DNA from: Candidatus Nomurabacteria bacterium
GTDB lineage: Bacteria > Patescibacteriota > Minisyncoccia > Phycocordibacterales > UBA9973
Reading direction: 5' to 3'
Length of the DNA stretch: 64,000 nt
Assembly: GCA_943356675.1 (NCBI GenBank)
Contig: CALRFQ010000001.1
Span: 4,147 to 68,146 of the forward strand
How positions within the stretch are numbered: the first letter of the stretch is position 1; the number at the start of each line of letters is the position of its first letter. The position numbers were made by a program, and so were the translations under genes. Under the pieces are notes generated by a model, which was not told where the DNA came from, made no database searches, and was given only the letters and a program-made list of their open reading frames with translations. Shown piece after piece: positions 1 through 64,000 of the stretch.

Positions 1-455
1 ATGATATATATATTCTTTTTGTGTAGCATCTCTGTGAGAGCCTTTATATCCTTAATGCGCTTCTGGTAAGAACCATATGCTTTAAGTGTAGGGTCTGTAA
101 CTTCGTAAGATATATATCCAGTTGAATCTTTAATATCGATCACGATTGAGTTAAGTTCTGTGGAATCAATAAGTGAGATAATACGATCTCTTGGCACGGC
201 AGATCCGGCAGTCCATGCTGATACGTATACTGCCCTTACTTCATTAGGTGTACTTATGTGTGTGACTGGTGGTGGTACAGGGACCGTAGGCACTACTTGT
301 GCTGAACTCGCCTCACCTTTCAATGAATTTCCATCCGTATTATCTGTCTCAAAAGTATGTGTACCAACTTTAAAGTTTAAATATAAAAAAGTCCCGCCAC
401 TTAGTATTACTAGTGCGATTATTATGTACCAAAAATGTTTCCCGAAATATTTCAT
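1..455 (-). CDS. membrane-anchored putative glycoside-hydrolase-like TIM-barrel protein (DUF4015-like); only the N-terminal part, gene runs off the window start
   Basis: Hand translation of minus strand from ATG at 455..453: MKYFGKHFWYIIIALVILSGG (TM) ... RAVYVSAWTAGSAV ... IDSTELNSIVIDIKD. Absent from the ORF track because it is truncated by the window edge. Confidence 0.4.
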   Translation of the reverse strand, partial: MKYFGKHFWYIIIALVILSGGTFLYLNFKVGTHTFETDNTDGNSLKGEASSAQVVPTVPVPPPVTHISTPNEVRAVYVSAWTAGSAVPRDRIISLIDSTELNSIVIDIKDSTGYISYEVTDPTLKAYGSYQKRIKDIKALTEMLHKKNIYI

Positions 456-457
456 TA

Positions 458-685
458 TTAAACTCGCGGTGCGATATTATCTACAAAACTTTCCATAATA
501 TTTTCTTTTGGAATGCGAGCCTTGTTCTGCTTATAGAATAGGTATGCTAAATAAAATATACAAATCCCTGTAAGCATAAAAAGGATTTTACGCCAGCTAT
601 TTGGGAAGCCTAGGAATGGTAAAAATATAATCCAAATTGCAAGTATAAAAAGTGTTTTTTCTTTTCTCATATGTTTATTATACAT
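458..685 (-). CDS. small membrane protein (2 predicted TM helices), function unknown
   Basis: 75-aa ORF immediately downstream of rsmI on the same strand; hydrophobic segments LFILAIWIIFLPFLGF and FMLTGICIFYLAYLF. Confidence 0.4.
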   Translation of the reverse strand: MYNKHMRKEKTLFILAIWIIFLPFLGFPNSWRKILFMLTGICIFYLAYLFYKQNKARIPKENIMESFVDNIAPRV

Positions 686-688
686 TAA

Positions 689-1381
689 TTATAATGGTGC
701 TACAATCACGACAAACTCCCCTTTCTGCTTATTGGTATCACCTTCGAGAATTCTAAGTAATTCATCTGGCTTTCCAGTAAGGAATTCTTCATAAAACTTC
801 GTAAGCTCTCTTGCAATAGTAACCTTCTTATCTGGGCACACCTTTATCATTGATTCTAATGCCTTAAGAATTCTGTGAGATGACTCATAGAACACCATAG
901 GTCTTTCGCTAATAGCTATTTCTTTAAAGAGGGTTTCTCTACCCTTTTTATGAGGGAGGAAGCCGAGAAATATGAAATCAGCGACAGATACTCCGCACGC
1001 AGAAAGTGCAGTAATGAGAGCAGATGCTCCTGGAATAGGCACAACCTTTGCCTCATTACCGAATTCACTTTTGATTTGTGAGATAAGTAGTACTCCTGGG
1101 TCTGATATGCAAGGTGTGCCAGCGTCTGATACTAGTGCCAAATTCTTGCCATCACGTATAAGCTCAAGTATTGCATTTGCTTTGCCTTCGGTGCTGTGAG
1201 TGTGGTAGCTTATGCACTTAGTTTTAATCTCGTATTTATTTAAGAGCGTGTGAGTTGTGCGTGTGTCTTCACATAGAATAATATCCACTTCTTTAAGTAT
1301 GCGAAGAGCACGAAGTGTGATATCTTCTAGATTTCCTATGGGAGTTGCTACTACATAGAGTGTGCCGATTTCATTTTCCAT
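689..1381 (-). CDS. rsmI: 16S rRNA (cytidine1402-2'-O)-methyltransferase RsmI (tetrapyrrole-methylase fold)
   Basis: 230-aa ORF; YVVATPIGNLEDITLRALRILKEVDIILCEDTR and DAGTPCISDPG motifs typical of RsmI. Confidence 0.85.
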   Translation of the reverse strand: MENEIGTLYVVATPIGNLEDITLRALRILKEVDIILCEDTRTTHTLLNKYEIKTKCISYHTHSTEGKANAILELIRDGKNLALVSDAGTPCISDPGVLLISQIKSEFGNEAKVVPIPGASALITALSACGVSVADFIFLGFLPHKKGRETLFKEIAISERPMVFYESSHRILKALESMIKVCPDKKVTIARELTKFYEEFLTGKPDELLRILEGDTNKQKGEFVVIVAPL

Positions 1382-1396
1382 AGGGCTATTATAACA
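1379..1396 (-). promoter_or_regulatory. extended -10 promoter fused to start codon (TGTTATAAT-AGCCCT-ATG), leaderless rsmI
   Basis: Minus-strand reading of 1396..1379 gives TGTTATAATAGCCCTATG. Confidence 0.45.
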
Positions 1397-1443
1397 TAAA
1401 ATCCCCTCAATTAAATGAGGGGATTTTTGCTAATAGTTAAGTA

Positions 1444-1788
1444 TTAGTATAGGAACATAAGGATAGCACCGATGAGTGCTAGGTTCTTCATGAAGCCGAT
1501 CTTTTCAGCTTCATGGCCTGCCTTCCAGAATGCGTGCATAGCGAATGTTGTAGGTATCATGAAAATAAGAAGTAGTACTAGTGATTCCTGAACATAAGTG
1601 TTTAGGAGTAATCCTGCACCGCCTACGATAAGCAACACCCCTGTACCCATAACTGCGAGCTCAGCAGCTGGGATACCTTTACTCTTAGCATATCCTGCCA
1701 TTCCCTTTCCGTTTGTAAAATGACTAATTCCAGAATACAAAAAATATCCTGCAAAGAGTACGCGTCCTATAAGTGTAAGTGCTAACAT
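1444..1788 (-). CDS. DoxX-family membrane protein
   Basis: 114 aa, 3-4 TM helices, GYFLYSGISHF ... MHAFW pattern resembling DoxX. Confidence 0.55.
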   Translation of the reverse strand: MLALTLIGRVLFAGYFLYSGISHFTNGKGMAGYAKSKGIPAAELAVMGTGVLLIVGGAGLLLNTYVQESLVLLLIFMIPTTFAMHAFWKAGHEAEKIGFMKNLALIGAILMFLY

Positions 1789-1799
1789 ATTTGTTTTAT

Positions 1800-2774
1800 T
1801 TATGCCTTGCGTGTGTGCTTCGGCAATCTTAATCTATTAATAATATTTTCATTATACCACCATTTTAATTTACAAGAAAGATTACAATACGCAACTCCTC
1901 CTGATGGATGGTTTGGTGGGTTTGATTCCAGGCAGTTCTCGCAACAGATGAAGTGATCATGACAATTTAAGTTTGCGCAGTTCACATAGTGCTCGCTAGC
2001 TGCACCACACTTCTTGCATTTACCGATGATCTCATGCTTACCAGGCTCATCAAAATTTACAGCAATTCTTTTGTCGAAGACATAAAGTGATCCTTTGAAA
2101 TTTTGGCCTGGATATTTCTCCATATATGTGACCATTCCGCCATCGAGCTGGTAGACATCTTTGAATCCTTCACGCACGAGGAGTCCTGATGCTTTCTCGC
2201 AACGTACTCCACCTGTGCAGACTGTGAGGACAGTCTTGTCTTTCAATTCTTCAATCTTTTTTAAATTTCCTTTAAGGTCACGGAAATTATCTAGCTCTGG
2301 GAAAACCGTGCCTTCGAATTTACCAACTTCAAGCTCGTAGCCATTTCTCATATCCACGATGTGGAATTCTTTACCTTGCTCATACCACTTGTGAAGTTCC
2401 TCAGGCTTGAGATGAACACCAGTAATTTTATTTGGATCAATATCTTCCTCTTCCCCAAGGTGTAGTGACACGATCTCTGGGCGGACTCGCACGCGTAGTC
2501 TTGGGAATGCTGTGCCATCAACAGTGCCCTTGCTTACCTTCCAGTGAATATCGGCAAAGCGAGGGTCTGCTTTCATCATTTCCTGATACTCCTTGCAGGC
2601 TTCATTTGTGCCCTCAATAGTGCCATTTATACCCTCTTTGGCTACTATGATGCGCCCGCACAGCTTGCGCTCCTTACAGAAGGCAATTTGAGCGTTTTTA
2701 AGGGCTTCTGGGTCCTCTATGTTGGCGTATTTATAGTACAAAAGTACTGAATATTTGTGTGCTTTATTCTCCAT
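1800..2774 (-). CDS. trhO: rhodanese-domain protein of the UPF0176/YceA family (tRNA U34 hydroxylase TrhO-like) with C-terminal Cys-rich tail
   Basis: 324 aa; VLLYYKY...GRIIVAKEGINGTIEG N-terminal region, rhodanese active-site loop TVCTGGVRCEKAS. Confidence 0.7.
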   Translation of the reverse strand: MENKAHKYSVLLYYKYANIEDPEALKNAQIAFCKERKLCGRIIVAKEGINGTIEGTNEACKEYQEMMKADPRFADIHWKVSKGTVDGTAFPRLRVRVRPEIVSLHLGEEEDIDPNKITGVHLKPEELHKWYEQGKEFHIVDMRNGYELEVGKFEGTVFPELDNFRDLKGNLKKIEELKDKTVLTVCTGGVRCEKASGLLVREGFKDVYQLDGGMVTYMEKYPGQNFKGSLYVFDKRIAVNFDEPGKHEIIGKCKKCGAASEHYVNCANLNCHDHFICCENCLESNPPNHPSGGVAYCNLSCKLKWWYNENIINRLRLPKHTRKA

Positions 2775-2908
2775 ATTTTTGTATTATAGCAGATTTAAGA
2801 TTATTCATTAATCCCCTTATTTATATTGCTAAGATAGAAAATAAGTAGTATAGTTTTAAAAAAGCTGAATAGTGATTCAGATTCAATAACATTTAAAAAA
2901 TTCGAGAT

Positions 2909-3523
2909 ATGGAAAATGAACCTCATTTCAATCTTATGTCTGCTGAGACATCACCTCAATCTGGTTATTACTTTTCTTCACAAAATGGTGCTATTAAAAG
3001 CTCAATATTCCACTGTAAAAAAGATGGGTTTGAGATTTTTAAAAAATTTTGTGATGAAAATAGCCTAACGCCTCAGACTCAATTACATCTCTTGCATAAG
3101 CTTATGAGCAGAAAGATGTGTAATACTATCGCGGAAGTTGATAGTAATTTTTATCTGGATCGTGAAGCTGAGAATGACTTTATTCTTGATATCACAGAGT
3201 ACTATAGTAGAGTGGAAGGTGCCATTGAATTCGCTACTAAGGAGTACTCTACAATGCTTAAAGAAGGTAAAAACCTGTGCATTAAGAAAGTTGACCTTTA
3301 CTTCAAGGATTTAAGTCACGAGGGTGAAGGTATGATTACCGAGATTCGTGAATTTAAATCGAAAGAGCAATTCCTACATTGGCTATCATCTCCTGAAGCG
3401 GTGAATAAGATTTCATTCGATGACAGAAAAAAGCTTGGGAAGATGATTCGGAATTCAGCTATCGAGGAATTTTCTAACGAAGAAGAAATCCCCTCATTTT
3501 TACCCAATGTTGTTGGAAGTTAG
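2909..3523 (+). CDS. hypothetical protein
   Basis: 204-aa ORF on the opposite strand from its neighbours, followed by a bidirectional terminator; no recognisable motif. Confidence 0.45.
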   Translation: MENEPHFNLMSAETSPQSGYYFSSQNGAIKSSIFHCKKDGFEIFKKFCDENSLTPQTQLHLLHKLMSRKMCNTIAEVDSNFYLDREAENDFILDITEYYSRVEGAIEFATKEYSTMLKEGKNLCIKKVDLYFKDLSHEGEGMITEIREFKSKEQFLHWLSSPEAVNKISFDDRKKLGKMIRNSAIEEFSNEEEIPSFLPNVVGS

Positions 3524-3544
3524 TTACACTAAAACTGTTAAAAT

Positions 3545-3581
3545 AAAAACGCGCAAACTTTATAAGCTTGCGCGTTTTTTA
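3545..3581. terminator. bidirectional rho-independent terminator (for 2909..3523 and atpC)
   Basis: ACGCGCAAaCTT-TAT-AAGcTTGCGCGT stem flanked by A-run and T-run. Confidence 0.6.
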
Positions 3582-3595
3582 TGTACCAAATTAAA

Positions 3596-4042
3596 CTATT
3601 TACGATACTTTTTTGTTTTCCACTTGTCTGCAATCTTCACACGAGTCAGTGACCGTTCAAGTTCAGATGCGAAGTGCTCGTAATCCACCACCTCCTTATT
3701 TTCTGCAAGTTTACGAAGCTCTTCAGCTTTTGCTTTCGCCTTTTCAATTTCTGCATCTGTGATAGCGCTCACATGCTCGGCGAAGTCGGCAAGAATTGCA
3801 ACGGTAGTGATTCCATTTTCTTTCTTCACTTCAATGAATCCGCCAGAGACAGCCATCGGGATGTGCTCGCCGTTCTCAAATGCAACAATGTCGCCTGATG
3901 CGAGAGATGCTATCAGTGGCACATGGTCCGGCATGATAGTAATCTCCCCTTCTGTAGTGGGAAGTGTTACAAATTCCACCATTTCTTCAAGAATGAGTCT
4001 CTCTGGTGTGACTATTTTTAGTTGTAATTTTTTTATTGACAT
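3596..4042 (-). CDS. atpC: F0F1 ATP synthase epsilon subunit
   Basis: 148 aa; LKIVTPERLILEEMVEFVTLPTTEGEITIMPDH; directly downstream of atpD. Confidence 0.85.
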   Translation of the reverse strand: MSIKKLQLKIVTPERLILEEMVEFVTLPTTEGEITIMPDHVPLIASLASGDIVAFENGEHIPMAVSGGFIEVKKENGITTVAILADFAEHVSAITDAEIEKAKAKAEELRKLAENKEVVDYEHFASELERSLTRVKIADKWKTKKYRK

Positions 4043-4298
4043 TTTACTTTTATGATTATATAATGAAGTCCATTTTAAAATGATAACGCCATGTTTGACT
4101 ACAATGCTCTTTTGGAACTTTTAGATCCGAAACCAATAAGTTTCTATCTATTTTTTGGAATCTGTAGTTTTTTATACTACAGTATCGCCCCATTCTTTTT
4201 TCTTTCTATGCTAAATGCACACCAGAAAAAAAATTAAACCAAATTCTAATCATTTAACAGAGATTGCTTTTACCTTAAAAGTTATCTCTGTTTTTTTA

Positions 4299-5672
<1,374 letters not shown>

Positions 5673-5864
5673 TTAATAATGTTTTAATAATTTTCTTGTA
5701 AAAAATACGATTAAGGCGATGATTGTGAGTATCAGAGTATCCATTGGAGTATTGAAAATAAATTCATGGCCTTCTGGAGTGAAAAGAAATTTAATAATAT
5801 ATATTAGTGTAAAAATTAAAATACATATTATTAAAATAAAACCATATTTTTTAAATTTCTCCAT
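5673..5864 (-). CDS. small 2-TM membrane protein inserted between atpG and atpD
   Basis: 63-aa ORF, two hydrophobic helices (FILIICILIFTLIYIIKFLF; LILTIIALIVFF), tightly packed 5870/5864 and 5673/5657. Confidence 0.4.
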   Translation of the reverse strand: MEKFKKYGFILIICILIFTLIYIIKFLFTPEGHEFIFNTPMDTLILTIIALIVFFTRKLLKHY

Positions 5865-5869
5865 ATACT

Positions 5870-6796
5870 TTAACTTACACTTGCCATACCGGCACTAATT
5901 TCTGATATCTCCTGCGTGATCGACGCTTGGCGGGCTTTGTTGAATGCTAAGGTGAGGTCGTCTATCATTTCTCCTGCGGCTTCCGAGGCGTTCTTCATGG
6001 CTACCATTCGGGACGATTGTTCAGAAGCATTTGATTCAAGGAGCATTTGATAAATCTGCATTCGGGATAATTTCTCAGCTAAGCTTCCGATGAGTGCCTC
6101 TTGGTCGCCTTCGAAGGTGTAATCCGTTTTCCCTCTCTGGATAGAGGTCGAACCTCTATCTTCAGATAGAGGTTCGACCTCTATCTCTTCCACCAATTCT
6201 TTAATTTGCTCTTTTGATATTGGTAGGATTTGTTTGATATTTGGCTTTTGTGATAGAGCGGAAACGAAGTCGGTGTATGCTATTAAAATTTTATCGTATT
6301 TATTTTCTTTGTATTGGTCTACTACGAATTTCGATATCGGGACCACATCATTTAGATTTATATTGTCCGGCAATTCGGTGAATGTAGCAATGATATTCTT
6401 CCCTATTCTTCTCATTGCTGTGTCACCTTTCTTTCCGACTGTGACAAAATCAATTTTTGCATTATTTAAATTTACATCTGATGTTTTAAGGAGTGCCAAA
6501 ACCTTTTTTGTTACTTGCGCATTGTATGCTCCACAAAGTCCGCGGTTTGAAGTGATGAGGACAAGGAGCACATTTTTTACTTCGCGTTGAACGAATAGTG
6601 GATGTGTAATTTCCTGTGTACTATTTGCAATAGAAGTAAGAATCTCCCAAGAGTATCCAGCATATAGGCGGGATGCAAGTGTGGAAGAAACCGCGCGCTT
6701 CATCTTGGAAGCCGCCACGAGCTCCATAGCTTTCGTGATCTTTTTCGTGTTCTTCACACTCTTTATTCTTCTTTTGATTTCTTTTGTTCCTGCCAT
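5870..6796 (-). CDS. atpG: F0F1 ATP synthase gamma subunit (contains in-frame palindromic insertion)
   Basis: 308 aa; MAGTKEIKRRIKSVKNTKKITKAMELVAASKMKRA N-terminus and C-terminal SRMVAMKNASEAAGEMIDDLTLAFNKARQASITQEISEI. Confidence 0.9.
   Translation of the reverse strand: MAGTKEIKRRIKSVKNTKKITKAMELVAASKMKRAVSSTLASRLYAGYSWEILTSIANSTQEITHPLFVQREVKNVLLVLITSNRGLCGAYNAQVTKKVLALLKTSDVNLNNAKIDFVTVGKKGDTAMRRIGKNIIATFTELPDNINLNDVVPISKFVVDQYKENKYDKILIAYTDFVSALSQKPNIKQILPISKEQIKELVEEIEVEPLSEDRGSTSIQRGKTDYTFEGDQEALIGSLAEKLSRMQIYQMLLESNASEQSSRMVAMKNASEAAGEMIDDLTLAFNKARQASITQEISEISAGMASVS
6140..6185. repeat. 46-bp perfect palindromic unit (21 nt, TTCA, reverse complement of the 21 nt) in-frame inside atpG
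   Basis: GATAGAGGTCGAACCTCTATC TTCA GATAGAGGTTCGACCTCTATC. Confidence 0.8.
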
Positions 6797-6805
6797 AAAT
6801 TAAAA

Positions 6806-8308
6806 CTATTTCATGAATCCTGCTTTGAAGTCTGTAAGTGCTTTCTTGAAAGCTTCCTCACTTGCATCTTCCCACATTTTCTTCTCGCGGATATCTTTGA
6901 AGAATTGTGGAGCAGAACGCTCTGTGTATTCCACTAGGCCCTGCTCGAATTCTTTAATCTTATCCACCGGCACATCATCCATGTAGCCCTTCACGAGAGC
7001 GTATAGGATTGCCACTTGGTGCTCCACGATAACTGGTGCGTATTGTGGTTGCTTTAGTACTTCCACTGCGCGCTTTCCACGCTCAAGCTGGCGCTTTGTA
7101 GCGTCGTCGAGGTCGGAGCCGAATTGTGCGAAAGCTTCAAGTTCACGGAATTGTGCAAGGTCGAGCTTGAGAGTTCCAGCCACTTTCTTCATAGCTTTAA
7201 TCTGAGCAGATGATCCCACGCGAGACACTGAGAATCCCACGTTTACCGCTGGGCGGATACCTTTGTAGAATAAATCTGTTTCTAGGAATATTTGTCCGTC
7301 TGTAATTGAGATCACGTTTGTAGGAATGTATGCAGAGATATCGCCAGCTTGAGTCTCGATAATTGGGAGTGCTGTGATTGAACCGCCACCGTATTCCTTA
7401 TTTCTTCGGCAAGCACGCTCTAGTAGTCTTGAGTGCAAATAGAACACGTCTCCAGGGTAAGCTTCGCGTCCTGGTGGGCGGCGGAGTAGGAGTGAGATTT
7501 CGCGGTATGCTACAGCGTGTTTGGAAAGATCATCGTAAATGATGAGCACATCTTGGCCTTTATCCATAAAGTATTCAGCGATAGAAACTCCAGTATATGG
7601 AGCGATGTATGAAAGCGCAGCACTTTCTGATGCGCCAGCTGAAACGATGACTGTGTATTCCATAGCACCACCTTCTTCAAGACGAGCTTGGAGCTTGCGC
7701 AATTTAGAATCTTTTTGACCGATTGAAACGTAAACACAAACCATGTTCTGGCCCTTTTGGTTTAGGATTGCGTCGATAGCGATGGCAGTCTTTCCTGTCT
7801 GGCGGTCACCGATGATGAGCTCACGCTGTCCACGGCCGATAGGGATAATGGCGTCGATAGCTTTGATACCTGTGGAAACTGGTTGGTCCACACTTTGACG
7901 AGTGATAACTCCAGGAGCAACTTTCTCGATAGGATTTGTTTGTGTGGTTTTGATTGCACCTTTTCCATCAATCGCATCTCCGCGGGCATTCACCACACGG
8001 CCGATTAGCGCATCGCCTACATTTACCTCCAATATCTTTCCTGTTGCACGAACTTCGTCGCCTTCTTTAATATCTGCAAATTCTCCGAGAATAATAACTC
8101 CAACGAATTCTTCTTCAAGGTTGAGCGCAACTCCCACGACTCCTGTTGGGAATGTCACCATTTCTGATGCTTTGATATCTGAAAGTCCTGAAATTTTTGC
8201 AATACCGTCGAACACTTCCACGACTTTACCCACTTTCTCAACTGCCACTTCAGAAGTGAAGTTTTCGATTTGCTTTCTTAAATTGTCTACAATGTTATTT
8301 TTGGCCAT
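6806..8308 (-). CDS. atpA: F0F1 ATP synthase alpha subunit
   Basis: 500 aa; Walker [10 protein letters not shown]. Confidence 0.95.
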
Positions 8309-8312
8309 ATAA

Positions 8313-8720
8313 TTAATTTCTTAGTAACTTTGCTTGTAATTGATGAATTTTGTTTGATATCGTTAGGTCTAGCACATCCTCACCTACTTGTATTTTCGCA
8401 CCGCCGATTACTCCTTTATCTATCTCACTTTTTATCTCAACTTTGTCTACATCATAATAATGTTTAAGGAAGTGAATGATATCCGTGTGGCTTTTCTCAG
8501 CTAATTCTCTACTTGTCGTGACTGTGGCTGTGAGGTTTCCTTCTTCTTCATCCTCAATCTTTCTGATTTTCTCTAGCAACCTTTTCGATTCTTTCATTAG
8601 TCTGTGCTTCGCGAGGAACTTCACCACATTCTCATTGATTTTCGCACGCTCAGAAGATGATGCATCTTTACTTGCATCATATACCGCTCTTGCTATGTCA
8701 TTGAGTTTAAATGTGGCCAT
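8313..8720 (-). CDS. atpH: F0F1 ATP synthase delta (OSCP) subunit, short form
   Basis: 135 aa, position between atpF and atpA, OSCP-like C-terminus. Confidence 0.7.
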
Positions 8721-8728
8721 ATGCTAAA

Positions 8729-9223
8729 TTAAGAAATCTTACTAATTCTTTTTGTTACTTTTGTGTCGATACTGTCGTCTGTGATGTCTGTAATCAATTT
8801 CTCCGTAGCAGAAACTACAAGAGAAACAATCTCTCTCTTCGCATCTTCCATCATCTTTGCTTTTTCAGCTTCAAGATTCTTCTTACCAGAGGCTACCATA
8901 GCTTCCACATCTTTCTTTGCTTCTTCAAGCATAAGAGCTTTCTTCTCTTCTGCTTCCTTCTTGCCTTCTTGGAAGATAGTGTGAGCTTCTGCACGAGCAT
9001 CTGCTATGACTTTCGCATATTCATCCTTTGTAGTCTTTAGTAGTTCTGCATTTCTCTTCGCATCTTCCACTCCGCCCTTTATAGAGTCCGCACGCTCAGC
9101 CATGAGCTTGCGTAGTGGCTTGAGCACTAAGAAGTAAAGAATAATAAGTACTATAACGAAGTTAATCGCTTGAGCGATTATTATTTTCCAGTCGATATGA
9201 AATGTAGTGATGAATGAATCCAT
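8729..9223 (-). CDS. atpF: F0F1 ATP synthase subunit b
   Basis: 164 aa; N-terminal TM then long charged coiled coil. Confidence 0.8.
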   Translation of the reverse strand: MDSFITTFHIDWKIIIAQAINFVIVLIILYFLVLKPLRKLMAERADSIKGGVEDAKRNAELLKTTKDEYAKVIADARAEAHTIFQEGKKEAEEKKALMLEEAKKDVEAMVASGKKNLEAEKAKMMEDAKREIVSLVVSATEKLITDITDDSIDTKVTKRISKIS

Positions 9224-9327
9224 AAAATAGGTTTTAGCTTAAAGGTTTTAGGTTATAGTAATAAAATTCTGCATATTTAGCAGTATGTAGGCTTAAGGAT
9301 AGAGCTTAAACCTATAACTACTAAATA

Positions 9328-9564
<237 letters not shown>

Positions 9565-9590
9565 TTAATTAATAATGTTGACCTCTAATT

Positions 9591-10517
9591 TTAATGCACA
9601 TCTTTGTGCTCACCACCCTCACTTTCTTCATGATGCTCATCATCATGATCTTGTGATGCTATTGTGTAGTACACAAGAGTAAGGATGGCGAAAATGAATG
9701 CTTGTATCACACCGACGAAAACTTCAAGAAGAAGAAATGGTGTCGGTAGTACGTAAGCGATAATGGCTCCCATAGATGCGAGGAGAACCTCTCCTGCAAA
9801 TACGTTTCCGAAAAGACGAAATGACAGTGATGCAATCTTAGCGAATTCTCCGATAAGTTCGAGTGCACTAACGAAAACCATGATTGGAGCAGTAAGTAAT
9901 ACCATTGGTTCCTTACGAATTTTCGTAAAAATCCCTCCAATTGCCTTCAGATTAACATATTTGTTGAAAGTTTTCCAGAGACCTATAGATATAACTCCGA
10001 AGATGTTTGCACCTAGAACTGAGAGGATGGCGAGTGGTAATGTGCCGTTAATATCGGCAGTACCTGAGCGGATAAATGGGATGAATGCTCTGCCGTGCTC
10101 CCCTGCTTCTATAAGGCCAAATCCGCCGAGTGGCAATATTCCAAGCCAGTTGTTGAGTAGTACTACAAAGAAAACTGAGAATACTATAGGGAAAGCTTTG
10201 TTTGTGATCTTGCGACTGTTTGTGACTTGGTCACAAAGGTCTAGTGCTCCGTCGATAACTAGCTCAAAAAGATTTTGAATTCCTTTTGGAATCTTCTTGA
10301 GTGATAGGCGAACAGCAAGTGCGATTATAAAAATGATGACTACTACTATCCAGCTTGTGAATAGTGAGTTTGTGATAGTGAAATTGCCAATGTGAGCTAT
10401 CGGCTCTGCGTATAGAGTAGACTCGTGAGTGATTTCTGTATTTGCTGTTTCAGTAGGTGCTCCAGTTTCGGAATTAAGGTTTGTATTAAGTTCTGTATTA
10501 TTTATTTCTTGTGTCAT
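9591..10517 (-). CDS. atpB: F0F1 ATP synthase subunit a, with N-terminal extension and His/Glu-rich C-terminal tail
   Basis: 308 aa; conserved LSFRLFGNVFAGEVLL region. Confidence 0.85.
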   Translation of the reverse strand: MTQEINNTELNTNLNSETGAPTETANTEITHESTLYAEPIAHIGNFTITNSLFTSWIVVVIIFIIALAVRLSLKKIPKGIQNLFELVIDGALDLCDQVTNSRKITNKAFPIVFSVFFVVLLNNWLGILPLGGFGLIEAGEHGRAFIPFIRSGTADINGTLPLAILSVLGANIFGVISIGLWKTFNKYVNLKAIGGIFTKIRKEPMVLLTAPIMVFVSALELIGEFAKIASLSFRLFGNVFAGEVLLASMGAIIAYVLPTPFLLLEVFVGVIQAFIFAILTLVYYTIASQDHDDEHHEESEGGEHKDVH

Positions 10518-10776
10518 GTTCGGTATCTTTCTTTTTAATATTTATCTCTGCTTCATGAATGTATTTGATCGCGAGCCTGCCTATTCCTATCATTGATATC
10601 GTGAAGGCAAAACCCATACTTACAACGAATGCCCATGGAGCTGTATCAAACCTTTTATCTAGGTACCTTCCTAGGTAAAGTCCGATGATTACAGGGACAG
10701 CAATGAGTCCTGACATTTTTGTAAACATCATTACCCCTGGCTTCCACCATGCTTCGTTTTTATCATTTTCATTCAT
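10498..10776 (-). CDS. AtpZ/AtpI-like small membrane protein (start moved to internal ATG at 10776..10774)
   Basis: 2 TM helices, GRYLDKRFDTAPWAFVV resembles AtpZ; the annotated upstream part of the ORF (to 10872) overlaps a tRNA gene. Confidence 0.5.
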   Translation of the reverse strand: MNENDKNEAWWKPGVMMFTKMSGLIAVPVIIGLYLGRYLDKRFDTAPWAFVVSMGFAFTISMIGIGRLAIKYIHEAEINIKKKDTEHDTRNK

Positions 10777-10802
10777 AAATAACAAAAGGCCAAAATGCCT
10801 TG

Positions 10803-10874
10803 TGAGTGTGGATGGAATCGGACCATCGACCTCTGTCTTATCAGGACAGCGTTCTACCACTGAACTACACACTC
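10803..10874 (-). tRNA. tRNA-Ile (anticodon GAT)
   Basis: 72-nt cloverleaf: acceptor GAGTGTG/CACACTC, D stem GTTC/GAAC, anticodon stem CTGTC/GACAG with loop CTGATAA, T stem GATGG/CCATC; T-loop is TCCGATT (C where the near-universal T55 is expected). Confidence 0.8.
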
Positions 10875-10971
10875 ATTTGATTTAAAACAGCAATTACTTA
10901 ACCTTTACACTATAAAAGGCTCTTTTTCTAAAGAGCACTTAAAATATACCAAAAATTAAGCTTTTATGCAA

Positions 10972-11007
10972 TAAACGAAAATGCTGAACCTTTCAGGGTC
11001 CAGCATT
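10972..11007 (-). terminator. candidate rho-independent terminator downstream of 11027..11680
   Basis: AATGCTGgACC...GGTtCAGCATT hairpin followed by TTTCGTTTATT on minus strand. Confidence 0.35.
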
Positions 11008-11026
11008 ACAATAATTATGGCAATTC

Positions 11027-11680
11027 TTATGTTTTTACAAAATTCCATCTAATCCCTATTGGATACAGGAACTCCTTCTCTCTTCTTTCGAAATCGAACC
11101 TTTCGTTTATACCAAAGAGGAGATTTAGTCTTTTGTAGTTGATGCCTAGAGCAAAATTGATTTGGTCATCAATTTTTTGATTGAATTTGTTACTCGCTTC
11201 AACAAATCCATTAAAAATACCAAGTGGTAACATTTTTGTTCTGAGTTTTGCATCGATAGCAATTTCCTTCTCAAAAGAGGTAAATATGCCAACATGCAAA
11301 AACTTGAATGGTGTTTTTTCACTCAACTCTTCAAGTTCGAATTCGGCACCGATTCTAAATGGCTCCTTCTCTATGCTTGAAAAATTTTTCTGAAATGCAA
11401 GAAAAATTGGAAACTTCTTCATTCCAAACTGAATTACATTTTCAGATGTGAAAATATTTGGGTCAAAACCAAAATTAATTTGATTCTCACCTTTAATGAT
11501 CACTTTCCCTATTGGTAATCTGTACCAGATTTCCGGAAAGATTTGCTTAGTACTTGTGACCGTTAGGTCTAGTATCTCAATCTTGAATTTCTCCTCAGTG
11601 CTATCCTCTTGCGAAGATGCAATAAAAGGTGAAAAAAATAACGCAATAAGCGTCATCGCGAAGGTAAATTTTCTTGCCAT
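11027..11680 (-). CDS. hypothetical secreted protein (signal peptide)
   Basis: Start moved to MARKFTFAMTLIALFFSPFIASSQ (signal-peptide-like); beta-rich, no recognised domain. Confidence 0.45.
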   Translation of the reverse strand: MARKFTFAMTLIALFFSPFIASSQEDSTEEKFKIEILDLTVTSTKQIFPEIWYRLPIGKVIIKGENQINFGFDPNIFTSENVIQFGMKKFPIFLAFQKNFSSIEKEPFRIGAEFELEELSEKTPFKFLHVGIFTSFEKEIAIDAKLRTKMLPLGIFNGFVEASNKFNQKIDDQINFALGINYKRLNLLFGINERFDFERREKEFLYPIGIRWNFVKT

Positions 11681-11743
11681 TGTTAATAAATAATTTGAAT
11701 TTGAGAACATTATAGCAGAAAAATGACTATATGTAAATACCAA

Positions 11744-11776
11744 TAAAAATACCCTGCAAATGCAGGGTATTTTCTA
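11744..11776. terminator. rho-independent terminator after RRM-protein gene
   Basis: ACCCTGCA-AA-TGCAGGGT perfect 8-bp stem with flanking A and T runs. Confidence 0.6.
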
Positions 11777-11790
11777 ATAATACGAGAGTA

Positions 11791-12078
11791 TTATCTGTCT
11801 CCACGGAAACCACCGTTTGATGGGCGAGCTTCCATTGGGCGTGCTTCATTCACTGTAAGATTTCGACCTTCGAAATCCTTGCCGTTAAATGTTGAGATTG
11901 CAGCATCTGCGTCGCCATCATTTGTCATTTCAACGAATCCAAAGCCTTTTGATCGGCCTGTCATCTTATCCATGATAATAGTAGCACTACTAACAGCACC
12001 TGCACTCTCGAACAAGCTTTTAAGCTCATCGTTAGTAGTCTTGTAAGGAAGACCACCAACATACAATTTCTTTGCCAT
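11791..12078 (-). CDS. RNA-binding protein with single RRM domain
   Basis: 95 aa; RNP-2 LYVGGL and RNP-1 KGFGFVEM motifs, C-terminal RG-rich tail. Confidence 0.8.
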   Translation of the reverse strand: MAKKLYVGGLPYKTTNDELKSLFESAGAVSSATIIMDKMTGRSKGFGFVEMTNDGDADAAISTFNGKDFEGRNLTVNEARPMEARPSNGGFRGDR

Positions 12079-12328
12079 AATGACAATGTACTTCTCCGAA
12101 TTGTACTTACATACAAATCTTTGAAGGAAACTAATTTATAAATGTAATCGCATATGCCGATTTTCATTTACATACTTTATGTTTAACACAGCGAAGTATG
12201 AAACAAATACCAAAACCTAAGCTAACTACTAATCGTGAGTATACCACATTTGGGCAAAAAGTGGCAAGTGAACAGCAAATATTCTGCACAAGTACGACTT
12301 GTGCAGATTTGATGCAAAAAGGAAAAAA

Positions 12329-12796
12329 ATGATACAATTAGGACAAAATATAACTCCCACTCCAACCATGAAAAAGTTCATAATTATTGTTGCCTTGATA
12401 ATACTATTTATCATCGCAACTTCTTTTAAAAAGGTATTTGTGCCTAAAGCCATAATTCATTATGGTGACAATCAGACATTATTACTTCACAATAATAATG
12501 TAGCCAATCAGGAAAGCTGGCAAACTTCGTGTGGAACTTTTGCCATCATAAACTTCTGGGACCCAAAAACTAGAGATTTATTTTCAGTCTTTGCTGAGAT
12601 TAAGCAAACTGATAGTACAAAGGACTATTACGAAATTAGGCCACCTATCACTTCTAACAGATACGATTGGTGGTATGTGGAGGATATGAGAATGATTATT
12701 GATTCAGAAAACTTTGGTTTTCAGATGAAAAACTCCTTAACAGGAGATTCAATATATTATTCATATAATTGTTTTTTAAAGGAATGTGGTATGTAA
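12329..12796 (+). CDS. hypothetical membrane-anchored/secreted protein
   Basis: Start chosen at ATG 12329 (AAAGGA 5 nt upstream); an alternative start is 12368 (MKKFIIIVALIILFIIATSF). Confidence 0.4.
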   Translation: MIQLGQNITPTPTMKKFIIIVALIILFIIATSFKKVFVPKAIIHYGDNQTLLLHNNNVANQESWQTSCGTFAIINFWDPKTRDLFSVFAEIKQTDSTKDYYEIRPPITSNRYDWWYVEDMRMIIDSENFGFQMKNSLTGDSIYYSYNCFLKECGM

Positions 12797-12807
12797 CCAT
12801 CTACCCA

Positions 12808-12852
12808 AAAATAAAAAAAATACACTAACAGAAATGTTAGGGTATTTTTTTA
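12808..12852. terminator. bidirectional terminator between convergent genes
   Basis: A-run, CTAACA-GAAA-TGTTAG hairpin, T-run. Confidence 0.4.
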
Positions 12853-13824
12853 TTCCTCGTCTTCGGCTTCGCCTACGACTCCTGATGACATTGCGTCGAG
12901 GATTTTATCGATTTTGCCAGACATAATTCCGGGGATGTTGGACCATGATTGGCGGATACGGTGATCTGTAACGCGGTCTTGTGGGAAGTTGTATGTGCGA
13001 ATCTTCTCACTTCTATCCCCCGTTCCTATTTGGCCTTTGCGATCTGCAGAATATTTCTTGGCTTCTTCTTCATCCTTTAAGACTTGTAATTTTGCCATAA
13101 GGATAATCATAGCTTGCTCGCGGTTCCCAAGCTGGTTTCTCTCTGTAGTACATCTCACATCTATGCCTGTGGGTTTGTGGATAAGGCGCACTGCTGTCTC
13201 CACCTTGTTCACGTTCTGTCCGCCTGCACCTCCTGCTCGAGAATATTCCATATCAATATCAGCCGGATTGATTTCAATTTTAGATTTCTTACGGAGTGGA
13301 AGAATTGCCACTGATGCAGTGGATGTATGTATGCGCCCGTTCTTCTCAGTAGCGGGAATTCTCTGCACACGGTGCACGCCAGTCTCATATCGAAGTAGTT
13401 TATACACATCCTTACCTCTAATTTCAAAAGATGCTTCTTTGTATCCACCCACTTCATTCATAGATTCGTTTAAGGTTTTCGAAGACCAGCCCTTAGCTTC
13501 AGCATATAGCTCATACATATGTGCGAGCTCGTATGCGAAGAGTGACGCTTCGTCGCCTCCTGCACCAGCGCGAACTTCTAGAATTATTTCATTTGGAAAT
13601 TCTTCCTCCTCTTTTTCAGACTTTTGCATTTCTTCAATTTGGCGCTCCAAGCCTTCTTTTTGGAAAGTAATATTCTGAAGTTCTTCCACAGCGAGCTCTT
13701 TCATGCTCTCATCTTCTGCCACCATATCATTAATCTTCTTTTCTTCAGACAAAAGACGCTCGTATTCATTTGCGAGGTAGCTTGTCTTGTGATTCTTTTT
13801 TAATTCTTCTAAATCGAAGTTCAT
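12850..13824 (-). CDS. prfA: peptide chain release factor 1
   Basis: 324 aa; GGQ motif ([12 protein letters not shown]) and PAT tripeptide (RF1-type PxT). Confidence 0.9.
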
Positions 13825-13891
13825 ATATTTATTCTACCTCACCCCCTACCCCCTCTCCAAATTTTTCAAATTTAGCGAGGGGAAAAAGAAA

Positions 13892-14034
13892 ATCCCAAAT
13901 TAGTTCTTAAGAAATGCCTTGCGCAGAAGCTTAGAAAATAAATGAGGTAGTCTGATTACTATTTTCTTGAGCGACGAGCAGAGAAATTTTCTAAAAAGAA
14001 AATATTCGTGCATTTCGAGAGAAGCTAATTGGGA
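13892..14034. repeat. intercistronic inverted-repeat element, divergent member of the ATCCCRTTAG family (between rpmE and prfA)
   Basis: Arms AAAATCCCAAATTAGTTCTtaaGAAATGC (13889..13918) and GCATTTCGAGAGAAGCTAATTGGGATTTT (14009..14037), about 27/30 complementary. Confidence 0.6.
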
Positions 14035-14042
14035 TTTTATAG

Positions 14043-14261
14043 CTATTTTTTAGTTTTAGTGCCGGCTGCTGCGCGCTTCTTGAAGCGGTCCACACGTCCT
14101 GCTGTGTCGAGGACCTTTTCGTTACCAGTATAGAATGGGTGGCATTGACTGCAGATTTCCACAGCGATTGTATCCATAGTTGAACCAACAGTAAATTTCG
14201 CTCCACATGCGCAAGTGATAGCTGATGCTAAGTTGTATTTTGGGTGTATTTCTTTCTTCAT
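14043..14261 (-). CDS. rpmE: 50S ribosomal protein L31 (Zn-ribbon type)
   Basis: 72 aa; MKKEIHPKY start, CxC...CxxC cysteines. Confidence 0.85.
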
Positions 14262-14285
14262 AAAAGCTATATTAGCACAGGTTTA

Positions 14286-15638
14286 TTAGTTTTGCAATAC
14301 GTCTATCATAGTAGTTTGGATCTTTGTAGCCTTGGCCATCACCTGCTTTCCGTAAGCACAAGAAGTGCCTCCAGTGCCATAGTATTTACACGCAGCCTTG
14401 ATTTCCGCAGTATAGCTACCGTTTACACCTCCAAGCTCCTTAAGGAATAAGGCTGAAGCCATAAAGGCGTCCGGAGCATTCCAAGGGTCAGGGTTTGCTT
14501 TGCCAAGTGCAGCAGATATCTTCTTTTTCATGCCCATCCATGTGGAAGGAATGAATTGTGCAGGTCCCATGGCTCCGCCCCAGCTACTTGTTCCTGCAGA
14601 TGCTATAGGGCAAGAAACTAGTGTCTTGTATGGGTCACGCCCTGCACCCGTCGCTATTTCTATGAATGGTCCCACATCGCGAGATGGCTTCATTACATTT
14701 GGGAAAGTTTTGCCGCTTCGTGAGCTCACTCCTGCACCGGTTTCTTGGTTTGTGAGGTAGCAGGAACCTTGGTCAGTTCCTAGGTTACTTTCCTGTGTGA
14801 TAATTGCGAGTATGAATGCTACTCGAACTCCAGTGATTTTGCTTGCAGAGTTTGCATAGTCGAGCGCACGGCCGAATGGGATGGCTCCTGTGTCACGCAA
14901 GTTGAAAAGTACGGCAAGAATTTCTGCACGACGCTTGGCTTTGTCCGCAAGAACTTTATTGTATTCAGATTCTTTATTTTTACTTATTGAAAGGAGTTGC
15001 TGTTTATCCTTTTCATTTGTCTCAACTTTTTTCTTTTCATTTTCGAGTGCTACTTTCACATCTATAGCTTGATTCTTCTTTTGCTCAAGAGCCTTCTTCT
15101 CTGCTTCTGTCTCAGTACGGTCACCACGGATTAGGTCTACAGATTTCTTTATCGCACCCTTTAGTGAATTGAAATTATCCACATCACTATAAGTGTCTGA
15201 TAAGCTATTCCTAGAAAGTAGGAGTGACACCATCGATATCTCATCTATCTCTCTATTCTTTCTTATAAGCTGTGAGAGTGATTCCTTTTCAAGCTCGATC
15301 TTCTCTGTGAGAGTCTGAATAGTGCTGTTCTTCTGGGTTATTTCCCCACCGAGCTTAGTGATCTGGAGGTTCTTAGACTTTATGTCGAGCTTAGACTTCG
15401 CTATCTGAGTAGTGAGTATGGCTATGTCGCGTGAAAGTGAAGTGGACTGGCCTTTCTGCGCAGAAAGCTCCTTTTGTTTTTGAGCGATCTCTTGCTCGAG
15501 TCCTGAGAGCTCTGATTCTAGGCGCGCTCTGTCTGCCTGTGCTTGGTCGAGCTCAGCGCTGGCAAAAGAAATATGTGCGCTAGAGAGTAGCATACACAAA
15601 ATCAAAATACCCGTTATAAAATTATTTCTAAAACGCAT
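14286..15638 (-). CDS. secreted coiled-coil protein with C-terminal lytic-transglycosylase-like (MltB/GH23-like) domain
   Basis: 450 aa; signal peptide, about 230 aa heptad-rich region, then AIITQESN and SWGGAMGPAQFIPSTW motifs. Confidence 0.6.
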   Translation of the reverse strand: MRFRNNFITGILILCMLLSSAHISFASAELDQAQADRARLESELSGLEQEIAQKQKELSAQKGQSTSLSRDIAILTTQIAKSKLDIKSKNLQITKLGGEITQKNSTIQTLTEKIELEKESLSQLIRKNREIDEISMVSLLLSRNSLSDTYSDVDNFNSLKGAIKKSVDLIRGDRTETEAEKKALEQKKNQAIDVKVALENEKKKVETNEKDKQQLLSISKNKESEYNKVLADKAKRRAEILAVLFNLRDTGAIPFGRALDYANSASKITGVRVAFILAIITQESNLGTDQGSCYLTNQETGAGVSSRSGKTFPNVMKPSRDVGPFIEIATGAGRDPYKTLVSCPIASAGTSSWGGAMGPAQFIPSTWMGMKKKISAALGKANPDPWNAPDAFMASALFLKELGGVNGSYTAEIKAACKYYGTGGTSCAYGKQVMAKATKIQTTMIDVLQN

Positions 15639-15702
15639 TTACTTATTATAGCATAAGAAAACCCATACAGAATGTGTATGGGTTTTCTTTATCAAAATTA
15701 AA

Positions 15703-16347
15703 TTATTTTGCTTCTTCTCCTGCACCTTCCTCTTCTTTCTTACCTTTCTTCTCAACTTCAATAGCTGATAGGTCTACTGGTGCTGCCTCCTCTTCCTTCT
15801 CAGCCTTTGCTGGAGCTACGAGAGCGACAACTTCCATACCATCAGTGAGTAATGTAATTCCAGCTGGAAGTACGATATCTTTAGCGTGAATTTGGTCTGC
15901 AAGAGTTGCAAGTGGTGAGATGTCCACAGCGATAGTGTGAGGAAGATCTTTTGGAAGACCCTTGATCTCTACTTCGTGAAGTACTTTCATAAGTGATCCT
16001 AGTCCTGATTTCTCAGCTTGTGATACACCTGTGAATTCGAGCTCAATACTAACCTCGATTGGCTTGTTCATATCCACTGCTAGGAAGTCTGCGTGAAGCG
16101 GATGGCTCTTTACAGGGTCGAACTGTACGTCATGAATGAGTACGTCTACTTTCTTACCTTCGATATCGACTACTAATGTGCTTGATTCCCCTGCGTCCTT
16201 GAAAGCTTTGATGAAGTCGATGCTAGAGACAGAGATTGGGGTATTCTCCACGCTAGCGCCATAGACAACAGCTGGGATCATGCCTTTTGCACGCACGTCA
16301 CTAAGCTTGTCTGTCTTACTTCGCTTTGTTGCGATTAATGTTTTCAT
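15703..16347 (-). CDS. rplY: 50S ribosomal protein L25 / general stress protein Ctc
   Basis: 214 aa; L25 fold signature plus acidic C-terminal tail. Confidence 0.85.
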   Translation of the reverse strand: MKTLIATKRSKTDKLSDVRAKGMIPAVVYGASVENTPISVSSIDFIKAFKDAGESSTLVVDIEGKKVDVLIHDVQFDPVKSHPLHADFLAVDMNKPIEVSIELEFTGVSQAEKSGLGSLMKVLHEVEIKGLPKDLPHTIAVDISPLATLADQIHAKDIVLPAGITLLTDGMEVVALVAPAKAEKEEEAAPVDLSAIEVEKKGKKEEEGAGEEAK

Positions 16348-16412
16348 AGGTCAAATCCTAGCATAAAATCTCATTTTGGGCAAATGCTAGTAGCCATAAT
16401 ATACATACAGTA

Positions 16413-16441
16413 TTGACTTTACTATCTACTTCTGCTATAAT
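16413..16441 (+). promoter_or_regulatory. sigma70-like promoter TTGACT-N17-TATAAT
   Basis: TTGACT at 16413..16418, 17-nt spacer, TATAAT at 16436..16441, 36 nt upstream of ATG 16478. Confidence 0.5.
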
Positions 16442-16477
16442 GTGCAAAATTTCTATAACAATCTAAATTCTTTTATT

Positions 16478-16894
16478 ATGCTTAAAAAAAATCAAATCCA
16501 GTATTATCTGGCAATCGCTTTGATGGCTACCGCAGCTCTATTTCCACTAATTGCTGTATTTTTCCCACACTCGCAATTTGTTAATAATGACATTTACATG
16601 GCGGTACTATCTGTGTCTGGAATTATGGGAATAACTGGTGGCTATTTCTTAGGTCAACATCATTTTCAGAAAGTAATTAAAAATACTTATGAGATTGATG
16701 ATTTTAGTGACGGGACTAAATTCACAGTTCTCAGCTTAAATACAGAACTAACTGAAACCCCCGCCGGTGAGTATGCTAAAGTTCAAGCTGAAAAAAGAGG
16801 AGAAACAATTGATTGTACCCTTCATCTTAAAAAACCAAATGCATTAGTAAATATGGTTTATTTTAAAATTCAAGGTCGCCTCTTTGTAGAGTAG
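16478..16894 (+). CDS. hypothetical membrane protein
   Basis: Start moved to ATG 16478 (MLKKNQIQYY...) because the track start overlaps the -10 box; 2 TM helices. Confidence 0.45.
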   Translation: MLKKNQIQYYLAIALMATAALFPLIAVFFPHSQFVNNDIYMAVLSVSGIMGITGGYFLGQHHFQKVIKNTYEIDDFSDGTKFTVLSLNTELTETPAGEYAKVQAEKRGETIDCTLHLKKPNALVNMVYFKIQGRLFVE

Positions 16895-16904
16895 ATGGTT
16901 TAAA

Positions 16905-16943
16905 TGAAAAAAGAGCTTAGTCTTTACTAAGCTCTTTTTTTTT
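16905..16943 (+). terminator. rho-independent terminator
   Basis: AAGAGCTTAGT-CTTT-ACTAAGCTCTT perfect 11-bp stem followed by T9. Confidence 0.7.
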
Positions 16944-17029
16944 GTACCCAAATATTGCTATATATTTTAAATTAGTGGTATTATTAAGGTAATAGTTTTC
17001 TCTAATTTTGAACCTTAATAATCGTTATC

Positions 17030-17371
17030 ATGAACCAATCAAATTCATCTAAAGTAATTTTATACTTGCTTACAAGTGTATTATTCATCTTACTGTCTGT
17101 ATCTTATTTCCCTAATTTGAAGGGAATAACCTTAACTCTTCTTGCAACAGTATTTGCTGTTATGTCTATTGTAGAATTTGGTGCAAATGTATTCCCGTAT
17201 GCATTGTTACCAATTTTCATACACCTTATGTACCTTGCGATATGTTACTTGTTTAAGGATCAGTGGCCAATGTATCACCTGATCAGAATAAGTTGCATAT
17301 TTTCTACACTTGTACTTGTGCTAGGATGGTCATATGCACTATCCACTCCTAAATTAAAGATTTCTTCATAA
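17030..17371 (+). CDS. hypothetical membrane protein (3-4 TM)
   Basis: 113-aa hydrophobic ORF followed by terminator. Confidence 0.45.
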   Translation: MNQSNSSKVILYLLTSVLFILLSVSYFPNLKGITLTLLATVFAVMSIVEFGANVFPYALLPIFIHLMYLAICYLFKDQWPMYHLIRISCIFSTLVLVLGWSYALSTPKLKISS

Positions 17372-17385
17372 TTGATAATTTCGAC

Positions 17386-17425
17386 ACAAAAATAAGCATC
17401 CCGAATGATGCTTATTTTACTTTTT
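17386..17425. terminator. bidirectional terminator
   Basis: AAGCATC-CCGAAT-GATGCTT hairpin between A-run and T-runs. Confidence 0.5.
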
Positions 17426-17428
17426 ATA

Positions 17429-19186
17429 TTATATTTTATGAGACTGACTATGACCCTCGTCTATGATATGAGTCTTTATGTATTCCTCAGTTCCCGCTCC
17501 ACTCTCCCCTAGTGCAACTTTTTTACCAGGATTGAAAATGTTTTTTGGATCAAAAATTTTCTTTGTTTCCACAAATAATCCATAAATTCCTTCACCATAC
17601 ATTTGCTTGAGGAATGGTGTGCGGATGAGTCCGTCATTGTGCTCAGCAGTAGTCGAGCCTTTGTATTCTAGGACTAGGTCATAAACTTTCTTGGATAAAT
17701 CTAAAATAATTTTTGAAGTATTTACATCCTTGAAATCCATAAGCGGGATAATATGGAAGTTTCCATTACCAGCATGGCCTGCGATGGTGTAAGTAATCGG
17801 ATATATATTTAGTATCTTCTGCAGTTTAGGAAGGAATTCTGGGAGTGTCTCTGGTCGGACTACGATATCGTCGATAAATGGTGCTGTGTGCTTGTCCTTC
17901 ACATGTTTGCGGAGTAGTGCGAAACTCTCACGACGGATATCCCAGTACTTATTTGCGTCAGTTTTACTTCTTGTAATTCTGGCATTGAAATTAAAAGGAG
18001 CAACTTTCTCAATTAGTTTCTTTGCATCTTTTGTAATTTCCTTTTCACTATCACCTGCAAATTCCACAAGCAAGATTAGCTTAGGCATTCCGCTTGTAAG
18101 CATCATTATAGCCTCAGGCCAGAAGCTCCACATAAAACGGAGCATTCCCCACAATCCTTTATTCTTCAAAAAGTCTGGGAAGAATTTAATAGCGAGCTTC
18201 ATTGTGGCATCGTCATAACTCTCGATACTTTCTGGGTTGAATGGCAAGATAGTGTCCACAAGTTCTCCGAGGCGAGATAAATCCTTCATGAATATTACAG
18301 CGAGCTTACTTTCCTTCTTAACATCTACTAAGTGAAATGTTGCTTCTGTCACTATTCCAAATGTACCTTGTGAGCCTACAATAAGCTTAGGTAGGTCGAA
18401 GACTTCAGTCTCAGGGTTCCAAACATTCCATAAGAAGTATCCAGCAGAATTTTTTGAAACATTTGGCTTAGCTTTTTCAATCTCTGCAAAATTATCTTTA
18501 ATAAGTGCATATAGGTTTTTGTATAAATCACCTTCATAGTCACCTTGAGCAATTTTTGCATAAAGTTCTTTCTTGGAAAGTGAGCTCACTGTGTATTCGC
18601 GTCCATCAGAAAGTACAATCTTCACTTCTTTTAAGTAATCTTCTGTTTTTCCGTAGTTTAGAGTCTTCTCACCAGCAGAATTATTGCCCACCATACCACC
18701 CATAGCATTTATACTCTTCGATGCTGTGTAGCAAGGGAGCAATAAATTCTCTTTGAGTGTAGCCATTTCGAAATCTCGATAGAAGCATCCGGGCATAACT
18801 ATCCCACTACCTGTTATTTTTACATTATGAGCATTTGGATACTTCGGAAGTATTTCAAATGGTGTAACTCTTTCCACACTTTTGATTTCATTCATATACT
18901 TTGTGAAATCTAGTATTATTGATTCACCAATTGCTCCGCCAGCCATGCATGTGCCAGCTGAGCGTGCTGTAATAGAATATTTACCACCTTTAACATTTTC
19001 TTCATTTACCCACTTCACCAAATTACATACATCTTCTTTATTTTTTGGGAAAATTACAACTTCAGGCCTTACTTCAAGTAAGCTAGCATCGCGGGAGTAT
19101 TTTGTAAGCACTTCGTCACTATTTTCTACATCACCTTTAATAAAATTTTTGAGTTCTTTTGCTAATTCCATGCATATAGTATACAC
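17429..19186 (-). CDS. FAD-binding oxidoreductase (FAD-linked oxidase/GlcD/D-lactate dehydrogenase family)
   Basis: 585 aa; FAD-binding PCMH-type region near N-terminus, C-terminal oxidase domain. Confidence 0.7.
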   Translation of the reverse strand: MYTICMELAKELKNFIKGDVENSDEVLTKYSRDASLLEVRPEVVIFPKNKEDVCNLVKWVNEENVKGGKYSITARSAGTCMAGGAIGESIILDFTKYMNEIKSVERVTPFEILPKYPNAHNVKITGSGIVMPGCFYRDFEMATLKENLLLPCYTASKSINAMGGMVGNNSAGEKTLNYGKTEDYLKEVKIVLSDGREYTVSSLSKKELYAKIAQGDYEGDLYKNLYALIKDNFAEIEKAKPNVSKNSAGYFLWNVWNPETEVFDLPKLIVGSQGTFGIVTEATFHLVDVKKESKLAVIFMKDLSRLGELVDTILPFNPESIESYDDATMKLAIKFFPDFLKNKGLWGMLRFMWSFWPEAIMMLTSGMPKLILLVEFAGDSEKEITKDAKKLIEKVAPFNFNARITRSKTDANKYWDIRRESFALLRKHVKDKHTAPFIDDIVVRPETLPEFLPKLQKILNIYPITYTIAGHAGNGNFHIIPLMDFKDVNTSKIILDLSKKVYDLVLEYKGSTTAEHNDGLIRTPFLKQMYGEGIYGLFVETKKIFDPKNIFNPGKKVALGESGAGTEEYIKTHIIDEGHSQSHKI

Positions 19187-19228
19187 CTTTTATATATTAT
19201 TGATAAGTTTTAGACTTCGTGCTTGCTA

Positions 19229-19246
19229 TGGTATAATCTCTGCATG
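19229..19246 (+). promoter_or_regulatory. extended -10 promoter fused to start (TGGTATAAT-CTCTGC-ATG), leaderless
   Basis: TGgTATAAT at 19229..19237, ATG at 19244. Confidence 0.45.
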
Positions 19247-20233
19247 AAGCATATACAATTTTTAGGTTTAGGAGATATTGTGACTGATGTTTTTATTACA
19301 TTAAAGGATGCCACAGTAAATTGTGATATAGATAATCATAATTGTAAATTGTGCGTAGACTTCGGTGCGAAGATACCTTATGAAGATGCTACAGAAGTGC
19401 AAGCTGTGGGTAACAGTGCCAATGCTACTGTATCCGCATCACGCTTAGGACTTTCATCGGCTCTTGTTGTAGGTATCGGTAAGGATTTTCATGGCGACAA
19501 CTGTATCACAGCTCTAAAGAAAGAAAATATTGATACAAGTTATATTTCAGTATCAAGTGAATACCCTACAAACTATCACTATGTACTTAAATACGGCCCA
19601 GAGAGAACTATCCTCGTGAAGCATGCTCCATTTCTTTACACACTTCCAGAAGATGCGACTGTAGATATGCTCTATTTTAGCTCTATCGGCTCACATGCTA
19701 TAGCATTCCACGATGAAGTAGTTAAATGGCTTGCTAAGCACCCTGAAACAAAGATGGCTTTCCAGCCAGGTACTTTCCAGATCATTGCTGGTAAGGAAAA
19801 GTTGGCAGAAGTATACAAAAATACATATTTATTTTTCTGTAATGTGGAAGAAGCTCAAACTATTCTCGGAACACAAGAGAAAGATATAAAGAAATTGCAC
19901 GATATGATGCGTGCATTAGGACCAAAATATATCGTAATCACAGATGGGCCAAATGGTCTTACTGGTAGTGATGGAGAAAAATACTATAGTCTTCCAATGT
20001 ATCCTGATGAAAAGCCTCCCTTTGATCGCACAGGAGCTGGTGATGCTACATCTTCTACTATTGCAGCAATGATGGCCCAAGGACTTCCATTTACTGAGGC
20101 ATTAAGATATGGACCTATAAATTCTATGAGCGTAGTGATGTATATGGGTGCACAAGCAGGACTACTTCCTAAAGAAAAGATTGAAGAGTATTTAGCAAAA
20201 GCTCCAGCAAGTTATATAGTTACTGAAATTTAA
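19244..20233 (+). CDS. PfkB-family carbohydrate kinase (ribokinase-like)
   Basis: Start moved to ATG 19244 (track start is TTG inside the -10 box); GAGDATSS anion-hole motif near C-terminus. Confidence 0.75.
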   Translation: MKHIQFLGLGDIVTDVFITLKDATVNCDIDNHNCKLCVDFGAKIPYEDATEVQAVGNSANATVSASRLGLSSALVVGIGKDFHGDNCITALKKENIDTSYISVSSEYPTNYHYVLKYGPERTILVKHAPFLYTLPEDATVDMLYFSSIGSHAIAFHDEVVKWLAKHPETKMAFQPGTFQIIAGKEKLAEVYKNTYLFFCNVEEAQTILGTQEKDIKKLHDMMRALGPKYIVITDGPNGLTGSDGEKYYSLPMYPDEKPPFDRTGAGDATSSTIAAMMAQGLPFTEALRYGPINSMSVVMYMGAQAGLLPKEKIEEYLAKAPASYIVTEI

Positions 20234-20245
20234 TTATTTAAAATG

Positions 20246-20279
20246 ATAAAAAGCACGGGACTTATCCTGTGCTTTTTAG
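20246..20279. terminator. bidirectional terminator
   Basis: AGCACGGGA-CTTA-TCCtGTGCT hairpin between A-run and T-run. Confidence 0.5.
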
Positions 20280-20506
20280 TGATAGTTTTGCCTTTTTTCA
20301 GCAATTTTAAATGCTTGATCTAGAGCTTCAACTGGATTTAGTATTTTATTTACCAATTTAGACTTTATTGTTTCGAATGCTACTCTTTCGAAATCTGCGG
20401 CACCTTCAGTGAGAGCCTCTTGTTCCATCTCAGAGATTCTATTGTATGCTTCAGAGCTCGTTGGTAATATACTATCCTCTCGTGGTACTTGTTTTTCTAT
20501 TTTCAT
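20276..20506 (-). CDS. hypothetical small protein
   Basis: 76-aa ORF downstream of tkt on the same strand; no motif. Confidence 0.3.
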   Translation of the reverse strand: MKIEKQVPREDSILPTSSEAYNRISEMEQEALTEGAADFERVAFETIKSKLVNKILNPVEALDQAFKIAEKRQNYH

Positions 20507-20566
20507 ATATTGTTCTTTTTTATATTATTATAATACTTTTCTGATAAATCTGCACTAAAAATATAT

Positions 20567-21571
20567 TTATTTTATAATTTCTTCTACTGCTTTTGTAATA
20601 CCCTTTACACCCATACCGTAGTGCTCTATAAGCTCTTCTGGCCTACCAGACTGGCCGAATAGGTCTTGCACTCCGATGAATGCCATCTTTGTAGGGTAAA
20701 CTTTTGCTAAGTATTCAGCAATTGCAGAGCCCATTCCTCCGGCCACTTGGTGCTCTTCTACTGTCACAATTTTATTGGTCTCTTTTGCAAGAGCAAGAAT
20801 CGCTTCTTCGTCGAGTGGTTTGATGGTTGCTAGGTTTAGAACCTTCACCTTAATTCCCTTCTCTTCTAAATCCTTCGCAGTTTTAATAGCATTGTGAAGT
20901 AGCGGCCCGCAAGCTACTATTCCAACGTCTGCATTTCCCTCTGGTGCAAATACTGTTTGCGCCTTTCCAATTTCAAATGGAGTATCTAGAGTAGTCATTA
21001 TAGGAGTCTTCTCACGAGCGAGGCGAAGGTATGTAGGCTCTTTCGTCTTCGCACATGCTATTGTCGCCTTCTTGGCCTCAATAGCATCACAAGGATAAAT
21101 AACAGTCATATTTGGAAGCACACGCGTAATAGCGATGTCTTCAATAGCTTGGTGGGTTCCACCATCAGGTCCTACAGATACACCTGCATGTGAGCCTACG
21201 ATTACTACCTTGCTATTATTGTAACAGCAAGTAGTACGTATCTGCTCCCAGCTACGTCCTGGAGAGAACATTGCATACGAAGATGTAAATGGAACTTTGC
21301 CCATTGCCGCCATTCCAGCTGCAACTGTGACTAGGTTCTGCTCAGAGATTCCCACTTGCACGAAACGCTCTGGGAATTTCTCTGCGAAAATATTCATCAT
21401 TGTAGATCCTGTAAGATCTGCACAAAGTGCAACCACATTCTTATCCGCCTCACCAGCTGCGAGTAGTCCCTCACCGAAACCTTTTCTTGTAGGCACTTGC
21501 TCTACATCCTGATCAAACATTTTGGTATTTAGTTTTAGGTTTGAATTAAGCATATTATTTTCCTTCTTCAA
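20567..21571 (-). CDS. transketolase, C-terminal subunit (pyrimidine-binding + C-terminal domains)
   Basis: 334 aa; split-transketolase arrangement, 17-nt overlap with the N-terminal subunit gene. Confidence 0.85.
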   Translation of the reverse strand: MKKENNMLNSNLKLNTKMFDQDVEQVPTRKGFGEGLLAAGEADKNVVALCADLTGSTMMNIFAEKFPERFVQVGISEQNLVTVAAGMAAMGKVPFTSSYAMFSPGRSWEQIRTTCCYNNSKVVIVGSHAGVSVGPDGGTHQAIEDIAITRVLPNMTVIYPCDAIEAKKATIACAKTKEPTYLRLAREKTPIMTTLDTPFEIGKAQTVFAPEGNADVGIVACGPLLHNAIKTAKDLEEKGIKVKVLNLATIKPLDEEAILALAKETNKIVTVEEHQVAGGMGSAIAEYLAKVYPTKMAFIGVQDLFGQSGRPEELIEHYGMGVKGITKAVEEIIK

Positions 21572-22448
21572 CTAGTTTGTAAAATGTTTTAAGTTCTAGG
21601 AGTGCGACTTCTGTTTGCTTATCTTTAGCGACTTTATCTGTCGGTCCAGATCCTGGAGGATTCCCATGCCAACGATAATCGTATTCAAATGGTGTGACAC
21701 CTTTACTTGCGATTGTGCGTGCAATGATACATGAAGGCTTGTCTGGAATAGCTTTTGCGCGGTTTATTGCATTGTTTATATCTTCTACATTGTGCCCATC
21801 TATTTCTTCTGCATGCCAGCCGAATTCCTCATACTTCTTCGCCATGTCACCAAGGGGGAGTACGTCTTCAGTATTTCCATCAATCTGGATATGGTTGCGG
21901 TCAACTATAGCAATTAAGTTTCCTAATTTTTCTTTACCAGCGAGGAGAACTGCTTCCCATATATTGCCTTCATCATGCTCACCGTCTCCCATCACGCAGT
22001 AGAAGAACTTGCCAGAATTTCTGCCATGATCCATATTCTCAGCGATAGCCATACCGACTGCTTGTGAGAGTCCAGAACCAAGTGGCCCTGAAGAAGTCTC
22101 TACCATTGGTAGGAATTCGCGGTGAGGGTGGCCTTGTAGTCTTGATCCTAATTTTCTGAGAGTTAATAGTTCTTCAACAGGAAAATATCCAGAGTGCGCC
22201 ATTGCAGCATACATAACAGGGCAAATGTGGCCTGCGGAAAGTATAAAGCGATCACGACCCTCCCAGAAAGGCTCCGATGGATTGTGATTTAATTGATGAA
22301 AATAAAGCACAGCAAATACATCTGCCATATCAAGCGGTCCGGCAGTGTGGCCACTCTTCGCCTCTGTAAGCATTTCAATGATACTGATGCGGATTTTTGT
22401 CGCTAGTAATTTGAGTGTTTTGATTTTTTCGTCTGTAAGATTTTCCAT
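21555..22448 (-). CDS. transketolase, N-terminal subunit (TPP-binding)
   Basis: 297 aa; GHxxxxL...GDG(E)xxEG TPP-binding motif (VMGDGEHDEGNIWEA). Confidence 0.85.
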   Translation of the reverse strand: MENLTDEKIKTLKLLATKIRISIIEMLTEAKSGHTAGPLDMADVFAVLYFHQLNHNPSEPFWEGRDRFILSAGHICPVMYAAMAHSGYFPVEELLTLRKLGSRLQGHPHREFLPMVETSSGPLGSGLSQAVGMAIAENMDHGRNSGKFFYCVMGDGEHDEGNIWEAVLLAGKEKLGNLIAIVDRNHIQIDGNTEDVLPLGDMAKKYEEFGWHAEEIDGHNVEDINNAINRAKAIPDKPSCIIARTIASKGVTPFEYDYRWHGNPPGSGPTDKVAKDKQTEVALLELKTFYKLVEEGK

Positions 22449-22557
22449 CCCGTTAGAAGCAGATCGCGATCACTCGCTTCTTACTTGTTAAGTTATTAAT
22501 ATTTATTATATTTGTTTTCATGTTGTTTAATTTCGCGATCGCGGCTTCTAACGGGAT
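22447..22557. repeat. 111-bp intercistronic inverted-repeat element, family A copy 1 (rpe / tkt)
   Basis: Terminal IRs ATCCCGTTAGAAGC (22447..22460) and GCTTCTAACGGGAT (22544..22557), AT-rich centre. One arm contains the rpe stop codon and the other ends in the AT of the tkt start codon. 46 nt are identical to copy 2. Confidence 0.8.
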
Positions 22558-23264
22558 AAATTTTGAAATTCGTGATAAGTTTCGACGATATCCTCACTTT
22601 TTAATAATGCGCTTCCGACTACGAGTTTCGATACTCCACTCTCTACTAATCTCGGGGCGGTCTCGGTGTTTACACTACCATCGACTGCTATAACTAAATC
22701 CGGATAATGTTCTTTAAGGTATGATATGTGCTGGAAAACTCTTTCATCAAATGGCTGACCTTGCACTCCAATCTTTGGTATTCCCATACATTGCACATAG
22801 TCTAAGTAAGGTAAGAGCGGTGCAAGTGTACTTATAGGTGTTGTTGTATTTATTGCTACTCCTATTTGTACTGTGTCGCGAATATATGGGTCAATGGCTT
22901 CTAGAAATTCCTTGAATTCTTCCAAATTATTTTCTTCTTCAATCTGAAATACTACACTTTTAGGTCCGAGTTTCAAGAATGTACTAAAGAATTTACTACC
23001 ATCCTTTACCATGAAGTGGAATTCGTAGTCAATTTCTTCCCAAAAAGGCATTCCCTCTTCTTCATTCAAAATTTTAAGGAAATTGTAGTCAGTTATGTTG
23101 CCTTCAGTATCAACTCCACTTGCGTAGGGCCAAGTTTTAGACGGGACGAATATACCATCACAAAAATCAATTTGTACCATCTTAGCTAATCCGAGAACAC
23201 TCTCCACATGGTCCTTCATTTCACCATAAGTCTTATCTAAGATTGCAGGTATTACATCAGTCAT
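22548..23264 (-). CDS. rpe: ribulose-phosphate 3-epimerase-like protein (with about 35-aa insertion)
   Basis: 238 aa; N-terminal VIPAILDK...QIDFCDGIFVP and C-terminal AVDGSVNTETAPRLVESGVSKLVVGSALLKSED resemble Rpe. Confidence 0.55.
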   Translation of the reverse strand: MTDVIPAILDKTYGEMKDHVESVLGLAKMVQIDFCDGIFVPSKTWPYASGVDTEGNITDYNFLKILNEEEGMPFWEEIDYEFHFMVKDGSKFFSTFLKLGPKSVVFQIEEENNLEEFKEFLEAIDPYIRDTVQIGVAINTTTPISTLAPLLPYLDYVQCMGIPKIGVQGQPFDERVFQHISYLKEHYPDLVIAVDGSVNTETAPRLVESGVSKLVVGSALLKSEDIVETYHEFQNLSR

Positions 23265-23267
23265 ATA

Positions 23268-23762
23268 TTATTTATTATCTATTTTATTAATTCTTCTATC
23301 GTGTCTTTCTATATTTTTCCACTCTATACTTAAAAAAATCTTTATCGCTTCTTTCATTTCTTCTGTTGTTAGAAAGCGTGTACCAAAAGAAATTATATTT
23401 GCATTATTGTGCTCGCGAGCAAGCTTCACTATCTCGTACGGATCAGTCGACATATTGCCTTCAATGTCCACAGCACCTTTCGCGAGTACCCCTCCGTAAA
23501 AGACTGCTGCACGCACACCTGGCACTCTGTTTGCACTCATAGCCTCACCTTGGCCTGAGCCGCCAAATATAACACCGAAGCTACCCTCATCGCTAGCTAC
23601 TGCTTCCGCACAAGGGCGTATAAAGTCTGGATAATCATCTTCTTTATCAAAAAGAAAAGGCCCTCTATCTATTGGCTCGTATCCTAGAGATTTTATATAT
23701 ATCACTATTTCTTTTTTGAGTTCAAAACCTGTGTGGTCAGATGCTATATATACATTTTTCAT
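23268..23762 (-). CDS. rpiB: ribose-5-phosphate isomerase B
   Basis: 164 aa; RpiB/LacAB family (VYIASDHTGFELK, GGSGQGEAM). Confidence 0.85.
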   Translation of the reverse strand: MKNVYIASDHTGFELKKEIVIYIKSLGYEPIDRGPFLFDKEDDYPDFIRPCAEAVASDEGSFGVIFGGSGQGEAMSANRVPGVRAAVFYGGVLAKGAVDIEGNMSTDPYEIVKLAREHNNANIISFGTRFLTTEEMKEAIKIFLSIEWKNIERHDRRINKIDNK

Positions 23763-23824
23763 ATGAGTATTATAACCTGCTCATAATTTTTATACAATGG
23801 GAATATAATGCTTATATTTTATCT

Positions 23825-24517
23825 TTACTTATCCTTCTTGTAGTACCCAGTGGCGAATTCTCCGACAGGCTGAGGCCCATCGATAACATAATTGGCAACC
23901 ATAGTACCTTCTGGGGTGGTAAAATCAATTCGGAATTTTTGCTTACTATTATTATTAATTAAACTAATGTTAGGATATTCGTTATACTCCCATGACCCAG
24001 ATTCAACTATTTTATTTTCGTGTTGCATGGTGTAGGTTTTCTTCCCATCTTTATCCGTAAATTCGATATCTTGTCCGAGAATTTCACCATTAGTATTTTT
24101 GTCTATTGCTACCCATTTACCGAGCAGCCAATTCCCTACTAGTGCATCTGGCCTTTTTGTTGATGTGCTTACTTCACTTTTTGTGATCTGAAAAGTCTTA
24201 GCTTTTCCTCCAGCAACCTCGTATTCACTGTATTGGTACTTTTCACCAGTTTTTTTATCTACAGCATCATAATGCACCTCAGTCCCATCATACGAGTTCT
24301 CTCCATATGAAAAATTTGAAGAAATTTCAGAAGCCTTATCAATTATCAATTTATCTTTAAATTCTATGAAATCCTTTTCTGAAAGTATAAAATCATCAAT
24401 TTTATAAATGTAATTAATCATTTTTGTTATATTTTTTTTAGAATTATTTGAACGCTGAAACATTATTCCAGCAATGATAATTATAATGATAATAGAAAAT
24501 GCCACGATATTGTTCAT
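23825..24517 (-). CDS. hypothetical membrane-anchored protein
   Basis: 230 aa; N-terminal TM IVAFSIIIIIIIAGIMF, rest Lys/Glu-rich. Confidence 0.4.
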   Translation of the reverse strand: MNNIVAFSIIIIIIIAGIMFQRSNNSKKNITKMINYIYKIDDFILSEKDFIEFKDKLIIDKASEISSNFSYGENSYDGTEVHYDAVDKKTGEKYQYSEYEVAGGKAKTFQITKSEVSTSTKRPDALVGNWLLGKWVAIDKNTNGEILGQDIEFTDKDGKKTYTMQHENKIVESGSWEYNEYPNISLINNNSKQKFRIDFTTPEGTMVANYVIDGPQPVGEFATGYYKKDK

Positions 24518-24532
24518 AAAATGATTATATCA

Positions 24533-25846
24533 TTAATCAAGCCCACTACCACTTTTAAACATTTTAGTAGTTGTCTTTGGAAGGTATAGTAATGGATCTA
24601 AGTATGCGTTTACTGGAGCGACTGGCATTATGAAGGTCTTACCAGAGCAACTTAGGCTTGGAAGTGTTTTTACACCAGCCCCTTGGCTTGCGTAAACGGT
24701 AACGTGTAGGTGCGGACCTGTCGAGTGGCCAGTGTTGCCAGAAAGGCCTACCACATCTCCTGTTTTTACTTTGTCCCCAGCTTTAGCTGAAATGGCTGAC
24801 AAATGTCCAAAAGTACTAGACAAACCATTGTTGTAATCAATATATACCCATTTCCCAAAAGATGCGCCCTTACAATATAAATCTGTGTCCCCAACGCCAA
24901 TAACTGTGCCACTCGCCATAGATTTCACTTCTGTACCCACTGGAGCTCTGAAATCCACACCACTATGACTACCTGATACATATAGCCTCTTGGATGCAGA
25001 AGTTTTACCAAATAGCTGAGTAATAAGCACATAATCAAGTGGCCAAGAAAGTACACCGCTCCCTGCAGTTGGAAGAAGCTTAGTATTTAAAATAAATTTT
25101 AATTGCGCCTCGTAATCACTAAGCTCTTTCTCGAAAGCATCTCTCTTCTTCTGCTGTTCAATCAATAATTTTTGATATTCACTTTCCTTGTTTTGTGTAT
25201 CTTTCAGTAATGTATCTTTTTCTTTCTTTACAACTTCCACGCTTTTCTTGTCGAGATCCAATTTATTTTTAAGTTTCGTCAAATTCTCTTTCTCAACTTT
25301 TTTTTGACCTAAGTTCTTCTCTAGATTTGTTTTTACATTACTGAGGTCATCAGACAAGCTTCTTGTGCTTGAGTTTATAGATGCACGAGCAATAATCTCA
25401 TCTGTTAGTGTGAGATTATCATTTGAAATTATGAATTCGGCAAAGGTTTTATCACCAGCCTGGTACATTCGATATATTGAAGATTTTAAAGCCTCCCTAA
25501 GTAGTACTATCTCTTTTTCTTTCTCAGTGATTGTATTGTCCAGAGATTTTATCACAGTGCCAGTGGCTTGAATTTTTTTACTCGTTTGCTCGACTTGTTT
25601 TAATAACTTACTTCTTGTAAGAGTAAGCTCAGCTATAGCGCTCTTCAGCGTTGTGCCAGTTTGATGGGTTTTATCTATCTGATCTTGGTATATCTTTATT
25701 TGAGCATTAATCTTTTCAATTTCTTTGTTTGTGTCCGCAATCTGCTGGCTTACTTCATCGGCACTTGGAAGACCGTATGCCACAGTTGGCATACAAATTG
25801 CAATTAGTATAAAGATTACTATTAAATTTAAGTATTTTTTTTGCAT
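24533..25846 (-). CDS. M23-family peptidoglycan metalloendopeptidase with N-terminal coiled coil (EnvC-like)
   Basis: 437 aa; HSGVDF ... GHLS ... GNTGHSTGPHLH (LytM/M23 zinc ligands). Confidence 0.8.
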   Translation of the reverse strand: MQKKYLNLIVIFILIAICMPTVAYGLPSADEVSQQIADTNKEIEKINAQIKIYQDQIDKTHQTGTTLKSAIAELTLTRSKLLKQVEQTSKKIQATGTVIKSLDNTITEKEKEIVLLREALKSSIYRMYQAGDKTFAEFIISNDNLTLTDEIIARASINSSTRSLSDDLSNVKTNLEKNLGQKKVEKENLTKLKNKLDLDKKSVEVVKKEKDTLLKDTQNKESEYQKLLIEQQKKRDAFEKELSDYEAQLKFILNTKLLPTAGSGVLSWPLDYVLITQLFGKTSASKRLYVSGSHSGVDFRAPVGTEVKSMASGTVIGVGDTDLYCKGASFGKWVYIDYNNGLSSTFGHLSAISAKAGDKVKTGDVVGLSGNTGHSTGPHLHVTVYASQGAGVKTLPSLSCSGKTFIMPVAPVNAYLDPLLYLPKTTTKMFKSGSGLD

Positions 25847-25851
25847 TAATA

Positions 25852-27333
25852 TTAATTTGTAAGTATCTCTATAGCTTTTTGAATACGCTTAATTGTTTCC
25901 TCTTTTCCAAATATCTCTGCGAGTAAGAATGGGTCTGGAGATTTATCTTTACCAGATAGACTATATCTGAGTGGCCAAAATACATCACCACGCCCAACTT
26001 CTTCTGCATAACTAGATAATTTTTCTTTAATATTATCTTTATTAAACTCCTTATTATCTATTTGAGATAAGATTTCAACTACGTGTGTTAAATATTCACT
26101 AAGCTTTTCATACTTACAATCCTCGGCTAATTTAGATGACTTGAAGCAAAGTGCATCCTTTATATATGACGGCTGAGTAAAGAAATATGACAGATTTCCT
26201 TCTTCTTCCATTTTTATAATATCCGCGCCACAAGTTATGTGCTCCATTATTACTGGAGTAATATTGTGAATTATTTCATTTGAGTAAGTTGGAAGTGATT
26301 TAATATTCTCTGATATGAATTTCTCTATATATTCCTCTTGCTGTTCATAAGACAATCTCTTTAAGTGCTCTTTGTTTATCCAGCCGAGCTTTTTCTCATC
26401 GAATCCTGCACCAGAGCGTTGAATACGGTCAATATCGAAGGATTCTATGATCTCTTCTACGCTCATAACTTCCCTTTCGTCACCAGGATTCCAACCAAGT
26501 AGTGCAAGGAAGTTAATCATAGCTTCTGGTAAGTATCCATCCTTTCTGTAGTCTAGTATATCCTTTGCACCGTCACGCTTACCTAGTTTCTTTTTGCCAC
26601 CTTCTGCCATTATGGATGGCAGAGTCACAAATTCGGGTGGTGTGGCACCAAATGCTTCGTAGACTGAGAGAAACTTCGGAGTAGAAGCTATGAATTCTTG
26701 GCCACGCATTATATGAGTGACTCCCATCTCCATGTCGTCTACGATGTGTGCGAAGTTGTATGTAGGATAACCATCACTTTTAATAAGAATGAAGTCATCA
26801 AGTGCTTCTTCACCTGCGGATAGATCGCCGTATACATGGTCAAACCAATCCCATCTTTTAATTGTAGGAACTTTAAAACGAAGTGGCTTTGTGCCATCCC
26901 AAGCCTCAGTTACTTCTGGGCGATGGTTACGATAAAGGAATGCTTCCTTCTTTTCATCAGCAAGCTTTCTGAATTCAGACACTTCCTCTTCTGTGTACGG
27001 ATCAGCATATGCAAAACCTTTGTCGATAAGTACTGCTGCGTACTCGCGATACTTCGCCAAACGCTCTGATTGTAAGTACGGCGCATTAGGACCTTCTTTG
27101 TGTGGACCTTCGTCGTAGTCAGCTCCAATCCATTCTAGTGATTCAATGATATGGTCAATAGAGCCAGATACTTCACGCTCCTTGTCTGTGTCCTCAATAC
27201 GAAGTATAAATGTACCCTTATTCTTTCTTGCCCATAGATATGAGAATAATGCAGTGCGAAGATTACCTACATGGATATATCCAGTAGGACTTGGTGCAAA
27301 TCTTGTTACAACTTTTTTGTCTTGATTATTCAT
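25852..27333 (-). CDS. gltX: glutamyl-tRNA synthetase
   Basis: 493 aa; class I HIGN (PSPTGYIHVGN) and KLGKR (KMSKS-equivalent) motifs. Confidence 0.9.
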   Translation of the reverse strand: MNNQDKKVVTRFAPSPTGYIHVGNLRTALFSYLWARKNKGTFILRIEDTDKEREVSGSIDHIIESLEWIGADYDEGPHKEGPNAPYLQSERLAKYREYAAVLIDKGFAYADPYTEEEVSEFRKLADEKKEAFLYRNHRPEVTEAWDGTKPLRFKVPTIKRWDWFDHVYGDLSAGEEALDDFILIKSDGYPTYNFAHIVDDMEMGVTHIMRGQEFIASTPKFLSVYEAFGATPPEFVTLPSIMAEGGKKKLGKRDGAKDILDYRKDGYLPEAMINFLALLGWNPGDEREVMSVEEIIESFDIDRIQRSGAGFDEKKLGWINKEHLKRLSYEQQEEYIEKFISENIKSLPTYSNEIIHNITPVIMEHITCGADIIKMEEEGNLSYFFTQPSYIKDALCFKSSKLAEDCKYEKLSEYLTHVVEILSQIDNKEFNKDNIKEKLSSYAEEVGRGDVFWPLRYSLSGKDKSPDPFLLAEIFGKEETIKRIQKAIEILTN

Positions 27334-27334
27334 A

Positions 27335-28462
27335 TTATGATTCGTGGTCTAGGATTATATTAATGGCTTCCTGTGCGATTGCGTGTGCTGCGTTTGGAGT
27401 GGCAAACTGTAGAGCTTTCTCGTGCATATTACTCATCTTGTCTTTGTTTTCGAGGATGTTATTTATTTCAGCGAGTAGTAGGTGTGGTGTGAGATTGGAT
27501 TCCTCTATAACTTCACAAGCACCAACGCGAGCGTAGTTGAAAGCGTTCTTTCGCTGGTGATTACCATTAGAATTTGTAATTGGAATAATAATAGATGGTA
27601 TGCCCCATGCTGCAATTTCAAATATTGTAGATCCAGCACGAGAAATTACTAGCTTTGAAATGCCGTAAGCCATTCTAGTCTCTAAGTTATTTAAATATGA
27701 ATAAGGTCTGTATCGGTTTTTATGAGGATGCTTCTCGAGTATTAGATTTGAACGTATCGATACGTCTTCCATAAGTGTCGGACCTATCTGGTGAATTACT
27801 TGATATTTATCAAGTAATTCTGGAAGTATACGAAGTATTGTGTCATTTATCTTCTCAGCACCATGCGATCCACCCACAATGTAAATAATCGGAGTGATCG
27901 GATCAAATTTAAAAACATCATAAGCGCCGTCAGCGCCACCTTCTATAACTTCTCTTCGTACGGGCTGGCCTGTGAGAGCAACTTTATCTTTTGGGAAAAG
28001 TTCACCAGCTTCAGCATAAGATACTGCAATATGGTCTGCAAATTTAGATGCCCATAGATTCACTCTTCCTGGCGCAGAATCTGATTCGTGAATAATGAGT
28101 GGAATGTTTAAAATTCGTGCTGCGAAAACTGCAGGAAATGCAGCATAGCCACCTTTAGAAATAATTACATCTGGATAAATTGTGAAAACTTTAACTAAGC
28201 CTATAATAGCGCCAATACCCGCAGAAAACATATCAAAAAAGTTTTGAATTGAAGAGTAAGTTCGGATTTTTCCAGCTGGGACTCCGACGAATGTAATGCC
28301 ATTGTTAAATAATGCCTGCTTGTCGTACGGAGCGTCTGAAACATAATACATCTTAATGTCTAGTATTTTTTCCTTTGCTGTAATAGCATTTATCTCTTCA
28401 GCTATAGCAATAAGTGGGTAAAAATGCCCACCAGAACCACCCCCTGTAAGTACTATTCTCAT
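27335..28462 (-). CDS. murG: UDP-GlcNAc:undecaprenyl-PP-MurNAc-pentapeptide GlcNAc transferase
   Basis: 375 aa; GGGSGGHFYPLIAIAEE N-terminal glycine loop. Confidence 0.85.
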   Translation of the reverse strand: MRIVLTGGGSGGHFYPLIAIAEEINAITAKEKILDIKMYYVSDAPYDKQALFNNGITFVGVPAGKIRTYSSIQNFFDMFSAGIGAIIGLVKVFTIYPDVIISKGGYAAFPAVFAARILNIPLIIHESDSAPGRVNLWASKFADHIAVSYAEAGELFPKDKVALTGQPVRREVIEGGADGAYDVFKFDPITPIIYIVGGSHGAEKINDTILRILPELLDKYQVIHQIGPTLMEDVSIRSNLILEKHPHKNRYRPYSYLNNLETRMAYGISKLVISRAGSTIFEIAAWGIPSIIIPITNSNGNHQRKNAFNYARVGACEVIEESNLTPHLLLAEINNILENKDKMSNMHEKALQFATPNAAHAIAQEAINIILDHES

Positions 28463-28505
28463 ATAGTGCTTATTTTACACCATTTCAGCTTATTTTTCTA
28501 GTGGA

Positions 28506-29606
28506 TTACACTTTCTTTTGGGATTGGGACACATTTAAGATTATACCCATAGCGCCGAGAGCAATCATCAGCGACGTGCCTCCTTGCGAAATAAAAACTA
28601 GAGGCACTCCCGTCAAAGGAAATACACCGATGATTGATGCAATATTCATAAATGATTGCGTAATAAAAAGAGTTATAAATCCGACAACTAAAAGTTTAGA
28701 AAAAGAATCGGGAGAGTAATATGCAATTTTGTAACCTCTAAATGCATAAGAAATATATAAGAGAATAAGTGCTATGCATCCTACGAGTCCTAGCTCTTCA
28801 CCAATAACTGCGAATATAGAATCACCTTGAGGTTCTGGTAAGTAGTTGAATTTTTGTATGCTTTGCCCGAGGCCTCTACCAAATATTCCACCAGAGCCAA
28901 TCGCAATGAGAGATTGCTGAAGCTGATAAGAAGATCCGCTAGGGTCGTGACTTGGGTGCAGAAATGTATTCACTCGATCTCTTAGGTACGGAGTGACAGA
29001 TACAAGCATAGCAGCACCTACAAGGCAAACAGAAATCATAATAAAGATGTGCTTATAGGAAACTCCCGAGACAAATAGCATGGCAAAAGCAGAAACTGCC
29101 ATAAGGATCACACTTTTTGTGTCTGGTTGTTTAAGAAGTAACCCACCGATAAGTGCGATAAAGATTACAAGTGGTAGTATTCCCCATTTCATATCTCTGA
29201 CTTTAGTCTTGACCCATGATAGCCATGCAGCAAAATAAATTATAAATCCTACTTTAAGAAATTCAACAGGCTGAATCGAAACCCCAAAAATATTTATCCA
29301 TCTCCTAGCACCGCCGTGAGCAAAACCGATATGTGGCACGAACACAAGTGCAGTAAGCAGGAGTGATGCTATGAATATTATGAGTGAGTATTCTCTCCAG
29401 AACTTGTACGGAATGCGTGTGGCTAAATACATTGCTATAAAACCTCCAAGAAGGCCAAAAAGTAGCTGACTCATAAGTACTCCATAGAACTTCGCTTCAT
29501 TCTTTGCAAGTATGCCTAGAGATGCGGATACAAACATTACAATACCACCAAGTGTTAGTGCTAGAACTATACCTAGGAAAATTTTATCAACCTTTGTACT
29601 TTTCAT
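28506..29606 (-). CDS. ftsW: SEDS-family peptidoglycan polymerase FtsW/RodA
   Basis: 366 aa, about 10 TM helices, position between mraY and murG. Confidence 0.8.
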   Translation of the reverse strand: MKSTKVDKIFLGIVLALTLGGIVMFVSASLGILAKNEAKFYGVLMSQLLFGLLGGFIAMYLATRIPYKFWREYSLIIFIASLLLTALVFVPHIGFAHGGARRWINIFGVSIQPVEFLKVGFIIYFAAWLSWVKTKVRDMKWGILPLVIFIALIGGLLLKQPDTKSVILMAVSAFAMLFVSGVSYKHIFIMISVCLVGAAMLVSVTPYLRDRVNTFLHPSHDPSGSSYQLQQSLIAIGSGGIFGRGLGQSIQKFNYLPEPQGDSIFAVIGEELGLVGCIALILLYISYAFRGYKIAYYSPDSFSKLLVVGFITLFITQSFMNIASIIGVFPLTGVPLVFISQGGTSLMIALGAMGIILNVSQSQKKV

Positions 29607-29607
29607 A

Positions 29608-30657
29608 TTAAAAAGATAGTGCGATTATTACACCAAGACTTGTGGTGATAATACTGACGACCCAGTAACGCATTGTTACTTTATATTTTGGCCATCCTAG
29701 AGCCTCGAAGTGATGATGCAGTGGTGCTACAAGGAAAACTTTCTTCCCATTACGAAACTTTCTTGAAAGCATTTGAATAATACTAGATAGTGATGTGATA
29801 AATAGTGGGAATGCAATTATTGGTAGTAGAAGTACTGTGTTTGTAAGGAATGCAATCACGGAAATAGTCACAGTAAGGCCAATCATTCCGGTCTCACCCA
29901 TATAGAATCTCGCAGGAGGAATATTGAACCATAGGAATGCGAGTATTCCTGAAGCCACAACTGCACAGAAAGCAGATAGGTCATACTGACCATTTCCAAA
30001 TGCAATCACAGCGTAACCCGCGAATATGGAAGCAAGCACTCCACCTGAGAGGCCGTCGATTCCGTCAATCACACTCGATGAGAATACAGCAAGCATAATG
30101 ATTATAAAAAATGGCAAGAATAAAATGCCAAGAGTGAAAAATCCAAATCCTGGCACAAACACATAATCAATTCCTAGTTTTGAGTAGAACCACCAACCGA
30201 TAATTATTCCGAGCGATACTATGATTCCAATTTTGAGCCAACGAAGGAACATTGGGTCATTTGAAAATCTTCCAGTTGCAAAAATTTGAATAAAATCATC
30301 ACCGAGCCCTATAAGCGATGCAATGATGAGAGTGAAAAATGGAAGTAAGGTTTCTTTACGAGAAATAAAGTTCAAATTATTCTCAACAGAGCTTCCCCAA
30401 AAAATACCTATAATCCAAATCAATAGTAGTGAAAAAATTACTGAAATCCAAACAATCATACCACCAACTCTAGGTGTATGAAGCTCACTATTCTCATCGT
30501 GAATAGCGTGGAATGCTGGCTGAGTGCCAGTACTAGCCCTCGATACTCTACGCCAGAGCTTGTATTTATAAAAGTAGTGTGTGAATACTGGTGTAAGAGA
30601 AATGCCAGACACGAAGCACAAAATAACCGGCACTAAAATTTTTATTGCATTACTCAT
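29608..30657 (-). CDS. mraY: phospho-N-acetylmuramoyl-pentapeptide transferase
   Basis: 349 aa polytopic; HTPRVGGM and DGIDGLSGG motifs. Confidence 0.8.
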   Translation of the reverse strand: MSNAIKILVPVILCFVSGISLTPVFTHYFYKYKLWRRVSRASTGTQPAFHAIHDENSELHTPRVGGMIVWISVIFSLLLIWIIGIFWGSSVENNLNFISRKETLLPFFTLIIASLIGLGDDFIQIFATGRFSNDPMFLRWLKIGIIVSLGIIIGWWFYSKLGIDYVFVPGFGFFTLGILFLPFFIIIMLAVFSSSVIDGIDGLSGGVLASIFAGYAVIAFGNGQYDLSAFCAVVASGILAFLWFNIPPARFYMGETGMIGLTVTISVIAFLTNTVLLLPIIAFPLFITSLSSIIQMLSRKFRNGKKVFLVAPLHHHFEALGWPKYKVTMRYWVVSIITTSLGVIIALSF

Positions 30658-31210
30658 TGATATTATTTTCTTGATTTGTAATTGCTTTCTCGAGCTCTTC
30701 CACTACTTCTTTGTATTTAGGAAGCATGGTGATGTCGCTGACTCCCATAAATAGAAGTAAATCAATTGTAGGTGTGTATATAAATCTACGAGAGTCGGTA
30801 GCGTCTACCTTTTTATCAATTAATCCGCGTATGAGTAAGTTGCGGAGAATAAAACTAGAATTAACACCACGAATATAATCAATTTCATTTCTTGTTACTC
30901 CATTCTTATCAGGACCATTTTTATATAAAATAATTGAGAGTGTTTCAAGTGTTGCCTTCGATAATTCTTTAGTAATTTCATCTTTCCTCAATTTCTCAAG
31001 GAAAATACTTGCCTCTTTATTTGTGCCTAGAGTTACTTCGTTCTCAGTTTTAATTATTGTAAGACCCGTGCCTTCCTTCTTGGTACTAAGTGTATCAAGA
31101 GAAGCTACTACTTCTTCAATACTTACTTCCAAAATCTCTGCAATCTTTTTGATTGCAACTGGTTCACCTTTAAAGAAAAGTAATGCTTCAATTTTTGCGT
31201 CTAGTTCCAT
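30650..31210 (-). CDS. scpB: segregation and condensation protein B
   Basis: 186 aa; tandem winged-helix pattern, ALLFFKGEPVAIKKIAE. Confidence 0.8.
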   Translation of the reverse strand: MELDAKIEALLFFKGEPVAIKKIAEILEVSIEEVVASLDTLSTKKEGTGLTIIKTENEVTLGTNKEASIFLEKLRKDEITKELSKATLETLSIILYKNGPDKNGVTRNEIDYIRGVNSSFILRNLLIRGLIDKKVDATDSRRFIYTPTIDLLLFMGVSDITMLPKYKEVVEELEKAITNQENNINE

Positions 31211-31319
31211 CCCGTTAGAAGCAGATCGCGATCACTCGCTTCTTACTTATTAAACTATTAATTTTAATTTTATAAATTTTCATCATGTGTGTTTACGTGA
31301 TCGTGGCTTCTAATGGGAT
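31209..31319. repeat. 111-bp intercistronic inverted-repeat element, family A copy 2 (scpA / scpB)
   Basis: ATCCCGTTAGAAGC at 31209..31222 and GCTTCTAATGGGAT at 31306..31319. Positions 31205..31250 are identical to 22443..22488. The distal arm lies inside the scpA 3' coding end. Confidence 0.8.
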
Positions 31320-32082
31320 CCATACCTGTCATATTAATATCTTCAAAATTACTATTTTGAACAACATCAATTATTCCCTCTCTGACTAATTCTAGCATAG
31401 CAAGGAATGAAACAATAACATTCACTCTAACTTCCCTCTCACTACTATCAGGGCTACTCATTGAAAAGTCCTTAAACGACATATTTAATGATTTTTGAAT
31501 TCTGTTTGTAAGACGGTCTATCATTTCCTCAATATTTATGACAGTTTTTACTTCTACTTCTGGCAGTGGTATAGCTTTCTTCGGTAAACTTATAAGTACA
31601 TCATTTATGGCATTACTTAGCGTCTCAACCGTCAGAATTTGGTCTGGGCTAAAGATTACATTGTCCCACTTTCGCTCTGGTGCTGAGAAAATTATTTTTG
31701 TACCGAAATTACTCTTGATATCAACGCTAGCATTTTTAATGATTTGATAGAGTCTTAGTCTTGATTCAAGATCTTCAATTTTATCTTCTTCATCGTCTGT
31801 GAGTTCTAGGTTTGGAAGTAGTGATTTGGATTTGATCAGTATGAGTGTTGCGGCGATAACAATAAAGTAAGATATGTCGTGAATTTTTTTGTCGATAGAA
31901 ACATCTTCGGAATTATTACTCTGAAGACTTTTAATATATGAAATATATTCACTTGTAACTTCAGCAAGAGAGATTTCGTTGACAAATAACTTCCTACTTT
32001 CGATGAGTGAGAGAAGCAGCTCAAGTGGCCCCTCGAATGAGCCAGACTTAACTTTATATGTTTGTATAGTATTCTCTTCCAT
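31270..32082 (-). CDS. scpA: segregation and condensation protein A
   Basis: 270 aa; FEGPLELLLSLI motif; C-terminal 16 aa are encoded by the repeat arm. Confidence 0.8.
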   Translation of the reverse strand: MEENTIQTYKVKSGSFEGPLELLLSLIESRKLFVNEISLAEVTSEYISYIKSLQSNNSEDVSIDKKIHDISYFIVIAATLILIKSKSLLPNLELTDDEEDKIEDLESRLRLYQIIKNASVDIKSNFGTKIIFSAPERKWDNVIFSPDQILTVETLSNAINDVLISLPKKAIPLPEVEVKTVINIEEMIDRLTNRIQKSLNMSFKDFSMSSPDSSEREVRVNVIVSFLAMLELVREGIIDVVQNSNFEDINMTGMDPIRSHDHVNTHDENL

Positions 32083-32093
32083 TATAGATATAA

Positions 32094-33443
32094 TTAATAT
32101 CCATCCTCAGTTAGGCGCTCATCGATTCTATTCATATCTCTTGGGAACATACAAGCTTCGCGGATATTCTTCAGGCCCAAGATTTGCATTGTGAGGCGCT
32201 CTGCACCGAAAGCGAATCCTCCTTCAGGTGGCACACCATACTTAAATGCTTCTAGGAACATTTTTATTTTATTTGGGTCCATATTCCATTCCTTCACTTG
32301 CTCTTCTAGTTGATCGTATTTATTTACTCTTCTTCCGCCTGAAAGCCATTCTACTCCACGACAGATAAGGTCCACTCCCTCGTTAAATTCAGGATTTTCA
32401 GGATTTGGGTATACATAAAATGGTTTCTTCTTTGTGGGGTATCCATATACGAATACAAAGTCTGATCCAGTTTCATTCTTTACTATTTCACAAATCTCTC
32501 TTTCATCTTGTGCATTGAGATCTTTCTCACCACGCACATCACGCCCGTTCTTTTCAAAAATCATATTCTGAGCCTCAGTAAGTGAATATGTAGGAGTCTT
32601 TTCTATCATTACTGGGAGTGTGGCATCGAGCAATTTCAAATGTTCAGAATTTTTCTCTTCGATTTGTTTAAGGATATATCTTACAGTTTCCTCTGCCATA
32701 TCACGCACATCACGCCATGAATCGATGAAGGCCATCTCTGCATCGAGTGACACTATTTCAGTAAGATGGCGAGTTGTAGAAGATGGCTCAGCACGGAAAA
32801 CTTTGTTTACGGAGAAGCAACGCTCAAATGCGGACATAACAATTTGCTTATAAAGCTGAGGTGATTGAGATAGGTATGCTTTCTTGTCGAAATAGTCTAG
32901 CTGGAAAACTTCAGCACCACCTTCGGCAGTAGCAGGCACCATAGAAGGTGCTTGGAATTCGAAGAACATATTCTTTTTCATAAATTCACGGAATGAATCG
33001 ATAATTGTCTCGCTCACTTTGAATACCGCTTGTACTTTTGGCTGGCGTAGTACTAGTGCGCGGTTATCTAGCTCTGTAGTAAGCTCTAGGTTGTATCCAG
33101 TAAGTGACATGTCGAAAGGAAGTGTCGCAGCTTCTGCTAGGACCTCAATTTCTAGTATTTCAAGCTCAAGCTCACCGTTTAGTACACCAACCTTCACATT
33201 TCTTTCTGGGCGTGGATTTACTTTACCTTTTACTTTTACAACGAATTCACTACGAAGAGTTTTACCTACTTCAAGAGTTTCTGTGTAGTTTGGAAGGATT
33301 ACACCTTGCACCTTTCCTGTCATGTCACGGAAATCAAGGAAGATCATTTTACCTTGATCACGACGCACATCTACCCAGCCACCGATAATAACCTCTTTAC
33401 CCATATGCTCTTTTAAATCTTTTATAAATATTCTTCCTGTCAT
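32094..33443 (-). CDS. aspS: aspartyl-tRNA synthetase, archaeal/eukaryal (non-discriminating-like) type class II
   Basis: Start moved to MTGRIFIKDL (ATG 33443); motif 2 FRAEPSSTTRHLTE and motif 3 GFAFGAERL. Confidence 0.75.
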   Translation of the reverse strand: MTGRIFIKDLKEHMGKEVIIGGWVDVRRDQGKMIFLDFRDMTGKVQGVILPNYTETLEVGKTLRSEFVVKVKGKVNPRPERNVKVGVLNGELELEILEIEVLAEAATLPFDMSLTGYNLELTTELDNRALVLRQPKVQAVFKVSETIIDSFREFMKKNMFFEFQAPSMVPATAEGGAEVFQLDYFDKKAYLSQSPQLYKQIVMSAFERCFSVNKVFRAEPSSTTRHLTEIVSLDAEMAFIDSWRDVRDMAEETVRYILKQIEEKNSEHLKLLDATLPVMIEKTPTYSLTEAQNMIFEKNGRDVRGEKDLNAQDEREICEIVKNETGSDFVFVYGYPTKKKPFYVYPNPENPEFNEGVDLICRGVEWLSGGRRVNKYDQLEEQVKEWNMDPNKIKMFLEAFKYGVPPEGGFAFGAERLTMQILGLKNIREACMFPRDMNRIDERLTEDGY

Positions 33444-33448
33444 ATATT

Positions 33449-33667
33449 TTAGTGTAAATTCATTGTTAATAATTCGTAAGGATAAGATATGATTGTGACG
33501 ATTCCGACGTATATCCAATAAAATGGTGCGAAGCAGATGTAAATTACCTTATCTTTCTTCCACATCGGCAGGTACCAAGCTTGTATTTTCATTAGGAGTG
33601 CATTTAGTGGAATATAGAGGAGTGAAAATGCAACCGCTAGGACGTATCTAATAAATCTAATTATCAT
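33449..33667 (-). CDS. possible small membrane protein between trpS and aspS
   Basis: 72-aa hydrophobic ORF; overlaps the trpS stop by 11 nt; uncertain. Confidence 0.25.
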   Translation of the reverse strand: MIIRFIRYVLAVAFSLLYIPLNALLMKIQAWYLPMWKKDKVIYICFAPFYWIYVGIVTIISYPYELLTMNLH

Positions 33668-34640
33668 ATAATTGTACGCCGACAGCTTTTCTCACATCGG
33701 TAATTTTACTATTAACTAAATTGTGAATTTTACTTTTTCCCTCCTTTAGTATATCGAGCACTAATCCTGGATTCTCTTCGTACATCTTTCTCTTCTCTCT
33801 CATTGGTGTGAAATACTTTTCAATCTCATCAAATAGCATATCTTTTGATTCTTTGTATCCTAATCCACCGTCTAAATATCTTTTCCTTAGGTTATCTAAT
33901 TCGTCACCATGTAAAAATAATTTGTGAAGTGCAAAAATATTACAAGTTTCTGGATCTTTCTTTTCGTCGGGAGTCTTCGAATCAGTTACGATACTCATCA
34001 CAGCCTTCTTTACTACAGCGGAATCAGCAAAAAGTGGAATAGTATTGCCGTAACTCTTACTCATTTTCCTTCCGTCTACTCCGGGGACTATTGCAACTTC
34101 CGCCATTATCTTTGCAACAGGCAATTTGAAAGTCTCGCCGAAAATATTGTTGAACTTCTGTGCAGTGTCACGCGCATACTCCACATGCTGCTTTTGATCA
34201 GAGCCGACTGGTACGATGTCTGCATCTTGGATGAGAATATCCGCAGCCATAAGCATTGGGTAATCAAAGAGTCCTACAGTCACCTCCTTCACCTTTTGAT
34301 TTGCATCTTTATACGATGTAGCACGTTCGAGGAATGGCATTGTGGTAATACAATTGAAGTACCATGTGAGCTCTGTGACTTCTGGTAGATCTGACTGCTT
34401 GAAAAGAACAACCTTTTTTGGGTCAAGTCCGCAAGCCAAATAATCCATAATAATGTTTAAAATTCCGCTTGATAGTTTGTCTTTATCTTGTACAGTTGTA
34501 AGTGCATGAAAATCTGCAATAAATACACGAGTGTCGTATTCGTCTTGCATATCTACAAATTGCTTGAGTGCCCCGAAATAGTTACCTATATGAAGCGCTC
34601 CTGAGGGCTGAATGCCCGAAAGTAGTATCTTTTTAGCCAT
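33657..34640 (-). CDS. trpS: tryptophanyl-tRNA synthetase
   Basis: 327 aa; GIQPSGALHIGNY (HIGH) and KMSKS motifs. Confidence 0.9.
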   Translation of the reverse strand: MAKKILLSGIQPSGALHIGNYFGALKQFVDMQDEYDTRVFIADFHALTTVQDKDKLSSGILNIIMDYLACGLDPKKVVLFKQSDLPEVTELTWYFNCITTMPFLERATSYKDANQKVKEVTVGLFDYPMLMAADILIQDADIVPVGSDQKQHVEYARDTAQKFNNIFGETFKLPVAKIMAEVAIVPGVDGRKMSKSYGNTIPLFADSAVVKKAVMSIVTDSKTPDEKKDPETCNIFALHKLFLHGDELDNLRKRYLDGGLGYKESKDMLFDEIEKYFTPMREKRKMYEENPGLVLDILKEGKSKIHNLVNSKITDVRKAVGVQLYDN

Positions 34641-34709
34641 TTAAATATAATACCAAAAATATGAAAGTTTTGCACATATTCTACACAGGGATATCCGAAA
34701 AATGCTTGC

Positions 34710-34745
34710 TTGCAAATTTGATCTCTGTGATACAATAGCCCTATG
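34710..34745 (+). promoter_or_regulatory. promoter TTGCAA-N15-TGATACAAT fused to the dnaB start (leaderless)
   Basis: TGaTACAAT-AGCCCT-ATG; the 6-nt spacer AGCCCT is identical to that of rsmI. Confidence 0.45.
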
Positions 34746-36161
34746 GCAAAAGATACACACACACCAATAAAGCAAAAAGTCGGAATGAGAATTCCTCCAC
34801 AAAGCTTGGATTCAGAGAAAGCAGTTCTCGGATCTATTATGCTTCGCCCAGGAGCACTCCACGAAATTACAGACGTGCTAAATCATGAAGGATTTTATGC
34901 TGGTAAACACAGAGAAATATTTAAAATAATGCTAGAGCTATCTAGTAAGGGTGAACCGATTGACTTACTCTCACTATCTCAGCGTTTATCTGAGCGCGGA
35001 ATGCTTGAATCTGTGGGCGGCACTGTTTATCTCACTGAGCTCGTTTCTTCTGTGCCTGCTTCAACAAACATTCGTCACTACGCAGACATAGTCGAGAAGA
35101 AAAATATTTTAAGAAATATTATTGATGCTGGCGGAGATATATCTGAACTCGGATTTAATGAAGACGTAGAAGATGTGTACGAAGTACTTGATCAAGCAGA
35201 AAAAAGAATGATGAATATTGGTAATCCTTCTCGAGGAAAGGCCTTCGTAGCACTTAAGGACACTCTTCCTGAAGCTTGGGAGCGACTAGAGAGACTACAT
35301 GAGACTAAAGGTGAACTTCGCGGTGTTCCTACTGGTTTTCGAGATTTAGATCAATATCTCTCTGGTATGCAAAAGTCTGATTTAATAATTCTTGCTGCTC
35401 GTCCATCTATGGGTAAAACTACTCTTGCTCTTGATATCGCTCGCCAAGCAGCGACAAAGCACAACATACCTGTAGTTATATTCTCACTTGAAATGAGTTC
35501 ACAACAGCTTGTGGATAGAATGCTTGCAGCTGAGGCACGCGTGAATGCATGGAATCTGCGTACTGGAAACTTATCAGCAGAAAGCGAGTTCTCAAAAATT
35601 CGCGATTCTCTAGATAGGCTCGCAAAGGCTCCGATATTTATTGATGACCAAGCTGGAAACTCTATTGTGAAAATGCGTTCCGTGTGCCGAAGAATCAAGG
35701 CGGAGCATGGTATAGGACTCATTATTGTGGACTACTTACAGCTTATGTCGACTTCCAAGAATTATGACTCTATGGTGAACCAAGTTACAGAAATTTCTCG
35801 TTCACTCAAAGGTCTTGCAAAGGAGTTTGATGTGCCAGTCATTGCACTATCACAGCTATCTCGTGCCGTGGAAGCTCGTGGAGGACGCCCAAGACTATCT
35901 GACCTACGTGACTCAGGATCTATCGAGCAGGATGCGGACGTAGTTATGTTTATCCACCGTGAAGATAAGGGTAAGGATGAATCAGAGAGGACAAATATTG
36001 CAGAAATACTTATTGAAAAGCACAGAAATGGACCAGTCGGAAAGGTGGATCTATTCTTCGATGAGAAGATGACAACATTCGTGACTATTGAGAAAGGAAA
36101 TTCTGATGGATTCCAAGCTCTCGCGAATTCTTCTTCAGGTACAAATATTGATCAATTTTAA
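34743..36161 (+). CDS. dnaB: replicative DNA helicase
   Basis: 472 aa; Walker A GARPSMGKTT, DnaB N-terminal domain. Confidence 0.9.
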   Translation: MAKDTHTPIKQKVGMRIPPQSLDSEKAVLGSIMLRPGALHEITDVLNHEGFYAGKHREIFKIMLELSSKGEPIDLLSLSQRLSERGMLESVGGTVYLTELVSSVPASTNIRHYADIVEKKNILRNIIDAGGDISELGFNEDVEDVYEVLDQAEKRMMNIGNPSRGKAFVALKDTLPEAWERLERLHETKGELRGVPTGFRDLDQYLSGMQKSDLIILAARPSMGKTTLALDIARQAATKHNIPVVIFSLEMSSQQLVDRMLAAEARVNAWNLRTGNLSAESEFSKIRDSLDRLAKAPIFIDDQAGNSIVKMRSVCRRIKAEHGIGLIIVDYLQLMSTSKNYDSMVNQVTEISRSLKGLAKEFDVPVIALSQLSRAVEARGGRPRLSDLRDSGSIEQDADVVMFIHREDKGKDESERTNIAEILIEKHRNGPVGKVDLFFDEKMTTFVTIEKGNSDGFQALANSSSGTNIDQF

Positions 36162-36168
36162 TTATGGC

Positions 36169-36287
36169 TCCCGTTAGAGATGTGCTGTTCATATGTTTGT
36201 TAAATGTTAAATATAGATTATAGTGTATATATTAATTATTAGTTAATAAGAAACGGAAGTCTAAAGACTTCCTATCTCTAACGGGAT
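36169..36287. repeat. 119-bp intercistronic inverted-repeat element, family A copy 3 (dnaB / recR)
   Basis: TCCCGTTAGAGAT at 36169..36181 and ATCTCTAACGGGAT at 36274..36287 ending in the AT of the recR ATG. Inner hairpin GGAAGTC-TAAA-GACTTCC. Interior carries TTGTTA-N16-TATAGT. Confidence 0.8.
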
Positions 36288-36906
36288 GGACCCGATAAAT
36301 ATTCTCGCAGAAAAATTTAAGGAATTCCCAGGTATTGGTGAACGCCAAGCAAAGCGTTTCGTGTATTTTCTGCTTCATAAAAATCCTAGCTTCGTAAAAA
36401 TACTCGGCGAGGCAATCATTTCTATTAAAAGCCAGATTGCCGAGTGTGAATCTTGCCACATATTCTTTCAAATAAAACCTCATCAGGATAAGCTCTGTGA
36501 GACTTGCGCAAATCCTCAAACTGATCAATCTTCCCTACTTATCGTCGAGAAGGATGCAGATATGGAGACCATAAAGCGCACGAAGACATATAAAGGATTA
36601 TATTTTGTACTTGGTGGTCTTGTACCTATAGTGACTAAGGATACTCCTACTTTTGTTCGCACAAACGAACTTCAAGCTGTTGTAAAAGACCGTATTAAGA
36701 ATAAAGTTCTAAAGGAAATTATATTAGGTCTTTCTATTAATCCTCACGGTGAACATACAGATTTATATCTACGTGAATTACTCCACCCACTTATAGAAAA
36801 CACAAATGTTAGAATTGTATCTTTAGGTAAAGGCCTCTCCACAGGCACTGAGCTCGAATACTCCGACTCCGAAACTATCAAAAACGCTCTCAAAAACCGC
36901 GGCTAA
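36286..36906 (+). CDS. recR: recombination protein RecR
   Basis: 206 aa; HhH FPGIGERQAKR, C4 zinc finger CESCH...CETC, Toprim LIVEKDADME. Confidence 0.85.
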   Translation: MDPINILAEKFKEFPGIGERQAKRFVYFLLHKNPSFVKILGEAIISIKSQIAECESCHIFFQIKPHQDKLCETCANPQTDQSSLLIVEKDADMETIKRTKTYKGLYFVLGGLVPIVTKDTPTFVRTNELQAVVKDRIKNKVLKEIILGLSINPHGEHTDLYLRELLHPLIENTNVRIVSLGKGLSTGTELEYSDSETIKNALKNRG

Positions 36907-36910
36907 TCCC

Positions 36911-36930
36911 CGCCTAGGTCGGACCTAGGC
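36911..36930. repeat. GC-rich palindromic hairpin CGCCTAGGTC-G-GACCTAGGC (family B copy 1) right after the recR stop
   Basis: 9-10-bp perfect arms; near-identical copy at 47446..47466. Confidence 0.7.
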
Positions 36931-36957
36931 ACAACGCAATTATGTATATTGTAAAAT

Positions 36958-36990
36958 AAAAAATACCCTCGAGTGAGGGTATTTTTTATT
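36958..36990. terminator. bidirectional rho-independent terminator (rplU on minus strand / recR on plus strand)
   Basis: AAAATACCCTC-GAGTG-AGGGTATTTTTT. Confidence 0.65.
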
Positions 36991-37357
36991 ATTTGATTGC
37001 TGAAATTTTCACTTCTGCAAAAGGCTGTCTGTGGCCATTTCTTTTTAGGTAACGAGATTTTTGTTTGAATTTAACAACTTTAACTGTTTTGTTGCGGCCT
37101 GCTTTCTGGAATAATGCTTCTACCTTTGCGCCTGCGATGTATGGAGTACCGATTGTAGTGTCATTACCATTGTCTACTAGTACAACCTTATCAAATAGCA
37201 CCTTGTCGCCCATTGCGAACTCGCCTGCTAATTTTTCAATCTTAAGCACTTCGCCAACCATGACTTTGTATTGCTTTCCGCCAGTTTCGATAACTGCGAA
37301 TTCACCTGTCTTAGGAGCTGATACTTTCTTTGCTTTTGTTGTTGTTTTTGTAGCCAT
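36989..37357 (-). CDS. rplU: 50S ribosomal protein L21
   Basis: 122 aa; FAVIETGGKQYKV. Confidence 0.85.
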   Translation of the reverse strand: MATKTTTKAKKVSAPKTGEFAVIETGGKQYKVMVGEVLKIEKLAGEFAMGDKVLFDKVVLVDNGNDTTIGTPYIAGAKVEALFQKAGRNKTVKVVKFKQKSRYLKRNGHRQPFAEVKISAIK

Positions 37358-37416
37358 ATAATTTTATCCTTAAGAATAAGCTTCTCTCGGGAATAGACAT
37401 ATACTACCGGAAAGTT

Positions 37417-37453
37417 TTGAAAAAAGCAAGTACCACGCTATAATTGGCGTATG
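37417..37453 (+). promoter_or_regulatory. promoter TTGAAA-N16-TATAAT-TGGCGT-ATG, leaderless cysS
   Basis: TTGAAA at 37417..37422, TATAAT at 37439..37444, ATG at 37451. Confidence 0.5.
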
Positions 37454-38806
37454 TTACTTAAACTATACAATACATTATCTCGCGAAATTGAGGATTTTAA
37501 GCCAAATAGCGAAAAGGAGGTTACTTTATATACTTGTGGCCCAACTGTCTACAATTATGCCCATATTGGCAATTTCAGAGCCTATGTGTTTGCCGATATC
37601 CTGAAAAGAACCTTATTTTATAATGGTTTTAACGTAAAACACGTTATGAACATCACTGATATTGACGACAAGACAATAAGAGATTCTATTAAGGAAGGCA
37701 AGAATTTGAAGGAATTTACCGAGTTTTACACAAAGGCTTTCTATGAGGATAGGGATTCCTTAGAGATCATGCCTGCAGGTATCTACACAAAAGCTACGGA
37801 TTTTATTCCCCAGATGGTGAAAATGATCGAAAAATTGATCTCGAATGGTTATGCATATAAGGGTGAGGATGGTTCTGTGTATTTCGATATTCGTAAGTAT
37901 AAAGAATATGGAAAATTATCCAGATTTAAACTATCTGATTTAAAGGAGAATGCAGACGGCAGACTAAAAAAGGATGAATACGAAAAAGAGAATGCACAAG
38001 ACTTCGCACTTTGGAAAGCATGGGATGAAAATGACGGTGAAGTATTTTGGGAAACAGCACTCGGCAAAGGACGCCCTGGCTGGCACATAGAGTGCTCTGC
38101 TATGAGTGTGGAAGAGCTTGGAGATAGCATCGATATTCATACAGGAGGTGTGGATCTTATATTCCCTCATCATGAGAATGAAATCGCGCAATCAGAATGC
38201 GCAACTGGAAAAGAATTTGTAAAATATTGGATGCACAACGAGCATTTACTTGTAGACAATAAAAAGATGTCGAAGTCACTCGGCAATTATTACTCTCTTC
38301 GTGATCTTGAGAAGATAAATGTCTCCCCGCTTGGATTCCGCTACTGGCTACTTACGGCAGATTATCGCTCTCCTATCAACTTCACTATCGAGACTCTCCA
38401 AGGTGCGGAAACTGCACTTAAACGCTTATACGAGGCGTATAATGAGCTAGAAGATGGTGGTATTGCCGACGCTACATACACACAAGAATTCAAAAACTAT
38501 ATCAATGATGATTTGGGCACACCAAAGGCTCTAGCTCTAATGTGGAAATTGCTTAAAGATGAGAATGTAGCGAGCGCTACAAAGAAAGCTACACTTCTTG
38601 ATTTTAATAAAGTCTTTGGTCTTGGGATCGATAAAGAAAAAATAGAAATTGAAATTCCAGATGAAGTAGTTAAGCTTGCACAAGACCGTGAATACGCTCG
38701 ATCTCAAAAAGATTTTGCACTGTCGGATATATTACGAGCAAAAATCGAAGCTCATGGCTATATTGTAAAAGATACAGATAAGGGGCAAAAGATTTCAAAA
38801 ATATAA
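37451..38806 (+). CDS. cysS: cysteinyl-tRNA synthetase
   Basis: 451 aa; HIGN and KMSKS motifs, zinc ligands. Confidence 0.9.
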   Translation: MLLKLYNTLSREIEDFKPNSEKEVTLYTCGPTVYNYAHIGNFRAYVFADILKRTLFYNGFNVKHVMNITDIDDKTIRDSIKEGKNLKEFTEFYTKAFYEDRDSLEIMPAGIYTKATDFIPQMVKMIEKLISNGYAYKGEDGSVYFDIRKYKEYGKLSRFKLSDLKENADGRLKKDEYEKENAQDFALWKAWDENDGEVFWETALGKGRPGWHIECSAMSVEELGDSIDIHTGGVDLIFPHHENEIAQSECATGKEFVKYWMHNEHLLVDNKKMSKSLGNYYSLRDLEKINVSPLGFRYWLLTADYRSPINFTIETLQGAETALKRLYEAYNELEDGGIADATYTQEFKNYINDDLGTPKALALMWKLLKDENVASATKKATLLDFNKVFGLGIDKEKIEIEIPDEVVKLAQDREYARSQKDFALSDILRAKIEAHGYIVKDTDKGQKISKI

Positions 38807-38809
38807 ATA

Positions 38810-38840
38810 AAAAATGCAGGACAAGTCCTGCATTTTTTAT
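38810..38840. terminator. bidirectional rho-independent terminator (cysS / histidine kinase)
   Basis: AAAAATGCAGGAC-AA-GTCCTGCATTTTTT. Confidence 0.7.
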
Positions 38841-38843
38841 TAC

Positions 38844-40529
38844 CTATTTTGCGATATTCAATTCCACAAAGAATGTTGATCCGAGTCCGTCGCCCGGTGA
38901 TTCGATCCAAATTCTTCCACCGTGAGCGGCTGTAATCTCTTTACCTAGATATAATCCAAGTCCAGATCCAGTAGTATTGTATCTTCCGCCGTTCCCTCTT
39001 GAAAACTTTTGGAAAAGAGAATTTTTAATTTCTTCTGTCATACCAATACCAGTATCCTTCACTGCAAATAGCATCTTGTCGCCCACCTGCTTTACAGAAA
39101 CCCAAATATTACCTGCCTTTGTGTATTTAATGGAATTGTCTATTAGGTTGAGAACCACTTGTCTAAGTTTTTCTTTATCTCCCTTCACCATGTGATTACC
39201 TTCATCTTGAGTGTATTCCAATTTGATACCTTTCTTGTCTGCTGCCAAAGATAAATCTGTGGCAACTGATTTAGATATTTCAGCGAAATCAAAATTCACT
39301 TTCTCGTACTTCATTCCACCTGATTCAATCTTTGAAACGTTCAAGAAGTCTTCCACAACAATTGCTAGGTTCTTACTAGATTGATAAATGCGGTCTATAG
39401 CTTCCTTTGCTTGGTCTCCAATAGGACCGAAATCTCCATCTACTACCATAGATGCATAACCCTTAATTGCAGTAAGTGGGCTTCGTATTTGGTGTGTAGC
39501 AAGTGAAAGGAATTCAGTTTTAAGTTTATCGAGCTCTTTAAGCTTATCATTTGCAGCCTCGAGCTTCATATTTGTACTTTCAAGCCTAAGCTTGGAGTCG
39601 GCAAGATCCACAGAAAGCTTTTCAATATGGAGTCTCTGGTCAGTTTCCTTTTTGAAATTTCGGAAAATAATAACACTGAGACCAAGTGTTAATGCGACGG
39701 AAAGAATTGTCAGGAATCTATCTGACGCACTACTTATGAAGAATAACTGGCCACCGGACAATATAACAAGACCAACTACCAAATACTGTGTACCTAAAAT
39801 ATCAAAACGGAATATATCCAGCTCAAACACAGCATATATAATTGTGATCAAGAATATCGGAAGTATGAATAGACTATAAAGATTGTATTCATATACTCCT
39901 GTAATTGAAGAAATATATTCTGTTGCACCAAAAACTGTCAGGAATAATAAAATAGAACTTATAACAATAATATCAGCCTTTCGACTTGCGTAGTCTTGGA
40001 ATTTAAAGAATGATCTTATTAAGTAAAATACTATTGCAGAAACTATAACGCCTTCCACGATCAATTTATATGTATCGAGCCAAGAATTGTTACCCGCCTC
40101 ACACACGGATTGATTAAATCCTGTAACTGATTGGCCATTTACTGTCATAATGAATGGTATTAAAAGTATCGCTAGGAACAATAATTTTGTGTACCATTTT
40201 GCATCTCGTTCATGTACGAAAACTATAACGAAGTATAGGCCTAATATAAAGAATATGAGCTCTATATATACAAGTGTAGACCAAATAAAATAGATAAGAT
40301 TGTAATTATTTGAACCCCATGTGATTAAGTCCCCTAATAGCCACAATGAGAATGAAACCGTAAATGCTAAAAATATCTTCGAGAAAAGATTAAATTTTGC
40401 TTTAAAGAATACGAAGAATGATAAAGTAAGTGAAAGTAGGACTGGTATTATATGAGAATAACCAGCAATAACTCTAGTATCTAAAGTAAGCTCATAACAT
40501 GTATTCAAAATTGTATTTATTTCATTCAT
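38844..40529 (-). CDS. sensor histidine kinase with polytopic N-terminal membrane domain
   Basis: 561 aa; H-box ATHQIRSPLTAIKGY, N/G1/G2 boxes (DNSIKYT, DTGIGM, GSGLGL). Confidence 0.8.
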   Translation of the reverse strand: MNEINTILNTCYELTLDTRVIAGYSHIIPVLLSLTLSFFVFFKAKFNLFSKIFLAFTVSFSLWLLGDLITWGSNNYNLIYFIWSTLVYIELIFFILGLYFVIVFVHERDAKWYTKLLFLAILLIPFIMTVNGQSVTGFNQSVCEAGNNSWLDTYKLIVEGVIVSAIVFYLIRSFFKFQDYASRKADIIVISSILLFLTVFGATEYISSITGVYEYNLYSLFILPIFLITIIYAVFELDIFRFDILGTQYLVVGLVILSGGQLFFISSASDRFLTILSVALTLGLSVIIFRNFKKETDQRLHIEKLSVDLADSKLRLESTNMKLEAANDKLKELDKLKTEFLSLATHQIRSPLTAIKGYASMVVDGDFGPIGDQAKEAIDRIYQSSKNLAIVVEDFLNVSKIESGGMKYEKVNFDFAEISKSVATDLSLAADKKGIKLEYTQDEGNHMVKGDKEKLRQVVLNLIDNSIKYTKAGNIWVSVKQVGDKMLFAVKDTGIGMTEEIKNSLFQKFSRGNGGRYNTTGSGLGLYLGKEITAAHGGRIWIESPGDGLGSTFFVELNIAK

Positions 40530-40533
40530 ATTA

Positions 40534-41337
40534 TTAATTTGGGATTATTTTTTTAATTTCTTGATGGTAGGATATCCAGTGGCTATCAGTTTCCATATCC
40601 AGAGGGCCGATGGGGACAATTAAGGGTTTTAATCCGGTCATAGCAATAGCAAAATCTATCGATGGGAGAACAATATTTTGAGTAAATAGCGCATCGTCAT
40701 CATTTAGTAAAAAGTTTTCAAATAATACACCGTTGCAAATCAAGAGTAAAAAAAAGTTTTTATAATATTCCTTTGCGGTCCCACCGTTTCTGTGTAGCCA
40801 TTCTGACGCATCGTAAAAAGTTATATCATCAATATTATGTTTATGAACCTTAAATAATTTTCTATGGAAATCTTGTAATGGTTCATTCCATACAGTAAGC
40901 ACATCTCGCAATTTCTTGCCGTCGTGATTCGCGAAATCAACAATAGTAATTTTCTCTATAGGGTAACTATCGTTCTTATTTACTTCCCCATGAATTCGAA
41001 GTTGACCTAGTGAGTGCTTGAATTCATTGTTTGAGGTAAATTTATCATCTAGATATTCAAAAAATACAGGTTTTAAACCATTGTCTGTAGTGATAGAAAG
41101 AAAATGGCGCGCATCGTGGTTCGGTGTAGCAATTTGTCTGAATTGAATACCACAAATATTATCTTTAAGTACTTCGGGTATATCACCTTTAAGTAATTCC
41201 TCAATTTTTGCGACTATACTTGGATCGTTCCTTCTTTCCCTTATGATATTTAGAGCTTCTGAAAGTGGAGTGTAAACAATACTATTAAAAATATTACGAT
41301 CCGACATTATTATATTATAGTCACCGATGGAGCTCAT
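40534..41337 (-). CDS. hypothetical protein
   Basis: 267-aa soluble ORF; 4-nt gap to the kinase gene; no motif. Confidence 0.4.
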   Translation of the reverse strand: MSSIGDYNIIMSDRNIFNSIVYTPLSEALNIIRERRNDPSIVAKIEELLKGDIPEVLKDNICGIQFRQIATPNHDARHFLSITTDNGLKPVFFEYLDDKFTSNNEFKHSLGQLRIHGEVNKNDSYPIEKITIVDFANHDGKKLRDVLTVWNEPLQDFHRKLFKVHKHNIDDITFYDASEWLHRNGGTAKEYYKNFFLLLICNGVLFENFLLNDDDALFTQNIVLPSIDFAIAMTGLKPLIVPIGPLDMETDSHWISYHQEIKKIIPN

Positions 41338-41338
41338 A

Positions 41339-41779
41339 TTATTTTTTAGTATTTAATTTAGAACTCTTTAAAGTATCTTTAGTTGGTACTGTGACTATTG
41401 GCTCAGGTACAGGTGCTGGGATTTGTGCCAAGCATGATCCTTGATTGAAATCATCTTCTGTACATTCAGTCTTAATACAATTTATAGATTCACTCTTACA
41501 TACTTCTGTACAGTCGTCGTTCTTACAAGATGCGAAATCAGAAGCGTTTATTGTGTATTCATTATATAAAGAAAGATTGTTGGGTGGACATTCACCATCA
41601 ATACCACAATCCCTGTATCTACATGATTCCTGAGTGTTGTCACAGGAAGTCTCTACTACGAAATCATAATCTTTTTGAACGTAGAAAATATAATAAGAAA
41701 CATATATAACTGTAATACAACTTAAAATAATTACGTATAGGAAATAATTATGTCCTTTTTGTTCTTCTTCTTCTGGCAT
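41339..41779 (-). CDS. Cys-rich membrane-anchored protein
   Basis: 146 aa; N-terminal TM, about 18 Cys in the ectodomain, Pro-rich tail. Confidence 0.4.
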   Translation of the reverse strand: MPEEEEQKGHNYFLYVIILSCITVIYVSYYIFYVQKDYDFVVETSCDNTQESCRYRDCGIDGECPPNNLSLYNEYTINASDFASCKNDDCTEVCKSESINCIKTECTEDDFNQGSCLAQIPAPVPEPIVTVPTKDTLKSSKLNTKK

Positions 41780-41798
41780 ATAATTATTTTAGCATAAA

Positions 41799-42731
41799 TT
41801 ATTTAAAAAGTATCACACTACCCAGTATCATCACTCCGATTGCAATAATCTTTGGCACTAGCACCCTTATTGAAATATTCTCCTTCACGATATTCGGGAA
41901 GAATTTGGTACAGAAGAGTGTGATGAACAAGACGAGTGCTGGCTGGAAGCTACCTACAAGGTAGACCATGGTGACTGGCGCGATGACCAATGCGAAATTC
42001 GTGAGCAAGTTCCCTATTATTGTGGCAAATTCACTAAGAGTGTTTAGTACAAAGATCCGAACACCGCCATTTTTGTTCATAGCTGTGAATTCGCGGCGAT
42101 ATTTAGGCACAAAAATATAGATAAACAGTCCGATTATTCCGAGTCCAAAGTATTCCCAGAATGAAGACACCCAGAAATTCTCACCGATTGTTACGTATTT
42201 AAAGATTACTCCGCTAAGTGCGATCATCAAGCAAGCGGAAAGCATGTAAAGTACGGGCTTCCACTTGAAACTTCTTTTATTCGCAGTGAAATCTATGGAA
42301 ATAATTGCTACACCTAGTAATACAATGGCGGAACCAATCATTTGATTCATTGTGAGAGTTTCTCCTAGAAAAACAAACCCAAGAATATATCCAAAAATAG
42401 GAACAGTAAGGAACCATGGCACTACAGCCGAAACATCTTCGATTTCAAGAGTGAATAAATAGAGTATTATCCACGCTATGGACAGGCCTCCGGTAGAAAT
42501 TAGGAGTAATTTGTCTATAAATGAAATATCAAATACTCCTACAGTGAAGAATGGAATAATAAGTGCGACAAATACACCGATAAGACTAGAAAAAAGCACA
42601 AGGCCACCAGAGCCGTGCTCACCCTTCGAATAATGCTCAACTAAGTATTGATCTGATATGTTTACGAGAGCCCAGAGGAACGGTGCACCCAGTGCGATGA
42701 AAAACCATGTCATATTGCAATATGATAGCAT
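41799..42731 (-). CDS. EamA/DMT-superfamily transporter
   Basis: 310 aa, 10 TM helices, two EamA-like repeats. Confidence 0.65.
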   Translation of the reverse strand: MLSYCNMTWFFIALGAPFLWALVNISDQYLVEHYSKGEHGSGGLVLFSSLIGVFVALIIPFFTVGVFDISFIDKLLLISTGGLSIAWIILYLFTLEIEDVSAVVPWFLTVPIFGYILGFVFLGETLTMNQMIGSAIVLLGVAIISIDFTANKRSFKWKPVLYMLSACLMIALSGVIFKYVTIGENFWVSSFWEYFGLGIIGLFIYIFVPKYRREFTAMNKNGGVRIFVLNTLSEFATIIGNLLTNFALVIAPVTMVYLVGSFQPALVLFITLFCTKFFPNIVKENISIRVLVPKIIAIGVMILGSVILFK

Positions 42732-42770
42732 TTTCTGTACTATTACACCATATAATTAACATATAATTTT

Positions 42771-43661
42771 ATGGTAGATTCAATAATTAATACAAAGAAA
42801 ATTGAAGACGCAGATGTAGTGATACTCTCTGCAGCATATGAGAAGACTGCATCTTCTAGGAAAGGCACAGCGACTGGCCCAAAAGCAATTATTAAAATGC
42901 TCACCAGCAAGCTTGAGCTTTTCGATCGTAACTACAAGAAGAATGTATCAGAGTTTGTAAAAATTGCCGAGAAAGATTCTGGAAATATTAGCGTCCTAAC
43001 TCCAAAGAAAGCTCTAGATAAAATTACAGCGGAATCAAGAAAGATTTTAGAGAAAAATAAATTCGTTTTCCTTCTTGGTGGCGAGCACTCAGTATCTCTC
43101 GGATTGCTAACTGCACTTAAAGAAAATTGGGATCCAAAGGATGTGACAGTGTTACAAATAGACGCGCACTGCGACCTACGCAATGACGACTCTGATTATA
43201 ACGATGACCCTACAAATTTGGCCCATTCTTGCGTTCTAAGACGTGTAAACGAGCTTGGCTACCCTCTCGTACAAGTTGGAATTCGCACATACTACAAGGG
43301 AGAATATGAATACTTCTCAAATCCAAAGAATAATGTAAAAACATTTGAATGGGGCGCTGGTAAAAAGGTGCCATCGGTGGACGAAGTCTTGAAATCTATA
43401 AAGACAAAGAATGTATATATCACTATAGACGTGGACGGCTTCGACCCTGCCTATATGCCAGGCACTGGCACACCAGTGCAAGGAGGCCTAGAGTGGTGGT
43501 ACGGAGTAGAACTCATCGAGAAAGTAATAAAATCAAAGAACTTAATCGGCGCAGATATCGTAGAAGTGGCTCCACAAAAAGAATCAGTCCTTACTGAATA
43601 CGGCGCCGCTCAGCTTCTTTACACTATGATTGCTCACAAATTTCGAAATAAACTTAAATAG
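42771..43661 (+). CDS. speB: agmatinase (ureohydrolase family)
   Basis: 296 aa; GGEHS, DAHCD, IDVDGFDPAYMPGTGTP Mn-binding motifs. Confidence 0.8.
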   Translation: MVDSIINTKKIEDADVVILSAAYEKTASSRKGTATGPKAIIKMLTSKLELFDRNYKKNVSEFVKIAEKDSGNISVLTPKKALDKITAESRKILEKNKFVFLLGGEHSVSLGLLTALKENWDPKDVTVLQIDAHCDLRNDDSDYNDDPTNLAHSCVLRRVNELGYPLVQVGIRTYYKGEYEYFSNPKNNVKTFEWGAGKKVPSVDEVLKSIKTKNVYITIDVDGFDPAYMPGTGTPVQGGLEWWYGVELIEKVIKSKNLIGADIVEVAPQKESVLTEYGAAQLLYTMIAHKFRNKLK

Positions 43662-43667
43662 AAATAA

Positions 43668-43707
43668 TAAAATCCCACATGTCATACATGTGGGATTTTA
43701 TTATTTT
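43668..43707. terminator. bidirectional rho-independent terminator
   Basis: AAAATCCCACATGT-CATA-CATGTGGGATTTT perfect 11-bp stem. Confidence 0.7.
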
Positions 43708-43710
43708 ATA

Positions 43711-44730
43711 TTAAGCTGAGTATTTTTCGATTAGTTTATTTGCTTCTGCGGGATTTGCTTTCATTTCAAGTAGTGCTGTGAGCATAAGAGGCACAACGAT
43801 TGTGGCATCGGACTCCACGACGAACATTGGAGTGTCTTTTGTGAGCTTGTCCCAAGTGATCTTTTCATTTGGAGTAGCACCTGAGTATGATCCGTATGAA
43901 GTAGTTGAGTCTGAAATCTGACAGAAGTATGCCCAAGGCTTAACTTCTTGCTCCATATCGTATTTAAGTGATGGCACTACGCATATTGGGAAGTCTCCAG
44001 CGATACCTCCACCGATTTGGAAGAAGCCAATTCCCTCTCCCTCAGAAAGCTTTTGGTATTGGTCATAAAATTCTCCCATGTATTCGATACCACTCTTTGC
44101 GATAGAAGCTGATGCATCTCCATGCTTTACGTGAGATGCGAAAATGTTTCCAAATGTTGAGTCTTCATATCCTGGAACTACTATTGGTATGTTGTTCTCA
44201 GCTGCAGCAAGTAGCCAGCATTCTTCTGCTTTACCTTCATGCTTATCTTTATCGATAGCTTGAATCAAGTCATAGAAGTACTCATGCCAGAATTTGCGAG
44301 TGCCATTCTTTGTAGCTTCTTCCCAAACTGGCACAATGTGTTTCTCCACAGCGCGGAAAGCTTCATCTTCAGGGATACTTGTGTCTGTAACGCGGCGCAT
44401 ACGATTCTCGAGTATCTTTGTGTCATCCTCTTTTGTGAAGTATCTGTAATCTGGAAAATCTTTGTATGAATCATGAGCAACGAGGCGGAAAAGTGATTCC
44501 TCAAGGTTCGCACCTGTGACAGACATACCACTGATAAGTCCTGCGCGGATAGCTGGGGCAAGCACGATACCAAGCTGTGCAGAAGACATAGCTCCAGCTA
44601 CCGCCCAAAACATCTTGCCTCCTTTTTCTGCATGGCGCCAGTAAGCGATAAGCGCATCGCGAGTAGCACGAGCATTGAAGTTCTTGTAATTTTTTAATAT
44701 AAATTCTAATGTGTTTAAATTATTTTGCAT
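43711..44730 (-). CDS. deoxyhypusine synthase-like protein (possible homospermidine/spermidine-forming aminobutyl transferase)
   Basis: 339 aa; N-terminal Rossmann region MFWAVAGAMSSAQLG...MSVTGANLEESLF aligns with the DHS-family TSNLISSGLR...VTTAGGVEED. Confidence 0.65.
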   Translation of the reverse strand: MQNNLNTLEFILKNYKNFNARATRDALIAYWRHAEKGGKMFWAVAGAMSSAQLGIVLAPAIRAGLISGMSVTGANLEESLFRLVAHDSYKDFPDYRYFTKEDDTKILENRMRRVTDTSIPEDEAFRAVEKHIVPVWEEATKNGTRKFWHEYFYDLIQAIDKDKHEGKAEECWLLAAAENNIPIVVPGYEDSTFGNIFASHVKHGDASASIAKSGIEYMGEFYDQYQKLSEGEGIGFFQIGGGIAGDFPICVVPSLKYDMEQEVKPWAYFCQISDSTTSYGSYSGATPNEKITWDKLTKDTPMFVVESDATIVVPLMLTALLEMKANPAEANKLIEKYSA

Positions 44731-44833
44731 CCCGTGTGAAATTTATTAATTAAGTAATATTGTAATTATAGCGTAATTTAACTTTTTGTACATTCCAAAT
44801 AGATTTATAGTTATTATAAATTTCTATCGGGAT
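44729..44833. repeat. 105-bp intercistronic inverted-repeat element, degenerate family A copy 4 (decarboxylase / DHS-like)
   Basis: ATCCCGTGTGAAATTTAT (44729..44746) and ATAAATTTCTATCGGGAT (44816..44833). One arm starts with the AT of the DHS-like ATG and the other ends at the decarboxylase stop codon. Confidence 0.6.
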
Positions 44834-46212
44834 TACCAGCCGAAGTTCTTACCCACCTCATCTGGAGTTTCTCTCTTACGTGCTACTACGATGTGTCCAT
44901 TCTCAGCCACGATCTTAAGTGGTGAAGAAAGCATACAGTGGTGTGCAGCGAGTGGGTCTTGGTATGCACCAGTATCGAGCACAGCTATATACATAGGCTC
45001 TCCATCATTCATATCGTAGTCTGGAAGTGTTACAGAGCCATGCACTCCTGTATAAATATCATCAGAATCACAAGATGACCCTGCTAGCCAAACATCCTGT
45101 AATTTATCATCGCGCTTATTATTTAGTGGAATCACAGACCATTTCTGCCCGATAGCCCAAGTATCGAGAAGGTCATTCATGAAGCTACCATCTATCACAT
45201 ACCACTTCTTGGCGTCAGCCTTTTTGCTTGAGATAAGTTTACTATCAATAATTTTAAAGATTGTGATTTGCGCTGGTGCTACTATGTAGCGGCCCCACTC
45301 ACACACGAGGTTTGGATGTGGCATTCCGCGCTTCTCAGACTCCTTCACAATAAGTGTGAAAATCTTATCCATCAATTTATCCACTGGGTAGCTACGATTG
45401 CGAGTGTAAGGGATAGGCATTCCTCCACCAATGTCGAGAGTATCAAGAGATGGATTCTTTTCTTTCACCTTGAAGTACACATCGAGTGCGTATTTTATCG
45501 GGCCGATCACATCAGAAAGCTTCTCAATCTGAGAGCCTATGTGGTAGTGAATTATTTTCAAATTCTTAAAGCTTCCCATATCAATGATCTCCTTTGCAGA
45601 AAATCCGAAGCGGTCTATCGGCTTGTTCCAGTACGAAGCAGCCTTCACTGGCATGTCTAGGCGGATACCCACATCATACTTTGAGTGCTGAAGGAATTTG
45701 AGCTCATTTGGGCCTTCAATAAGTGGGAAGATTTTCACACCTTTGTGCTGTAGATCGTCGATGAGGTTTATGTATTTGTCTGTCTTAGGACCTGAGCAGA
45801 GTATGCGGATGTTTGGGTTGAAAGATTCTTGCTCAAGCATCTTCTTCACGAGCCAGAGGTCGTTGAAAGATGAAGTCTCGAGATGAGCACCTTCAGATAC
45901 CATAGCCATAACCACTTCTTTATTTTGGTTCACCTTCATTGGGTAGTGGTAGAAGAACTTACCTTTATAACCTACTTTCTTTGAAAGTTGGAATGACAAG
46001 TCTAGGAAGTCCTCAATTCTTTCCTCAATAATGAATGGAAAAAGGATCTCAAGAGATGTGCCCATCTTCTCAGCTAAATAACGAATGTTGTAAATATTAT
46101 TTCCTTCTTTTACTACAAGGTCACCGTCTTTATTAAAGTCGAAATATTGTGTATTCCAATCTTTAGATCCGAGCTTCCATAATTTTCGGGAAGCAGATAC
46201 ATTTTTGTGCAT
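44833..46212 (-). CDS. PLP-dependent Orn/Lys/Arg decarboxylase (fold III), likely arginine decarboxylase
   Basis: 459 aa; HIGSQ and GGG-loop motifs; neighbour of agmatinase. Confidence 0.65.
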   Translation of the reverse strand: MHKNVSASRKLWKLGSKDWNTQYFDFNKDGDLVVKEGNNIYNIRYLAEKMGTSLEILFPFIIEERIEDFLDLSFQLSKKVGYKGKFFYHYPMKVNQNKEVVMAMVSEGAHLETSSFNDLWLVKKMLEQESFNPNIRILCSGPKTDKYINLIDDLQHKGVKIFPLIEGPNELKFLQHSKYDVGIRLDMPVKAASYWNKPIDRFGFSAKEIIDMGSFKNLKIIHYHIGSQIEKLSDVIGPIKYALDVYFKVKEKNPSLDTLDIGGGMPIPYTRNRSYPVDKLMDKIFTLIVKESEKRGMPHPNLVCEWGRYIVAPAQITIFKIIDSKLISSKKADAKKWYVIDGSFMNDLLDTWAIGQKWSVIPLNNKRDDKLQDVWLAGSSCDSDDIYTGVHGSVTLPDYDMNDGEPMYIAVLDTGAYQDPLAAHHCMLSSPLKIVAENGHIVVARKRETPDEVGKNFGW

Positions 46213-46332
46213 TATTTATCACGCTGGAGCAGTACCTAGAACTTTTTAGGGCTCTCATTCCTGTTCATACGCACTAACGATTAATAAATTAATAATAGCA
46301 GAAATCCTTGAAAAGTAAATAGATTCGGCATG

Positions 46333-46370
46333 AAAAAAGCCGCGTTCCTTTTGGGAAGCACGGCTTTTCT
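46333..46370 (-). terminator. rho-independent terminator downstream of 46377..47348
   Basis: AAAAGCCGtGcTTCC-CAAAA-GGAAcGCGGCTTTTTT on minus strand. Confidence 0.5.
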
Positions 46371-46376
46371 AAGTTT

Positions 46377-47348
46377 TCAATCAATGAAGTTGTTAAATAC
46401 CCAAAATGATCTCTCATTATACGGACAAACCTTACAATTAACAGCTTGGATACTGTCACAAGTACAATCTCTTACCATGCTAGGAATAATTAAATACTCT
46501 TCCGGCATATCCTCAACCAACTTGGCTATATCCTTGTAAACAAGATCCATGAGCTTATTTTTCGTTACAGCAATAGGAAAGAAATTATTATTGCGACAAA
46601 ATTCGAGTCTCATGTGAACTAATGTGGATGCGATGTTGTACTCACGAAATTCATTATCAACATAAACTCCAAACAGTTCTACTAGTTGTCGTTGCTTAAA
46701 GTTTGCAATAGCACCACTCTCAACAACATGTTTTTTAATTCCACCGGCTCCAACGATCCTGTTGTTTACTAACGCAAACACTGCGCAGATTGAATCATTC
46801 TTTAGATCATTGGTACTTCTATTTAAAAGATTCACTTCAGTTTCAGTTCTTTTTGACCACCAGTATAGAATTTCTTCCAACCTAGCGTTTTGAGTTTTGA
46901 AATTTGTGTAAATAAGATACTGAACCTTATCGACATTTTTAGTGATAAATTTGCGTGGATTAATATTCACAGAAAATTTTAGAGCAAATTCTCGATTTCT
47001 CGAATGAAGAACTGTTACCACGAAATGCGGCTTAAAGAAGGATTGCGCACTACGAGTAATGTGATTAATGAATGCGTTTGAATCATAATATCTCGGGTCA
47101 GTTATGATATCAGGATAGAGCTTGGTAATAGGTAATTTCTCTATTTCAACATCCCATTTTTTAATCAAACCACGTCCATTACTGTACTTAGGGTTCATTA
47201 ACTCTTCTACAATCGATTCAGGTGTAAAATTTTTTTTCGCCTGTTCAAACGTTTCGAGCCAAATTTTTGACTCATTATTATTCTCATTTAGGTGTGAAGA
47301 AATTTCACTCAGAATAACATTTTTAGGGGCTAGTAATCTTGTTGGCAT
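46377..47348 (-). CDS. hypothetical protein with possible GNAT-like C-terminal half and Cys-rich tail
   Basis: 323 aa; IVGAGGIK ... ELFGVYVDNEFREYNIASTLV weakly GNAT motif-A-like; CTCDSIQAVNCKVCP tail. Confidence 0.4.
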   Translation of the reverse strand: MPTRLLAPKNVILSEISSHLNENNNESKIWLETFEQAKKNFTPESIVEELMNPKYSNGRGLIKKWDVEIEKLPITKLYPDIITDPRYYDSNAFINHITRSAQSFFKPHFVVTVLHSRNREFALKFSVNINPRKFITKNVDKVQYLIYTNFKTQNARLEEILYWWSKRTETEVNLLNRSTNDLKNDSICAVFALVNNRIVGAGGIKKHVVESGAIANFKQRQLVELFGVYVDNEFREYNIASTLVHMRLEFCRNNNFFPIAVTKNKLMDLVYKDIAKLVEDMPEEYLIIPSMVRDCTCDSIQAVNCKVCPYNERSFWVFNNFID

Positions 47349-47445
47349 AAATATATTGGTTTTTGATTTTAGAACTATAATATACTATTCTCACCAAAAC
47401 ACAATATGTGGATAAAGTAAAACACCCTTTCGGGTGCCTTATCTC

Positions 47446-47466
47446 CGCCTAGGTCGGACCTAGGCG
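47446..47466. repeat. GC-rich palindromic hairpin CGCCTAGGTC-G-GACCTAGGCG (family B copy 2) right after the dnaJ stop
   Basis: Perfect 10-bp arms; followed on the minus strand by a GCACCC-GAAA-GGGTG-TTTT terminator (47411..47436). Confidence 0.7.
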
Positions 47467-47467
47467 C

Positions 47468-48586
47468 TTATATTCCCTCTTTTTTAAGATCTTCGAGGAG
47501 TTCTTTTGATTTCTTTGAGAGCTTCGTTGGCATCTTTATTTGGATGCGGAGAATGATGTCGCCACGGCGAGACATACTGCCACCTTGAGGCACGCCTTTG
47601 CCTCGCACACGTAGGAGCTCACCATGATTCACACCTTCAGGGATTGTGACGTCCATATCACCATCAAGAGTCTTCAGTTTATATTCAAAACCGAGGATTG
47701 CATCTGTGAGCTTGATCGGCAAATCCATAATCAAGTTTGAACCATCGCGTCTGTAAATTGAATGCGGCTTCACATTTACTTTTATGTATAGGTCGCCAGT
47801 TTGGCCATGAGAGATTGCTTCACCTTTGCCAGTCATTCTTATCATCTCGCCATTATTTATGCCTGCTGGGATTGCGATGCTAATGTCTTCCTGCTTATTG
47901 TGCACGCCTTTGCCTTTACACTCACTGCATTTCTCATTTGGAATTTTCCCTGCGCCGTGACAATGCTCACACACACGAGCAGTTTCGAACGTGCCGAGGA
48001 TTGAACGCTTCATCTCACGCACCTGGCCTTTTCCATTACAAGTTTTGCAAGTGTCCATCTTGGTGCCAGCTTTCGCTCCGCTACCACTACAAGTATCGCA
48101 TGTGGACTGCTTACTAATGAGCACAGAGCGCTTCACGCCGAAAATTGACTCCTCAAAGGAAATATCTATCTCTGTAGAAATATCGCGTCCACGGGCCTGC
48201 TGGCTTCTTCCACGGCCACCCATGCCTCCACCTCCGAAAAATTCTCCGAAGATATCGCCAATGTCGCCCATATCAAACTCCACTCCGCCTCCTTGCTGGA
48301 AGCCAGAGAAATCAAATCCTCCGAAGCCTCCTGCACCTTGATTGAATCCGCCGTATCCTTGACCTCCGCCCATATTTGGGCCGGCACTTCCGAATCTATC
48401 GTACTGAGCACGCTTGCCATCGTCCGATAGGGTCTGATAAGCCTCGTTCACTTCTTTGAACTTCGAATCATCACCCTTATTTTTATCAGGATGGTATTTA
48501 TGCGCGAGTTTATGATAGGCCTTTTTCATTTCGTCCTTACTCGCACCTTTATTTACACCCAATATTTCGTAGTAATCTTTTGCCAT
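47468..48586 (-). CDS. dnaJ: chaperone DnaJ
   Basis: 372 aa; J domain with HPD, G/F-rich linker, four CxxCxGxG repeats. Confidence 0.9.
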
Positions 48587-48828
48587 ATTTTAATTATACT
48601 TATTTATACTTAAATTGACAAATTATTATTTTAATGTTAATTTTAATATAAAATTAATTTTATATTTTTATGTGGTTTAAAACAAAATCCCCGAAAAAGT
48701 CTTCTCCGGAATCCTATGATTTAGTAGAGTACGGAATGGTTAAGCTTGAAATAATAGTTACCCTTGCTTTGATATTAATTTTAGGATCTGCATTCGGAAT
48801 CTATGTTCATTTCAATCCTTAAGTACAA

Positions 48829-48869
48829 TAAAAGCGGTCTCTGTCTGAAAACAGTACCGCTTTTATTTT
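48829..48869 (-). terminator. rho-independent terminator downstream of dnaK
   Basis: GCGGTaCTG-TTTTCAGA-CAGaGACCGC then TTTTATT (minus strand). Confidence 0.45.
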
Positions 48870-48872
48870 TAC

Positions 48873-50765
48873 CTATTTCTGTTCTCCACTCTCTTTTGCT
48901 TCAGCATCCTTTATTTCTTCAGCTTGAGGTTCTGCAGTTGTGCCGGCTTCAGGAGTAGCGCCGGCTTTTTGCATTGCTTCGCCGATTTTAGACATTTCTG
49001 ATGAAAGATCTTCCACTGCTTTCTTGATAGCATCGATATCTGTGCCACCATTTGCTACACGCACCGCTGCAATTTTCTCTTCCACACTAGCCTTCAAACT
49101 TGCATCCACTTTGTCGCCATATTCTTTGATAGATTTCTCAGCAGAGAAGATTATCATTTCTGCAGAATTCTTTTCATCTACGAATGCTTTCTTCTTTGCA
49201 TCTTCATCAGCGTGAATTTCTGCATCCTGTTGCATTTTCTTGATGTCGGCATCAGTAAGTCCTGAGCCGGCTTCAATGCGGATTGTCTGCTTCTTGCCAC
49301 TTGTCTTTTCCATTGCAGTCACATTTAAGATACCGTTTGCATCCACATCAAATGTAACTTCTACTTGTGGCATTCCGCGTGGTGATGGTGTAATACCATC
49401 GAGGATGAATTTACCGAGAGATTTGTTGTCGCTCGCCATTGGGCGCTCACCTTGAGTGATATGAATTTCCACACTTGTCTGATTGTCCGCAGCTGTAGAG
49501 AAAATTTGAGACTTTGAACTTGGGATAGTTGTATTTCTTTCAACTAGCTTCGTTGCCACACCTCCAAGAGTTTCAATTCCTAGTGATAGCGGAATCACAT
49601 CAAGCAAGAGCACATCCTTCACATCACCTTGTAGCACACCTGCTTGCACTGCAGCTCCGAGAGCCACCACTTCATCAGGATTGATTGAGCGATTTGGCTC
49701 TTTGCCGTTGAATAATTTCTTCACAGCTTCCACTATCGCTGGCATTCTTGTCTGACCTCCTACCATTATGATTTCATTTATTTCACCGATCTTAAATGGA
49801 GATGCGTCCATAGCGCGCTTTGTGATCTCTATAGATTGATCGATAAATTCTTGTGAGAGTGATTCAAGCTGAGCACGAGTCATCTTCTGCACTAGGTGCT
49901 CTGGACCATTTGCACCGCTTGTAATGAATGGAATATTCACTTCTGTTTCTGGAGTTGTAGAAAGCTCAATCTTTGCCTTTTCAGCTGCTTCGTCTAAGCG
50001 CTGTAGTGCAAGAGGATCTTTACTGATATCAAGGCCAGTAGACTTCTTGAATTCTTCTGCAAGCCAGTTGATAATCTTCTGGTCGATATCGCGGCCTCCC
50101 ATGTGTGAGTCACCATCTGTGGACTTCACTTCAATCACATCGTTTGAAACTTCAAGGACAGACACATCAAATGTACCTCCACCGAAGTCGTACACCACAA
50201 TCTTTTCTTCTTTCTTACTATCAAATCCGTATGCGAGAGCGGCTGCTGTAGGCTCATTGATGATTCTCTTCACATCAAGTCCGGCTATAAGCCCTGCATC
50301 CTTTGTGGCCTTTCTTTGTGAGTCGTTGAAGTACGCAGGCACTGTGATGATAGCCTCGGTAATTTTCTCACCAAGCTTCGCTTCCACGTCTGCCTTAATC
50401 TTCGCAAGAATCATTGCAGAAATTTCTTCCGGGCGCTTGTATTCGCCACCGATAGCTACTTCCACTCCGCCATCCTTACCAGCCTGAATTTTAAATGGAG
50501 CAGTCTTCTGTGATTTCTGAATTTCTGGATCTTCGTAGCGGTGACCCATGAATCTCTTGATACCGTAGATAGTATTCTGCGGATTTGTAACTGCCTGACG
50601 CTTCGCAAGAAGGCCCACCAAGCGGTCGCCATTCTTTCCGATCGCCACAATAGAAGGTGTGGTTCTTGCACCCTCAATGTTCTCGATTATCTTTGGCTGT
50701 CCGCCTTCGATTATCGCTACTGCACTATTTGTTGTACCCAAGTCTATACCAATTATTTTACTCAT
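48873..50765 (-). CDS. dnaK: chaperone DnaK (Hsp70)
   Basis: 630 aa; [18 protein letters not shown] signatures. Confidence 0.95.
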
Positions 50766-50816
50766 ATGTTTATAAAGCGTAGCAAATTATTTTATGAAAA
50801 ATGTCTGGCCTGCCTG

Positions 50817-50832
50817 CGATTCAGCAGAATCG
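50817..50832. promoter_or_regulatory. candidate operator palindrome CGATTC-AGCA-GAATCG in the dnaK / paaX-like divergent region
   Basis: GC-rich palindrome embedded in a 50-bp GC-rich patch (50803..50855) in otherwise AT-rich spacer; half-site resembles the PaaX box TGATTC. Confidence 0.3.
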
Positions 50833-50972
50833 GCTGGACAGGAGATCCGAGGACTTTTTTCAGAATATAATTTGTGTAGCTTAATTACCTATTAATGTTT
50901 TAATAATAATGTATTTTACATGTATTTAGTGGTCACGAAATACTTGTATAATTAGAGTATATATTATAAGAT

Positions 50973-51536
50973 ATGTGTATGTCAAATAAGAGTGATAATT
51001 CTAAGAAAATCATTAAAATACTTAGCCAAAAGCCAGCTGTTGCAGTGAGTGAAATTACAAAGAGTCTGTCCCAGGAAATTGCGCAAGAACAGTTCTTGCG
51101 CCAAAGGAAGAATTCGTATGCAATAACTCGTTCAATAAAAGGCCTAGAAGAGGCAGGATTGATAGAGAATATATCATCAGGCCAAGGATTCTTCGCTCGC
51201 CTCACAAAGGAAGGCAAGAAAAAGGCTATGAGCATTAAGCTTGAGAGCGAGGATAGCCTCGTAAATACTACTTGGGACGGATACTGGCGTGTGATACTCC
51301 TAGACCTCCCAGAAAGTCGTAAGAGTGAGCGTGAATCTCTCCGCTACCTACTCAAGAAAGCCGGCTTCGTGTGCCTAAAGAATTCTGCATGGATCTCCCC
51401 TTACCCATTTGAGCACCTATTCACAAATATTAAAAAAGATCTCGGCCTTACAACCGAGCTTATGATACTAGTCACTCGCCATGTAGACGAAATGACGGAA
51501 TCTTCCCTCTTTGATCTCTTTGGATTTCATAAATAA
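50973..51536 (+). CDS. PaaX-family transcriptional regulator (wHTH + PaaX C-terminal domain)
   Basis: 187 aa; WDGYWRVILLDLPESRKSERESLRYLLKKAGFVCLKNSAWISP matches the PaaX-family core W.G.W..v.f..pe..r..R..lr..L...GF..l...vWv.P. Confidence 0.55.
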   Translation: MCMSNKSDNSKKIIKILSQKPAVAVSEITKSLSQEIAQEQFLRQRKNSYAITRSIKGLEEAGLIENISSGQGFFARLTKEGKKKAMSIKLESEDSLVNTTWDGYWRVILLDLPESRKSERESLRYLLKKAGFVCLKNSAWISPYPFEHLFTNIKKDLGLTTELMILVTRHVDEMTESSLFDLFGFHK

Positions 51537-51539
51537 TAG

Positions 51540-51579
51540 TTGGCTGATATTTTTAACATATGGTAAAAATATCAGCCAA
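51540..51579. terminator. perfect 16-bp AT-rich hairpin between paaX-like and grpE (convergent); candidate bidirectional terminator
   Basis: TTGGCTGATATTTTTA-ACATATGG-TAAAAATATCAGCCAA. Confidence 0.4.
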
Positions 51580-51587
51580 AAATAAAT

Positions 51588-52202
51588 TTACTTTCTATAT
51601 TCAAAAACTACCACGCGGGCTGGGCGGATTATTTTTTCGCCGATTTTGTAGCCGGATTGAGTGACAGATGAGATGGTGTGATCTTTAGATTCATCAGAAG
51701 TTTCTGCTGTGCTGATGCTCTCATGAAGATTTGGATCGAATTTAATTCCAGTCTGGTTTATTGGAGCCACGTTATTGTCCTCTAGAACGCGGTAGAATTG
51801 CGAGCGAATATACTCTATTCCGTTTCTCCAATTCGCATCAACTTTCTCCCAAGCTTCCTTGTTGCCCATTGCCATATCGAAGCTATCTAGGACTGGAAGT
51901 AAGTCCTCTATCATTGCTGTAGTTACATGAGTACGGAGCTCCTTATATTTCTCTCCTTCACTCTTTTGAAGGTTCACATAGTCAGCCTTCGCTCTCTGCC
52001 ATCCTGTGAGGTACTCTTCCTTCTCTTTGCGAGTAAGCTTTAGGTCTGCACGGAGCTTCTTCACCACATCTTTCGTAGGAAGTGCGTCACCATCTTCGTT
52101 GCTTTCTTCATACACCAAATCCTGCTCCGGAATATCTACATGGAGGGCTTCAAGAATTTCTTGGTCAACATCTTTAGTTGTATCTTCATCATTCGTATTC
52201 AT
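51588..52202 (-). CDS. grpE: nucleotide exchange factor GrpE
   Basis: 204 aa; coiled-coil N-terminus and GrpE beta-domain (GYKIGEKIIRPARVVV). Confidence 0.85.
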   Translation of the reverse strand: MNTNDEDTTKDVDQEILEALHVDIPEQDLVYEESNEDGDALPTKDVVKKLRADLKLTRKEKEEYLTGWQRAKADYVNLQKSEGEKYKELRTHVTTAMIEDLLPVLDSFDMAMGNKEAWEKVDANWRNGIEYIRSQFYRVLEDNNVAPINQTGIKFDPNLHESISTAETSDESKDHTISSVTQSGYKIGEKIIRPARVVVFEYRK

Positions 52203-52217
52203 ACGCGCATTATAGCA
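52200..52217 (-). promoter_or_regulatory. extended -10 promoter fused to the grpE start (TGCTATAAT-GCGCGT-ATG), leaderless
   Basis: Minus-strand reading of 52217..52200; lies between the rpsI terminator and the grpE ATG. Confidence 0.5.
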
Positions 52218-52229
52218 AAAATTGGTTAA

Positions 52230-52253
52230 AGAAAAAACCCTCTTTCGAGGGCA
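52230..52253 (-). terminator. rho-independent terminator of the rplM-rpsI operon
   Basis: GCCCTC-GAAA-GAGGGTTTTTTCTTT on minus strand. Confidence 0.6.
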
Positions 52254-52271
52254 TTTCTTCGTGTAATATAA

Positions 52272-52682
52272 TTAACGCTTACTCCACTGTGGAGCTTTGC
52301 GGGCCTTCTTCATACCGAACTTCTTACGTTCAACTTGACGAGGATCACGCTTAAGCATCTTTGCTTTCTTGAGAGTTGTGCGGAGTTCTGCGTCGTGTTC
52401 TACGAGTGCGCGAGAGATTCCGTGGCGAACTGCTTCAGCTTGAGCATGTGAGCCACCACCTTTTGTAGTAACTACTACTTCAAACTTTGGAGTACCACCT
52501 ACTGCTGTGAATGCATCGTTTATGATCTTCTTTAGTTCTGCTGTTGGGAAGTATACTGCGAAGTCTTTGCCGTTTATTGTGTATGAAGTCTTACTAGCTG
52601 GAATGAGCTTCACTACAGCAGTAGCAGTCTTACGACGGCCGATTGCGCGAATGTATTCTTTTGTGTTTGCTTTCTTTTCCAT
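52272..52682 (-). CDS. rpsI: 30S ribosomal protein S9
   Basis: 136 aa; GGGSHAQAEAVRHGISRAL and C-terminal KKFGMKKARKAPQWSKR. Confidence 0.9.
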   Translation of the reverse strand: MEKKANTKEYIRAIGRRKTATAVVKLIPASKTSYTINGKDFAVYFPTAELKKIINDAFTAVGGTPKFEVVVTTKGGGSHAQAEAVRHGISRALVEHDAELRTTLKKAKMLKRDPRQVERKKFGMKKARKAPQWSKR

Positions 52683-52686
52683 AATA

Positions 52687-53052
52687 TTATTCTGTTACTG
52701 TTAAGTTCTTCATCATACCATCGCGTAGTTTGTTTGCTGGAAGCATGTTGAATATCGCGAGCTTGTATAGCTCTACGAAGCCTTTGTGAGTGATGATTGT
52801 AGCATTACTCTTAAGCTTAAGTCCTCCTGGACGTCCAGAATACTTTTCATGCATTGTTTCAAGCTTTCTTTTCTCAGTCATCTTAGTCTTACTTGCGTTT
52901 ATGATTGTAACTTTTGTCTTTGGAGCAACGTTTGGAGAATAGTCTGGTGAATCCTTACCCATAAGCATTTTAGCTACCTCGGATGAGAGACGACCTAGAA
53001 CTTTATCTGTTGCATCAACTGTGATTGTTTTGTTTGTCATATAATTATACAA
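52687..53052 (-). CDS. rplM: 50S ribosomal protein L13
   Basis: 121 aa; VDATDKVLGRLSSEVAKML. Confidence 0.85.
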   Translation of the reverse strand: MYNYMTNKTITVDATDKVLGRLSSEVAKMLMGKDSPDYSPNVAPKTKVTIINASKTKMTEKRKLETMHEKYSGRPGGLKLKSNATIITHKGFVELYKLAIFNMLPANKLRDGMMKNLTVTE

Positions 53053-53398
53053 ATTCTATTACAGCCATCTTTGCAGCGTCACCGGCGCGTCTTGGCAATT
53101 TAGTAATACGAGTGTAACCTCCTGTGCGATCCTTGTACTTTGGGGCAATGATATCGATAAGCTTTCCAGCCTCTGCGGTAAGGTTGTAAAGGCGAGCTAT
53201 CACAAGACGGCGTGAGTGGATAGTACCTCCGTTTGCAGTCGTAATGAGCTTCTCAATGTGTGGGCGGAGTTCCTTTGCTTTCGCTTCAGTAGTCTCGATA
53301 CGGCCGTGAGCAATAATAGCAAGCATCAAACCCTTAAGTAGAGAGTGACGTTGGTTTCTTGTTCTTCCGAATTTTCTGTTATGGTTGTGATGTCTCAT
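53045..53398 (-). CDS. rplQ: 50S ribosomal protein L17
   Basis: 117 aa; MRHHNHNRKFGRTRNQRHSLLKGL. Confidence 0.85.
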   Translation of the reverse strand: MRHHNHNRKFGRTRNQRHSLLKGLMLAIIAHGRIETTEAKAKELRPHIEKLITTANGGTIHSRRLVIARLYNLTAEAGKLIDIIAPKYKDRTGGYTRITKLPRRAGDAAKMAVIEFV

Positions 53399-53423
53399 AA
53401 ATTAATTTCTAATGTTTTAATAA

Positions 53424-54404
53424 TTATTCTTTAAGTGAAATTCCGTATGCAGTCAAAACTTTCTTGATTTCTTGAATGCCTTTCTCACCTATTCCTTCGA
53501 TCTCAAGAAGGTCTTCTTTCTTCTTGCGAGCGATACCACCTACAGTGCGGATGTTTGCACTCATAAGTGAATTTAATGTTCTTGTTGAGAAATCAAGTGT
53601 GTCGATACGAGTTTTCAAGATGTCAGTGAATTCACCACCTTCTTCTTTACTATCTTTATCTTCCTTCTCACTATTTGTATCATCGTGAGCAACTTCCTTC
53701 GCTGTGTTTCGGCTCACGCTAAAACCAACGATTGATTCTAATTGCTGTACCATGATTGAAATAGATTGCTCAAGAGCTTCACGAGGTGTAAGAGTACCGT
53801 CTGTCTCGATAGTCATACGTAGACGGTTGTGGTTTGTCTTGTCTCCCACGCGCATGTTCTCTACTTCGTAAGCAACACGGCGGATAGGAGTGAAGATTGC
53901 GTCTACTGAGATAGATCCGATGTCAGTCTTCATTTTCTGGTGCATATCCTTTGCAACGAAACCAAGGCCTTTCACGATTGTCATTTCAATATTCAAATTT
54001 GCCTTGTCTGTTATCTCTGCAATGTACAAGTCTTTGTTTAGAACTTCTACTTGTCCAGAAACTGTAATATCACCTGCAGTAACTAGCTTTGGGCCTTTTA
54101 CTGAAAGTGTCACTGTCTGAGGCTCGTCTGTAAACAAACGAAAACGAACCTGCTTAAGGTGTAGAAGCATTGTTATCACATCTTCTTTCACACCGTCTAG
54201 CACTGAGAATTCATGCTCAACACCATCAATCTTAAGTGAAGTAATAGCTGCACCTGGTAGAGATGATAGGATAATACGGCGTAGTGAATTACCTAGAGTA
54301 TGTCCATACCCAGGGTAAAGTCCGTCTATTTCATAGATGCCTTTTTTTGCATCTTCAGAAACGACTGCTAATTTAGATGGTAACAAAACTTGTATATCAG
54401 ACAT
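53424..54404 (-). CDS. rpoA: DNA-directed RNA polymerase alpha subunit
   Basis: 326 aa; N-terminal dimerisation domain and C-terminal alpha-CTD (HhH). Confidence 0.9.
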   Translation of the reverse strand: MSDIQVLLPSKLAVVSEDAKKGIYEIDGLYPGYGHTLGNSLRRIILSSLPGAAITSLKIDGVEHEFSVLDGVKEDVITMLLHLKQVRFRLFTDEPQTVTLSVKGPKLVTAGDITVSGQVEVLNKDLYIAEITDKANLNIEMTIVKGLGFVAKDMHQKMKTDIGSISVDAIFTPIRRVAYEVENMRVGDKTNHNRLRMTIETDGTLTPREALEQSISIMVQQLESIVGFSVSRNTAKEVAHDDTNSEKEDKDSKEEGGEFTDILKTRIDTLDFSTRTLNSLMSANIRTVGGIARKKKEDLLEIEGIGEKGIQEIKKVLTAYGISLKE

Positions 54405-54467
54405 ATGATTTTGGCAGCCGAAGCTGCATATATATTTATTATTTATTAAAAATAACCATACGCTCTA

Positions 54468-55076
54468 TTAACGACTATAGAACTCAAGCACAGTTGGAAG
54501 ATCAAGATACCCTTCAGTATTCTTCATCTTACCTTGAACGACTCCTGATAAAGTAGCGACATTAAATGTTAGCCAGTTTGGAATTGTGTAGTCTTTCTGC
54601 TTCTTATCCATTTCAGCGAATAGTGGACTCTTCTTACTACCTTCGCGAACTGCGATTACATCACCAACGCGAACTCTTTGTGATGCAACTGTAGTCTTCT
54701 TACCATTTACTGTAATGTGACCGTGAGATGTCATTTGGCGAGATAGACGGCGTGTGTGTGCTAGTCCTAGGCGGTATACAACGTTATCAAGTCTTGATTC
54801 TAGAAGTTCAAATAAGTAGTCAGCTGCAATTACTCCCTTGTGAGCAACTGCTTCGTTGATGTAGTTTGAAAATTGCTTTTCTGAGATACCATAAGTAAAA
54901 CGAACTTTCTGCTTCTCGATGAACTGAGCAGCATATCCAGAAAGTGCCTTTGGGCGCTTGTCTTTCTTACCTTTATCATGACGAGCTACAGATGCGACGA
55001 ATTTAGGTGTTTGACATTTTTCAAACACACCTGGACCTAATCTTCTACAAATTTTATATTTTTGGACTGTTTTCAT
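54468..55076 (-). CDS. rpsD: 30S ribosomal protein S4
   Basis: 202 aa; S4 domain. Confidence 0.9.
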   Translation of the reverse strand: MKTVQKYKICRRLGPGVFEKCQTPKFVASVARHDKGKKDKRPKALSGYAAQFIEKQKVRFTYGISEKQFSNYINEAVAHKGVIAADYLFELLESRLDNVVYRLGLAHTRRLSRQMTSHGHITVNGKKTTVASQRVRVGDVIAVREGSKKSPLFAEMDKKQKDYTIPNWLTFNVATLSGVVQGKMKNTEGYLDLPTVLEFYSR

Positions 55077-55081
55077 ATGTT

Positions 55082-55531
55082 TTATACGCGACGTGGCTTC
55101 TTAGGCTTTGGACCATTGTGTGGCACTGGAGTGACATCTCTGATTGTTGAAATCTCGATGTCAAATGCCATAAATGCACGAATAGTTGGCTCTCGTCCTG
55201 AACCTACACCTTTAACTACTACATCTACTTCCTTGATTCCAAGAGCTTTTGCCTTTTCACCAAGTACATTTCCTACCTTTGATGCTGCGAATGGAGTTCC
55301 CTTCTTTGCGCCTTTAAATCCTAGGCTACCTGCTGATGATGAGAATATAGTATTGCCTTGCTTGTCGGAAACAACTGCTTTAGTGTTGTTAAAAGTAGCT
55401 TCAATATGGAGAGTTCCAGCGACCACCTTTTTCTTTGGTGACTTACCAGATGTTTTCACTACCGGTGCTGCTACTACTCCTTCTACTACCTTCTCTTCCT
55501 CTTTTTTAGTTGTAACTTTTTTTGTTGGCAT
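55082..55531 (-). CDS. rpsK: 30S ribosomal protein S11 (Lys-rich N-terminal extension)
   Basis: 149 aa. Confidence 0.9.
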   Translation of the reverse strand: MPTKKVTTKKEEEKVVEGVVAAPVVKTSGKSPKKKVVAGTLHIEATFNNTKAVVSDKQGNTIFSSSAGSLGFKGAKKGTPFAASKVGNVLGEKAKALGIKEVDVVVKGVGSGREPTIRAFMAFDIEISTIRDVTPVPHNGPKPKKPRRV

Positions 55532-55545
55532 AATATTATTTAAAA

Positions 55546-55926
55546 TTATTTCTTAGCTTCCTTTCGGCGACCGGATGCCATTGTCTTTCTAACGTTTCCA
55601 CGAACTGTACGAGAGTTTGTCTTTGTGCGCTGGCCATTTACTGGAAGCTTTCTCATATGTCTTACTCCGCGGTAAGCTTTGATGTCCTTCAAACGCTTAA
55701 TGTTTGCAGAAATTTCACGCTTAAGGTTACCTTCAATACTAAAACCTTCTATGATCTTTCTGATAGCGTTCTCTTCATCTACAGTAAGAGTGTCGCCCTT
55801 TGTACGAGGGTCGATCTTTACTTCTTTCAAAACTTTGCGGGCACGAGATAGACCAATACCATAAAGCGCTGTGAGCGCGATATCTAAATGCTTATCATTA
55901 GGAATGTTTATACCGAGTATTCTCAT
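55546..55926 (-). CDS. rpsM: 30S ribosomal protein S13
   Basis: 126 aa; MRILGINIP. Confidence 0.9.
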   Translation of the reverse strand: MRILGINIPNDKHLDIALTALYGIGLSRARKVLKEVKIDPRTKGDTLTVDEENAIRKIIEGFSIEGNLKREISANIKRLKDIKAYRGVRHMRKLPVNGQRTKTNSRTVRGNVRKTMASGRRKEAKK

Positions 55927-55929
55927 AAA

Positions 55930-56040
55930 TTATTGCTTTTGTTTATGCTTAGGGTTCTCACAAATAACAAGAACATGGCCAGCTCTCTTGACCATTTTAC
56001 ATTTCGCACAAATTTTTTTAACTGCTGATTTAATTTTCAT
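55930..56040 (-). CDS. rpmJ: 50S ribosomal protein L36
   Basis: Hand-translated 36-aa [39 protein letters not shown] (C-x2-C-x12-C-x4-H zinc ribbon); below the ORF-track size cutoff. Confidence 0.8.
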
Positions 56041-56171
56041 TGGTAATAAAATAACGTATAAAATAACGAAAGAAAATATAGGGTTTTAACCCTGTATTTG
56101 TGATTCGGGATATATGGGACTATAATACACTATATCTTTATTTAATGCAAGCCCTTGTGTGTGGACCCATA

Positions 56172-56387
56172 TTAAACACGCTTGATGATCCTTCCTTTTC
56201 CACCGTAAGGGTCGATAAGCACCTCAACTCTGTCTCCTACAAGCACCTTAATGCGGTGCATTCGCATCTTACCAGAAAGATAAGCGATGATTAATTTATC
56301 ATCGCCTAAATCTACTCTGAAAAGAGTATTTGGGAGTGCCTCAGTTACCGTCGCCATTAAAGTATTGTTTTCGTTTTGTTGATTCAT
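56172..56387 (-). CDS. infA: translation initiation factor IF-1
   Basis: 71 aa; S1-like fold LSGKMRMHRIKVLVGDRVEVLIDPY. Confidence 0.85.
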   Translation of the reverse strand: MNQQNENNTLMATVTEALPNTLFRVDLGDDKLIIAYLSGKMRMHRIKVLVGDRVEVLIDPYGGKGRIIKRV

Positions 56388-56434
56388 GAAATAGTTAGTA
56401 CATAATACTAAACTAATGAGGAATAGTCAATATA

Positions 56435-57835
56435 TTATTCTACTGAAATCTTTATGTGAGAGATATCCTCTGGTAATTTTGACTGCCATGGTGGGCGGAA
56501 GATGGCTCTCGCCTTTGCTATGCCTGGATCGCTTAAATAAAATGTATCTAGTGATTCCTTGTCAGTACCAATTATCTTATTTTTTAAAATATCTACATAC
56601 GGCTTCCAAAGCAGTGTATCCTCTCCAGTTAAATTGAATTTAAAATTAGTAGTAGATTTATTTATCAAAGTATTTGTATCCGTATACGCAAACACAAATT
56701 CTTTCATTTTCTGTGAATATATCTCCTTCACCTCTTCATCCTTCACATCAGAATAAGTGGACCGAATGAGTGCAACATTCAATTCGTCAATTTTAAATAT
56801 AGGAGCTGAAAGCGTGCCAGTGATAGTCACAGTACCTTCTGGAGTCTTCGATTCAAAAACTTCATCACTGATTTTCTTTGAGAACTGCATGCTTCCTGTG
56901 TATACGATGTATCCGGGAGGCACTTGAGCCTGAAGCTTCTTTACAAGCTTGTTGTATAGAGCTGTACCAGAATCCACTATCACCTTTCCCTTGTCTTGAG
57001 CTGAGAGCATATAATATTGCCCTGTTCTACCTAGAGAAAGCGATCCATTTGACCTCGCGTATATCTTCGTAGCTTTCGTCGTGCCCTTAAAGCCTACAAT
57101 GGAGAAGTCTCTGGGCTCACCATTGTATTTTTCACCAGCAAGAGCTGCTGTCACATTTACTGCAATACTCCCAGGTATGATTTTTGTGCCACTTGTCTTG
57201 TAGCCAGGAATAGATATTTCTTTATCGGTGAGGTAAACATTCAGCTTGTCATCAATTAATTTTGTATTTATCAATAATTTTTGAGGTTTCGTACTGAATT
57301 CGTTGTAAATATAAACTTCACCCTTAGCTTTTGTAGATACATCTTTGCTTTCAGTGAATACAGCATCTTGCTTATCCTCACCATCTACTATCATTATCTC
57401 GAAATGTAGTGGCATATTTTCCGCCTTACTCGCAGTAAAACCTTCCTTGCTTAATGTGTAAGCCTGAGTTTTTGGAGTAATATCAATATATACATATGAA
57501 AAGTATTTGTTTATCAATAAAACTACACCGAGAACAAATAGGACTGCAATTACAATAATAAAGATAAGTTTTTTATTCACATTATTCCTTCTTTGAGGAA
57601 CATATTTTTCTGGAGTAATAATTTCCACCTTCGGTAAGATATTTACGATAGGTTCGGGCTGAGGTTTTGAACTTAGGTCTTCTTCGTATTCAGATCCTGT
57701 GATTTTTACCGCGGGTGTCCTTAGCTCCTCAATCTTTATCTTCTCGATATTTGGAATTTTCCTGCCACCTTGTGGCACTATATCTTGAATAATACTATTT
57801 TTCATAATTTGTTCTCGAAGCAGCGATGGCTTCAA
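56435..57835 (-). CDS. hypothetical bitopic membrane protein (possible PilN/PilO-like pilus assembly partner)
   Basis: 466 aa; about 90-aa cytoplasmic N-terminus, one TM (LIFIIVIAVLFVLGVVLLI), large beta-rich ectodomain; overlaps the upstream PilM-like gene by 41 nt. Confidence 0.45.
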   Translation of the reverse strand: MKPSLLREQIMKNSIIQDIVPQGGRKIPNIEKIKIEELRTPAVKITGSEYEEDLSSKPQPEPIVNILPKVEIITPEKYVPQRRNNVNKKLIFIIVIAVLFVLGVVLLINKYFSYVYIDITPKTQAYTLSKEGFTASKAENMPLHFEIMIVDGEDKQDAVFTESKDVSTKAKGEVYIYNEFSTKPQKLLINTKLIDDKLNVYLTDKEISIPGYKTSGTKIIPGSIAVNVTAALAGEKYNGEPRDFSIVGFKGTTKATKIYARSNGSLSLGRTGQYYMLSAQDKGKVIVDSGTALYNKLVKKLQAQVPPGYIVYTGSMQFSKKISDEVFESKTPEGTVTITGTLSAPIFKIDELNVALIRSTYSDVKDEEVKEIYSQKMKEFVFAYTDTNTLINKSTTNFKFNLTGEDTLLWKPYVDILKNKIIGTDKESLDTFYLSDPGIAKARAIFRPPWQSKLPEDISHIKISVE

Positions 57836-58985
57836 TCATAATAAATGGATCACAATTCCCGTCTGTAATCTTGCATACATCGAGAAATAACTGCCCACCA
57901 AGAGTAGTAACATTGAACTTCTTCTTTTCTGTACCGCTTCCTATCTGAATACCGTTTGCCACAACTTCTCGGAACCAAAGTGCAGTATCTATATCTGTAA
58001 TCAGAAATATCATAGAAGGCACTGCAATAGTCTTTGGCAGTAGTGCGATGGACTTTTCAAACATAACACTCCAAGACTTTTGCACTTGCTCTATAGTAGG
58101 GGCAATTTCATCTTTCGATTTATCATCTAGCATATTATTGGCATGAAGTGATATAAGCGACTTCGCTTGATCCACAGGCATACCAAACTCACGAAATGCG
58201 CGAACTATCCCATACTTTCCTATCGGGAATGAAATTGTGGATATAAGAACATCTCCAGATACTATGGCAATGTCTGTGAGCTCACCTCTTATGTCTATTA
58301 AGAAATATGCATCATTATCCTCGAAGCGCTCTCTCGCACCTGTATAAATAGATGTAAGGAATGTCGAAAACGATATCGGAGTATGATGGAACACCTTCAT
58401 CAAGCTATCCTTGATACGAGTAAGGCAAATCTCTGGGCTGATACTCACGAACAAATGAATATCTAGGGTTTTAGCCTTTTTACCAATTGGATCATCTGTC
58501 TTGTATCCATTTAGCCTACTTTGGAAGATTTTACTCTCTATGAGAATAGATTTCCCTTCTATGTCCTCATATTTCTTTTTATATATATCTACTAGGTTTT
58601 TGAGCTCATCAGAGACTAAATCGTCAATCATACCTTTTGTAATATAAAAAGGTTCAGGCTTCTCTATATGAAGTTCTCTAGTTTCTCCGATGAACCATGG
58701 TGAAGCAAGCACGCACATTATTTCCTCTGGTGCACCAAGCTTCGCATTGTATATCTCCGTCGCAGACTGATACAATGACTTCTGCATATCGACAAAAAAT
58801 GTTTCAAAATCGAGCTCATCTTGAAAAGCGATATCTACTCTTGATTGTGTAATTATAGTTGGAGACTTTTGAATGCCATCAATTTTTGGAAATATTTTTA
58901 CAAGTGCACCGCCTACGCTCCCAGAACCAATATCAAATATTGCAATAATTTTTTCTTTATTTTTATTTCCACCAAAAAATCCCAT
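57795..58985 (-). CDS. actin-like ATPase of the PilM/FtsA family
   Basis: 396 aa; phosphate-1 IAIFDIGSGSVGGALV and phosphate-2 FLIDIRGELTDIAIV motifs; no ftsZ/ftsQ nearby, so PilM is favoured. Confidence 0.55.
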   Translation of the reverse strand: MGFFGGNKNKEKIIAIFDIGSGSVGGALVKIFPKIDGIQKSPTIITQSRVDIAFQDELDFETFFVDMQKSLYQSATEIYNAKLGAPEEIMCVLASPWFIGETRELHIEKPEPFYITKGMIDDLVSDELKNLVDIYKKKYEDIEGKSILIESKIFQSRLNGYKTDDPIGKKAKTLDIHLFVSISPEICLTRIKDSLMKVFHHTPISFSTFLTSIYTGARERFEDNDAYFLIDIRGELTDIAIVSGDVLISTISFPIGKYGIVRAFREFGMPVDQAKSLISLHANNMLDDKSKDEIAPTIEQVQKSWSVMFEKSIALLPKTIAVPSMIFLITDIDTALWFREVVANGIQIGSGTEKKKFNVTTLGGQLFLDVCKITDGNCDPFIMIEAIAASRTNYEK

Positions 58986-58998
58986 ATAGTTTATTATA
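58983..58998 (-). promoter_or_regulatory. -10 box fused to the start (TATAAT-AAACTAT-ATG), leaderless PilM-like gene
   Basis: Minus-strand reading of 58998..58983. Confidence 0.4.
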
Positions 58999-59077
58999 CT
59001 ACAGACTAGGTTCTAGTAGCTAGTGACTAGGTTGCCTTTTTAAGAATTTTATTTTGTTTTTTCTAGAAACTAGAACC
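58997..59077. repeat. inverted repeat CTAGGTTCTAG ... CTAGAACCTAG-like arms flanking 55 bp, between alaS and the PilM-like gene
   Basis: ACTAGGTTCTAGTAGCTAGTGACTAGG ... CTAGAAACTAGAACCTAACTACTAGAAACTA; CTAG-rich. Confidence 0.5.
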
Positions 59078-59090
59078 TAACTACTAGAAA

Positions 59091-60836
59091 CTAATCCAAT
59101 ACTGCTTTAATACGGCGGATGCCAGCTGCTACTGCTTCTTCTTTTTGAATTTTGAAATACCCAAGTTCTTTTGTATTTGTGACGTGTGGTCCTCCGCAGA
59201 ATTCTTTTGAGAATTGATTGCCACTTTCGTCTTCGACGAAGTATACAGATACAGTTTCAGGATACTTTGCTCCGAATTCCATCTGTGCACCAATCTTCTC
59301 CGCCTCAGCAAGCGGCATTTCTCGGCGAATTACATTCAGTCCTGCACTTATCTTCTCATTTACGAGGTCTTCCACCTTCTTTTTCTCTTCATCTGTAAGT
59401 TTGTGGTCGCACATGAAGTCTATACGTAGTCTCTCTTCTGTAATATTACTTCCTCTTTGCTTAATATCAGGGCTCACAACTTTCTGCAGTGCTGCTAAAA
59501 GCAAATGATGTGCGGTATGCAAACGAATTGTCTTCTCATTGTGATTTGCAAGTCCACCTTTAAACATTCCCGCAGAAGAAGTTTGTGATAGTTTCTGGTG
59601 CTCCGCCATTTTCTGATTGAAATCTTCTAAATTAATTTCAATTCCTTTTTCCTTAGCAATTTCGAGTGTAAGTTCTATTGGAAAACCGTAAGTAGTAGCT
59701 AGAACAAATGGATCTGTACCTTTTTCGAATTCTTTGAGTCCATTTGTGAGTGTTTGTCGGAATTTAGACTCTTCATTTGCAATTTCTTTCTTAATTACTT
59801 CACTATTTGAAAGTAGTTCTGGGTATACATCCTTGTACTGCTCTATAATAATGTCGACAATTTGAGAAAGCGCTTCATTTTTGAAGCCCAAAGTATCTGC
59901 AAACCTTACTGCACGGCGAAGTAATCGGCGTAGGATATATCCGCGTCCTGTGTTTCCGGGAATTGCACCGTCTGCCATTATAAATACGCTTGTACGAATA
60001 TGATCAGCTACAATTCTTTTTGCTTTTGTATTATCTACTGTTGAGTGTTCGTTTATTTTAGAAATAATATTTGAAAATAGATCAGTATCAAAAATATTAT
60101 TTTTACCCTGAACTGCCATAACGACACGCTCAAGTCCTGAGCCAGTGTCTACGTTCTGTTGAGATAATTTTCCGACAACTTTCCCATCCTTTTTCACATA
60201 CTGCATGAAAACATCGTTCCAAATTTCTACAACTTTCTGAGACTCATCGGCTTTCATGTATTCTTCCTTTGTAAGGTCACCAAGCCCTTCTGTTGTGACA
60301 TCATAAAACATCTCAGTGTCTGGTCCGCATGGGCCATTATCTCCCACACTCCACCAGTTTGACTTCGCTCCCATGAAATAAATTCTATTCTCAGGAATAA
60401 ACTTTTTCCAAATCTCAAACGCTTCTGTATCCTTTGGAGAATTTTCGTCACCCTCAAACACAGTTACATAAAGTCTATTTGGATCAAGCCCAAGTCCTTC
60501 ATCTTTTGAAGTTAGAAATTCATAGCTCCATGCTATGGCCTCATCCTTGAAATAATCTCCTAGAGACCAGTTACCCATCATTTCGAAAAATGTGTCATGA
60601 GTATTGTCACCTACTTCATCTATATCTTGAGTGCGGACGCATTTCTGAACGTTTACAAGCTTAGTTCCTAGTGGATGCTTCTCGCCCATTAAATACGGCA
60701 CAAGAGGCTGCATACCAGCAGTGTTGAAAAGCACAGATGGATCGTTCTCTGGCACGAGTGATGCTGAAGGTATTATTTTGTGGCCGCGCTTCTCAAAAAA
60801 TGTTAGGAAGCGAGAGCGGATTTCATTTGATTGCAT
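59091..60836 (-). CDS. alaS: alanyl-tRNA synthetase, compact form (catalytic + tRNA-recognition + editing domains, no C-Ala domain)
   Basis: 581 aa; class II motifs, editing-site HTAHHLL and CGGPHV. Confidence 0.9.
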   Translation of the reverse strand: MQSNEIRSRFLTFFEKRGHKIIPSASLVPENDPSVLFNTAGMQPLVPYLMGEKHPLGTKLVNVQKCVRTQDIDEVGDNTHDTFFEMMGNWSLGDYFKDEAIAWSYEFLTSKDEGLGLDPNRLYVTVFEGDENSPKDTEAFEIWKKFIPENRIYFMGAKSNWWSVGDNGPCGPDTEMFYDVTTEGLGDLTKEEYMKADESQKVVEIWNDVFMQYVKKDGKVVGKLSQQNVDTGSGLERVVMAVQGKNNIFDTDLFSNIISKINEHSTVDNTKAKRIVADHIRTSVFIMADGAIPGNTGRGYILRRLLRRAVRFADTLGFKNEALSQIVDIIIEQYKDVYPELLSNSEVIKKEIANEESKFRQTLTNGLKEFEKGTDPFVLATTYGFPIELTLEIAKEKGIEINLEDFNQKMAEHQKLSQTSSAGMFKGGLANHNEKTIRLHTAHHLLLAALQKVVSPDIKQRGSNITEERLRIDFMCDHKLTDEEKKKVEDLVNEKISAGLNVIRREMPLAEAEKIGAQMEFGAKYPETVSVYFVEDESGNQFSKEFCGGPHVTNTKELGYFKIQKEEAVAAGIRRIKAVLD

Positions 60837-60851
60837 ATTTATACTATAGCA
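60834..60851 (-). promoter_or_regulatory. extended -10 fused to the alaS start (TGCTATAGT-ATAAAT-ATG), leaderless
   Basis: Minus-strand reading of 60851..60834. Confidence 0.45.
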
Positions 60852-60861
60852 AATAATGGCC

Positions 60862-60893
60862 TAAATTAAAATCACCCCAAGCTGGAGTGATTA
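60862..60893 (-). terminator. rho-independent terminator after the mgtC-family gene
   Basis: AATCACtCCA-GCT-TGGgGTGATTTTAATTT on minus strand. Confidence 0.5.
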
Positions 60894-60899
60894 TAATTA

Positions 60900-61391
60900 T
60901 TACTGACCAATGTCTTGAGAATTCTGAGGCATTTCTTTGAAGAATCTTGATTTACGTAGTTGCTCTTCAATGAACCAAAGCACGATAAATATGAAAAGAG
61001 TAAGGATTGTCGCAATAGTAGCTAGATTGTAAAGTCCGAAGCCAGATGCCATACCAATACCTGCCGAGACCCAAAGTCCTGTCGCTGTAGTAAGACCCAT
61101 AAGTTTATTCTCTTTAGTGAAAATAAGTCCCGTGCCGATGAACCCAACACCCACGATTATCTGAGATACAATCATAGTAGGATTGAGCCCTGGAAGTCCT
61201 ATATACATCTTCACAATCTCCTCTGACACAAGCACAAAAAGTGCTGAACCCATAGCTACGAGCGCATATGTGCGCATACCGGCTGTCTTGTGAGCCCAAA
61301 CGCGTTCTATACCGATAATCATTCCTAATATTAAAGCTACACCAAGATGAGTAAGGATATCTAAATTAATAGGGTTTAATAAATTTTGCAT
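60900..61391 (-). CDS. MgtC/SapB-family membrane protein
   Basis: 163 aa; ILGMIIGIERVWAHKTAGMRTYALVAMGSALF signature. Confidence 0.75.
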   Translation of the reverse strand: MQNLLNPINLDILTHLGVALILGMIIGIERVWAHKTAGMRTYALVAMGSALFVLVSEEIVKMYIGLPGLNPTMIVSQIIVGVGFIGTGLIFTKENKLMGLTTATGLWVSAGIGMASGFGLYNLATIATILTLFIFIVLWFIEEQLRKSRFFKEMPQNSQDIGQ

Positions 61392-61440
61392 ATTTATATA
61401 ATATCAAATTTTTAAACTATTTGTAATACTAGATGTTGAT

Positions 61441-61475
61441 AACGAAAAAGCACTACGGTCAGTAGTGCTTAACAA
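61441..61475 (-). terminator. rho-independent terminator after 61485..61895
   Basis: AAGCACTAC-TGACC-GTAGTGCTTTTTCGTT on minus strand. Confidence 0.55.
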
Positions 61476-61484
61476 ATGTGATTC

Positions 61485-61895
61485 TTAATGTGCAGAAGGT
61501 ATTTCTTTAGGTAATTCTGCAAGTACTTCAGGTGTGTAATGTTCAAATCTTTTCTTTAAATATTCAATCTCACTTTTAGTTACAGATTCATTAAAGAAGT
61601 TTTCAATAACATTAACAGCTCGAAATGAATTGTATTTGTGAGATACGTTTCTTTTTTCAAGAGGTAAATTATTCAGTATCCGCTTTTCGATTATGGATAC
61701 TACTTTCTGAAGGTCACCTCTATGAATAGTCATGTCGAGATGATGCTCCTCGTCGGTTCTTCTTATTGTTGATCTAATTCCTTCAAAATTTAGCGCATTT
61801 GCTACGTGAGGAAATTCAGTCTTTATATTATGTATGAATACAATAAGGTGTTGATAGGTTTTGTTCTGGTCTTCTTTAAAACTGTGATGGTGCAT
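61485..61895 (-). CDS. hypothetical protein
   Basis: 136-aa soluble ORF, no motif recognised. Confidence 0.4.
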   Translation of the reverse strand: MHHHSFKEDQNKTYQHLIVFIHNIKTEFPHVANALNFEGIRSTIRRTDEEHHLDMTIHRGDLQKVVSIIEKRILNNLPLEKRNVSHKYNSFRAVNVIENFFNESVTKSEIEYLKKRFEHYTPEVLAELPKEIPSAH

Positions 61896-61948
61896 ACGAA
61901 TATTTTTTTAATTTAAAATATTGTAGAACAAAAACTCAAAAAAGTCAA

Positions 61949-63139
61949 CTATTTTACCACACCACCACCCAAGCAAATATCTTTATCGTATAGAACCACT
62001 GATTGCCCGCTTGCAAGTGCACCATCTGGCTTTTCAAATTTAATTTTTATTTCGTTTCCATTAACTTCAAGAATTTCAACTTTAAGAATTTCGCCATGGT
62101 AGCGAACTTGTGCTAAATATTTTTGCCCAATTTTAATATTTCCACGAATAACGGCATTTGTAAGTGTGACAAATTCATTATTTTTTTTATTTAAATCTTT
62201 ATCATGTGACACAATAAGGGTATTGTTATTTATATCTTTGGCCACGATGTAGTAAGGTGTATCGTTTGGTGTGGTCTTTATGATAGTAAATCCATGTCTT
62301 TCACCAAGTGTGTATAAGAGGACTCCATCGTGAGTGCCTATCTCTTCCCCATCCTCTGTTACCACATTTCCACTGCGCACATTTATGTAATGCTTAAGGA
62401 AGTCCTTCATATCAAGTGGGCCGAGGAAGCACACACCTTGCGAATCTTTCTTTGTAGCTGTCGGTAGATTATATTTTTCTGCCAATTTCCGTACTTCACT
62501 TTTTTTCATATGACCAATAGGAAAAAGTGTATGGGAAAGATCTTCTTCTGTAAGTGTCCAGAGAAAATATGATTGATCTTTTGTAGTATCTTGTGAGCGG
62601 AAAAGAAAATAGTTTTTCGATGCCTCCGCAGGCGCGTAGCTTGGTGTCGTCAAGAGTACTTCTCTTGACGACGAAGCGCCGAGGACTAAGCGAGGACTCC
62701 GCAGGAGCGGCTGAGCGGGCTGAGAAGAATTATTTTCTTTTCCGCTCACAACAGCATAGTGCCCAGTGGCAATAAAATCTGCACCATGCTCTTTTGCAAA
62801 TTTCCAAAAGACACCAAATTTCACTTCGCGATTACACATTACATCAGGATTTGGAGTGCGTCCTTCTTTATATTCTCTTATCATATAATCCGCCACGCCA
62901 CGCTTGTATGCATCTTCTGCATCACACTCAAGGAATGGCACATCTAGTGCTGCACACACCCTCATAGCATCACGCCTTTCATCTTTCCAAGTGCATTCTA
63001 TAAAGTCTGGAGTCCAAGTACGAATAAACACACCGACTACATTGTAGCCAGCTTCTTTAAGAATCGCTAAAGAGACAGAGCTATCAACCCCACCCGAGAC
63101 TCCTACAAATACAGTTTTATTTATCACTTTTCTCTTCAC
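61949..63139 (-). CDS. mnmA: tRNA-specific 2-thiouridylase MnmA (contains in-frame GC-rich palindromic insertion)
   Basis: 396 aa; PP-loop SGGVDSS, catalytic Cys (CNREVKF, GVCFLG), DQSYFL motif. Confidence 0.85.
   Translation of the reverse strand: MKRKVINKTVFVGVSGGVDSSVSLAILKEAGYNVVGVFIRTWTPDFIECTWKDERRDAMRVCAALDVPFLECDAEDAYKRGVADYMIREYKEGRTPNPDVMCNREVKFGVFWKFAKEHGADFIATGHYAVVSGKENNSSQPAQPLLRSPRLVLGASSSREVLLTTPSYAPAEASKNYFLFRSQDTTKDQSYFLWTLTEEDLSHTLFPIGHMKKSEVRKLAEKYNLPTATKKDSQGVCFLGPLDMKDFLKHYINVRSGNVVTEDGEEIGTHDGVLLYTLGERHGFTIIKTTPNDTPYYIVAKDINNNTLIVSHDKDLNKKNNEFVTLTNAVIRGNIKIGQKYLAQVRYHGEILKVEILEVNGNEIKIKFEKPDGALASGQSVVLYDKDICLGGGVVK
62595..62747. repeat. 153-bp GC-rich palindromic element inserted in-frame in mnmA
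   Basis: 24-bp terminal IRs GAGCGGAAAAGAAAATAgTTtTTC / GAAgAAtTATTTTCTTTTCCGCTC. Internal perfect palindrome GTCGTCAAGAG-TACT-CTCTTGACGAC. About 60% GC against about 35% background. Both strands translate to SGKEN...SSR(E)VLL(L)TT...KNYFLFRSQ. Confidence 0.8.
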
Positions 63140-63175
63140 TCTCTAAAAATACATTAATTATGCTAATATGTCTAT

Positions 63176-63757
63176 ATGGGACGAGCTAATATACTATTTT
63201 CCATATTCCTATTCATTATCTTAATAATTGGCGCAAGAACAGTTCTTGCGCAAACTTATGATTCAAAATCATTTACAGGCACCTGGATACGAGTATCTAC
63301 CACTGGTTCCAAATTATATTTAATGAAAGATCAAAAAGTTGTTAGAACTTATCCTATTTCAATTTCTAAACACGGCATAGGTAACATTTCTGGCAGTAAT
63401 AAAACTCCACTTGGGTTACACGAGATTAAAAAGAAAATTGGTAGCAAATTACCAATCAATTCTATAATCAAGGGTGGTGTCTCAACTGGTAAGACTGCTA
63501 AAATTATAAGTGAACCGATATCAGTAAACACCGACTTAGTCACTACCAGAGTTATGTGGCTCTCAGGGCTTGAACCTGGAAAAAATAAAGGTGGAAAGGT
63601 AGATAGCTACAATCGCTTCATATACATTCACGGCACACCAGAAGAAGGCCTCATAGGCCAGCCAGCATCCCACGGTTGTATCCGAATGTACAACAAGGAT
63701 GTAATTGAACTCTTCAACCTCGTCTCTATAAATACAAAAGTTTTAATTGAAAAATAA
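63176..63757 (+). CDS. L,D-transpeptidase (YkuD domain) with signal peptide
   Basis: 193 aa; catalytic HGT...SHGCIRM motif. Confidence 0.75.
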   Translation: MGRANILFSIFLFIILIIGARTVLAQTYDSKSFTGTWIRVSTTGSKLYLMKDQKVVRTYPISISKHGIGNISGSNKTPLGLHEIKKKIGSKLPINSIIKGGVSTGKTAKIISEPISVNTDLVTTRVMWLSGLEPGKNKGGKVDSYNRFIYIHGTPEEGLIGQPASHGCIRMYNKDVIELFNLVSINTKVLIEK

Positions 63758-64000
63758 TTATTTTTTCTGCCACCTAGCGAAAATACCACAAGGAAGAATT
63801 CTGTTTGTTTCTGATTCTTCGATCCCTAGCTCGCCTATTTCTATAGAGCCTTTATGAGAGCCCATTACGTCTATTAAGCAGTTTTCGTAAGCAATTGGTG
63901 AGTATCCAGCTGTGTAGCCGTTTATGAGTACAAACAGTGGGTCGTCAGACAGGACTTCCTTACACAAATCCATTAGCTCTATGAAGTGCTCTTCAATTTT
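63758..64000 (-). CDS. hypothetical protein, partial (may continue past the window end)
   Basis: 71-aa ORF ending at 63758; the start cannot be fixed because of the window edge. Confidence 0.25.
   Translation of the reverse strand, partial: KIEEHFIELMDLCKEVLSDDPLFVLINGYTAGYSPIAYENCLIDVMGSHKGSIEIGELGIEESETNRILPCGIFARWQKK

Follow-up and report, generated by a model that had tools for sequence, protein, structure and literature searches.

The atpG gene and its palindrome

The window, i.e. the whole stretch of 64,000 nucleotides of Candidatus Nomurabacteria DNA that was analysed, carries a minus-strand ATP synthase operon in the order atpB-E-F-H-A-G-D-C, and the atpG gene of this operon contains a palindrome made up of two short hairpin units in inverted orientation (Table 1). 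The top protein matches of the encoded gamma subunit are gamma subunits of Candidatus Nomurabacteria, Paceibacterota and Patescibacteria. As an earlier note on this DNA had described, a 21-nt unit is followed by TTCA and then by its exact reverse complement, and each unit on its own forms a hairpin, with a stem of 9 bp and a loop of 3 nt. The description of the 46 bp as a perfect palindrome was right as to sequence and coordinates and slightly overstated as to symmetry; an inverted-repeat search finds the arms complementary at 22/22 nt (100%) across a gap of 2 nt, and the symmetry breaks at the central TC alone, leaving 44 of 46 positions palindromic. Because each unit is itself a hairpin, the two units are also direct repeats of one another, with 86% identity and a period of 25 nt, a period set by the 4-nt spacer that puts both units in their open reading frames. 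The doublet folds at -23 kcal/mol as single-stranded DNA (z ~ -10) and at -39 kcal/mol as mRNA (z -7.25); each single 21-nt unit folds at -7.4 to -8 kcal/mol (z ~ -5). In 100 dinucleotide shuffles of the window the 21-mer never appears, even with up to 3 mismatches allowed, and chance is excluded as the origin of the palindrome. Amplification chimeras can create palindromes, but an origin as an assembly artefact is ruled out here: atpG is 100% identical over 927 nt in four independent assemblies, namely that of the window and three others from ENA, NCBI and Logan, and many samples contain related copies.

Table 1. Positions of the features at the atpG locus, of the putative transposase genes on other contigs, and loops occupied by palindromes in other gamma subunits
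Feature	Position	Strand	Description and basis
atpG, F1 ATP synthase gamma subunit	5870-6796	minus	308 aa; ORF list; PF00231 (ATP-synt), E 1e-88; full-length alignment to solved gamma chains
Patch common to the window and P0004	6137-6191		~55 nt; gene nt 606-660; four-sequence site patterns
Palindrome	6140-6185		plus strand reads GATAGAGGTCGAACCTCTATC-TTCA-GATAGAGGTTCGACCTCTATC; arms 6140-6161 and 6164-6185
Candidate REP unit 1	6140-6160		GATAGAGGTCGAACCTCTATC; 9-bp stem, 3-nt loop; CGA loop variant of GATAGAGGTT(T/A)AACCTCTATC
Spacer TTCA	6161-6164		4 nt; T..A paired, central TC unpaired
Candidate REP unit 2	6165-6185		GATAGAGGTTCGACCTCTATC; exact reverse complement of unit 1
Element-encoded peptide IEVEPLSEDRGSTSI	6140-6184	minus	atpG codons 205-219; between helix 195-205 and C-terminal helix from 232
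Putative transposase ORF (~220 aa), L089	11-670	minus	
Putative transposase ORF (~220 aa), L086	4622-5308	plus	
Putative transposase ORF (~220 aa), L165	2356-3036	plus	
Gamma palindromes of L001, L038 and L042			loop 1
Gamma palindromes of L005, L179 and L180			loop 2
Gamma palindromes of L178			both loops

The palindrome lies in frame, as had been claimed; the reading frame is intact at 308 aa and encodes a full-length gamma subunit. The further claim that the two strands specify the same peptide holds apart from the central residue, which differs between the atpG peptide IEVEPLSEDRGSTSI and the plus-strand reading IEVEPLSSDRGSTSIS. The region was also correctly said to be about 16 aa longer than in E. 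coli gamma, the alignment gap being exactly the 16 residues IEVEPLSEDRGSTSIQ; the solved gamma chain 9o19_G has its gap opposite query residues 205-220, and in the E. coli chains the gap lies at 192-207. An AlphaFold2 model of modest quality (mean pLDDT 63.6) has the usual gamma fold and places the insert in a predicted disordered linker, residues 205-222 having a pLDDT <50 between the helix of residues 195-205 and the C-terminal helix beginning at residue 232. Because the peptide aligns to the gap in the solved chains, the palindrome occupies a linker that is missing from the model enzymes. It is best regarded as a REP doublet residing in a permissive, predicted-disordered loop of gamma.

Orthologues and other gamma loops

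The closest relatives of the gene (P0002, P0003, P0005, P0006 and P0007; 88-93% identical) have in this position a loop of equal length but of unrelated, non-palindromic sequence (IDTVGENKEVKDELDKSITKK). The absence of the 48 bp from orthologues, by which the earlier note had proposed to recognise an insertion, is thus borne out for the palindrome itself and not for the length, since the loops are equally long; nor do all relatives share the segment in a form lacking its symmetry, as would be expected of an ancestral sequence, the nearest loops being unrelated. A clean empty site is not found among the atpG orthologues compared. The idea that the P0002/P0007 loop is a decayed copy is not supported, an alignment by eye showing no similarity above background. 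The loop of P0004 (91% identical) reads IEVEPLSSDRGSTSIQ, i.e. the other-strand reading, and its DNA has the same palindrome with the central dinucleotide flipped, the coding strand having TTCA vs TGAA in the window. Such a TC/GA flip is what would be expected if either the hairpin loop or the whole palindrome had been inverted; two independent substitutions give the exact complement with a probability of ~1 in 9. In a four-sequence comparison, the 32 informative sites within gene nt 606-660 all support the grouping (window,P0004)(P0002,P0007), against 36 sites of the flanking atpG backbone that group (window,P0002)(P0004,P0007). Because these site patterns conflict, a palindrome-bearing patch of ~55 nt is common to two gene backgrounds, as would be expected from short-patch recombination or from the coexistence of two loop alleles within the population. 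Compared with its nearest relatives, the gene seems to have had a short patch replaced and not simply to have gained 48 bp.

Other orthologues show other states of the same loop. In a more distant subclade P0010 has a single consensus unit (SEIEVKPLSA), and P0008 has neither unit nor doublet in a loop as long as that of P0010. P0011 has a perfect 48-nt palindromic doublet of an IESKPLS variant, AGATAGAGTCTAAACCTCTATCTAT/ATAGATAGAGGTTTAGACTCTATCT, in which each unit is only a 7-bp hairpin, yet the arms are perfectly complementary. Double-hairpin palindromes unrelated in sequence to that of the window are found in other Patescibacteria either in this gamma loop or in a second variable loop at aa ~104-114 (loops 1 and 2 in Table 1). 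Some of these belong to families with members in other genes; e.g. the L042/L040 element also occurs in a neighbouring ORF of ~500 aa, the L178 family in a methylase gene and the L180 family in priA. In an unbiased sample of species representatives such a palindrome is present in ~4 of 69 Patescibacteria atpG genes and in none of 12 from proteobacteria.

The high stability of the mRNA structure, and the recurrence of unrelated palindromes in the same two gamma loops (L005, L178, L179, L180, L038, L042, L001), might suggest that the hairpin serves the atp operon as a cis-element and has been selected at this site, for example as a determinant of mRNA stability or processing, a pause site or a protein-binding palindrome. 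This is very improbable on the other evidence: the element is missing from the 88-93% identical orthologues, it is sporadic among the species representatives, and the same sequence is present in unrelated genes and intergenic sites. Moreover, no intrinsic terminator (hairpin and T-run) is reported on either strand at the palindrome, an Rfam E-value scan of nine hairpin-bearing loci gave nothing at the hairpins, and the pairs are all Watson-Crick, lacking the G-U pairs that are a sign of selection at the RNA level. A conserved RNA structure of the atp operon is rejected by the sporadic distribution and by the occurrence of the same sequence elsewhere. Since the spread is sporadic, the sequences are common to unrelated genes and the site is disordered in the model, the gamma palindromes appear to be tolerated selfish or neutral passengers and not to have an atp-specific function.

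A dispersed family of hairpin repeats

A scan of the JGI metagenome collection for GATAGAGGTNNNACCTCTATC yielded 107 units in 89 metagenome stretches; ~68 of the stretches are contigs of low GC content (0.30-0.45), and many of these come from small-cell fractions of groundwater. The 83 unique copies from low-GC contigs have the consensus CA-GATAGAGGTT(T/A)AACCTCTATC-TG, and the loops TTA (29 copies) and TAA (30 copies) are the two orientations of one odd palindrome; the loop variant of the window (CGA/TCG) is rare, being found in 2 of the 107 units. Beyond the flanking CA/TG, copies often have further mutually complementary bases that vary from copy to copy. A contig may carry several copies, i.e. 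four within 3.8 kb in L165 and three each in L086, L089 and L169. Intergenic copies resemble terminator tops, e.g. aaaatccccca...tgggggatttt. One intergenic hairpin copy lies directly after a tRNA gene. About 30% of the unique copies (25-28 of 84) are inside open frames of at least 150-200 aa, and the in-frame copies read (Q)IEVKPLS or DRGLTSI depending on orientation, these being the sole stop-free frames of the consensus. Within the 64-kb window there is no other copy, either at up to 3 mismatches or with the looser pattern GATAG-N11-CTATC, and 838 kb of atp-operon neighbourhoods contained just the atpG doublets and one intergenic copy. In GC-rich contigs (0.57-0.59 GC) the same core is found in a constant context, ...aaggagttGATAGAGGTCTRACCTCTATCgggtgggagggtggg..., and these were treated as unrelated. 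A 9-mer half-site acting as an uptake signal of the DUS/USS type was considered as the true unit and rejected, only 14 of 186 half-sites being lone, most of these degenerate units; because lone half-sites are so rare, the hairpin and not a short uptake-type word is the unit.

The inverted doublet, consisting of a unit, 4 nt and an inverted unit, is also found in genes for DnaE (L145, L111) and the NAD-dependent ligase LigA (L107, L099), and additionally in L173. The DnaE site is a hypervariable loop of 0-80 aa for which there is no clean empty site; in one DnaE homologue the loop peptide KVGASQSEAPTF back-translates to a different palindrome, as judged at the protein level only. An identical 52-nt doublet, CGA-unit-TACA-unit-TCG, is present in the LigA gene of L107 and in the DnaE gene of L111, and because two different genes share it, the sequence comparison argues that the doublet itself moves as a mobile unit.

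This last observation bears on whether the atpG palindrome was generated in place, a hairpin or an ordinary loop having been converted to an inverted doublet by replication template switching or fold-back synthesis without transposition of a doublet. Several features speak for such a process: the arms of the window palindrome are 100% identical including the rare loop variant, those of P0011 are perfectly complementary in spite of its 7-bp hairpins, the corresponding loop of P0010 contains one unit, L003 carries one hairpin, of another family, at the place of the L001 doublet, and many copies have flanks that are variable yet mutually complementary. The 21-nt unit must nevertheless have been imported, since it is identical in ~100 unrelated contexts, doublets with the 25-nt period recur in unrelated genes, and the 52-nt doublet is shared by LigA and DnaE. 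Local generation accounts for the step from singlet to doublet and not for the origin of the sequence, and as a full explanation it is unlikely. For that step only, template switching or hairpin-templated repair is possible; the identity of the two arms even in the rare CGA/TCG variant could mean that the doublet was made or homogenised locally.

An associated Y1 transposase

Three of the contigs with several hairpin copies (L089, L086 and L165) encode a protein of ~220 aa with the motifs YHIYNRG, NPNHFHFV (the HUH motif) and GYVNKNY. The three ORFs match the Pfam family Y1_Tnp (transposase IS200-like) at 28-29 bits against a cut-off of 23, and their top NCBIfam model is the REP-associated tyrosine transposase (REP_Tyr_transpos), with a score of 31 bits where the equivalog cut-off is 80. 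By tblastn, homologues are present in ~12 hairpin-bearing contigs and absent from the 64-kb window and from every atpG locus. The family has 3124 homologues at E <=1e-5, named as transposases of Paceibacterota, Nomurabacteria, Minisyncoccia or Patescibacteria, or in JGI as "REP element-mobilizing transposase RayT".

The gene and the repeat are intimately arranged in these three contigs: one hairpin is located just upstream of the start codon, one is inside the ORF and one lies across the stop codon, so placed that the protein ends in ...LPDRG* with the TAA of the hairpin loop serving as the stop codon. Among the 120 best of the 3124 homologues, the internal repeat-coded segment covaries with the C-terminus: IAPKALS is found with PDSA in 15 homologues, IESK(P/A)LS with PDRV in 14, and IE(V/A)KPLS with PDRG in 10. 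Because the two segments covary, each transposase lineage has its own hairpin variant, and the atpG doublet of P0011 is of the IESKPLS type, one of the transposase-linked variants. The layout of transposase and hairpins is the REP/RAYT arrangement as it is described in those parts of the literature consulted (PMC3733652 and abstracts). The hairpin family is probably the cognate repeat of this single-domain Y1 HUH transposase of RayT type.

Relation to known palindromic elements

Mitochondrial GC clusters, "byp" inserts and double-hairpin elements are likewise very short, hairpin-forming mobile inserts, more GC-rich than their AT-rich genomes and sometimes within protein-coding genes. They have the double-hairpin architecture in common with the atpG element; they differ in being organellar and are not known to have a Y1 transposase. 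Byps are skipped by the ribosome; for the atpG element, unlike byps, the open frame and a length that is a multiple of three argue for ordinary translation.

The Rickettsia palindromic elements (RPEs) were named in the earlier note as the known analogue, and the likeness in in-frame insertion stands: in both cases palindromic repeats are in frame in still-functional genes of a reduced genome, which is the RPE hallmark. Membership in the RPE family has, like an artefact, a negligible probability, and both are refuted by the tests of tag, length, phylum, transposase and independent assembly. The unit has no sequence relation to RPEs and no CGTC tag, its 21 nt are much shorter than the ~100-150 bp of RPE-1, the host belongs to a different phylum, and the family has its own putative cognate Y1 transposase, whereas RPEs have no known cognate transposase in their genome. 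The closer family is REP/REPIN-RAYT. Some Rickettsia RPEs, i.e. RPE-4 and RPE-6, have themselves been equated with CGTC-tagged REPs (PMC3733652).

The features shared with the REP, BIME and REPIN elements and RAYT genes of Escherichia coli and Pseudomonas are a short palindromic hairpin unit (~21-25 nt), inverted doublets that fold into one long hairpin, many dispersed copies of which many are terminator-like and just downstream of genes, and, in related contigs, a gene for a small Y1 HUH transposase that has the repeat on both sides, with covarying variants of repeat and transposase. Other features differ: the Patescibacteria unit CAGATAGAGG...CCTCTATCTG carries ATAG/CTAT and not the GTAG or CGTC tetranucleotide tag by which the REP super-families described to date are defined (PMC3733652); the host has an ultra-small Patescibacteria genome; the doublet spacer is here just 4 nt; the atpG copy is intragenic, as are the ~30% of sampled family copies in long open frames, where intragenic REPs are a documented minority (PMC3733652); one repeat lies within the transposase ORF and another provides its stop codon; and the window has one doublet and no transposase.

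The nearest precedent for the position of the element comes from Di Nocera, De Gregorio and Rocco (2013; PMC3733652), who described REPs within genes, as monomers and as dimers, e.g. in Opitutus terrae, Thauera and Rickettsia conorii; the dimers encode 20-30 aa, replication and repair genes (DnaE, ligase) are enriched, and REP termini can supply stop codons. There as here, in-frame dimers in genes of known proteins add ~16-30 residues, and DnaE and DNA ligase genes are hosts (here L145, L111, L107 and L099). The present elements differ in sequence family and phylum and in having atpG as host gene, and the sampled loci behave as a hypervariable cassette in which different palindromes, or unrelated sequence of similar length, take one another's place. 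Literature searches for the sequence string, or for palindromic or in-frame elements in Patescibacteria, found nothing relevant, and no paper in the library searched was found to link RAYT or REP with Patescibacteria. The element is thus of a known kind, intragenic REP dimers being documented, and new here in Patescibacteria, with four differences, namely the phylum, the ATAG tag, the 4-nt spacer and the repeat within the transposase ORF.

Origin and significance of the atpG palindrome

The 46-bp palindrome is, with good confidence, a REPIN-like REP doublet of a family that is dispersed in Patescibacteria of the Paceibacteria/Nomurabacteria type and has a RayT-type Y1 transposase as its cognate enzyme. 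The proposal of the earlier note that atpG harbors an in-frame copy of a palindromic mobile element is accordingly upheld by the 107 dispersed copies and the linked RayT-like transposase gene. Such an element would be mobilised by the transposase acting on single-stranded hairpins, and the atpG copy may stem from hairpin-directed transposition of a single strand, or else from recombination with an allele that had gained it in this manner. It would survive because it is in frame and stop-free and because any sequence is tolerated in this surface linker of gamma, and it would be translated as 15-16 extra loop residues that have no function of their own.

A broader and rather speculative reading, which we regard as doubtful, takes in loops of several proteins (gamma loops 1 and 2, DnaE, LigA, PriA and the transposase). 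In the ultra-small genomes of Patescibacteria there is little intergenic space, and REPIN-RayT systems may survive mainly by settling in permissive loops of essential proteins. The loops might then be exchangeable cassettes, in which different hairpin doublets or unrelated sequence of equal length are swapped by transposase-driven or short-patch recombination, and the transposase with its internal repeat and repeat-derived stop codon might have an autoregulatory design.

The understanding of ATP synthase is unchanged by the atpG palindrome. It appears that a repeat system of REP-RayT type is present in Paceibacteria/Nomurabacteria-like Patescibacteria, and that its hairpins are tolerated inside essential genes as passengers that are likely translated. 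This would explain hypervariable inserts of low-complexity appearance (IEVKPLS, DRGLTSI etc.) that could otherwise be mistaken for lineage-specific functional motifs. The hairpin units may serve as a marker for strain typing and for the detection of recombination, and they flag palindromes that are able to disturb assembly and alignment. If the cassette reading of the loops is true, REP-coded peptides would be a systematic source of protein loop variation in the Patescibacteria radiation.

Palindromes in atpG loops and other genes

Palindromes of more than one kind have been found in the gamma-subunit genes of Patescibacteria. The gamma-subunit gene P0004 of a relative carries a second one, ATTTCTGGAAGTCGGACTTCCAGAA-TAT-TTCTGGAAGTCCGACTTCCAGAAAT, whose 25 nt arms are each a hairpin and whose sequence is unrelated to the doublet of inverted hairpin units in the atpG of the window; at the matching site the homologous gene P0007 has a single unit. 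Several more double-hairpin families, e.g. GCGGAAGC..GCTTCCGC, TTGGGGACTWAGTCCCCAA and TGGAGGCCTTGCCTCCA, occur in frame in the atpG loops and other genes of other Patescibacteria, the other hosts being a methylase, priA and a ~500-residue ORF adjoining atpG. An intergenic palindrome ahead of atpG in another Paceibacteria genome, CAGATAGAGCTTTAGACTCTA-GA-TAGAGTCTAAAGCTCTATCTG, is a variant related to the unit of the atpG doublet.

The 349-residue LigA fragment of contig L099 has additional segments in comparison to the LigA of contig L107, PPLLNKERGLGG among them, and its PLLNKER peptide derives from a hairpin, CCCTCTCCTTaacAAGGAGAGGG, that is found as well in the second variable atpG loop of stretch L009; a further hairpin, AGTTGCTAGGTCTTGCCTAGCAACT, lies beside the L107 doublet. 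The DnaE loop that holds the GATAGAGG doublet in contigs L145 and L111 varies in length across homologues, from 0 to some 80 residues. In a 78% identical homologue (P0256, a fragment) this loop, between GGFTVI and IRFGFYTIKNLG, has the peptide KVGASQSEAPTF, which at the protein level only back-translates to a different palindrome.

Features of the window, of related atp loci and of transposase contigs
Feature	Location	Strand
63-residue hydrophobic ORF between atpG and atpD	window 5673-5864	-
Overlapping inverted and direct repeats (pairs I5, I19, I20) of CTAGAAACTAGAACCTA-like words, clustered	window 59004-59096	
Inserted small ORFs, atp operons of relatives	L001 2725-2994; L002 1029-1412; L003 9508-9996, 10938-11255; L173 10974-11369	
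Inserted small ORFs, atp operon of relative	L178 8821-9981	
Second perfect palindrome, P0004 atpG, first variable loop	L001 3323-3375	
Single unit, P0007	L003 about 10324-10347	
Double-hairpin palindromes, other families	L005 5583-5629; L178 10636-10684, 10316-10364, 13230-13278; L179 10652-10698, 17945-17989; L180 8401-8444; L042 5361-5410, 7259-7292; L040 4272-4305	
Perfect 44-nt intergenic palindrome, 12 nt upstream of atpG start	L006 3989-4032	
AGTTGCTAGGTCTTGCCTAGCAACT hairpin beside LigA doublet	L107 about 7090-7120	
RayT-like transposase ORF	L089 11-670	-
RayT-like transposase ORF	L086 4622-5308	+
RayT-like transposase ORF	L165 2356-3036	+

The atp operon and other repeats

Small, variable ORFs are inserted at two junctions of this clade's atp operon, atpA-atpG and atpG-atpD. 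In the relatives these ORFs encode 89-279 residues, a Bro-N domain protein and a 23S_rRNA_IVP protein being among the products; at the atpA-atpG junction of the window no ORF is inserted. Elsewhere in the window, the CTAGAAACTAGAACCTA-like repeat cluster bears no relation to the atpG element.

The 9-bp stems of the atpG hairpin unit recur in contigs from another, high-GC group of organisms (GC 0.53-0.59; L101, L103, L104, L113, L117, L123, L155, L156, L160 and others). Their surroundings there are GC-rich and do not vary, aaggagttGATAGAGGTCTRACCTCTATCgggtgggagggtggg, and they probably belong to an unrelated conserved element.

Hairpins of the transposase gene

The RayT-like transposase ORF contains copies of its own hairpin. 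One is in frame directly ahead of the HUH motif and reads ..LRKTQIEVKPLSEPLV.., and the ORF terminates within another, ..LPDRG being followed by a loop TAA that is the stop codon. Both the internal hairpin and the hairpin-supplied end are kept in all of the 120 best of 3124 homologues, and among these 120 the internal and terminal variants covary. The hairpins within the transposase ORF may have an autoregulatory role.

Follow-up and report, generated by a model that had tools for sequence, protein, structure and literature searches.

ERIC sequences, or IRUs, are imperfect palindromes of approximately 127 bp that lie in transcribed gaps of enterobacterial genomes in either orientation, occur as variants with internal insertions and are present or absent at orthologous sites. 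REPs are shorter (20-40 nt) and high-copy, are tied to RAYT transposases and, where they occupy operon gaps, stabilise the upstream mRNA segment. Correia elements of Neisseria and MITEs are small non-coding inverted repeats between genes which can act as terminators or promoters and whose RNA hairpins are processed, and Rickettsia palindromic elements (RPEs) are palindromic repeats of a reduced genome that are found in frame inside genes. CPR bacteria (Patescibacteria) have some of the smallest and most densely packed genomes known, and these genomes are generally regarded as poor in repeats. GTAG- and CGTC-tagged REPs have been described by Di Nocera et al. (2013; PMC3733652).

The locus characterized here is the spacer between rpmE and prfA in a 64-kb stretch of DNA, referred to as the window, that has 35-44% G+C and tightly packed genes, so that this spacer is among its longer gaps. 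The spacer contains an inverted repeat that is one copy of an uncatalogued hairpin-forming repeat of CPR/Paceibacteria, designated R1, situated inside the predicted rpmE terminator hairpin; no account of such repeats in CPR bacteria emerged from a full-text literature search. The spacer as a whole is a composite of four components, namely the predicted native rpmE terminator, a 134-nt nested palindromic repeat, a small GC-rich module with a G-tract and the prfA promoter. Its features are as follows, in the order in which the genes are read.

14043-14261, minus strand: rpmE coding sequence (ribosomal protein L31, 72 aa), from the ORF list
13825-14042, minus strand: rpmE-prfA spacer, 218 nt, from the ORF list
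14031-14038, minus strand: 5' half of the basal stem, AAAATCCC; L001, the closest relative, has AAAAATCGC...GCGATTTTTCTTTT at the same place
13897-14030, minus strand: repeat element proper, approximately 134 nt, from AATTAGCTTCTCTCGAAATGC to GCATTTCTTAAGAACTAATT(T); R1 score 80.3 bits, inner stem found in other copies
13983-14007, minus strand: core hairpin P3 (GAATATTTTCT-TTTT-AGAAAATTTC), from pairing and covariation
13918-13982, minus strand: core hairpin P4, here in the extended form (TCTGCTCGTCGCTCAAGAAAATAGTAATCAGACTACCTCATTTATTTTCTAAGCTTCTGCGCAAG); conservation within the subfamily is highest in this part
13889-13896, minus strand: 3' half of the basal (terminator) stem, GGGATTTT, from the inverted-repeat search and comparison with L001
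13883-13893, minus strand: T-tract ATTTTCTTTTT after the stem, the U-tract of the putative rpmE terminator; also present after the simple hairpin of L001
13850-13882, minus strand: second small hairpin (CCCCTCGCTAAATTT-GAA-AAATTTGGAGAGGGG), inverted repeat I3, 15-nt arms, 87% complementary
13837-13858, minus (gene) strand: G-tract GGAGAGGGGGTAGGGGGTGAGG, unique in the window
13854-13859, minus strand: -35-like TGGAGA, 17 nt upstream of the -10 box, from the promoter scan
13831-13836, minus strand: predicted prfA -10 box TAGAAT, 6 nt before the ATG, from the promoter scan
12850-13824, minus strand: prfA coding sequence (peptide chain release factor 1, RF1, 324 aa), from the ORF list

The rpmE stop codon, TAG, lies 4 nt ahead of the hairpin. 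Imperfect inverted repeats of approximately 30 bp had been reported here in a first-pass annotation and are real: the arms, at 13889-13917 and 14010-14038, are 29 nt long, 76% complementary and separated by 92 nt, and the sequences quoted for them were confirmed. The spacer RNA folds at -63.6 kcal/mol compared with a mean of -46.7 for shuffled sequences (z = -4.5, none of 200 shuffles being as good), and the opposite strand folds equally well (z = -4.4), as expected for a palindrome. Comparison of the window copy and a canonical copy of the element with Rfam 15 gave chance-level matches only, and Rfam scans of the window and seven loci at gathering thresholds returned only tRNA and one SAM riboswitch, both elsewhere.

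Relatives of the locus were collected with a prfA-based scan, retaining one genome per species, which yielded 80 loci, all from Patescibacteria (labelled Paceibacteria or Nomurabacteria). By tblastn, 79 of these loci hold both genes, and in all 79 rpmE is the gene immediately upstream of prfA. The RF1 of L001 is 98% identical to that of the window, the DNA only about 85-88%. Most relatives have a spacer of approximately 60 nt in which an A-run is followed by a simple hairpin, a T-run and, a few bases ahead of the ATG, a TATAAT-like box, and L001, which lacks the element, conforms to this with AAAAATCGCTC-TTTC-AGGGCGATTTTTCTTTT, then TGCTATAAT, 8 nt and the ATG; the check proposed in the first-pass annotation, whether element-free relatives have a short rpmE-prfA spacer, was thereby answered in the affirmative. 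The presence of the element in the window and its absence from L001 fit either insertion in the lineage of the window or deletion in that of L001. The basal stem AAAATCCC/GGGATTTT, which is not common to element copies at other loci, was attributed to the native rpmE terminator and placed outside the element proper. This CCC/GGG stem is followed by TTTTCTTTTT, is homologous to the simple terminator of L001 and forms a predicted terminator, and comparable T-runs occur 3' of a hairpin in the spacers of many relatives. A terminator scanner reported none at the spacer hairpin because its loop range is limited to 3-8 nt. The sequence GGAAAAAGAAAAT, quoted previously, is the terminator T-tract ATTTTCTTTTT read on the other strand. 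A motif next to the left arm, GGAAAAGAAAAT, had been linked to the edge of a palindromic insert in mnmA, and it does occur more often than expected in the window (five matches at up to one mismatch against 1.4 expected), but two of the five are the mnmA palindrome's own arms and the copy in the spacer is a plain terminator T-tract, present in the element-free L001 too.

In the element proper, a two-hairpin core stands on an inner stem that carries a conserved internal mismatch. Across the family, R1 measures 120-160 nt and is built as a long near-continuous stem (P1 and P2) topped by hairpins P3 and P4, the sequence of the stem varying from copy to copy while its complementarity is kept. Hairpin P3 is typically AAATTTCT-NNNN-AGAAATTT, with seven pairs, 99% of cells paired and double-sided change in five pairs. 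P4 is typically short, with covarying pairs, but has a long form in the copies of the window and L040; in a block of approximately 65 nt around the 24-nt search pattern, most columns of a 46-copy alignment are at least 90% conserved, including columns outside the pattern. A covariance model of R1, built after an HMM from 26 seeds (124 positions, 32 pairs), matches the window copy over its full length at 13885-14045 on the minus strand with 80.3 bits and E about 1e-15, and its nearest relatives, the copies of L040, L081 and L086, score 74-90 bits, the window copy and L040 being among the seeds and L081 and L086 not. Compensatory changes between the arms in related genomes, proposed earlier as a check on the inverted repeat, were found, with double-sided changes in 30 of the 32 pairs. 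Standard pairs occupy 87% of cells compared with 65% in shuffles, none of 500 of which reached the observed value, and at most 58% in slid controls, whilst the number of cells changed on both sides is 193 compared with 63 in shuffles. The pairs among 906 cells comprise 831 Watson-Crick, nine G-U and nine A-C, and are therefore without strand asymmetry. With filters off, no second R1 copy was found in the 64-kb window, leftover weak matches being ordinary terminator hairpins.

Approximately 70 copies of R1 were identified in total, about 30 in the 80 genome loci and 42 in 45 metagenome loci retrieved with a 24-nt pattern from the extended P4, several of the metagenome contigs holding two or three. 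The earlier description of the inverted repeat as a member of a repeat family therefore stands as far as repetition is concerned, although the family is R1 and not family A, the group to which it had been assigned. The copies are intergenic and, on a crude, mechanical ORF map, typically start 1-20 nt past a stop codon and end 5-50 nt ahead of the next start; on the same map none of the approximately 70 is securely inside a gene. Relative to flanking genes, 28 copies have the same orientation and 19 the opposite. Two orthologous sites hold R1 repeatedly, the one after rpmE (21 genomes, with 15 of the spacer copies oriented one way and six the other) and the one between atpD and atpC (eight genomes). 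When empty, the latter is an operon junction of 3-25 nt without a hairpin, and R1 therefore brings its own long stem; for expression of atpC, transcription must also pass through an R1 copy located between atpD and atpC. Copies were additionally found between divergent gene starts in L091 and L082, and these together with the atpD-atpC copies indicate that terminator activity is not the general role of R1. Insertion of the core into the loop of a pre-existing terminator was considered as a rule; it fits the rpmE site and fails at the hairpin-free empty atpD-atpC junction.

Flipped interiors within the same outer stem were observed at both recurrent sites: between L081 and L099, identity rises from 69% in the same sense to 89% on flipping, and between L015 and L036 from 67% to 80%. 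Such flips with a shared outer stem would be the expected product of recombination between the arms. The relationships of the copies do not follow those of their hosts: the greatest identity of the window copy is to that of L040 (78%), a genome whose RF1 is among the least similar, whilst the nearest RF1 relatives that carry the element have copies only about 50% identical to that of the window. L040 has a second R1 copy, after atpD, whose inner stem is common with the window copy, and this inner stem is also present in metagenome copies. In a 40-copy alignment P3 modules are swapped whole. P3 modules also differ between copies at a single locus, and L110 differs in P3 from L100, L102, L117 and L121 despite common stems and flanks. 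A core-deleted remnant of R1 was found in L006. The core, outside the search pattern, is 79-95% identical where the adjacent atpD DNA is 74-82% identical, a comparison biased by selection of the copies with a core pattern. The 10-kb flanks of the approximately 70 copies revealed no transposase, target-site duplication or autonomous parent, and the putative mobility of R1 is therefore a conclusion drawn solely from its distribution, from incongruence and from mosaicism. Nor was a long version with an ORF present among these copies, the longest, in L106, being 236 nt. These data show R1 to be a dispersed, mosaic and invertible palindromic repeat, nested at this locus in a hairpin matching the rpmE terminator.

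Several candidate associations of R1 were rejected. Association with a Xer-type recombinase was discarded, since copies flank such a gene in L089 only and no homologue lies near other copies. Carriage by phage was not supported, two element patterns having no match in viral contigs and the 19 viral matches to a third falling in a conserved protein-coding phage gene in which R1 finds nothing. The P4 loop GGATTACCTC was considered as an anti-Shine-Dalgarno mimic and dismissed, as its CCTC is not conserved among copies. The Xer-like recombinase ORF of L089 (10905-11876) itself contains an in-frame palindromic insert, AAGCCTGGCTTAGGGGC…GCCCCTAAGCCAGGCTT, at about 11540-11610; R1 is present on both sides of this ORF, with a third R1 copy after the next gene, which from the look of its sequence may encode an exonuclease III.

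The remainder of the spacer, between the T-tract and prfA, is distinct from R1. The G-rich tract noted previously is present as GGAGAGGGGGTAGGGGGTGAGG and is unique in the window. It makes up the 3' portion of a GC-rich module that recurs elsewhere, CCCCTC...GGAGRGGGGG-NN-GGGGGTG, and the small hairpin at 13850-13882 is absent from L001. In the rpmE-prfA spacers of L029 and L050 the module lies on the other strand adjoining the rpmE stop; in atpD of L096 it forms an in-frame insert of 22-24 aa at about 4480-4580, and it is also present at about 2620-2740 in a 748-aa ORF of L083 that appears FtsK-like from its motifs. The module, occurring both in spacers and in frame, is thus a second, GC-rich repeat with habits like those of Rickettsia palindromic elements. 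The GC-rich repeat (…CCTCGYCCTWCGGRCACTCCYCC… plus a G5-NN-G5 hairpin) was seen in the spacers of L029, L045 and L050 and in frame within essential genes, to whose products it contributes PPRPSGTPPQ…EGAGG-like peptides. Interpretation of the tract as a G-quadruplex was rejected, as it has only two long G-runs and belongs to a recurrent hairpin module.

Of 78 relatives, 62 have a -10-like hexamer within the final 30 nt of the spacer; it lies 6-8 nt before the ATG (mode 6) in 44 of these and has the extended TGn form in 32. Upstream of prfA in L001-L080, most relatives have TATAAT-like boxes, often TGnTATAAT, without a Shine-Dalgarno sequence, and from this sequence pattern we infer that prfA in this clade is probably expressed in a leaderless or nearly leaderless manner. 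The G-tract had been described as part of a leader, a description that does not hold: the tract is located upstream of the -10 box and would therefore be absent from the prfA mRNA of that promoter. For the element itself, a role as prfA 5' leader or cis-regulator was likewise not borne out at this locus, the -10 box lying between element and ATG and six of the 21 spacer copies being inverted.

Other repeats and palindromes were observed in the window and its relatives. The mnmA ORF (61949-63139, minus strand) contains a palindrome at 62591-62751 with 45-nt arms that leaves the reading frame intact. The Pfam family tRNA_Me_trans is split into two stretches in this ORF, suggesting that the palindrome is an in-frame insert of approximately 50 aa, like Rickettsia palindromic elements. 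As a candidate second copy of R1 the mnmA palindrome was rejected, since R1 gives no match there with filters off and only a short stretch beside the stem, TTCTTCTCAG ... AACTATTTT, is common. Further hairpin families with a conserved apex and variable stems are present in the rpmE-prfA spacers of L005, L006 and L042 and at the atpD-atpC junctions of L011, L029 and L056, examples being …AAAATTTTYCCCGCTTTACCCYAAAGGG… and AAAATTTTTCGGGAAGAGGCYTGRCCTCAA…GAGGYCAAGCCTC…AAAATTTT; the same short spacers are taken repeatedly by different repeat families. A repeat of CTAGAAACTAGAACCTA / TAGGTTCTAGTAGCTAG units is found at 59007-59080 of the window, just upstream of prfA in L054 and L061, and after atpD in L007. 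At 6140-6185 a perfect hairpin with 22-nt arms (GATAGAGGTCGAACCTCTATCT / AGATAGAGGTTCGACCTCTATC) and a 2-nt loop lies within a 308-aa ORF (5870-6796, minus strand). In most relatives atpC follows atpD within a few bases, whereas the window has a 256-nt gap after atpD (4043-4298) with a simple hairpin, AACAGAGAT…ATCTCTGTT; its atp operon junction is remodelled.

With regard to the assignment of the spacer element to family A as a divergent member, the two kinds of repeat are alike in several respects: they occur in the same genomes, are of similar size (approximately 110-150 nt), palindromic and intergenic, lie in operon gaps and can occupy the same spacers, and their outer ends share ATCCC..TTAG. 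Family A comprises elements of 107-120 nt with invariant ends CCCGTTAGAR ... YTCTAACGGG (ATCCCGTTAG ... CTAACGGGAT); window copies are located at 22446-22557, 31208-31319 and 36168-36288, with a weaker one at 44729-44833, and the family is widespread, being found also in L007, L036, L059, L060, L071, L072 and others. A family A profile HMM (13 copies, nhmmer) recovers three window copies (E = 1e-15 to 8e-17) and many in relatives and nothing at 44729, but has no match in 13826-14042 at E ≤ 10, and reciprocally the R1 model has no match at 22447, 31209, 36169 or 44729. Family A is also unlike R1 in its invariant ends, fixed orientation, AT-rich interior and a 3' end that abuts the downstream ATG: of 14 listed copies outside the spacer, 13 end ...CTAAYGGG followed by AT, mostly ATG, the exception being the mismatched pair of L001. 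By contrast, the ends of the spacer element read ATCCCAATTAG / CTAATTTGGGAT and the element ends 65 nt ahead of the prfA ATG, and the R1 stem positions that correspond to the invariant ends of family A vary from copy to copy. The end ATCCCAATTAG is itself a composite: ATCCC comes from the base of the terminator stem and is found also in L001, which lacks the element, and AATTAG belongs to the element itself. Together with the inner stem, AATTAG...CTAATT recurs in the L040 copy after atpD and in metagenome copies. The motif said to be shared, ATCCCRWTTAG, is not enriched, with three window matches at up to one mismatch against 4.2 by chance, and the left arm actually reads ATCCCAAATTAG. Membership of family A is accordingly very improbable. 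Family A was also seen just before prfA in L036 and L059, with a probable divergent copy in L031 (by eye only), and comparison of L060 (filled) with L062 (empty) showed that a copy at atpD-atpC replaces the atpC ATG region by ...CTAACGGGATA.

The main rival explanation of R1 gives its core a function, either as a structured RNA or as a DNA site recognised by structure, and conservation of the core favours this rival. As an RNA, the core would bind a protein or ligand and act as a 3'-UTR or intercistronic regulator or as a small RNA, with the stem as scaffold. Covariation in P3 and P4, a conserved apical loop TAATCGGATTACCTC with a GCGCAAG junction and a single G-U pair that is invariant in 40 copies are consistent with such a function, as are the many genomes in which copies follow the housekeeping genes rpmE and atpD and a core at least as conserved as neighbouring atpD DNA, in copies picked by a core pattern. 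However, G-U pairs in general are as rare as A-C (nine each), unlike what would result from selection at the RNA level on one strand; orientation is mixed and flips at the same locus, whole modules are swapped, there is no conserved promoter at one side and Rfam has no matching family, all of which make a dedicated RNA function rather unlikely. The strictly Watson-Crick, strand-symmetric pairing would suit a device acting at the DNA level, either an invertible switch operated by recombination between the arms or single-stranded DNA hairpins recognised by a recombinase or HUH-type enzyme. Both orientations are found within identical outer stems at two orthologous loci, and inner-stem mismatches such as TATAAAGC/GCTTTCTA are conserved, as at structure-recognised sites. 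No recombinase is consistently nearby, however, the Xer-like gene of L089 being the only one flanked by copies; the core has no evident promoter, the prfA promoter is outside the element so that a flip switches nothing obvious here, and ordinary homologous recombination also inverts DNA between long inverted repeats. We therefore regard a DNA-level device as improbable. In a related reading, the conserved core may be a structure-recognised site for a putative enzyme that copies or flips hairpins.

The position of the hairpins between genes raises a further possibility, that the stem juxtaposes stop and start codons such that a terminating ribosome could re-initiate across the base of the hairpin with no unwinding, as a bacterial counterpart of ribosome shunting. 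The geometry of R1 would fit this, with copies beginning just past a stop, ending shortly before a start and replacing the short atpD-atpC junction. In family A the 5' end TCC CGT TAG can serve as upstream stop and the 3' end CTAACGGG directly precedes the downstream ATG; the stem therefore juxtaposes stop and start, making the case even clearer for family A than for R1. Such a process may explain tolerance of the elements inside operons, although we consider it a speculative idea with little chance of being correct.

The explanation we favour, and regard as moderately probable, is that R1 is a selfish, mosaic palindromic repeat of the ERIC/BIME type, which the host tolerates and may also exploit as a terminator or as a hairpin at mRNA ends. 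On this explanation R1 would have been copied between intergenic sites as a selfish element and would be tolerated because its transcript is simply a very stable stem-loop. Alternation of orientation would explain why only Watson-Crick pairs survive. Beside a T-tract, a stem-loop of either orientation could still terminate rpmE transcripts or stop 3'-exonucleases, whilst prfA would be transcribed separately, leaderless or nearly so, from its -10 box 6 nt ahead of the ATG.

In annotation, the rpmE-prfA spacer should not be taken for a regulatory leader, and the locus points to leaderless-type promoters 6 nt ahead of the start. This one spacer also shows that CPR/Patescibacteria genomes carry several hairpin-forming repeat families, which occupy terminators and operon junctions and, for the GC-rich module, sites in frame inside essential genes. 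The R1 covariance model and the approximately 70 copies represent a resource for studying the function of the core and the spread and flipping of palindromes in reduced genomes.

Among described systems, R1 lacks the features that define several classes. Conserved terminal inverted repeats and target-site duplications typical of MITEs were not found, the outer stem of R1 being variable and filled and empty atpD-atpC junctions showing no direct duplication, although R1 resembles Correia elements and MITEs as a small non-coding inverted-repeat element between genes. R1 is like REPs, BIMEs and REPINs in being palindromic, extragenic, often at gene 3' ends and composed of mosaic modules, but differs from REPs in size (120-160 nt), in low copy number (approximately one per 64 kb in the window, copy number per genome being an estimate from 64 kb of the window genome and 10-kb flanks elsewhere) and in having no end tag, CGTC occurring only as the P4 loop of some copies. 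The G-tract module of the spacer is RPE-like in that it recurs in frame inside genes, whereas R1, with no copy securely inside a gene among approximately 70, is unlike RPEs and has no sequence relation to them. R1 is also like ERIC, with which it shares size, an imperfect palindrome forming a long stem-loop, location in intergenic and operon gaps, both orientations, variants with internal insertions and presence or absence at orthologous sites; compared by description, ERIC is conserved over its full length and belongs to another phylum, whilst in R1 only the apical core is conserved, together with the inner stem in subfamilies, and the basal stem is variable. R1 is thus unusual in combining a conserved apical core and variable basal stems with in-place flips and residence at operon junctions in a highly reduced genome.

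Follow-up and report, generated by a model that had tools for sequence, protein, structure and literature searches.

Probable MITE-like palindromic elements at start codons in the genomes of Patescibacteria

Correia elements (NEMIS/CREE) of Neisseria are non-autonomous elements of about 100–155 bp that end in inverted repeats, generate a short duplication of the target and form hairpins. They are present in many copies and are often co-transcribed with the neighboring genes. Their target duplication is TA and their distance from genes varies; IHF sites and parts of promoters are found within them, and RNase III cleaves them. To our knowledge, no cognate transposase of Correia elements is known. 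The element family described here is similar to Correia elements in size, inverted repeats, short duplication, multiple copies, hairpin and lack of a recognized transposase. Different from Correia elements, however, it duplicates the TGRR of a start codon and rebuilds ATG, its termini are unrelated and its hosts are Patescibacteria. Similar to the present elements, ERIC (and YPAL) are imperfect palindromes, of about 127 bp in the case of ERIC, which are found in transcribed intergenic regions, also between the cistrons of operons, where the RNA hairpin alters the fate of the mRNA. ERIC, however, have TA as their target and show no link to start codons; their sequences are dissimilar to those of the present family, for which Rfam gave no match, and we know of no start-codon regeneration or relic ATG described for them.

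Rickettsia palindromic elements (RPEs) resemble the present elements as selfish sequences of about 100–150 bp that are tolerated within the gene space of small streamlined genomes. RPEs, however, enter ORFs in frame, so that the protein contains their translation, whereas the in-frame class of the present family (length mod 3 = 2) is depleted and never open (0/18 copies), and the gene product is unchanged. REP/REPIN sequences and the PATEs derived from IS200/IS605 are also hairpin-based, non-autonomous and moved in trans, with a conserved fold, a short target and one orientation. Different from the present family, which has matching TGRR on both sides, they are without target duplication. Moreover, REPs are doublets with GTAG, PATEs possess separate left and right hairpins, and both are associated with RAYT or TnpA genes, none of which was seen in our unsystematic look. 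Finally, a likeness by analogy only exists to translational bypass (gene 60 of T4 and the 'byp' elements of Magnusiomyces mitochondria) and to the hairpin-bridged split ribosome-binding sites of T4 genes 25 and 38, as an inserted hairpin segment between matching codons may similarly be neutralized at translation. Known bypass elements are inside ORFs and need take-off and landing of peptidyl-tRNA. Here, in contrast, it is two start codons that match, and translation would likely proceed via termination of an upstream ORF (uORF) followed by reinitiation, or via melting of the hairpin. Full-text literature searches, also for the terminal sequence, identified no published description of the present family. 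Although small palindromic mobile elements are already known, we found none described as landing on and restoring start codons.

Element copies in the analyzed window

The window is a stretch of 64,000 nucleotides from a Candidatus Nomurabacteria bacterium (positions 4,147 to 68,146 of contig CALRFQ010000001.1, assembly GCA_943356675.1). The initial annotation proposed that five loci of the window share one inverted-repeat architecture. This held for three copies (c1, c2 and c3) and probably for a fourth (c4), but not for the locus at 13892–14034. The copies were scored with R1, a covariance model that was derived from 67 members of the family in other genomes, and the flanking genes were checked with Pfam. 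The identified features are as follows.

22448..22556, minus strand: c1, type A element of 109 nt (TCCCGTTAGAAGC...GCTTCTAACGGGA) at the rpe/tktN junction
22446..22448, minus strand: rebuilt tktN start codon, consisting of the last A of c1 and the TG of the target; relatives have ATGGAA at the same residue
22548..22550, minus strand: rpe stop codon TAG within the left arm of c1, from direct reading and the ORF list
31210..31318, minus strand: c2, type A element of 109 nt at the scpA/scpB junction (R1 81.8 bits, E 6e-16)
31319..31323, minus strand: relic target ATGGA (ATG1) of c2, now in frame in the scpA tail, from filled versus empty site
31208..31210, minus strand: rebuilt scpB start codon; the N-terminus is identical in relatives
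36169..36286, plus strand: c3, type B element of 118 nt at the dnaB/recR junction (R1 68.4 bits, E 5e-13)
36164..36168, plus strand: relic target ATGGC (ATG1) of c3, one substitution from ATGGA, from filled versus empty site
36286..36288, plus strand: rebuilt recR start codon; the ORF at 36286–36906 matches RecR domains in Pfam
44730..44832, minus strand: c4, probable decayed copy of 103 nt (TCCCGATAGAAATTT...AAATTTCACACGGGA) at the junction of an Orn/Arg decarboxylase gene and a DHS-like gene

Against R1, c1 scored 89.3 bits (E 1e-17) in the sense of the gene and 41 bits in antisense. Its predicted RNA fold had a free energy of −39.8 kcal/mol (z −7.2). The ORFs at 21555–22448 and 30650–31210 matched Transketolase_N and SMC_ScpB of Pfam, respectively, and are tktN and scpB. 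C1 and c2 were homologous over their full lengths, both being 109 nt from TCCC to GGGA, with an identity of 83.5%. They had been described as identical over 46 nt; the identity is real, but the exact run is 44 nt (22443–22486 = 31205–31248), and position 45 differs. The ATGGA(A) shared by the two copies, which had been read as a sign of recent mobility or copying, is the preferred target sequence, not gene sequence that was copied. As had been noted from the sequence, the reading frame of scpA has absorbed the distal arm of c2, which it enters and where it terminates with ...MDPIRSHDHVNTHDENL followed by the stop codon. Upstream stop codons were also found in or abutting the arms, as proposed: the TAG of rpe is inside the arm of c1 and the TAA of the decarboxylase gene abuts c4.

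C3 shared the 10-nt termini and the 13-bp terminal stem with c1 and c2, whereas its core was different. Its fold was predicted at −41.8 kcal/mol (z −5.6), and it contained a local hairpin, GGAAGTC-TAAA-GACTTCC, at 36255–36272 beside the gene-proximal arm. The relic ATGGC of c3 opened a uORF of 19 codons that runs into the element. A good promoter had been assigned to the core of c3, for which the family gave no support. The −10-like hexamers were found in 91 elements on each strand, compared with 72 expected from shuffles, and had no preferred position; a directional promoter in the element core was rejected on the basis of these equal counts.

C4 scored only 12.1 bits against R1 (E 1.9). With R2, the covariance model of the 97–112-nt size class, it scored 21.5 bits (E about 0.06) over the full length and in the sense of the gene, and the next noise match scored 14.3 bits. 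Its fold was weak (−15.8 kcal/mol, z −1.1). The length and arm type of c4 agreed with those of a 102-nt AAATT subfamily, and the last A of c4 plus TG formed the start codon of the DHS-like gene. Judged from its sequence, c4 is probably a decayed member of the family. In c1 to c4, the gene-proximal arm ended with ...CGGGA, and the TG that follows completed the start codon of tktN, scpB, recR and the DHS-like gene, respectively, as the initial annotation had stated. The locus at 13892–14034, in contrast, was detected by neither covariance model, adjoined no start codon and was rejected as a family member. It is a different and unrelated long hairpin (−39.1 kcal/mol, z −5.0). The 14-mer ATCCCGTTAGAAGC had three exact occurrences and one with a single mismatch, and looser matches were at chance level.

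Distribution, termini and target site of the family

The family was found widely outside the window, and R1, which was derived from such outside members, recovered c1, c2 and c3 with 89, 82 and 68 bits, respectively. Scanning for the termini TCCCRTTAGA...TCTAAYGGGA identified at least 120 loci in species-representative genomes, of which, among the matches listed, approximately 92 were labelled as Patescibacteria lineages. A scan of metagenomes for type A ends identified at least 120 further loci. The host labels were distributed across Patescibacteria, and some MAGs with the label Omnitrophota or Planctomycetota were also among the hosts. When siblings of c1 and c2 were sought in the metagenome collection with an exact 31-nt probe, nothing was found; a sibling was found via a RecR homolog (L262). 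In the phage sequences of IMG/VR, no match of the 95–125-nt class was found, and the 5 matches were shorter. When Rfam was searched with the whole window at gathering thresholds, only a tRNA passed, and the best match of the c1 region at E values of up to 10 was 22 bits versus a gathering score of 65. The copy number was 3–4 in the 64-kb window, and several other loci contained 2–3 copies. Should the description given here hold, an active repeat family is carried even by streamlined genomes of about 1 Mb that have few insertion sequences. Tandem arrays with a common TGAA repeat were found at three loci (L102, L019, and L021).

The lengths of most elements were about 97–125 bp, ranging from 67 to 283 bp. 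Their ends were near-perfect inverted repeats, TCCCGTTAGA plus 3 variable nt at one end and 3 variable nt plus TCTAACGGGA at the other, and the element is therefore able to fold into a long hairpin. At every position of the 13-bp terminal repeat, Watson-Crick pairs were found in 115–125 of 125 copies, and the consensus fold contained 14 pairs. Compensatory substitutions between the arms, which the initial annotation had named as a check, were present: stem positions 11–13 covaried (AU/GC/UA/CG) with 27–31 double changes among 67 sequences, and compensated terminal variants, such as CCCC..GGGG and TCAC..GTGA, also existed. No strand-specific excess of G.U pairs was found in the stem (17 vs. 10; 7 vs. 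8), so selection on a sense RNA hairpin is not demonstrated. Peptides read from the relic ATG had only arm-encoded residues in common, and the element thus had no coding capacity of its own.

The anatomy of the junctions was computed on 135 copies. The A of the element plus TG formed ATG in 125 of them, and in 118 of these 125 copies an ORF of 60 codons or more followed the rebuilt ATG. A relic ATG was found upstream, at position −5 on the other side of the element, in 91/125, and an exact 4-bp flanking repeat was found in 86/125 (TGAA 49, TGGA 18, and TGAG 14). TG plus two purines made up 82 of the 86 repeats, while only 52% of the gene starts in the window have two purines after ATG. In the homogeneous type A subfamily, the repeats matched on both sides in 67/112 copies and yet varied (TGAA 38 and TGGA 20, with TGAG also present), and the repeats are therefore derived from the target. 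A repeat fixed in each lineage, as for an element that carries a recombination core, was rejected: clustering within genomes was weak, the repeat being the same in 17/31 pairs where 11.2 were expected (p about 0.025), and a mixture was found in many genomes. Seven of the 135 copies, and similar junctions elsewhere, deviated on the left side, where (A)CTTG or CCTG took the place of ATGRR.

Thus, the insertion point is between the A and the TGRR of the start codon of a gene, and after insertion the element has TGRR on either side. With the terminal A of the element, the downstream copy of the target reads ATGRR, and the gene thus keeps its start codon and N-terminus. With its start codon rebuilt at the far end of the element, the interrupted gene therefore survives, while the upstream copy of the target persists as a relic ATG directly before the left arm. 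The start codon had been described as donated by the element; an ATG is indeed rebuilt, but it is regenerated by target duplication together with the terminal A of the element. The target is the start codon itself (ATG plus two purines), not intercistronic junctions as such. Of the 125 copies, 36 lacked a co-directional upstream ORF with 80 codons or more whose end was inside the element or up to 150 nt before it.

The occupancy of start codons (118/125) was higher than the 57% expected if any ATGRR is hit and only intragenic insertions are purged, and a putative extra bias in targeting or retention is needed for this excess. Moreover, the orientation relative to the gene was strongly biased despite the symmetrical termini, with 94 type A elements forward and 3 reversed. 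Among pairs with similar cores, 24 had the same orientation and 6 the opposite one.

Empty sites, mobility and alternative explanations

Orthologous junctions of close relatives, a comparison that had been suggested with the first description of the element, were empty at the sites of c1 to c3 in relatives with 91–96% identical proteins. The rpe/tktN junction was empty in L125, whose TktN was 95% identical, and in L126–L129. The scpA/scpB junction was empty in L135–L139, which include relatives with 96, 85, and 76% identical ScpB, and the dnaB/recR junction was empty in L260, whose RecR was 91% identical. Each of the three empty sites contained a single ATGGA, and the genes were 0–12 nt apart. 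At the scpA/scpB junction, the filled site reads ATGGA[element]TGGAAC and the empty site one ATGGAAC. At the recR junction, the filled site reads TTAATTATGGC[element]TGGACCCG and the empty site TTAATTATGGACCCG. At c1, the 8 nt TAATTATA of the empty site, which are the original rpe stop codon and the A of ATG, were gone, and the relic ATG was therefore lost there. Moreover, the ATGGA of recR was occupied by type B in the window and by type A, a sibling of c1 and c2, in L262 (83%) and L261 (85%). Thus, close relatives differ in whether they carry the element, and different subfamilies recur at the same start codon.

Taken as a whole, c1 to c3, and probably c4, are best explained as copies of a non-autonomous, MITE-like mobile element that inserts at start codons, and we regard this explanation as likely. 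The elements are small and non-coding and possess terminal inverted repeats, a target duplication of fixed length and varying sequence, multiple copies and presence/absence polymorphism. Of the two hypotheses in the initial annotation, the one of a MITE-like mobile element is upheld in its essentials by the empty sites, the direct repeats, the multiple copies and the wide distribution, but its targeting of intercistronic junctions is not, given the 36 copies without an upstream partner. Among about 260 loci, an ORF enclosed by termini at a distance of more than 300 bp, as expected for an autonomous copy, was not found, and searching all loci for solo or long-range pairs of termini revealed only decayed ends and variants of 192–283 nt. 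Pfam identified no transposase domain among 30 ORFs of the window. The mobilizing enzyme and its cut geometry are therefore what we infer. An enzyme acting in trans would recognize the conserved 10-nt termini and make a 4-bp staggered cut. Nearly all surviving copies would be those at start codons, since insertions at intragenic ATGRR sites, which are ~13-fold more numerous, would be lethal, and start-codon copies would be removed only via precise excision. If so, the conserved 10-nt termini point to a widely distributed putative DNA-processing enzyme.

Alternatively, the element may move as single-stranded DNA via an HUH/Y1-type enzyme, similar to the PATEs and the REPINs mobilized by RAYT, and insert in one orientation beside a short motif without staggered cut-and-paste. 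The short target of 4–5 nt, the strong orientation bias, arm covariation as expected if the fold is recognized, the conservation of a hairpin whose internal loop is asymmetric, or of a local hairpin in a subterminal position, and the failure to find a DDE partner all fit this mode. HUH elements of the IS200/IS605 type, however, do not duplicate their target, whereas TGRR matches on both sides of the present element and varies between copies of one subfamily. Moreover, the termini form one long terminal inverted repeat, not two separate subterminal hairpins, and an unsystematic look at the 8-kb loci revealed neither TnpA nor RAYT genes in the vicinity of the copies. We thus consider this mode unlikely, though the best of the alternatives.

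That the hairpins are host regulatory RNAs for coupling or attenuation, which evolved in place at operon junctions and are inherited vertically rather than mobile, is improbable. Strong predicted hairpins (z −4 to −7), the co-directional gene pairs of the window, the upstream stop codons inside c1 and c2 and the open-frame signal described below are what such RNAs would show. They would not account for three junctions that are empty in close relatives, different subfamilies at the same site in different lineages, near-identical copies beside unrelated genes, flanking direct repeats and the copies without a co-directional upstream ORF. The insertion polymorphism refutes this account of the origin, including the translational-coupling device that was the second hypothesis of the initial annotation, and a regulatory role would survive only as a secondary, co-opted function.

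Still less probable is an invertible promoter switch (inverton) that is flanked by the inverted repeats and controls the downstream gene. The inverted repeats of at least 13 bp do enclose an AT-rich core directly upstream of genes, promoter-like hexamers are present and some subfamilies have both orientations of the core (the 6 of 30 related pairs above). At the assembly level, however, all 11 same-site pairs of independent assemblies had the same orientation and no candidate for an inverted site was found. The equal hexamer counts on both strands without preferred position and the one-way orientation of 94/97 type A elements also argue against a switch, and presence/absence polymorphism and direct repeats are not features of invertons.

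The possibility that the identity between c1 and c2 is an assembly artefact or chimera, which had been named as a refutation, is negligible. Two Logan contigs broke within the segment that c1 and c2 have in common, but a true repeat produces contig breaks at exactly such a point. The c1 sequence was recovered identically in two independent assemblies (ENA ERZ28612979 and NCBI GCA_965047985.1); together with the position of the breaks in the shared part, this excludes a chimera. Sibling copies in other genomes, such as L262, and hundreds of family members elsewhere also contradict an artefact. If the description holds, such elements would explain recurrent contig breaks as well as mis-called gene starts and N-terminal extensions in CPR genomes. 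Finally, virtually no weight is left for integron attC-like sites that mark the boundaries of gene cassettes: attC sites (57–141 bp, 5'-RYYYAAC...GTTRRRY-3') are alike in size and imperfect palindrome, their core motifs resemble TCTAAC/GTTAGA and the elements sit between co-directional genes, but identity with attC was ruled out by the inverted motif order (5'-GTTAGA...TCTAAC-3' on both strands, read from the sequence) and by neighbors that are syntenic core housekeeping genes (rpe-tkt, scpA-scpB, and dnaB-recR) rather than cassettes, with empty sites that differ by the element alone and no integrase among the scanned ORFs of the window.

Translation through the element

For the MITE-like element favored here, a hairpin in the mRNA would conceal the sequence immediately before the rebuilt AUG. 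Its stem may be melted by ribosomes that translate the left arm, having come from the relic AUG or, in the cases of c1 and c2, from the upstream cistron, which itself reads into the element there. Termination would often be at a UAA that lies 4 nt upstream of the rebuilt AUG or at an overlapping UGA, and may lead to reinitiation in organisms without Shine-Dalgarno signals. The core was open in the frame of ATG1 in 40/125 copies, compared with 8–21 in the other five frames. The frame of the relic ATG was open through the element in 33 copies versus 8.8 expected from shuffles. These 33 frames ended at the TAA of the right arm (UAAcgggAUG) in 25 cases and at a TGA overlapping ATG2 (AUGA) in 8. 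Only about a third of the relic-ATG frames were open to the right arm, and about 20% of the copies had no predicted translation entering the element. Shine-Dalgarno-like motifs were not enriched before ATG1 (13/91 vs. 10/91 in the control). At the level of the family, the excess of open frames, which is 3–4 times chance, hints at hairpin melting and reinitiation.

Rather tentatively, we suggest that the elements may be a selfish family that homes to start codons across Patescibacteria and stays phenotypically silent via the rebuilt ATG and via translation-driven melting of the hairpin and reinitiation. Its persistence would exploit initiation independent of Shine-Dalgarno sequences, which it could be co-opted to tune, and the orientation bias and the excess of occupancy would stem from targeting in which gene starts are sensed and not only the 5-nt motif. 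If the description holds, the copies amount to hundreds of natural 'experiments' on how start codons are found without Shine-Dalgarno sequences, in which a hairpin is placed right before the AUG with or without a frame that enters it. The metagenome set was similar to the genome set in this respect, with the frame open in 16/58 copies.

Family membership of the window copies

Five loci were read directly in the window and their flanking genes were checked against Pfam. Three of them are intact copies, and one is a probable relic, of a start-codon-seeking and start-codon-restoring family of palindromic elements that is found across Patescibacteria. This family is a kind of bacterial MITE-like element, whose novel features are its target and its translation footprint.

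22448–22556 (−): c1, type A subfamily, between rpe and tktN
31210–31318 (−): c2, type A subfamily, between scpA and scpB
36169–36286 (+): c3, type B subfamily, between dnaB and recR
44730–44832 (−): c4, probable relic, between an Orn/Arg decarboxylase gene and a deoxyhypusine-synthase-like (DHS) gene
13889–14038: fifth locus, a 150-nt long hairpin in the spacer upstream of a release-factor gene (12850–13824)

The window had a G+C content of 39% and a coding density of ~92%. c1 and c2 were homologous end to end (109 nt each from TCCC to GGGA) with an identity of 83.5%. Their exact common run was 44 nt (22443–22486 = 31205–31248), not 46 nt as in the initial annotation. c3 differed from c1 and c2 in its core but had their termini (TCCCGTTAGA/TCTAACGGGA) and their stem of 13 bp. 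The predicted RNA folds of c1 (−39.8 kcal/mol, z −7.2), c2 (−31.3 kcal/mol, z −4.1) and c3 (−41.8 kcal/mol, z −5.6) were far better than those of shuffled sequences, unlike that of c4 (z −1.1).

Two covariance models were built, R1 from 67 elements of 114–123 nt, all from other genomes, and R2 from 33 elements of 97–112 nt. The R1 scores of c1, c2 and c3 were 89, 82 and 68 bits, respectively, and these sense scores of 68–89 bits compared with 34–41 bits in antisense orientation. c4 scored 12 bits with R1 (E about 2) and 21.5 bits with R2 (E about 0.06, a rough value), for which the next noise match was 14 bits. Given that the R2 match was full length, in sense orientation and ended at the DHS start codon, c4 is probably a decayed copy. 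The fifth locus also folded well (−39.1 kcal/mol, z −5.0), with arms AAAATCCCAAWTTAG.../...CTAATTGGGATTTT. It was missed by both R1 and R2, however, and does not adjoin a start codon, and its terminal motif occurred only once among the other 262 loci (L040). Thus, of the five loci that had been proposed as one family, c1, c2 and c3 belong to it and c4 probably does, while the fifth is unrelated.

Searching one genome per species for TCCCRTTAGA-N75-105-TCTAAYGGGA identified at least 120 loci. Among the matches listed, about 92 were from Patescibacteria by record title, including Saccharibacteria, Paceibacteria/Parcubacteria lineages, Kaiser-, Nomura-, Wolfe-, Yanofsky-, Levy-, Kerfeld- and Doudnabacteria, Kazan and others; 13 had other labels (Omnitrophota, Planctomycetota, WOR-3, Elusimicrobia, Desulfobacterales and 'Gammaproteobacteria' bins) and 15 had none. 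A second search with the 24-nt type A end as query identified at least 120 metagenome loci. No matching family was found in Rfam, and no description of the family was found in the literature with the terminal sequence included as query. Viral contigs of IMG/VR contained no element of the main size class. Five contigs classed there as viral (L130–L134) had shorter elements of 70–94 nt with family termini, of which two had the ATG junction; L132 showed atgaa...tgaa as its repeat, with a small palindrome nested within. These contigs may be from phages of CPR bacteria or may be misclassified. The sizes of other outliers were 192–283 and 67–85 nt. Terminal or length variants were as follows.

L089, 433–511
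L121, 3883–4165
L100, 1251–1482
L115, 2264–2344

Insertion at start codons

Junctions were compared in 135 copies, 132 from other genomes (among the matches listed) and three in the window. Most were flanked by direct repeats, such as atgaa-TCCC...GGGA-tgaa. In 125 of the 135 the last A of the element was followed by TG, so that the element's end completes the downstream start codon, and in 118 of the 125 this rebuilt ATG was followed by an ORF of 60 codons or more. In 91 copies the opposite flank of the element had a second ATG, the relic ATG, at position −5. The repeat was an exact 4 bp in 86 copies (TGAA 49, TGGA 18, TGAG 14) and consisted of TG and two purines in 82 of them, while only 52% of the window's gene starts have two purines after ATG. 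Thus, the preference is for the DNA motif ATGRR and not for any start codon. Within type A, which is homogeneous in sequence, the repeats differed between copies and yet matched on both sides, a behaviour typical of a target-site duplication and not of an element-borne sequence. Tandem arrays with a common repeat (GGGA-tgaa-TCCC) were also found, as expected if a rebuilt ATGAA was struck again. A minority of members had (A)CTTG or CCTG instead of ATGRR before the left end, with only TG repeated (ACTTG in L027, L033, L070, L098 and L108; CCTG in L050 and L091; also L010, L017 and L063), and several of these had a TATAAT-like box 10–15 nt upstream. These flanks possibly represent a second target class (TTG starts?) or recurrent 2-nt loss.

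The c1, c2 and c3 junctions were all empty in close relatives. At rpe/tktN, a 95%-identical relative had ...CAAAATTTATAATTAT/ATGGAAAATC where the window had ...CAAAATTTA-element-TGGAAAATC, and four more distant relatives were also empty, with the start ATGGA. At scpA/scpB, relatives of 96%, 85% and 76% identity had ...TAATAT/ATGGAACTAGAC or equivalent, and the window ...CAGGTATGGA-element-TGGAACTAGAC. At dnaB/recR, a 91% relative had ...TTTTAATT/ATGGACCCG, and the window ...TTTTAATTATGGC-element-TGGACCCG; judged from these sequences, c3 is a clean insertion with target duplication and one later substitution. The recR start codon thus has a type B element in the window, none in the 91% relative, and a type A sibling of c1/c2, with the last 38 nt identical, in two relatives whose RecR were 83% and 85% identical (L262, 880–1015, JGI Ga0606628_0000977; L261, 1–25), so that the same codon has been struck independently by both subfamilies. 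In the 83% relative the rpe/tkt and scpA/scpB sites were empty. Compared with the empty sites, 8 nt were missing upstream of c1 and about 25 nt upstream of c2. The upstream stop codons were thereby lost; rpe now terminates with a TAG of the c1 arm, and the end of scpA is within the c2 core.

Assemblies of groundwater-type metagenomes in ENA and NCBI also contained the window's contig. An assembly chimera as the source of the c1/c2 identity was excluded, because c1 was identical in two independent assemblies and contigs of two others broke within the common segment. The comparison of empty with filled orthologous junctions, which the initial annotation had suggested as a check, supports its hypothesis of a mobile element, which is essentially right given the three empty sites and the target-site duplications.

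The window contained 486 intragenic ATGRR sites, compared with 37 at gene starts and 28 in non-coding DNA. If any ATGRR were struck and only intragenic insertions were lost, ~57% of copies would be expected at starts, compared with the 118 of 125 observed among the copies listed. Retention may explain part of this excess: a copy at a start codon would be lost only by precise excision, and intergenic copies would decay freely in genomes biased towards deletion. Additional targeting may also contribute. A co-directional upstream ORF ended within 30 nt of, or inside, the element in 62 of these 125 copies, and 36 had no such ORF (at least 80 codons, ending at most 150 nt upstream or inside the element). 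Thus, insertion is not confined to the operon junctions that had been proposed as its target.

No long copy with family ends was found among about 260 loci, and no transposase or recombinase domain in 30 window ORFs. The target duplication favours a mechanism in which both strands are cut with a stagger, as by DDE-type enzymes, and argues against a single-strand mechanism of the IS200/IS605 or REP type. The latter is nevertheless kept as an alternative, as the element forms a hairpin, has a short asymmetric target and is biased in orientation to the gene (24 vs. 6 in similar-core pairs; 94 vs. 3 in type A). An inverton was not supported, and an attC identity was excluded by motif order and gene context.

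Hairpin structure and predicted translation through the element

Thirteen pairs made up the terminal stem, and pairing of the U of AUG with the repeat's last base would add a fourteenth. Compensatory substitutions between the arms, which the initial annotation had proposed to look for, were found at stem positions 11–13, which were variable yet complementary (67 sequences, with 27–31 double changes). Rare variants differed at the 'invariant' ends as well, again with compensation (CCCC..GGGG, by which the rebuilt codon becomes GTG, and TCAC..GTGA). In type A, the stem was extended via an asymmetric internal loop (arm-C-GCGRTCGC ... GAYCGCGAYC-T-arm). Type B contained a local 7-bp hairpin beside one arm, itself covarying (GGAAATC/GATTTCC, GGTCGTC/GACGACC). 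The end-to-end covariation would fit either a required fold or two ends bound by one protein. Counts of G.U vs. A.C in the stem revealed no sense-strand preference, and thus no sign of an RNA-level constraint. In addition, about a quarter of the members in L005–L124 and L140–L259 had an internal YGGGAW motif, preferentially 20–39 nt from the gene-distal end and absent from the window copies, which could be a partner of the left terminal TCCCR in an alternative local hairpin or a third protein-binding site.

Shine-Dalgarno-like motifs were not enriched before the relic ATG (13/91 vs. 10/91 in the control), and none was suitably spaced upstream of the rebuilt ATG. Initiation at the rebuilt start thus probably depends on an unstructured region, of which the stem would occlude positions −13 to +1. 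In 40 of the 125 copies listed, the relic-ATG frame ran through the core with no stop codon, compared with 8–21 copies for the other five frames. Frames with an intact relic ATG were open to the right arm in 33 copies (8.8 expected from shuffles), of which 25 ended with the TAA in TCTAACGGG, 4 nt upstream of the AUG, and eight with a TGA that overlaps the AUG. An open frame was absent from all 18 copies in which the element length would join the relic frame to the gene, and about two-thirds of relic frames stopped early. Multiples of three were in excess among the element lengths of the genome set (58:43:24), but those of the type A set from metagenomes showed no such excess (36:29:29). The encoded peptides had nothing in common beyond the arm-encoded residues (MNPVR...), so that any selection is for passage of the ribosome and not for the product.

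Ribosome entry into the left arm is predicted for all three intact window copies: rpe terminates in the c1 arm, the scpA frame extends 46 nt into c2, and a uORF of 19 codons runs into c3. From these entries and the family's translation footprint we infer that a ribosome entering the left arm would melt the hairpin and then reinitiate at the rebuilt AUG, for which the support is statistical and short of proof.

Other features of the window

A compact polyamine gene cluster (42771–46212) contained arginase-family (agmatinase-like), deoxyhypusine-synthase-like and Orn/Arg decarboxylase genes; the presence of a DHS homologue in such a bacterium may merit separate study. A 28-nt G+C-rich hairpin-forming sequence, CTAATCCCCGCCTAGGTCGGACCTAGGC, had two copies of 93% identity, one right after recR (36903–36930) and the other (47438–47465) between ORFs 46377–47348 and 47468–48586; it could be a small repeat of the REP type or a common terminator. 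The ATP synthase gamma-subunit ORF (5870–6796) contained a perfect inverted repeat whose 22-nt arms were 2 nt apart (GATAGAGGTCGAACCTCTATCT/AGATAGAGGTTCGACCTCTATC; 6140–6185). Finally, an inverted repeat (62591–62751) was in or beside ORF 61949–63139; its arms of 45 nt were 71 nt apart and 80% complementary.
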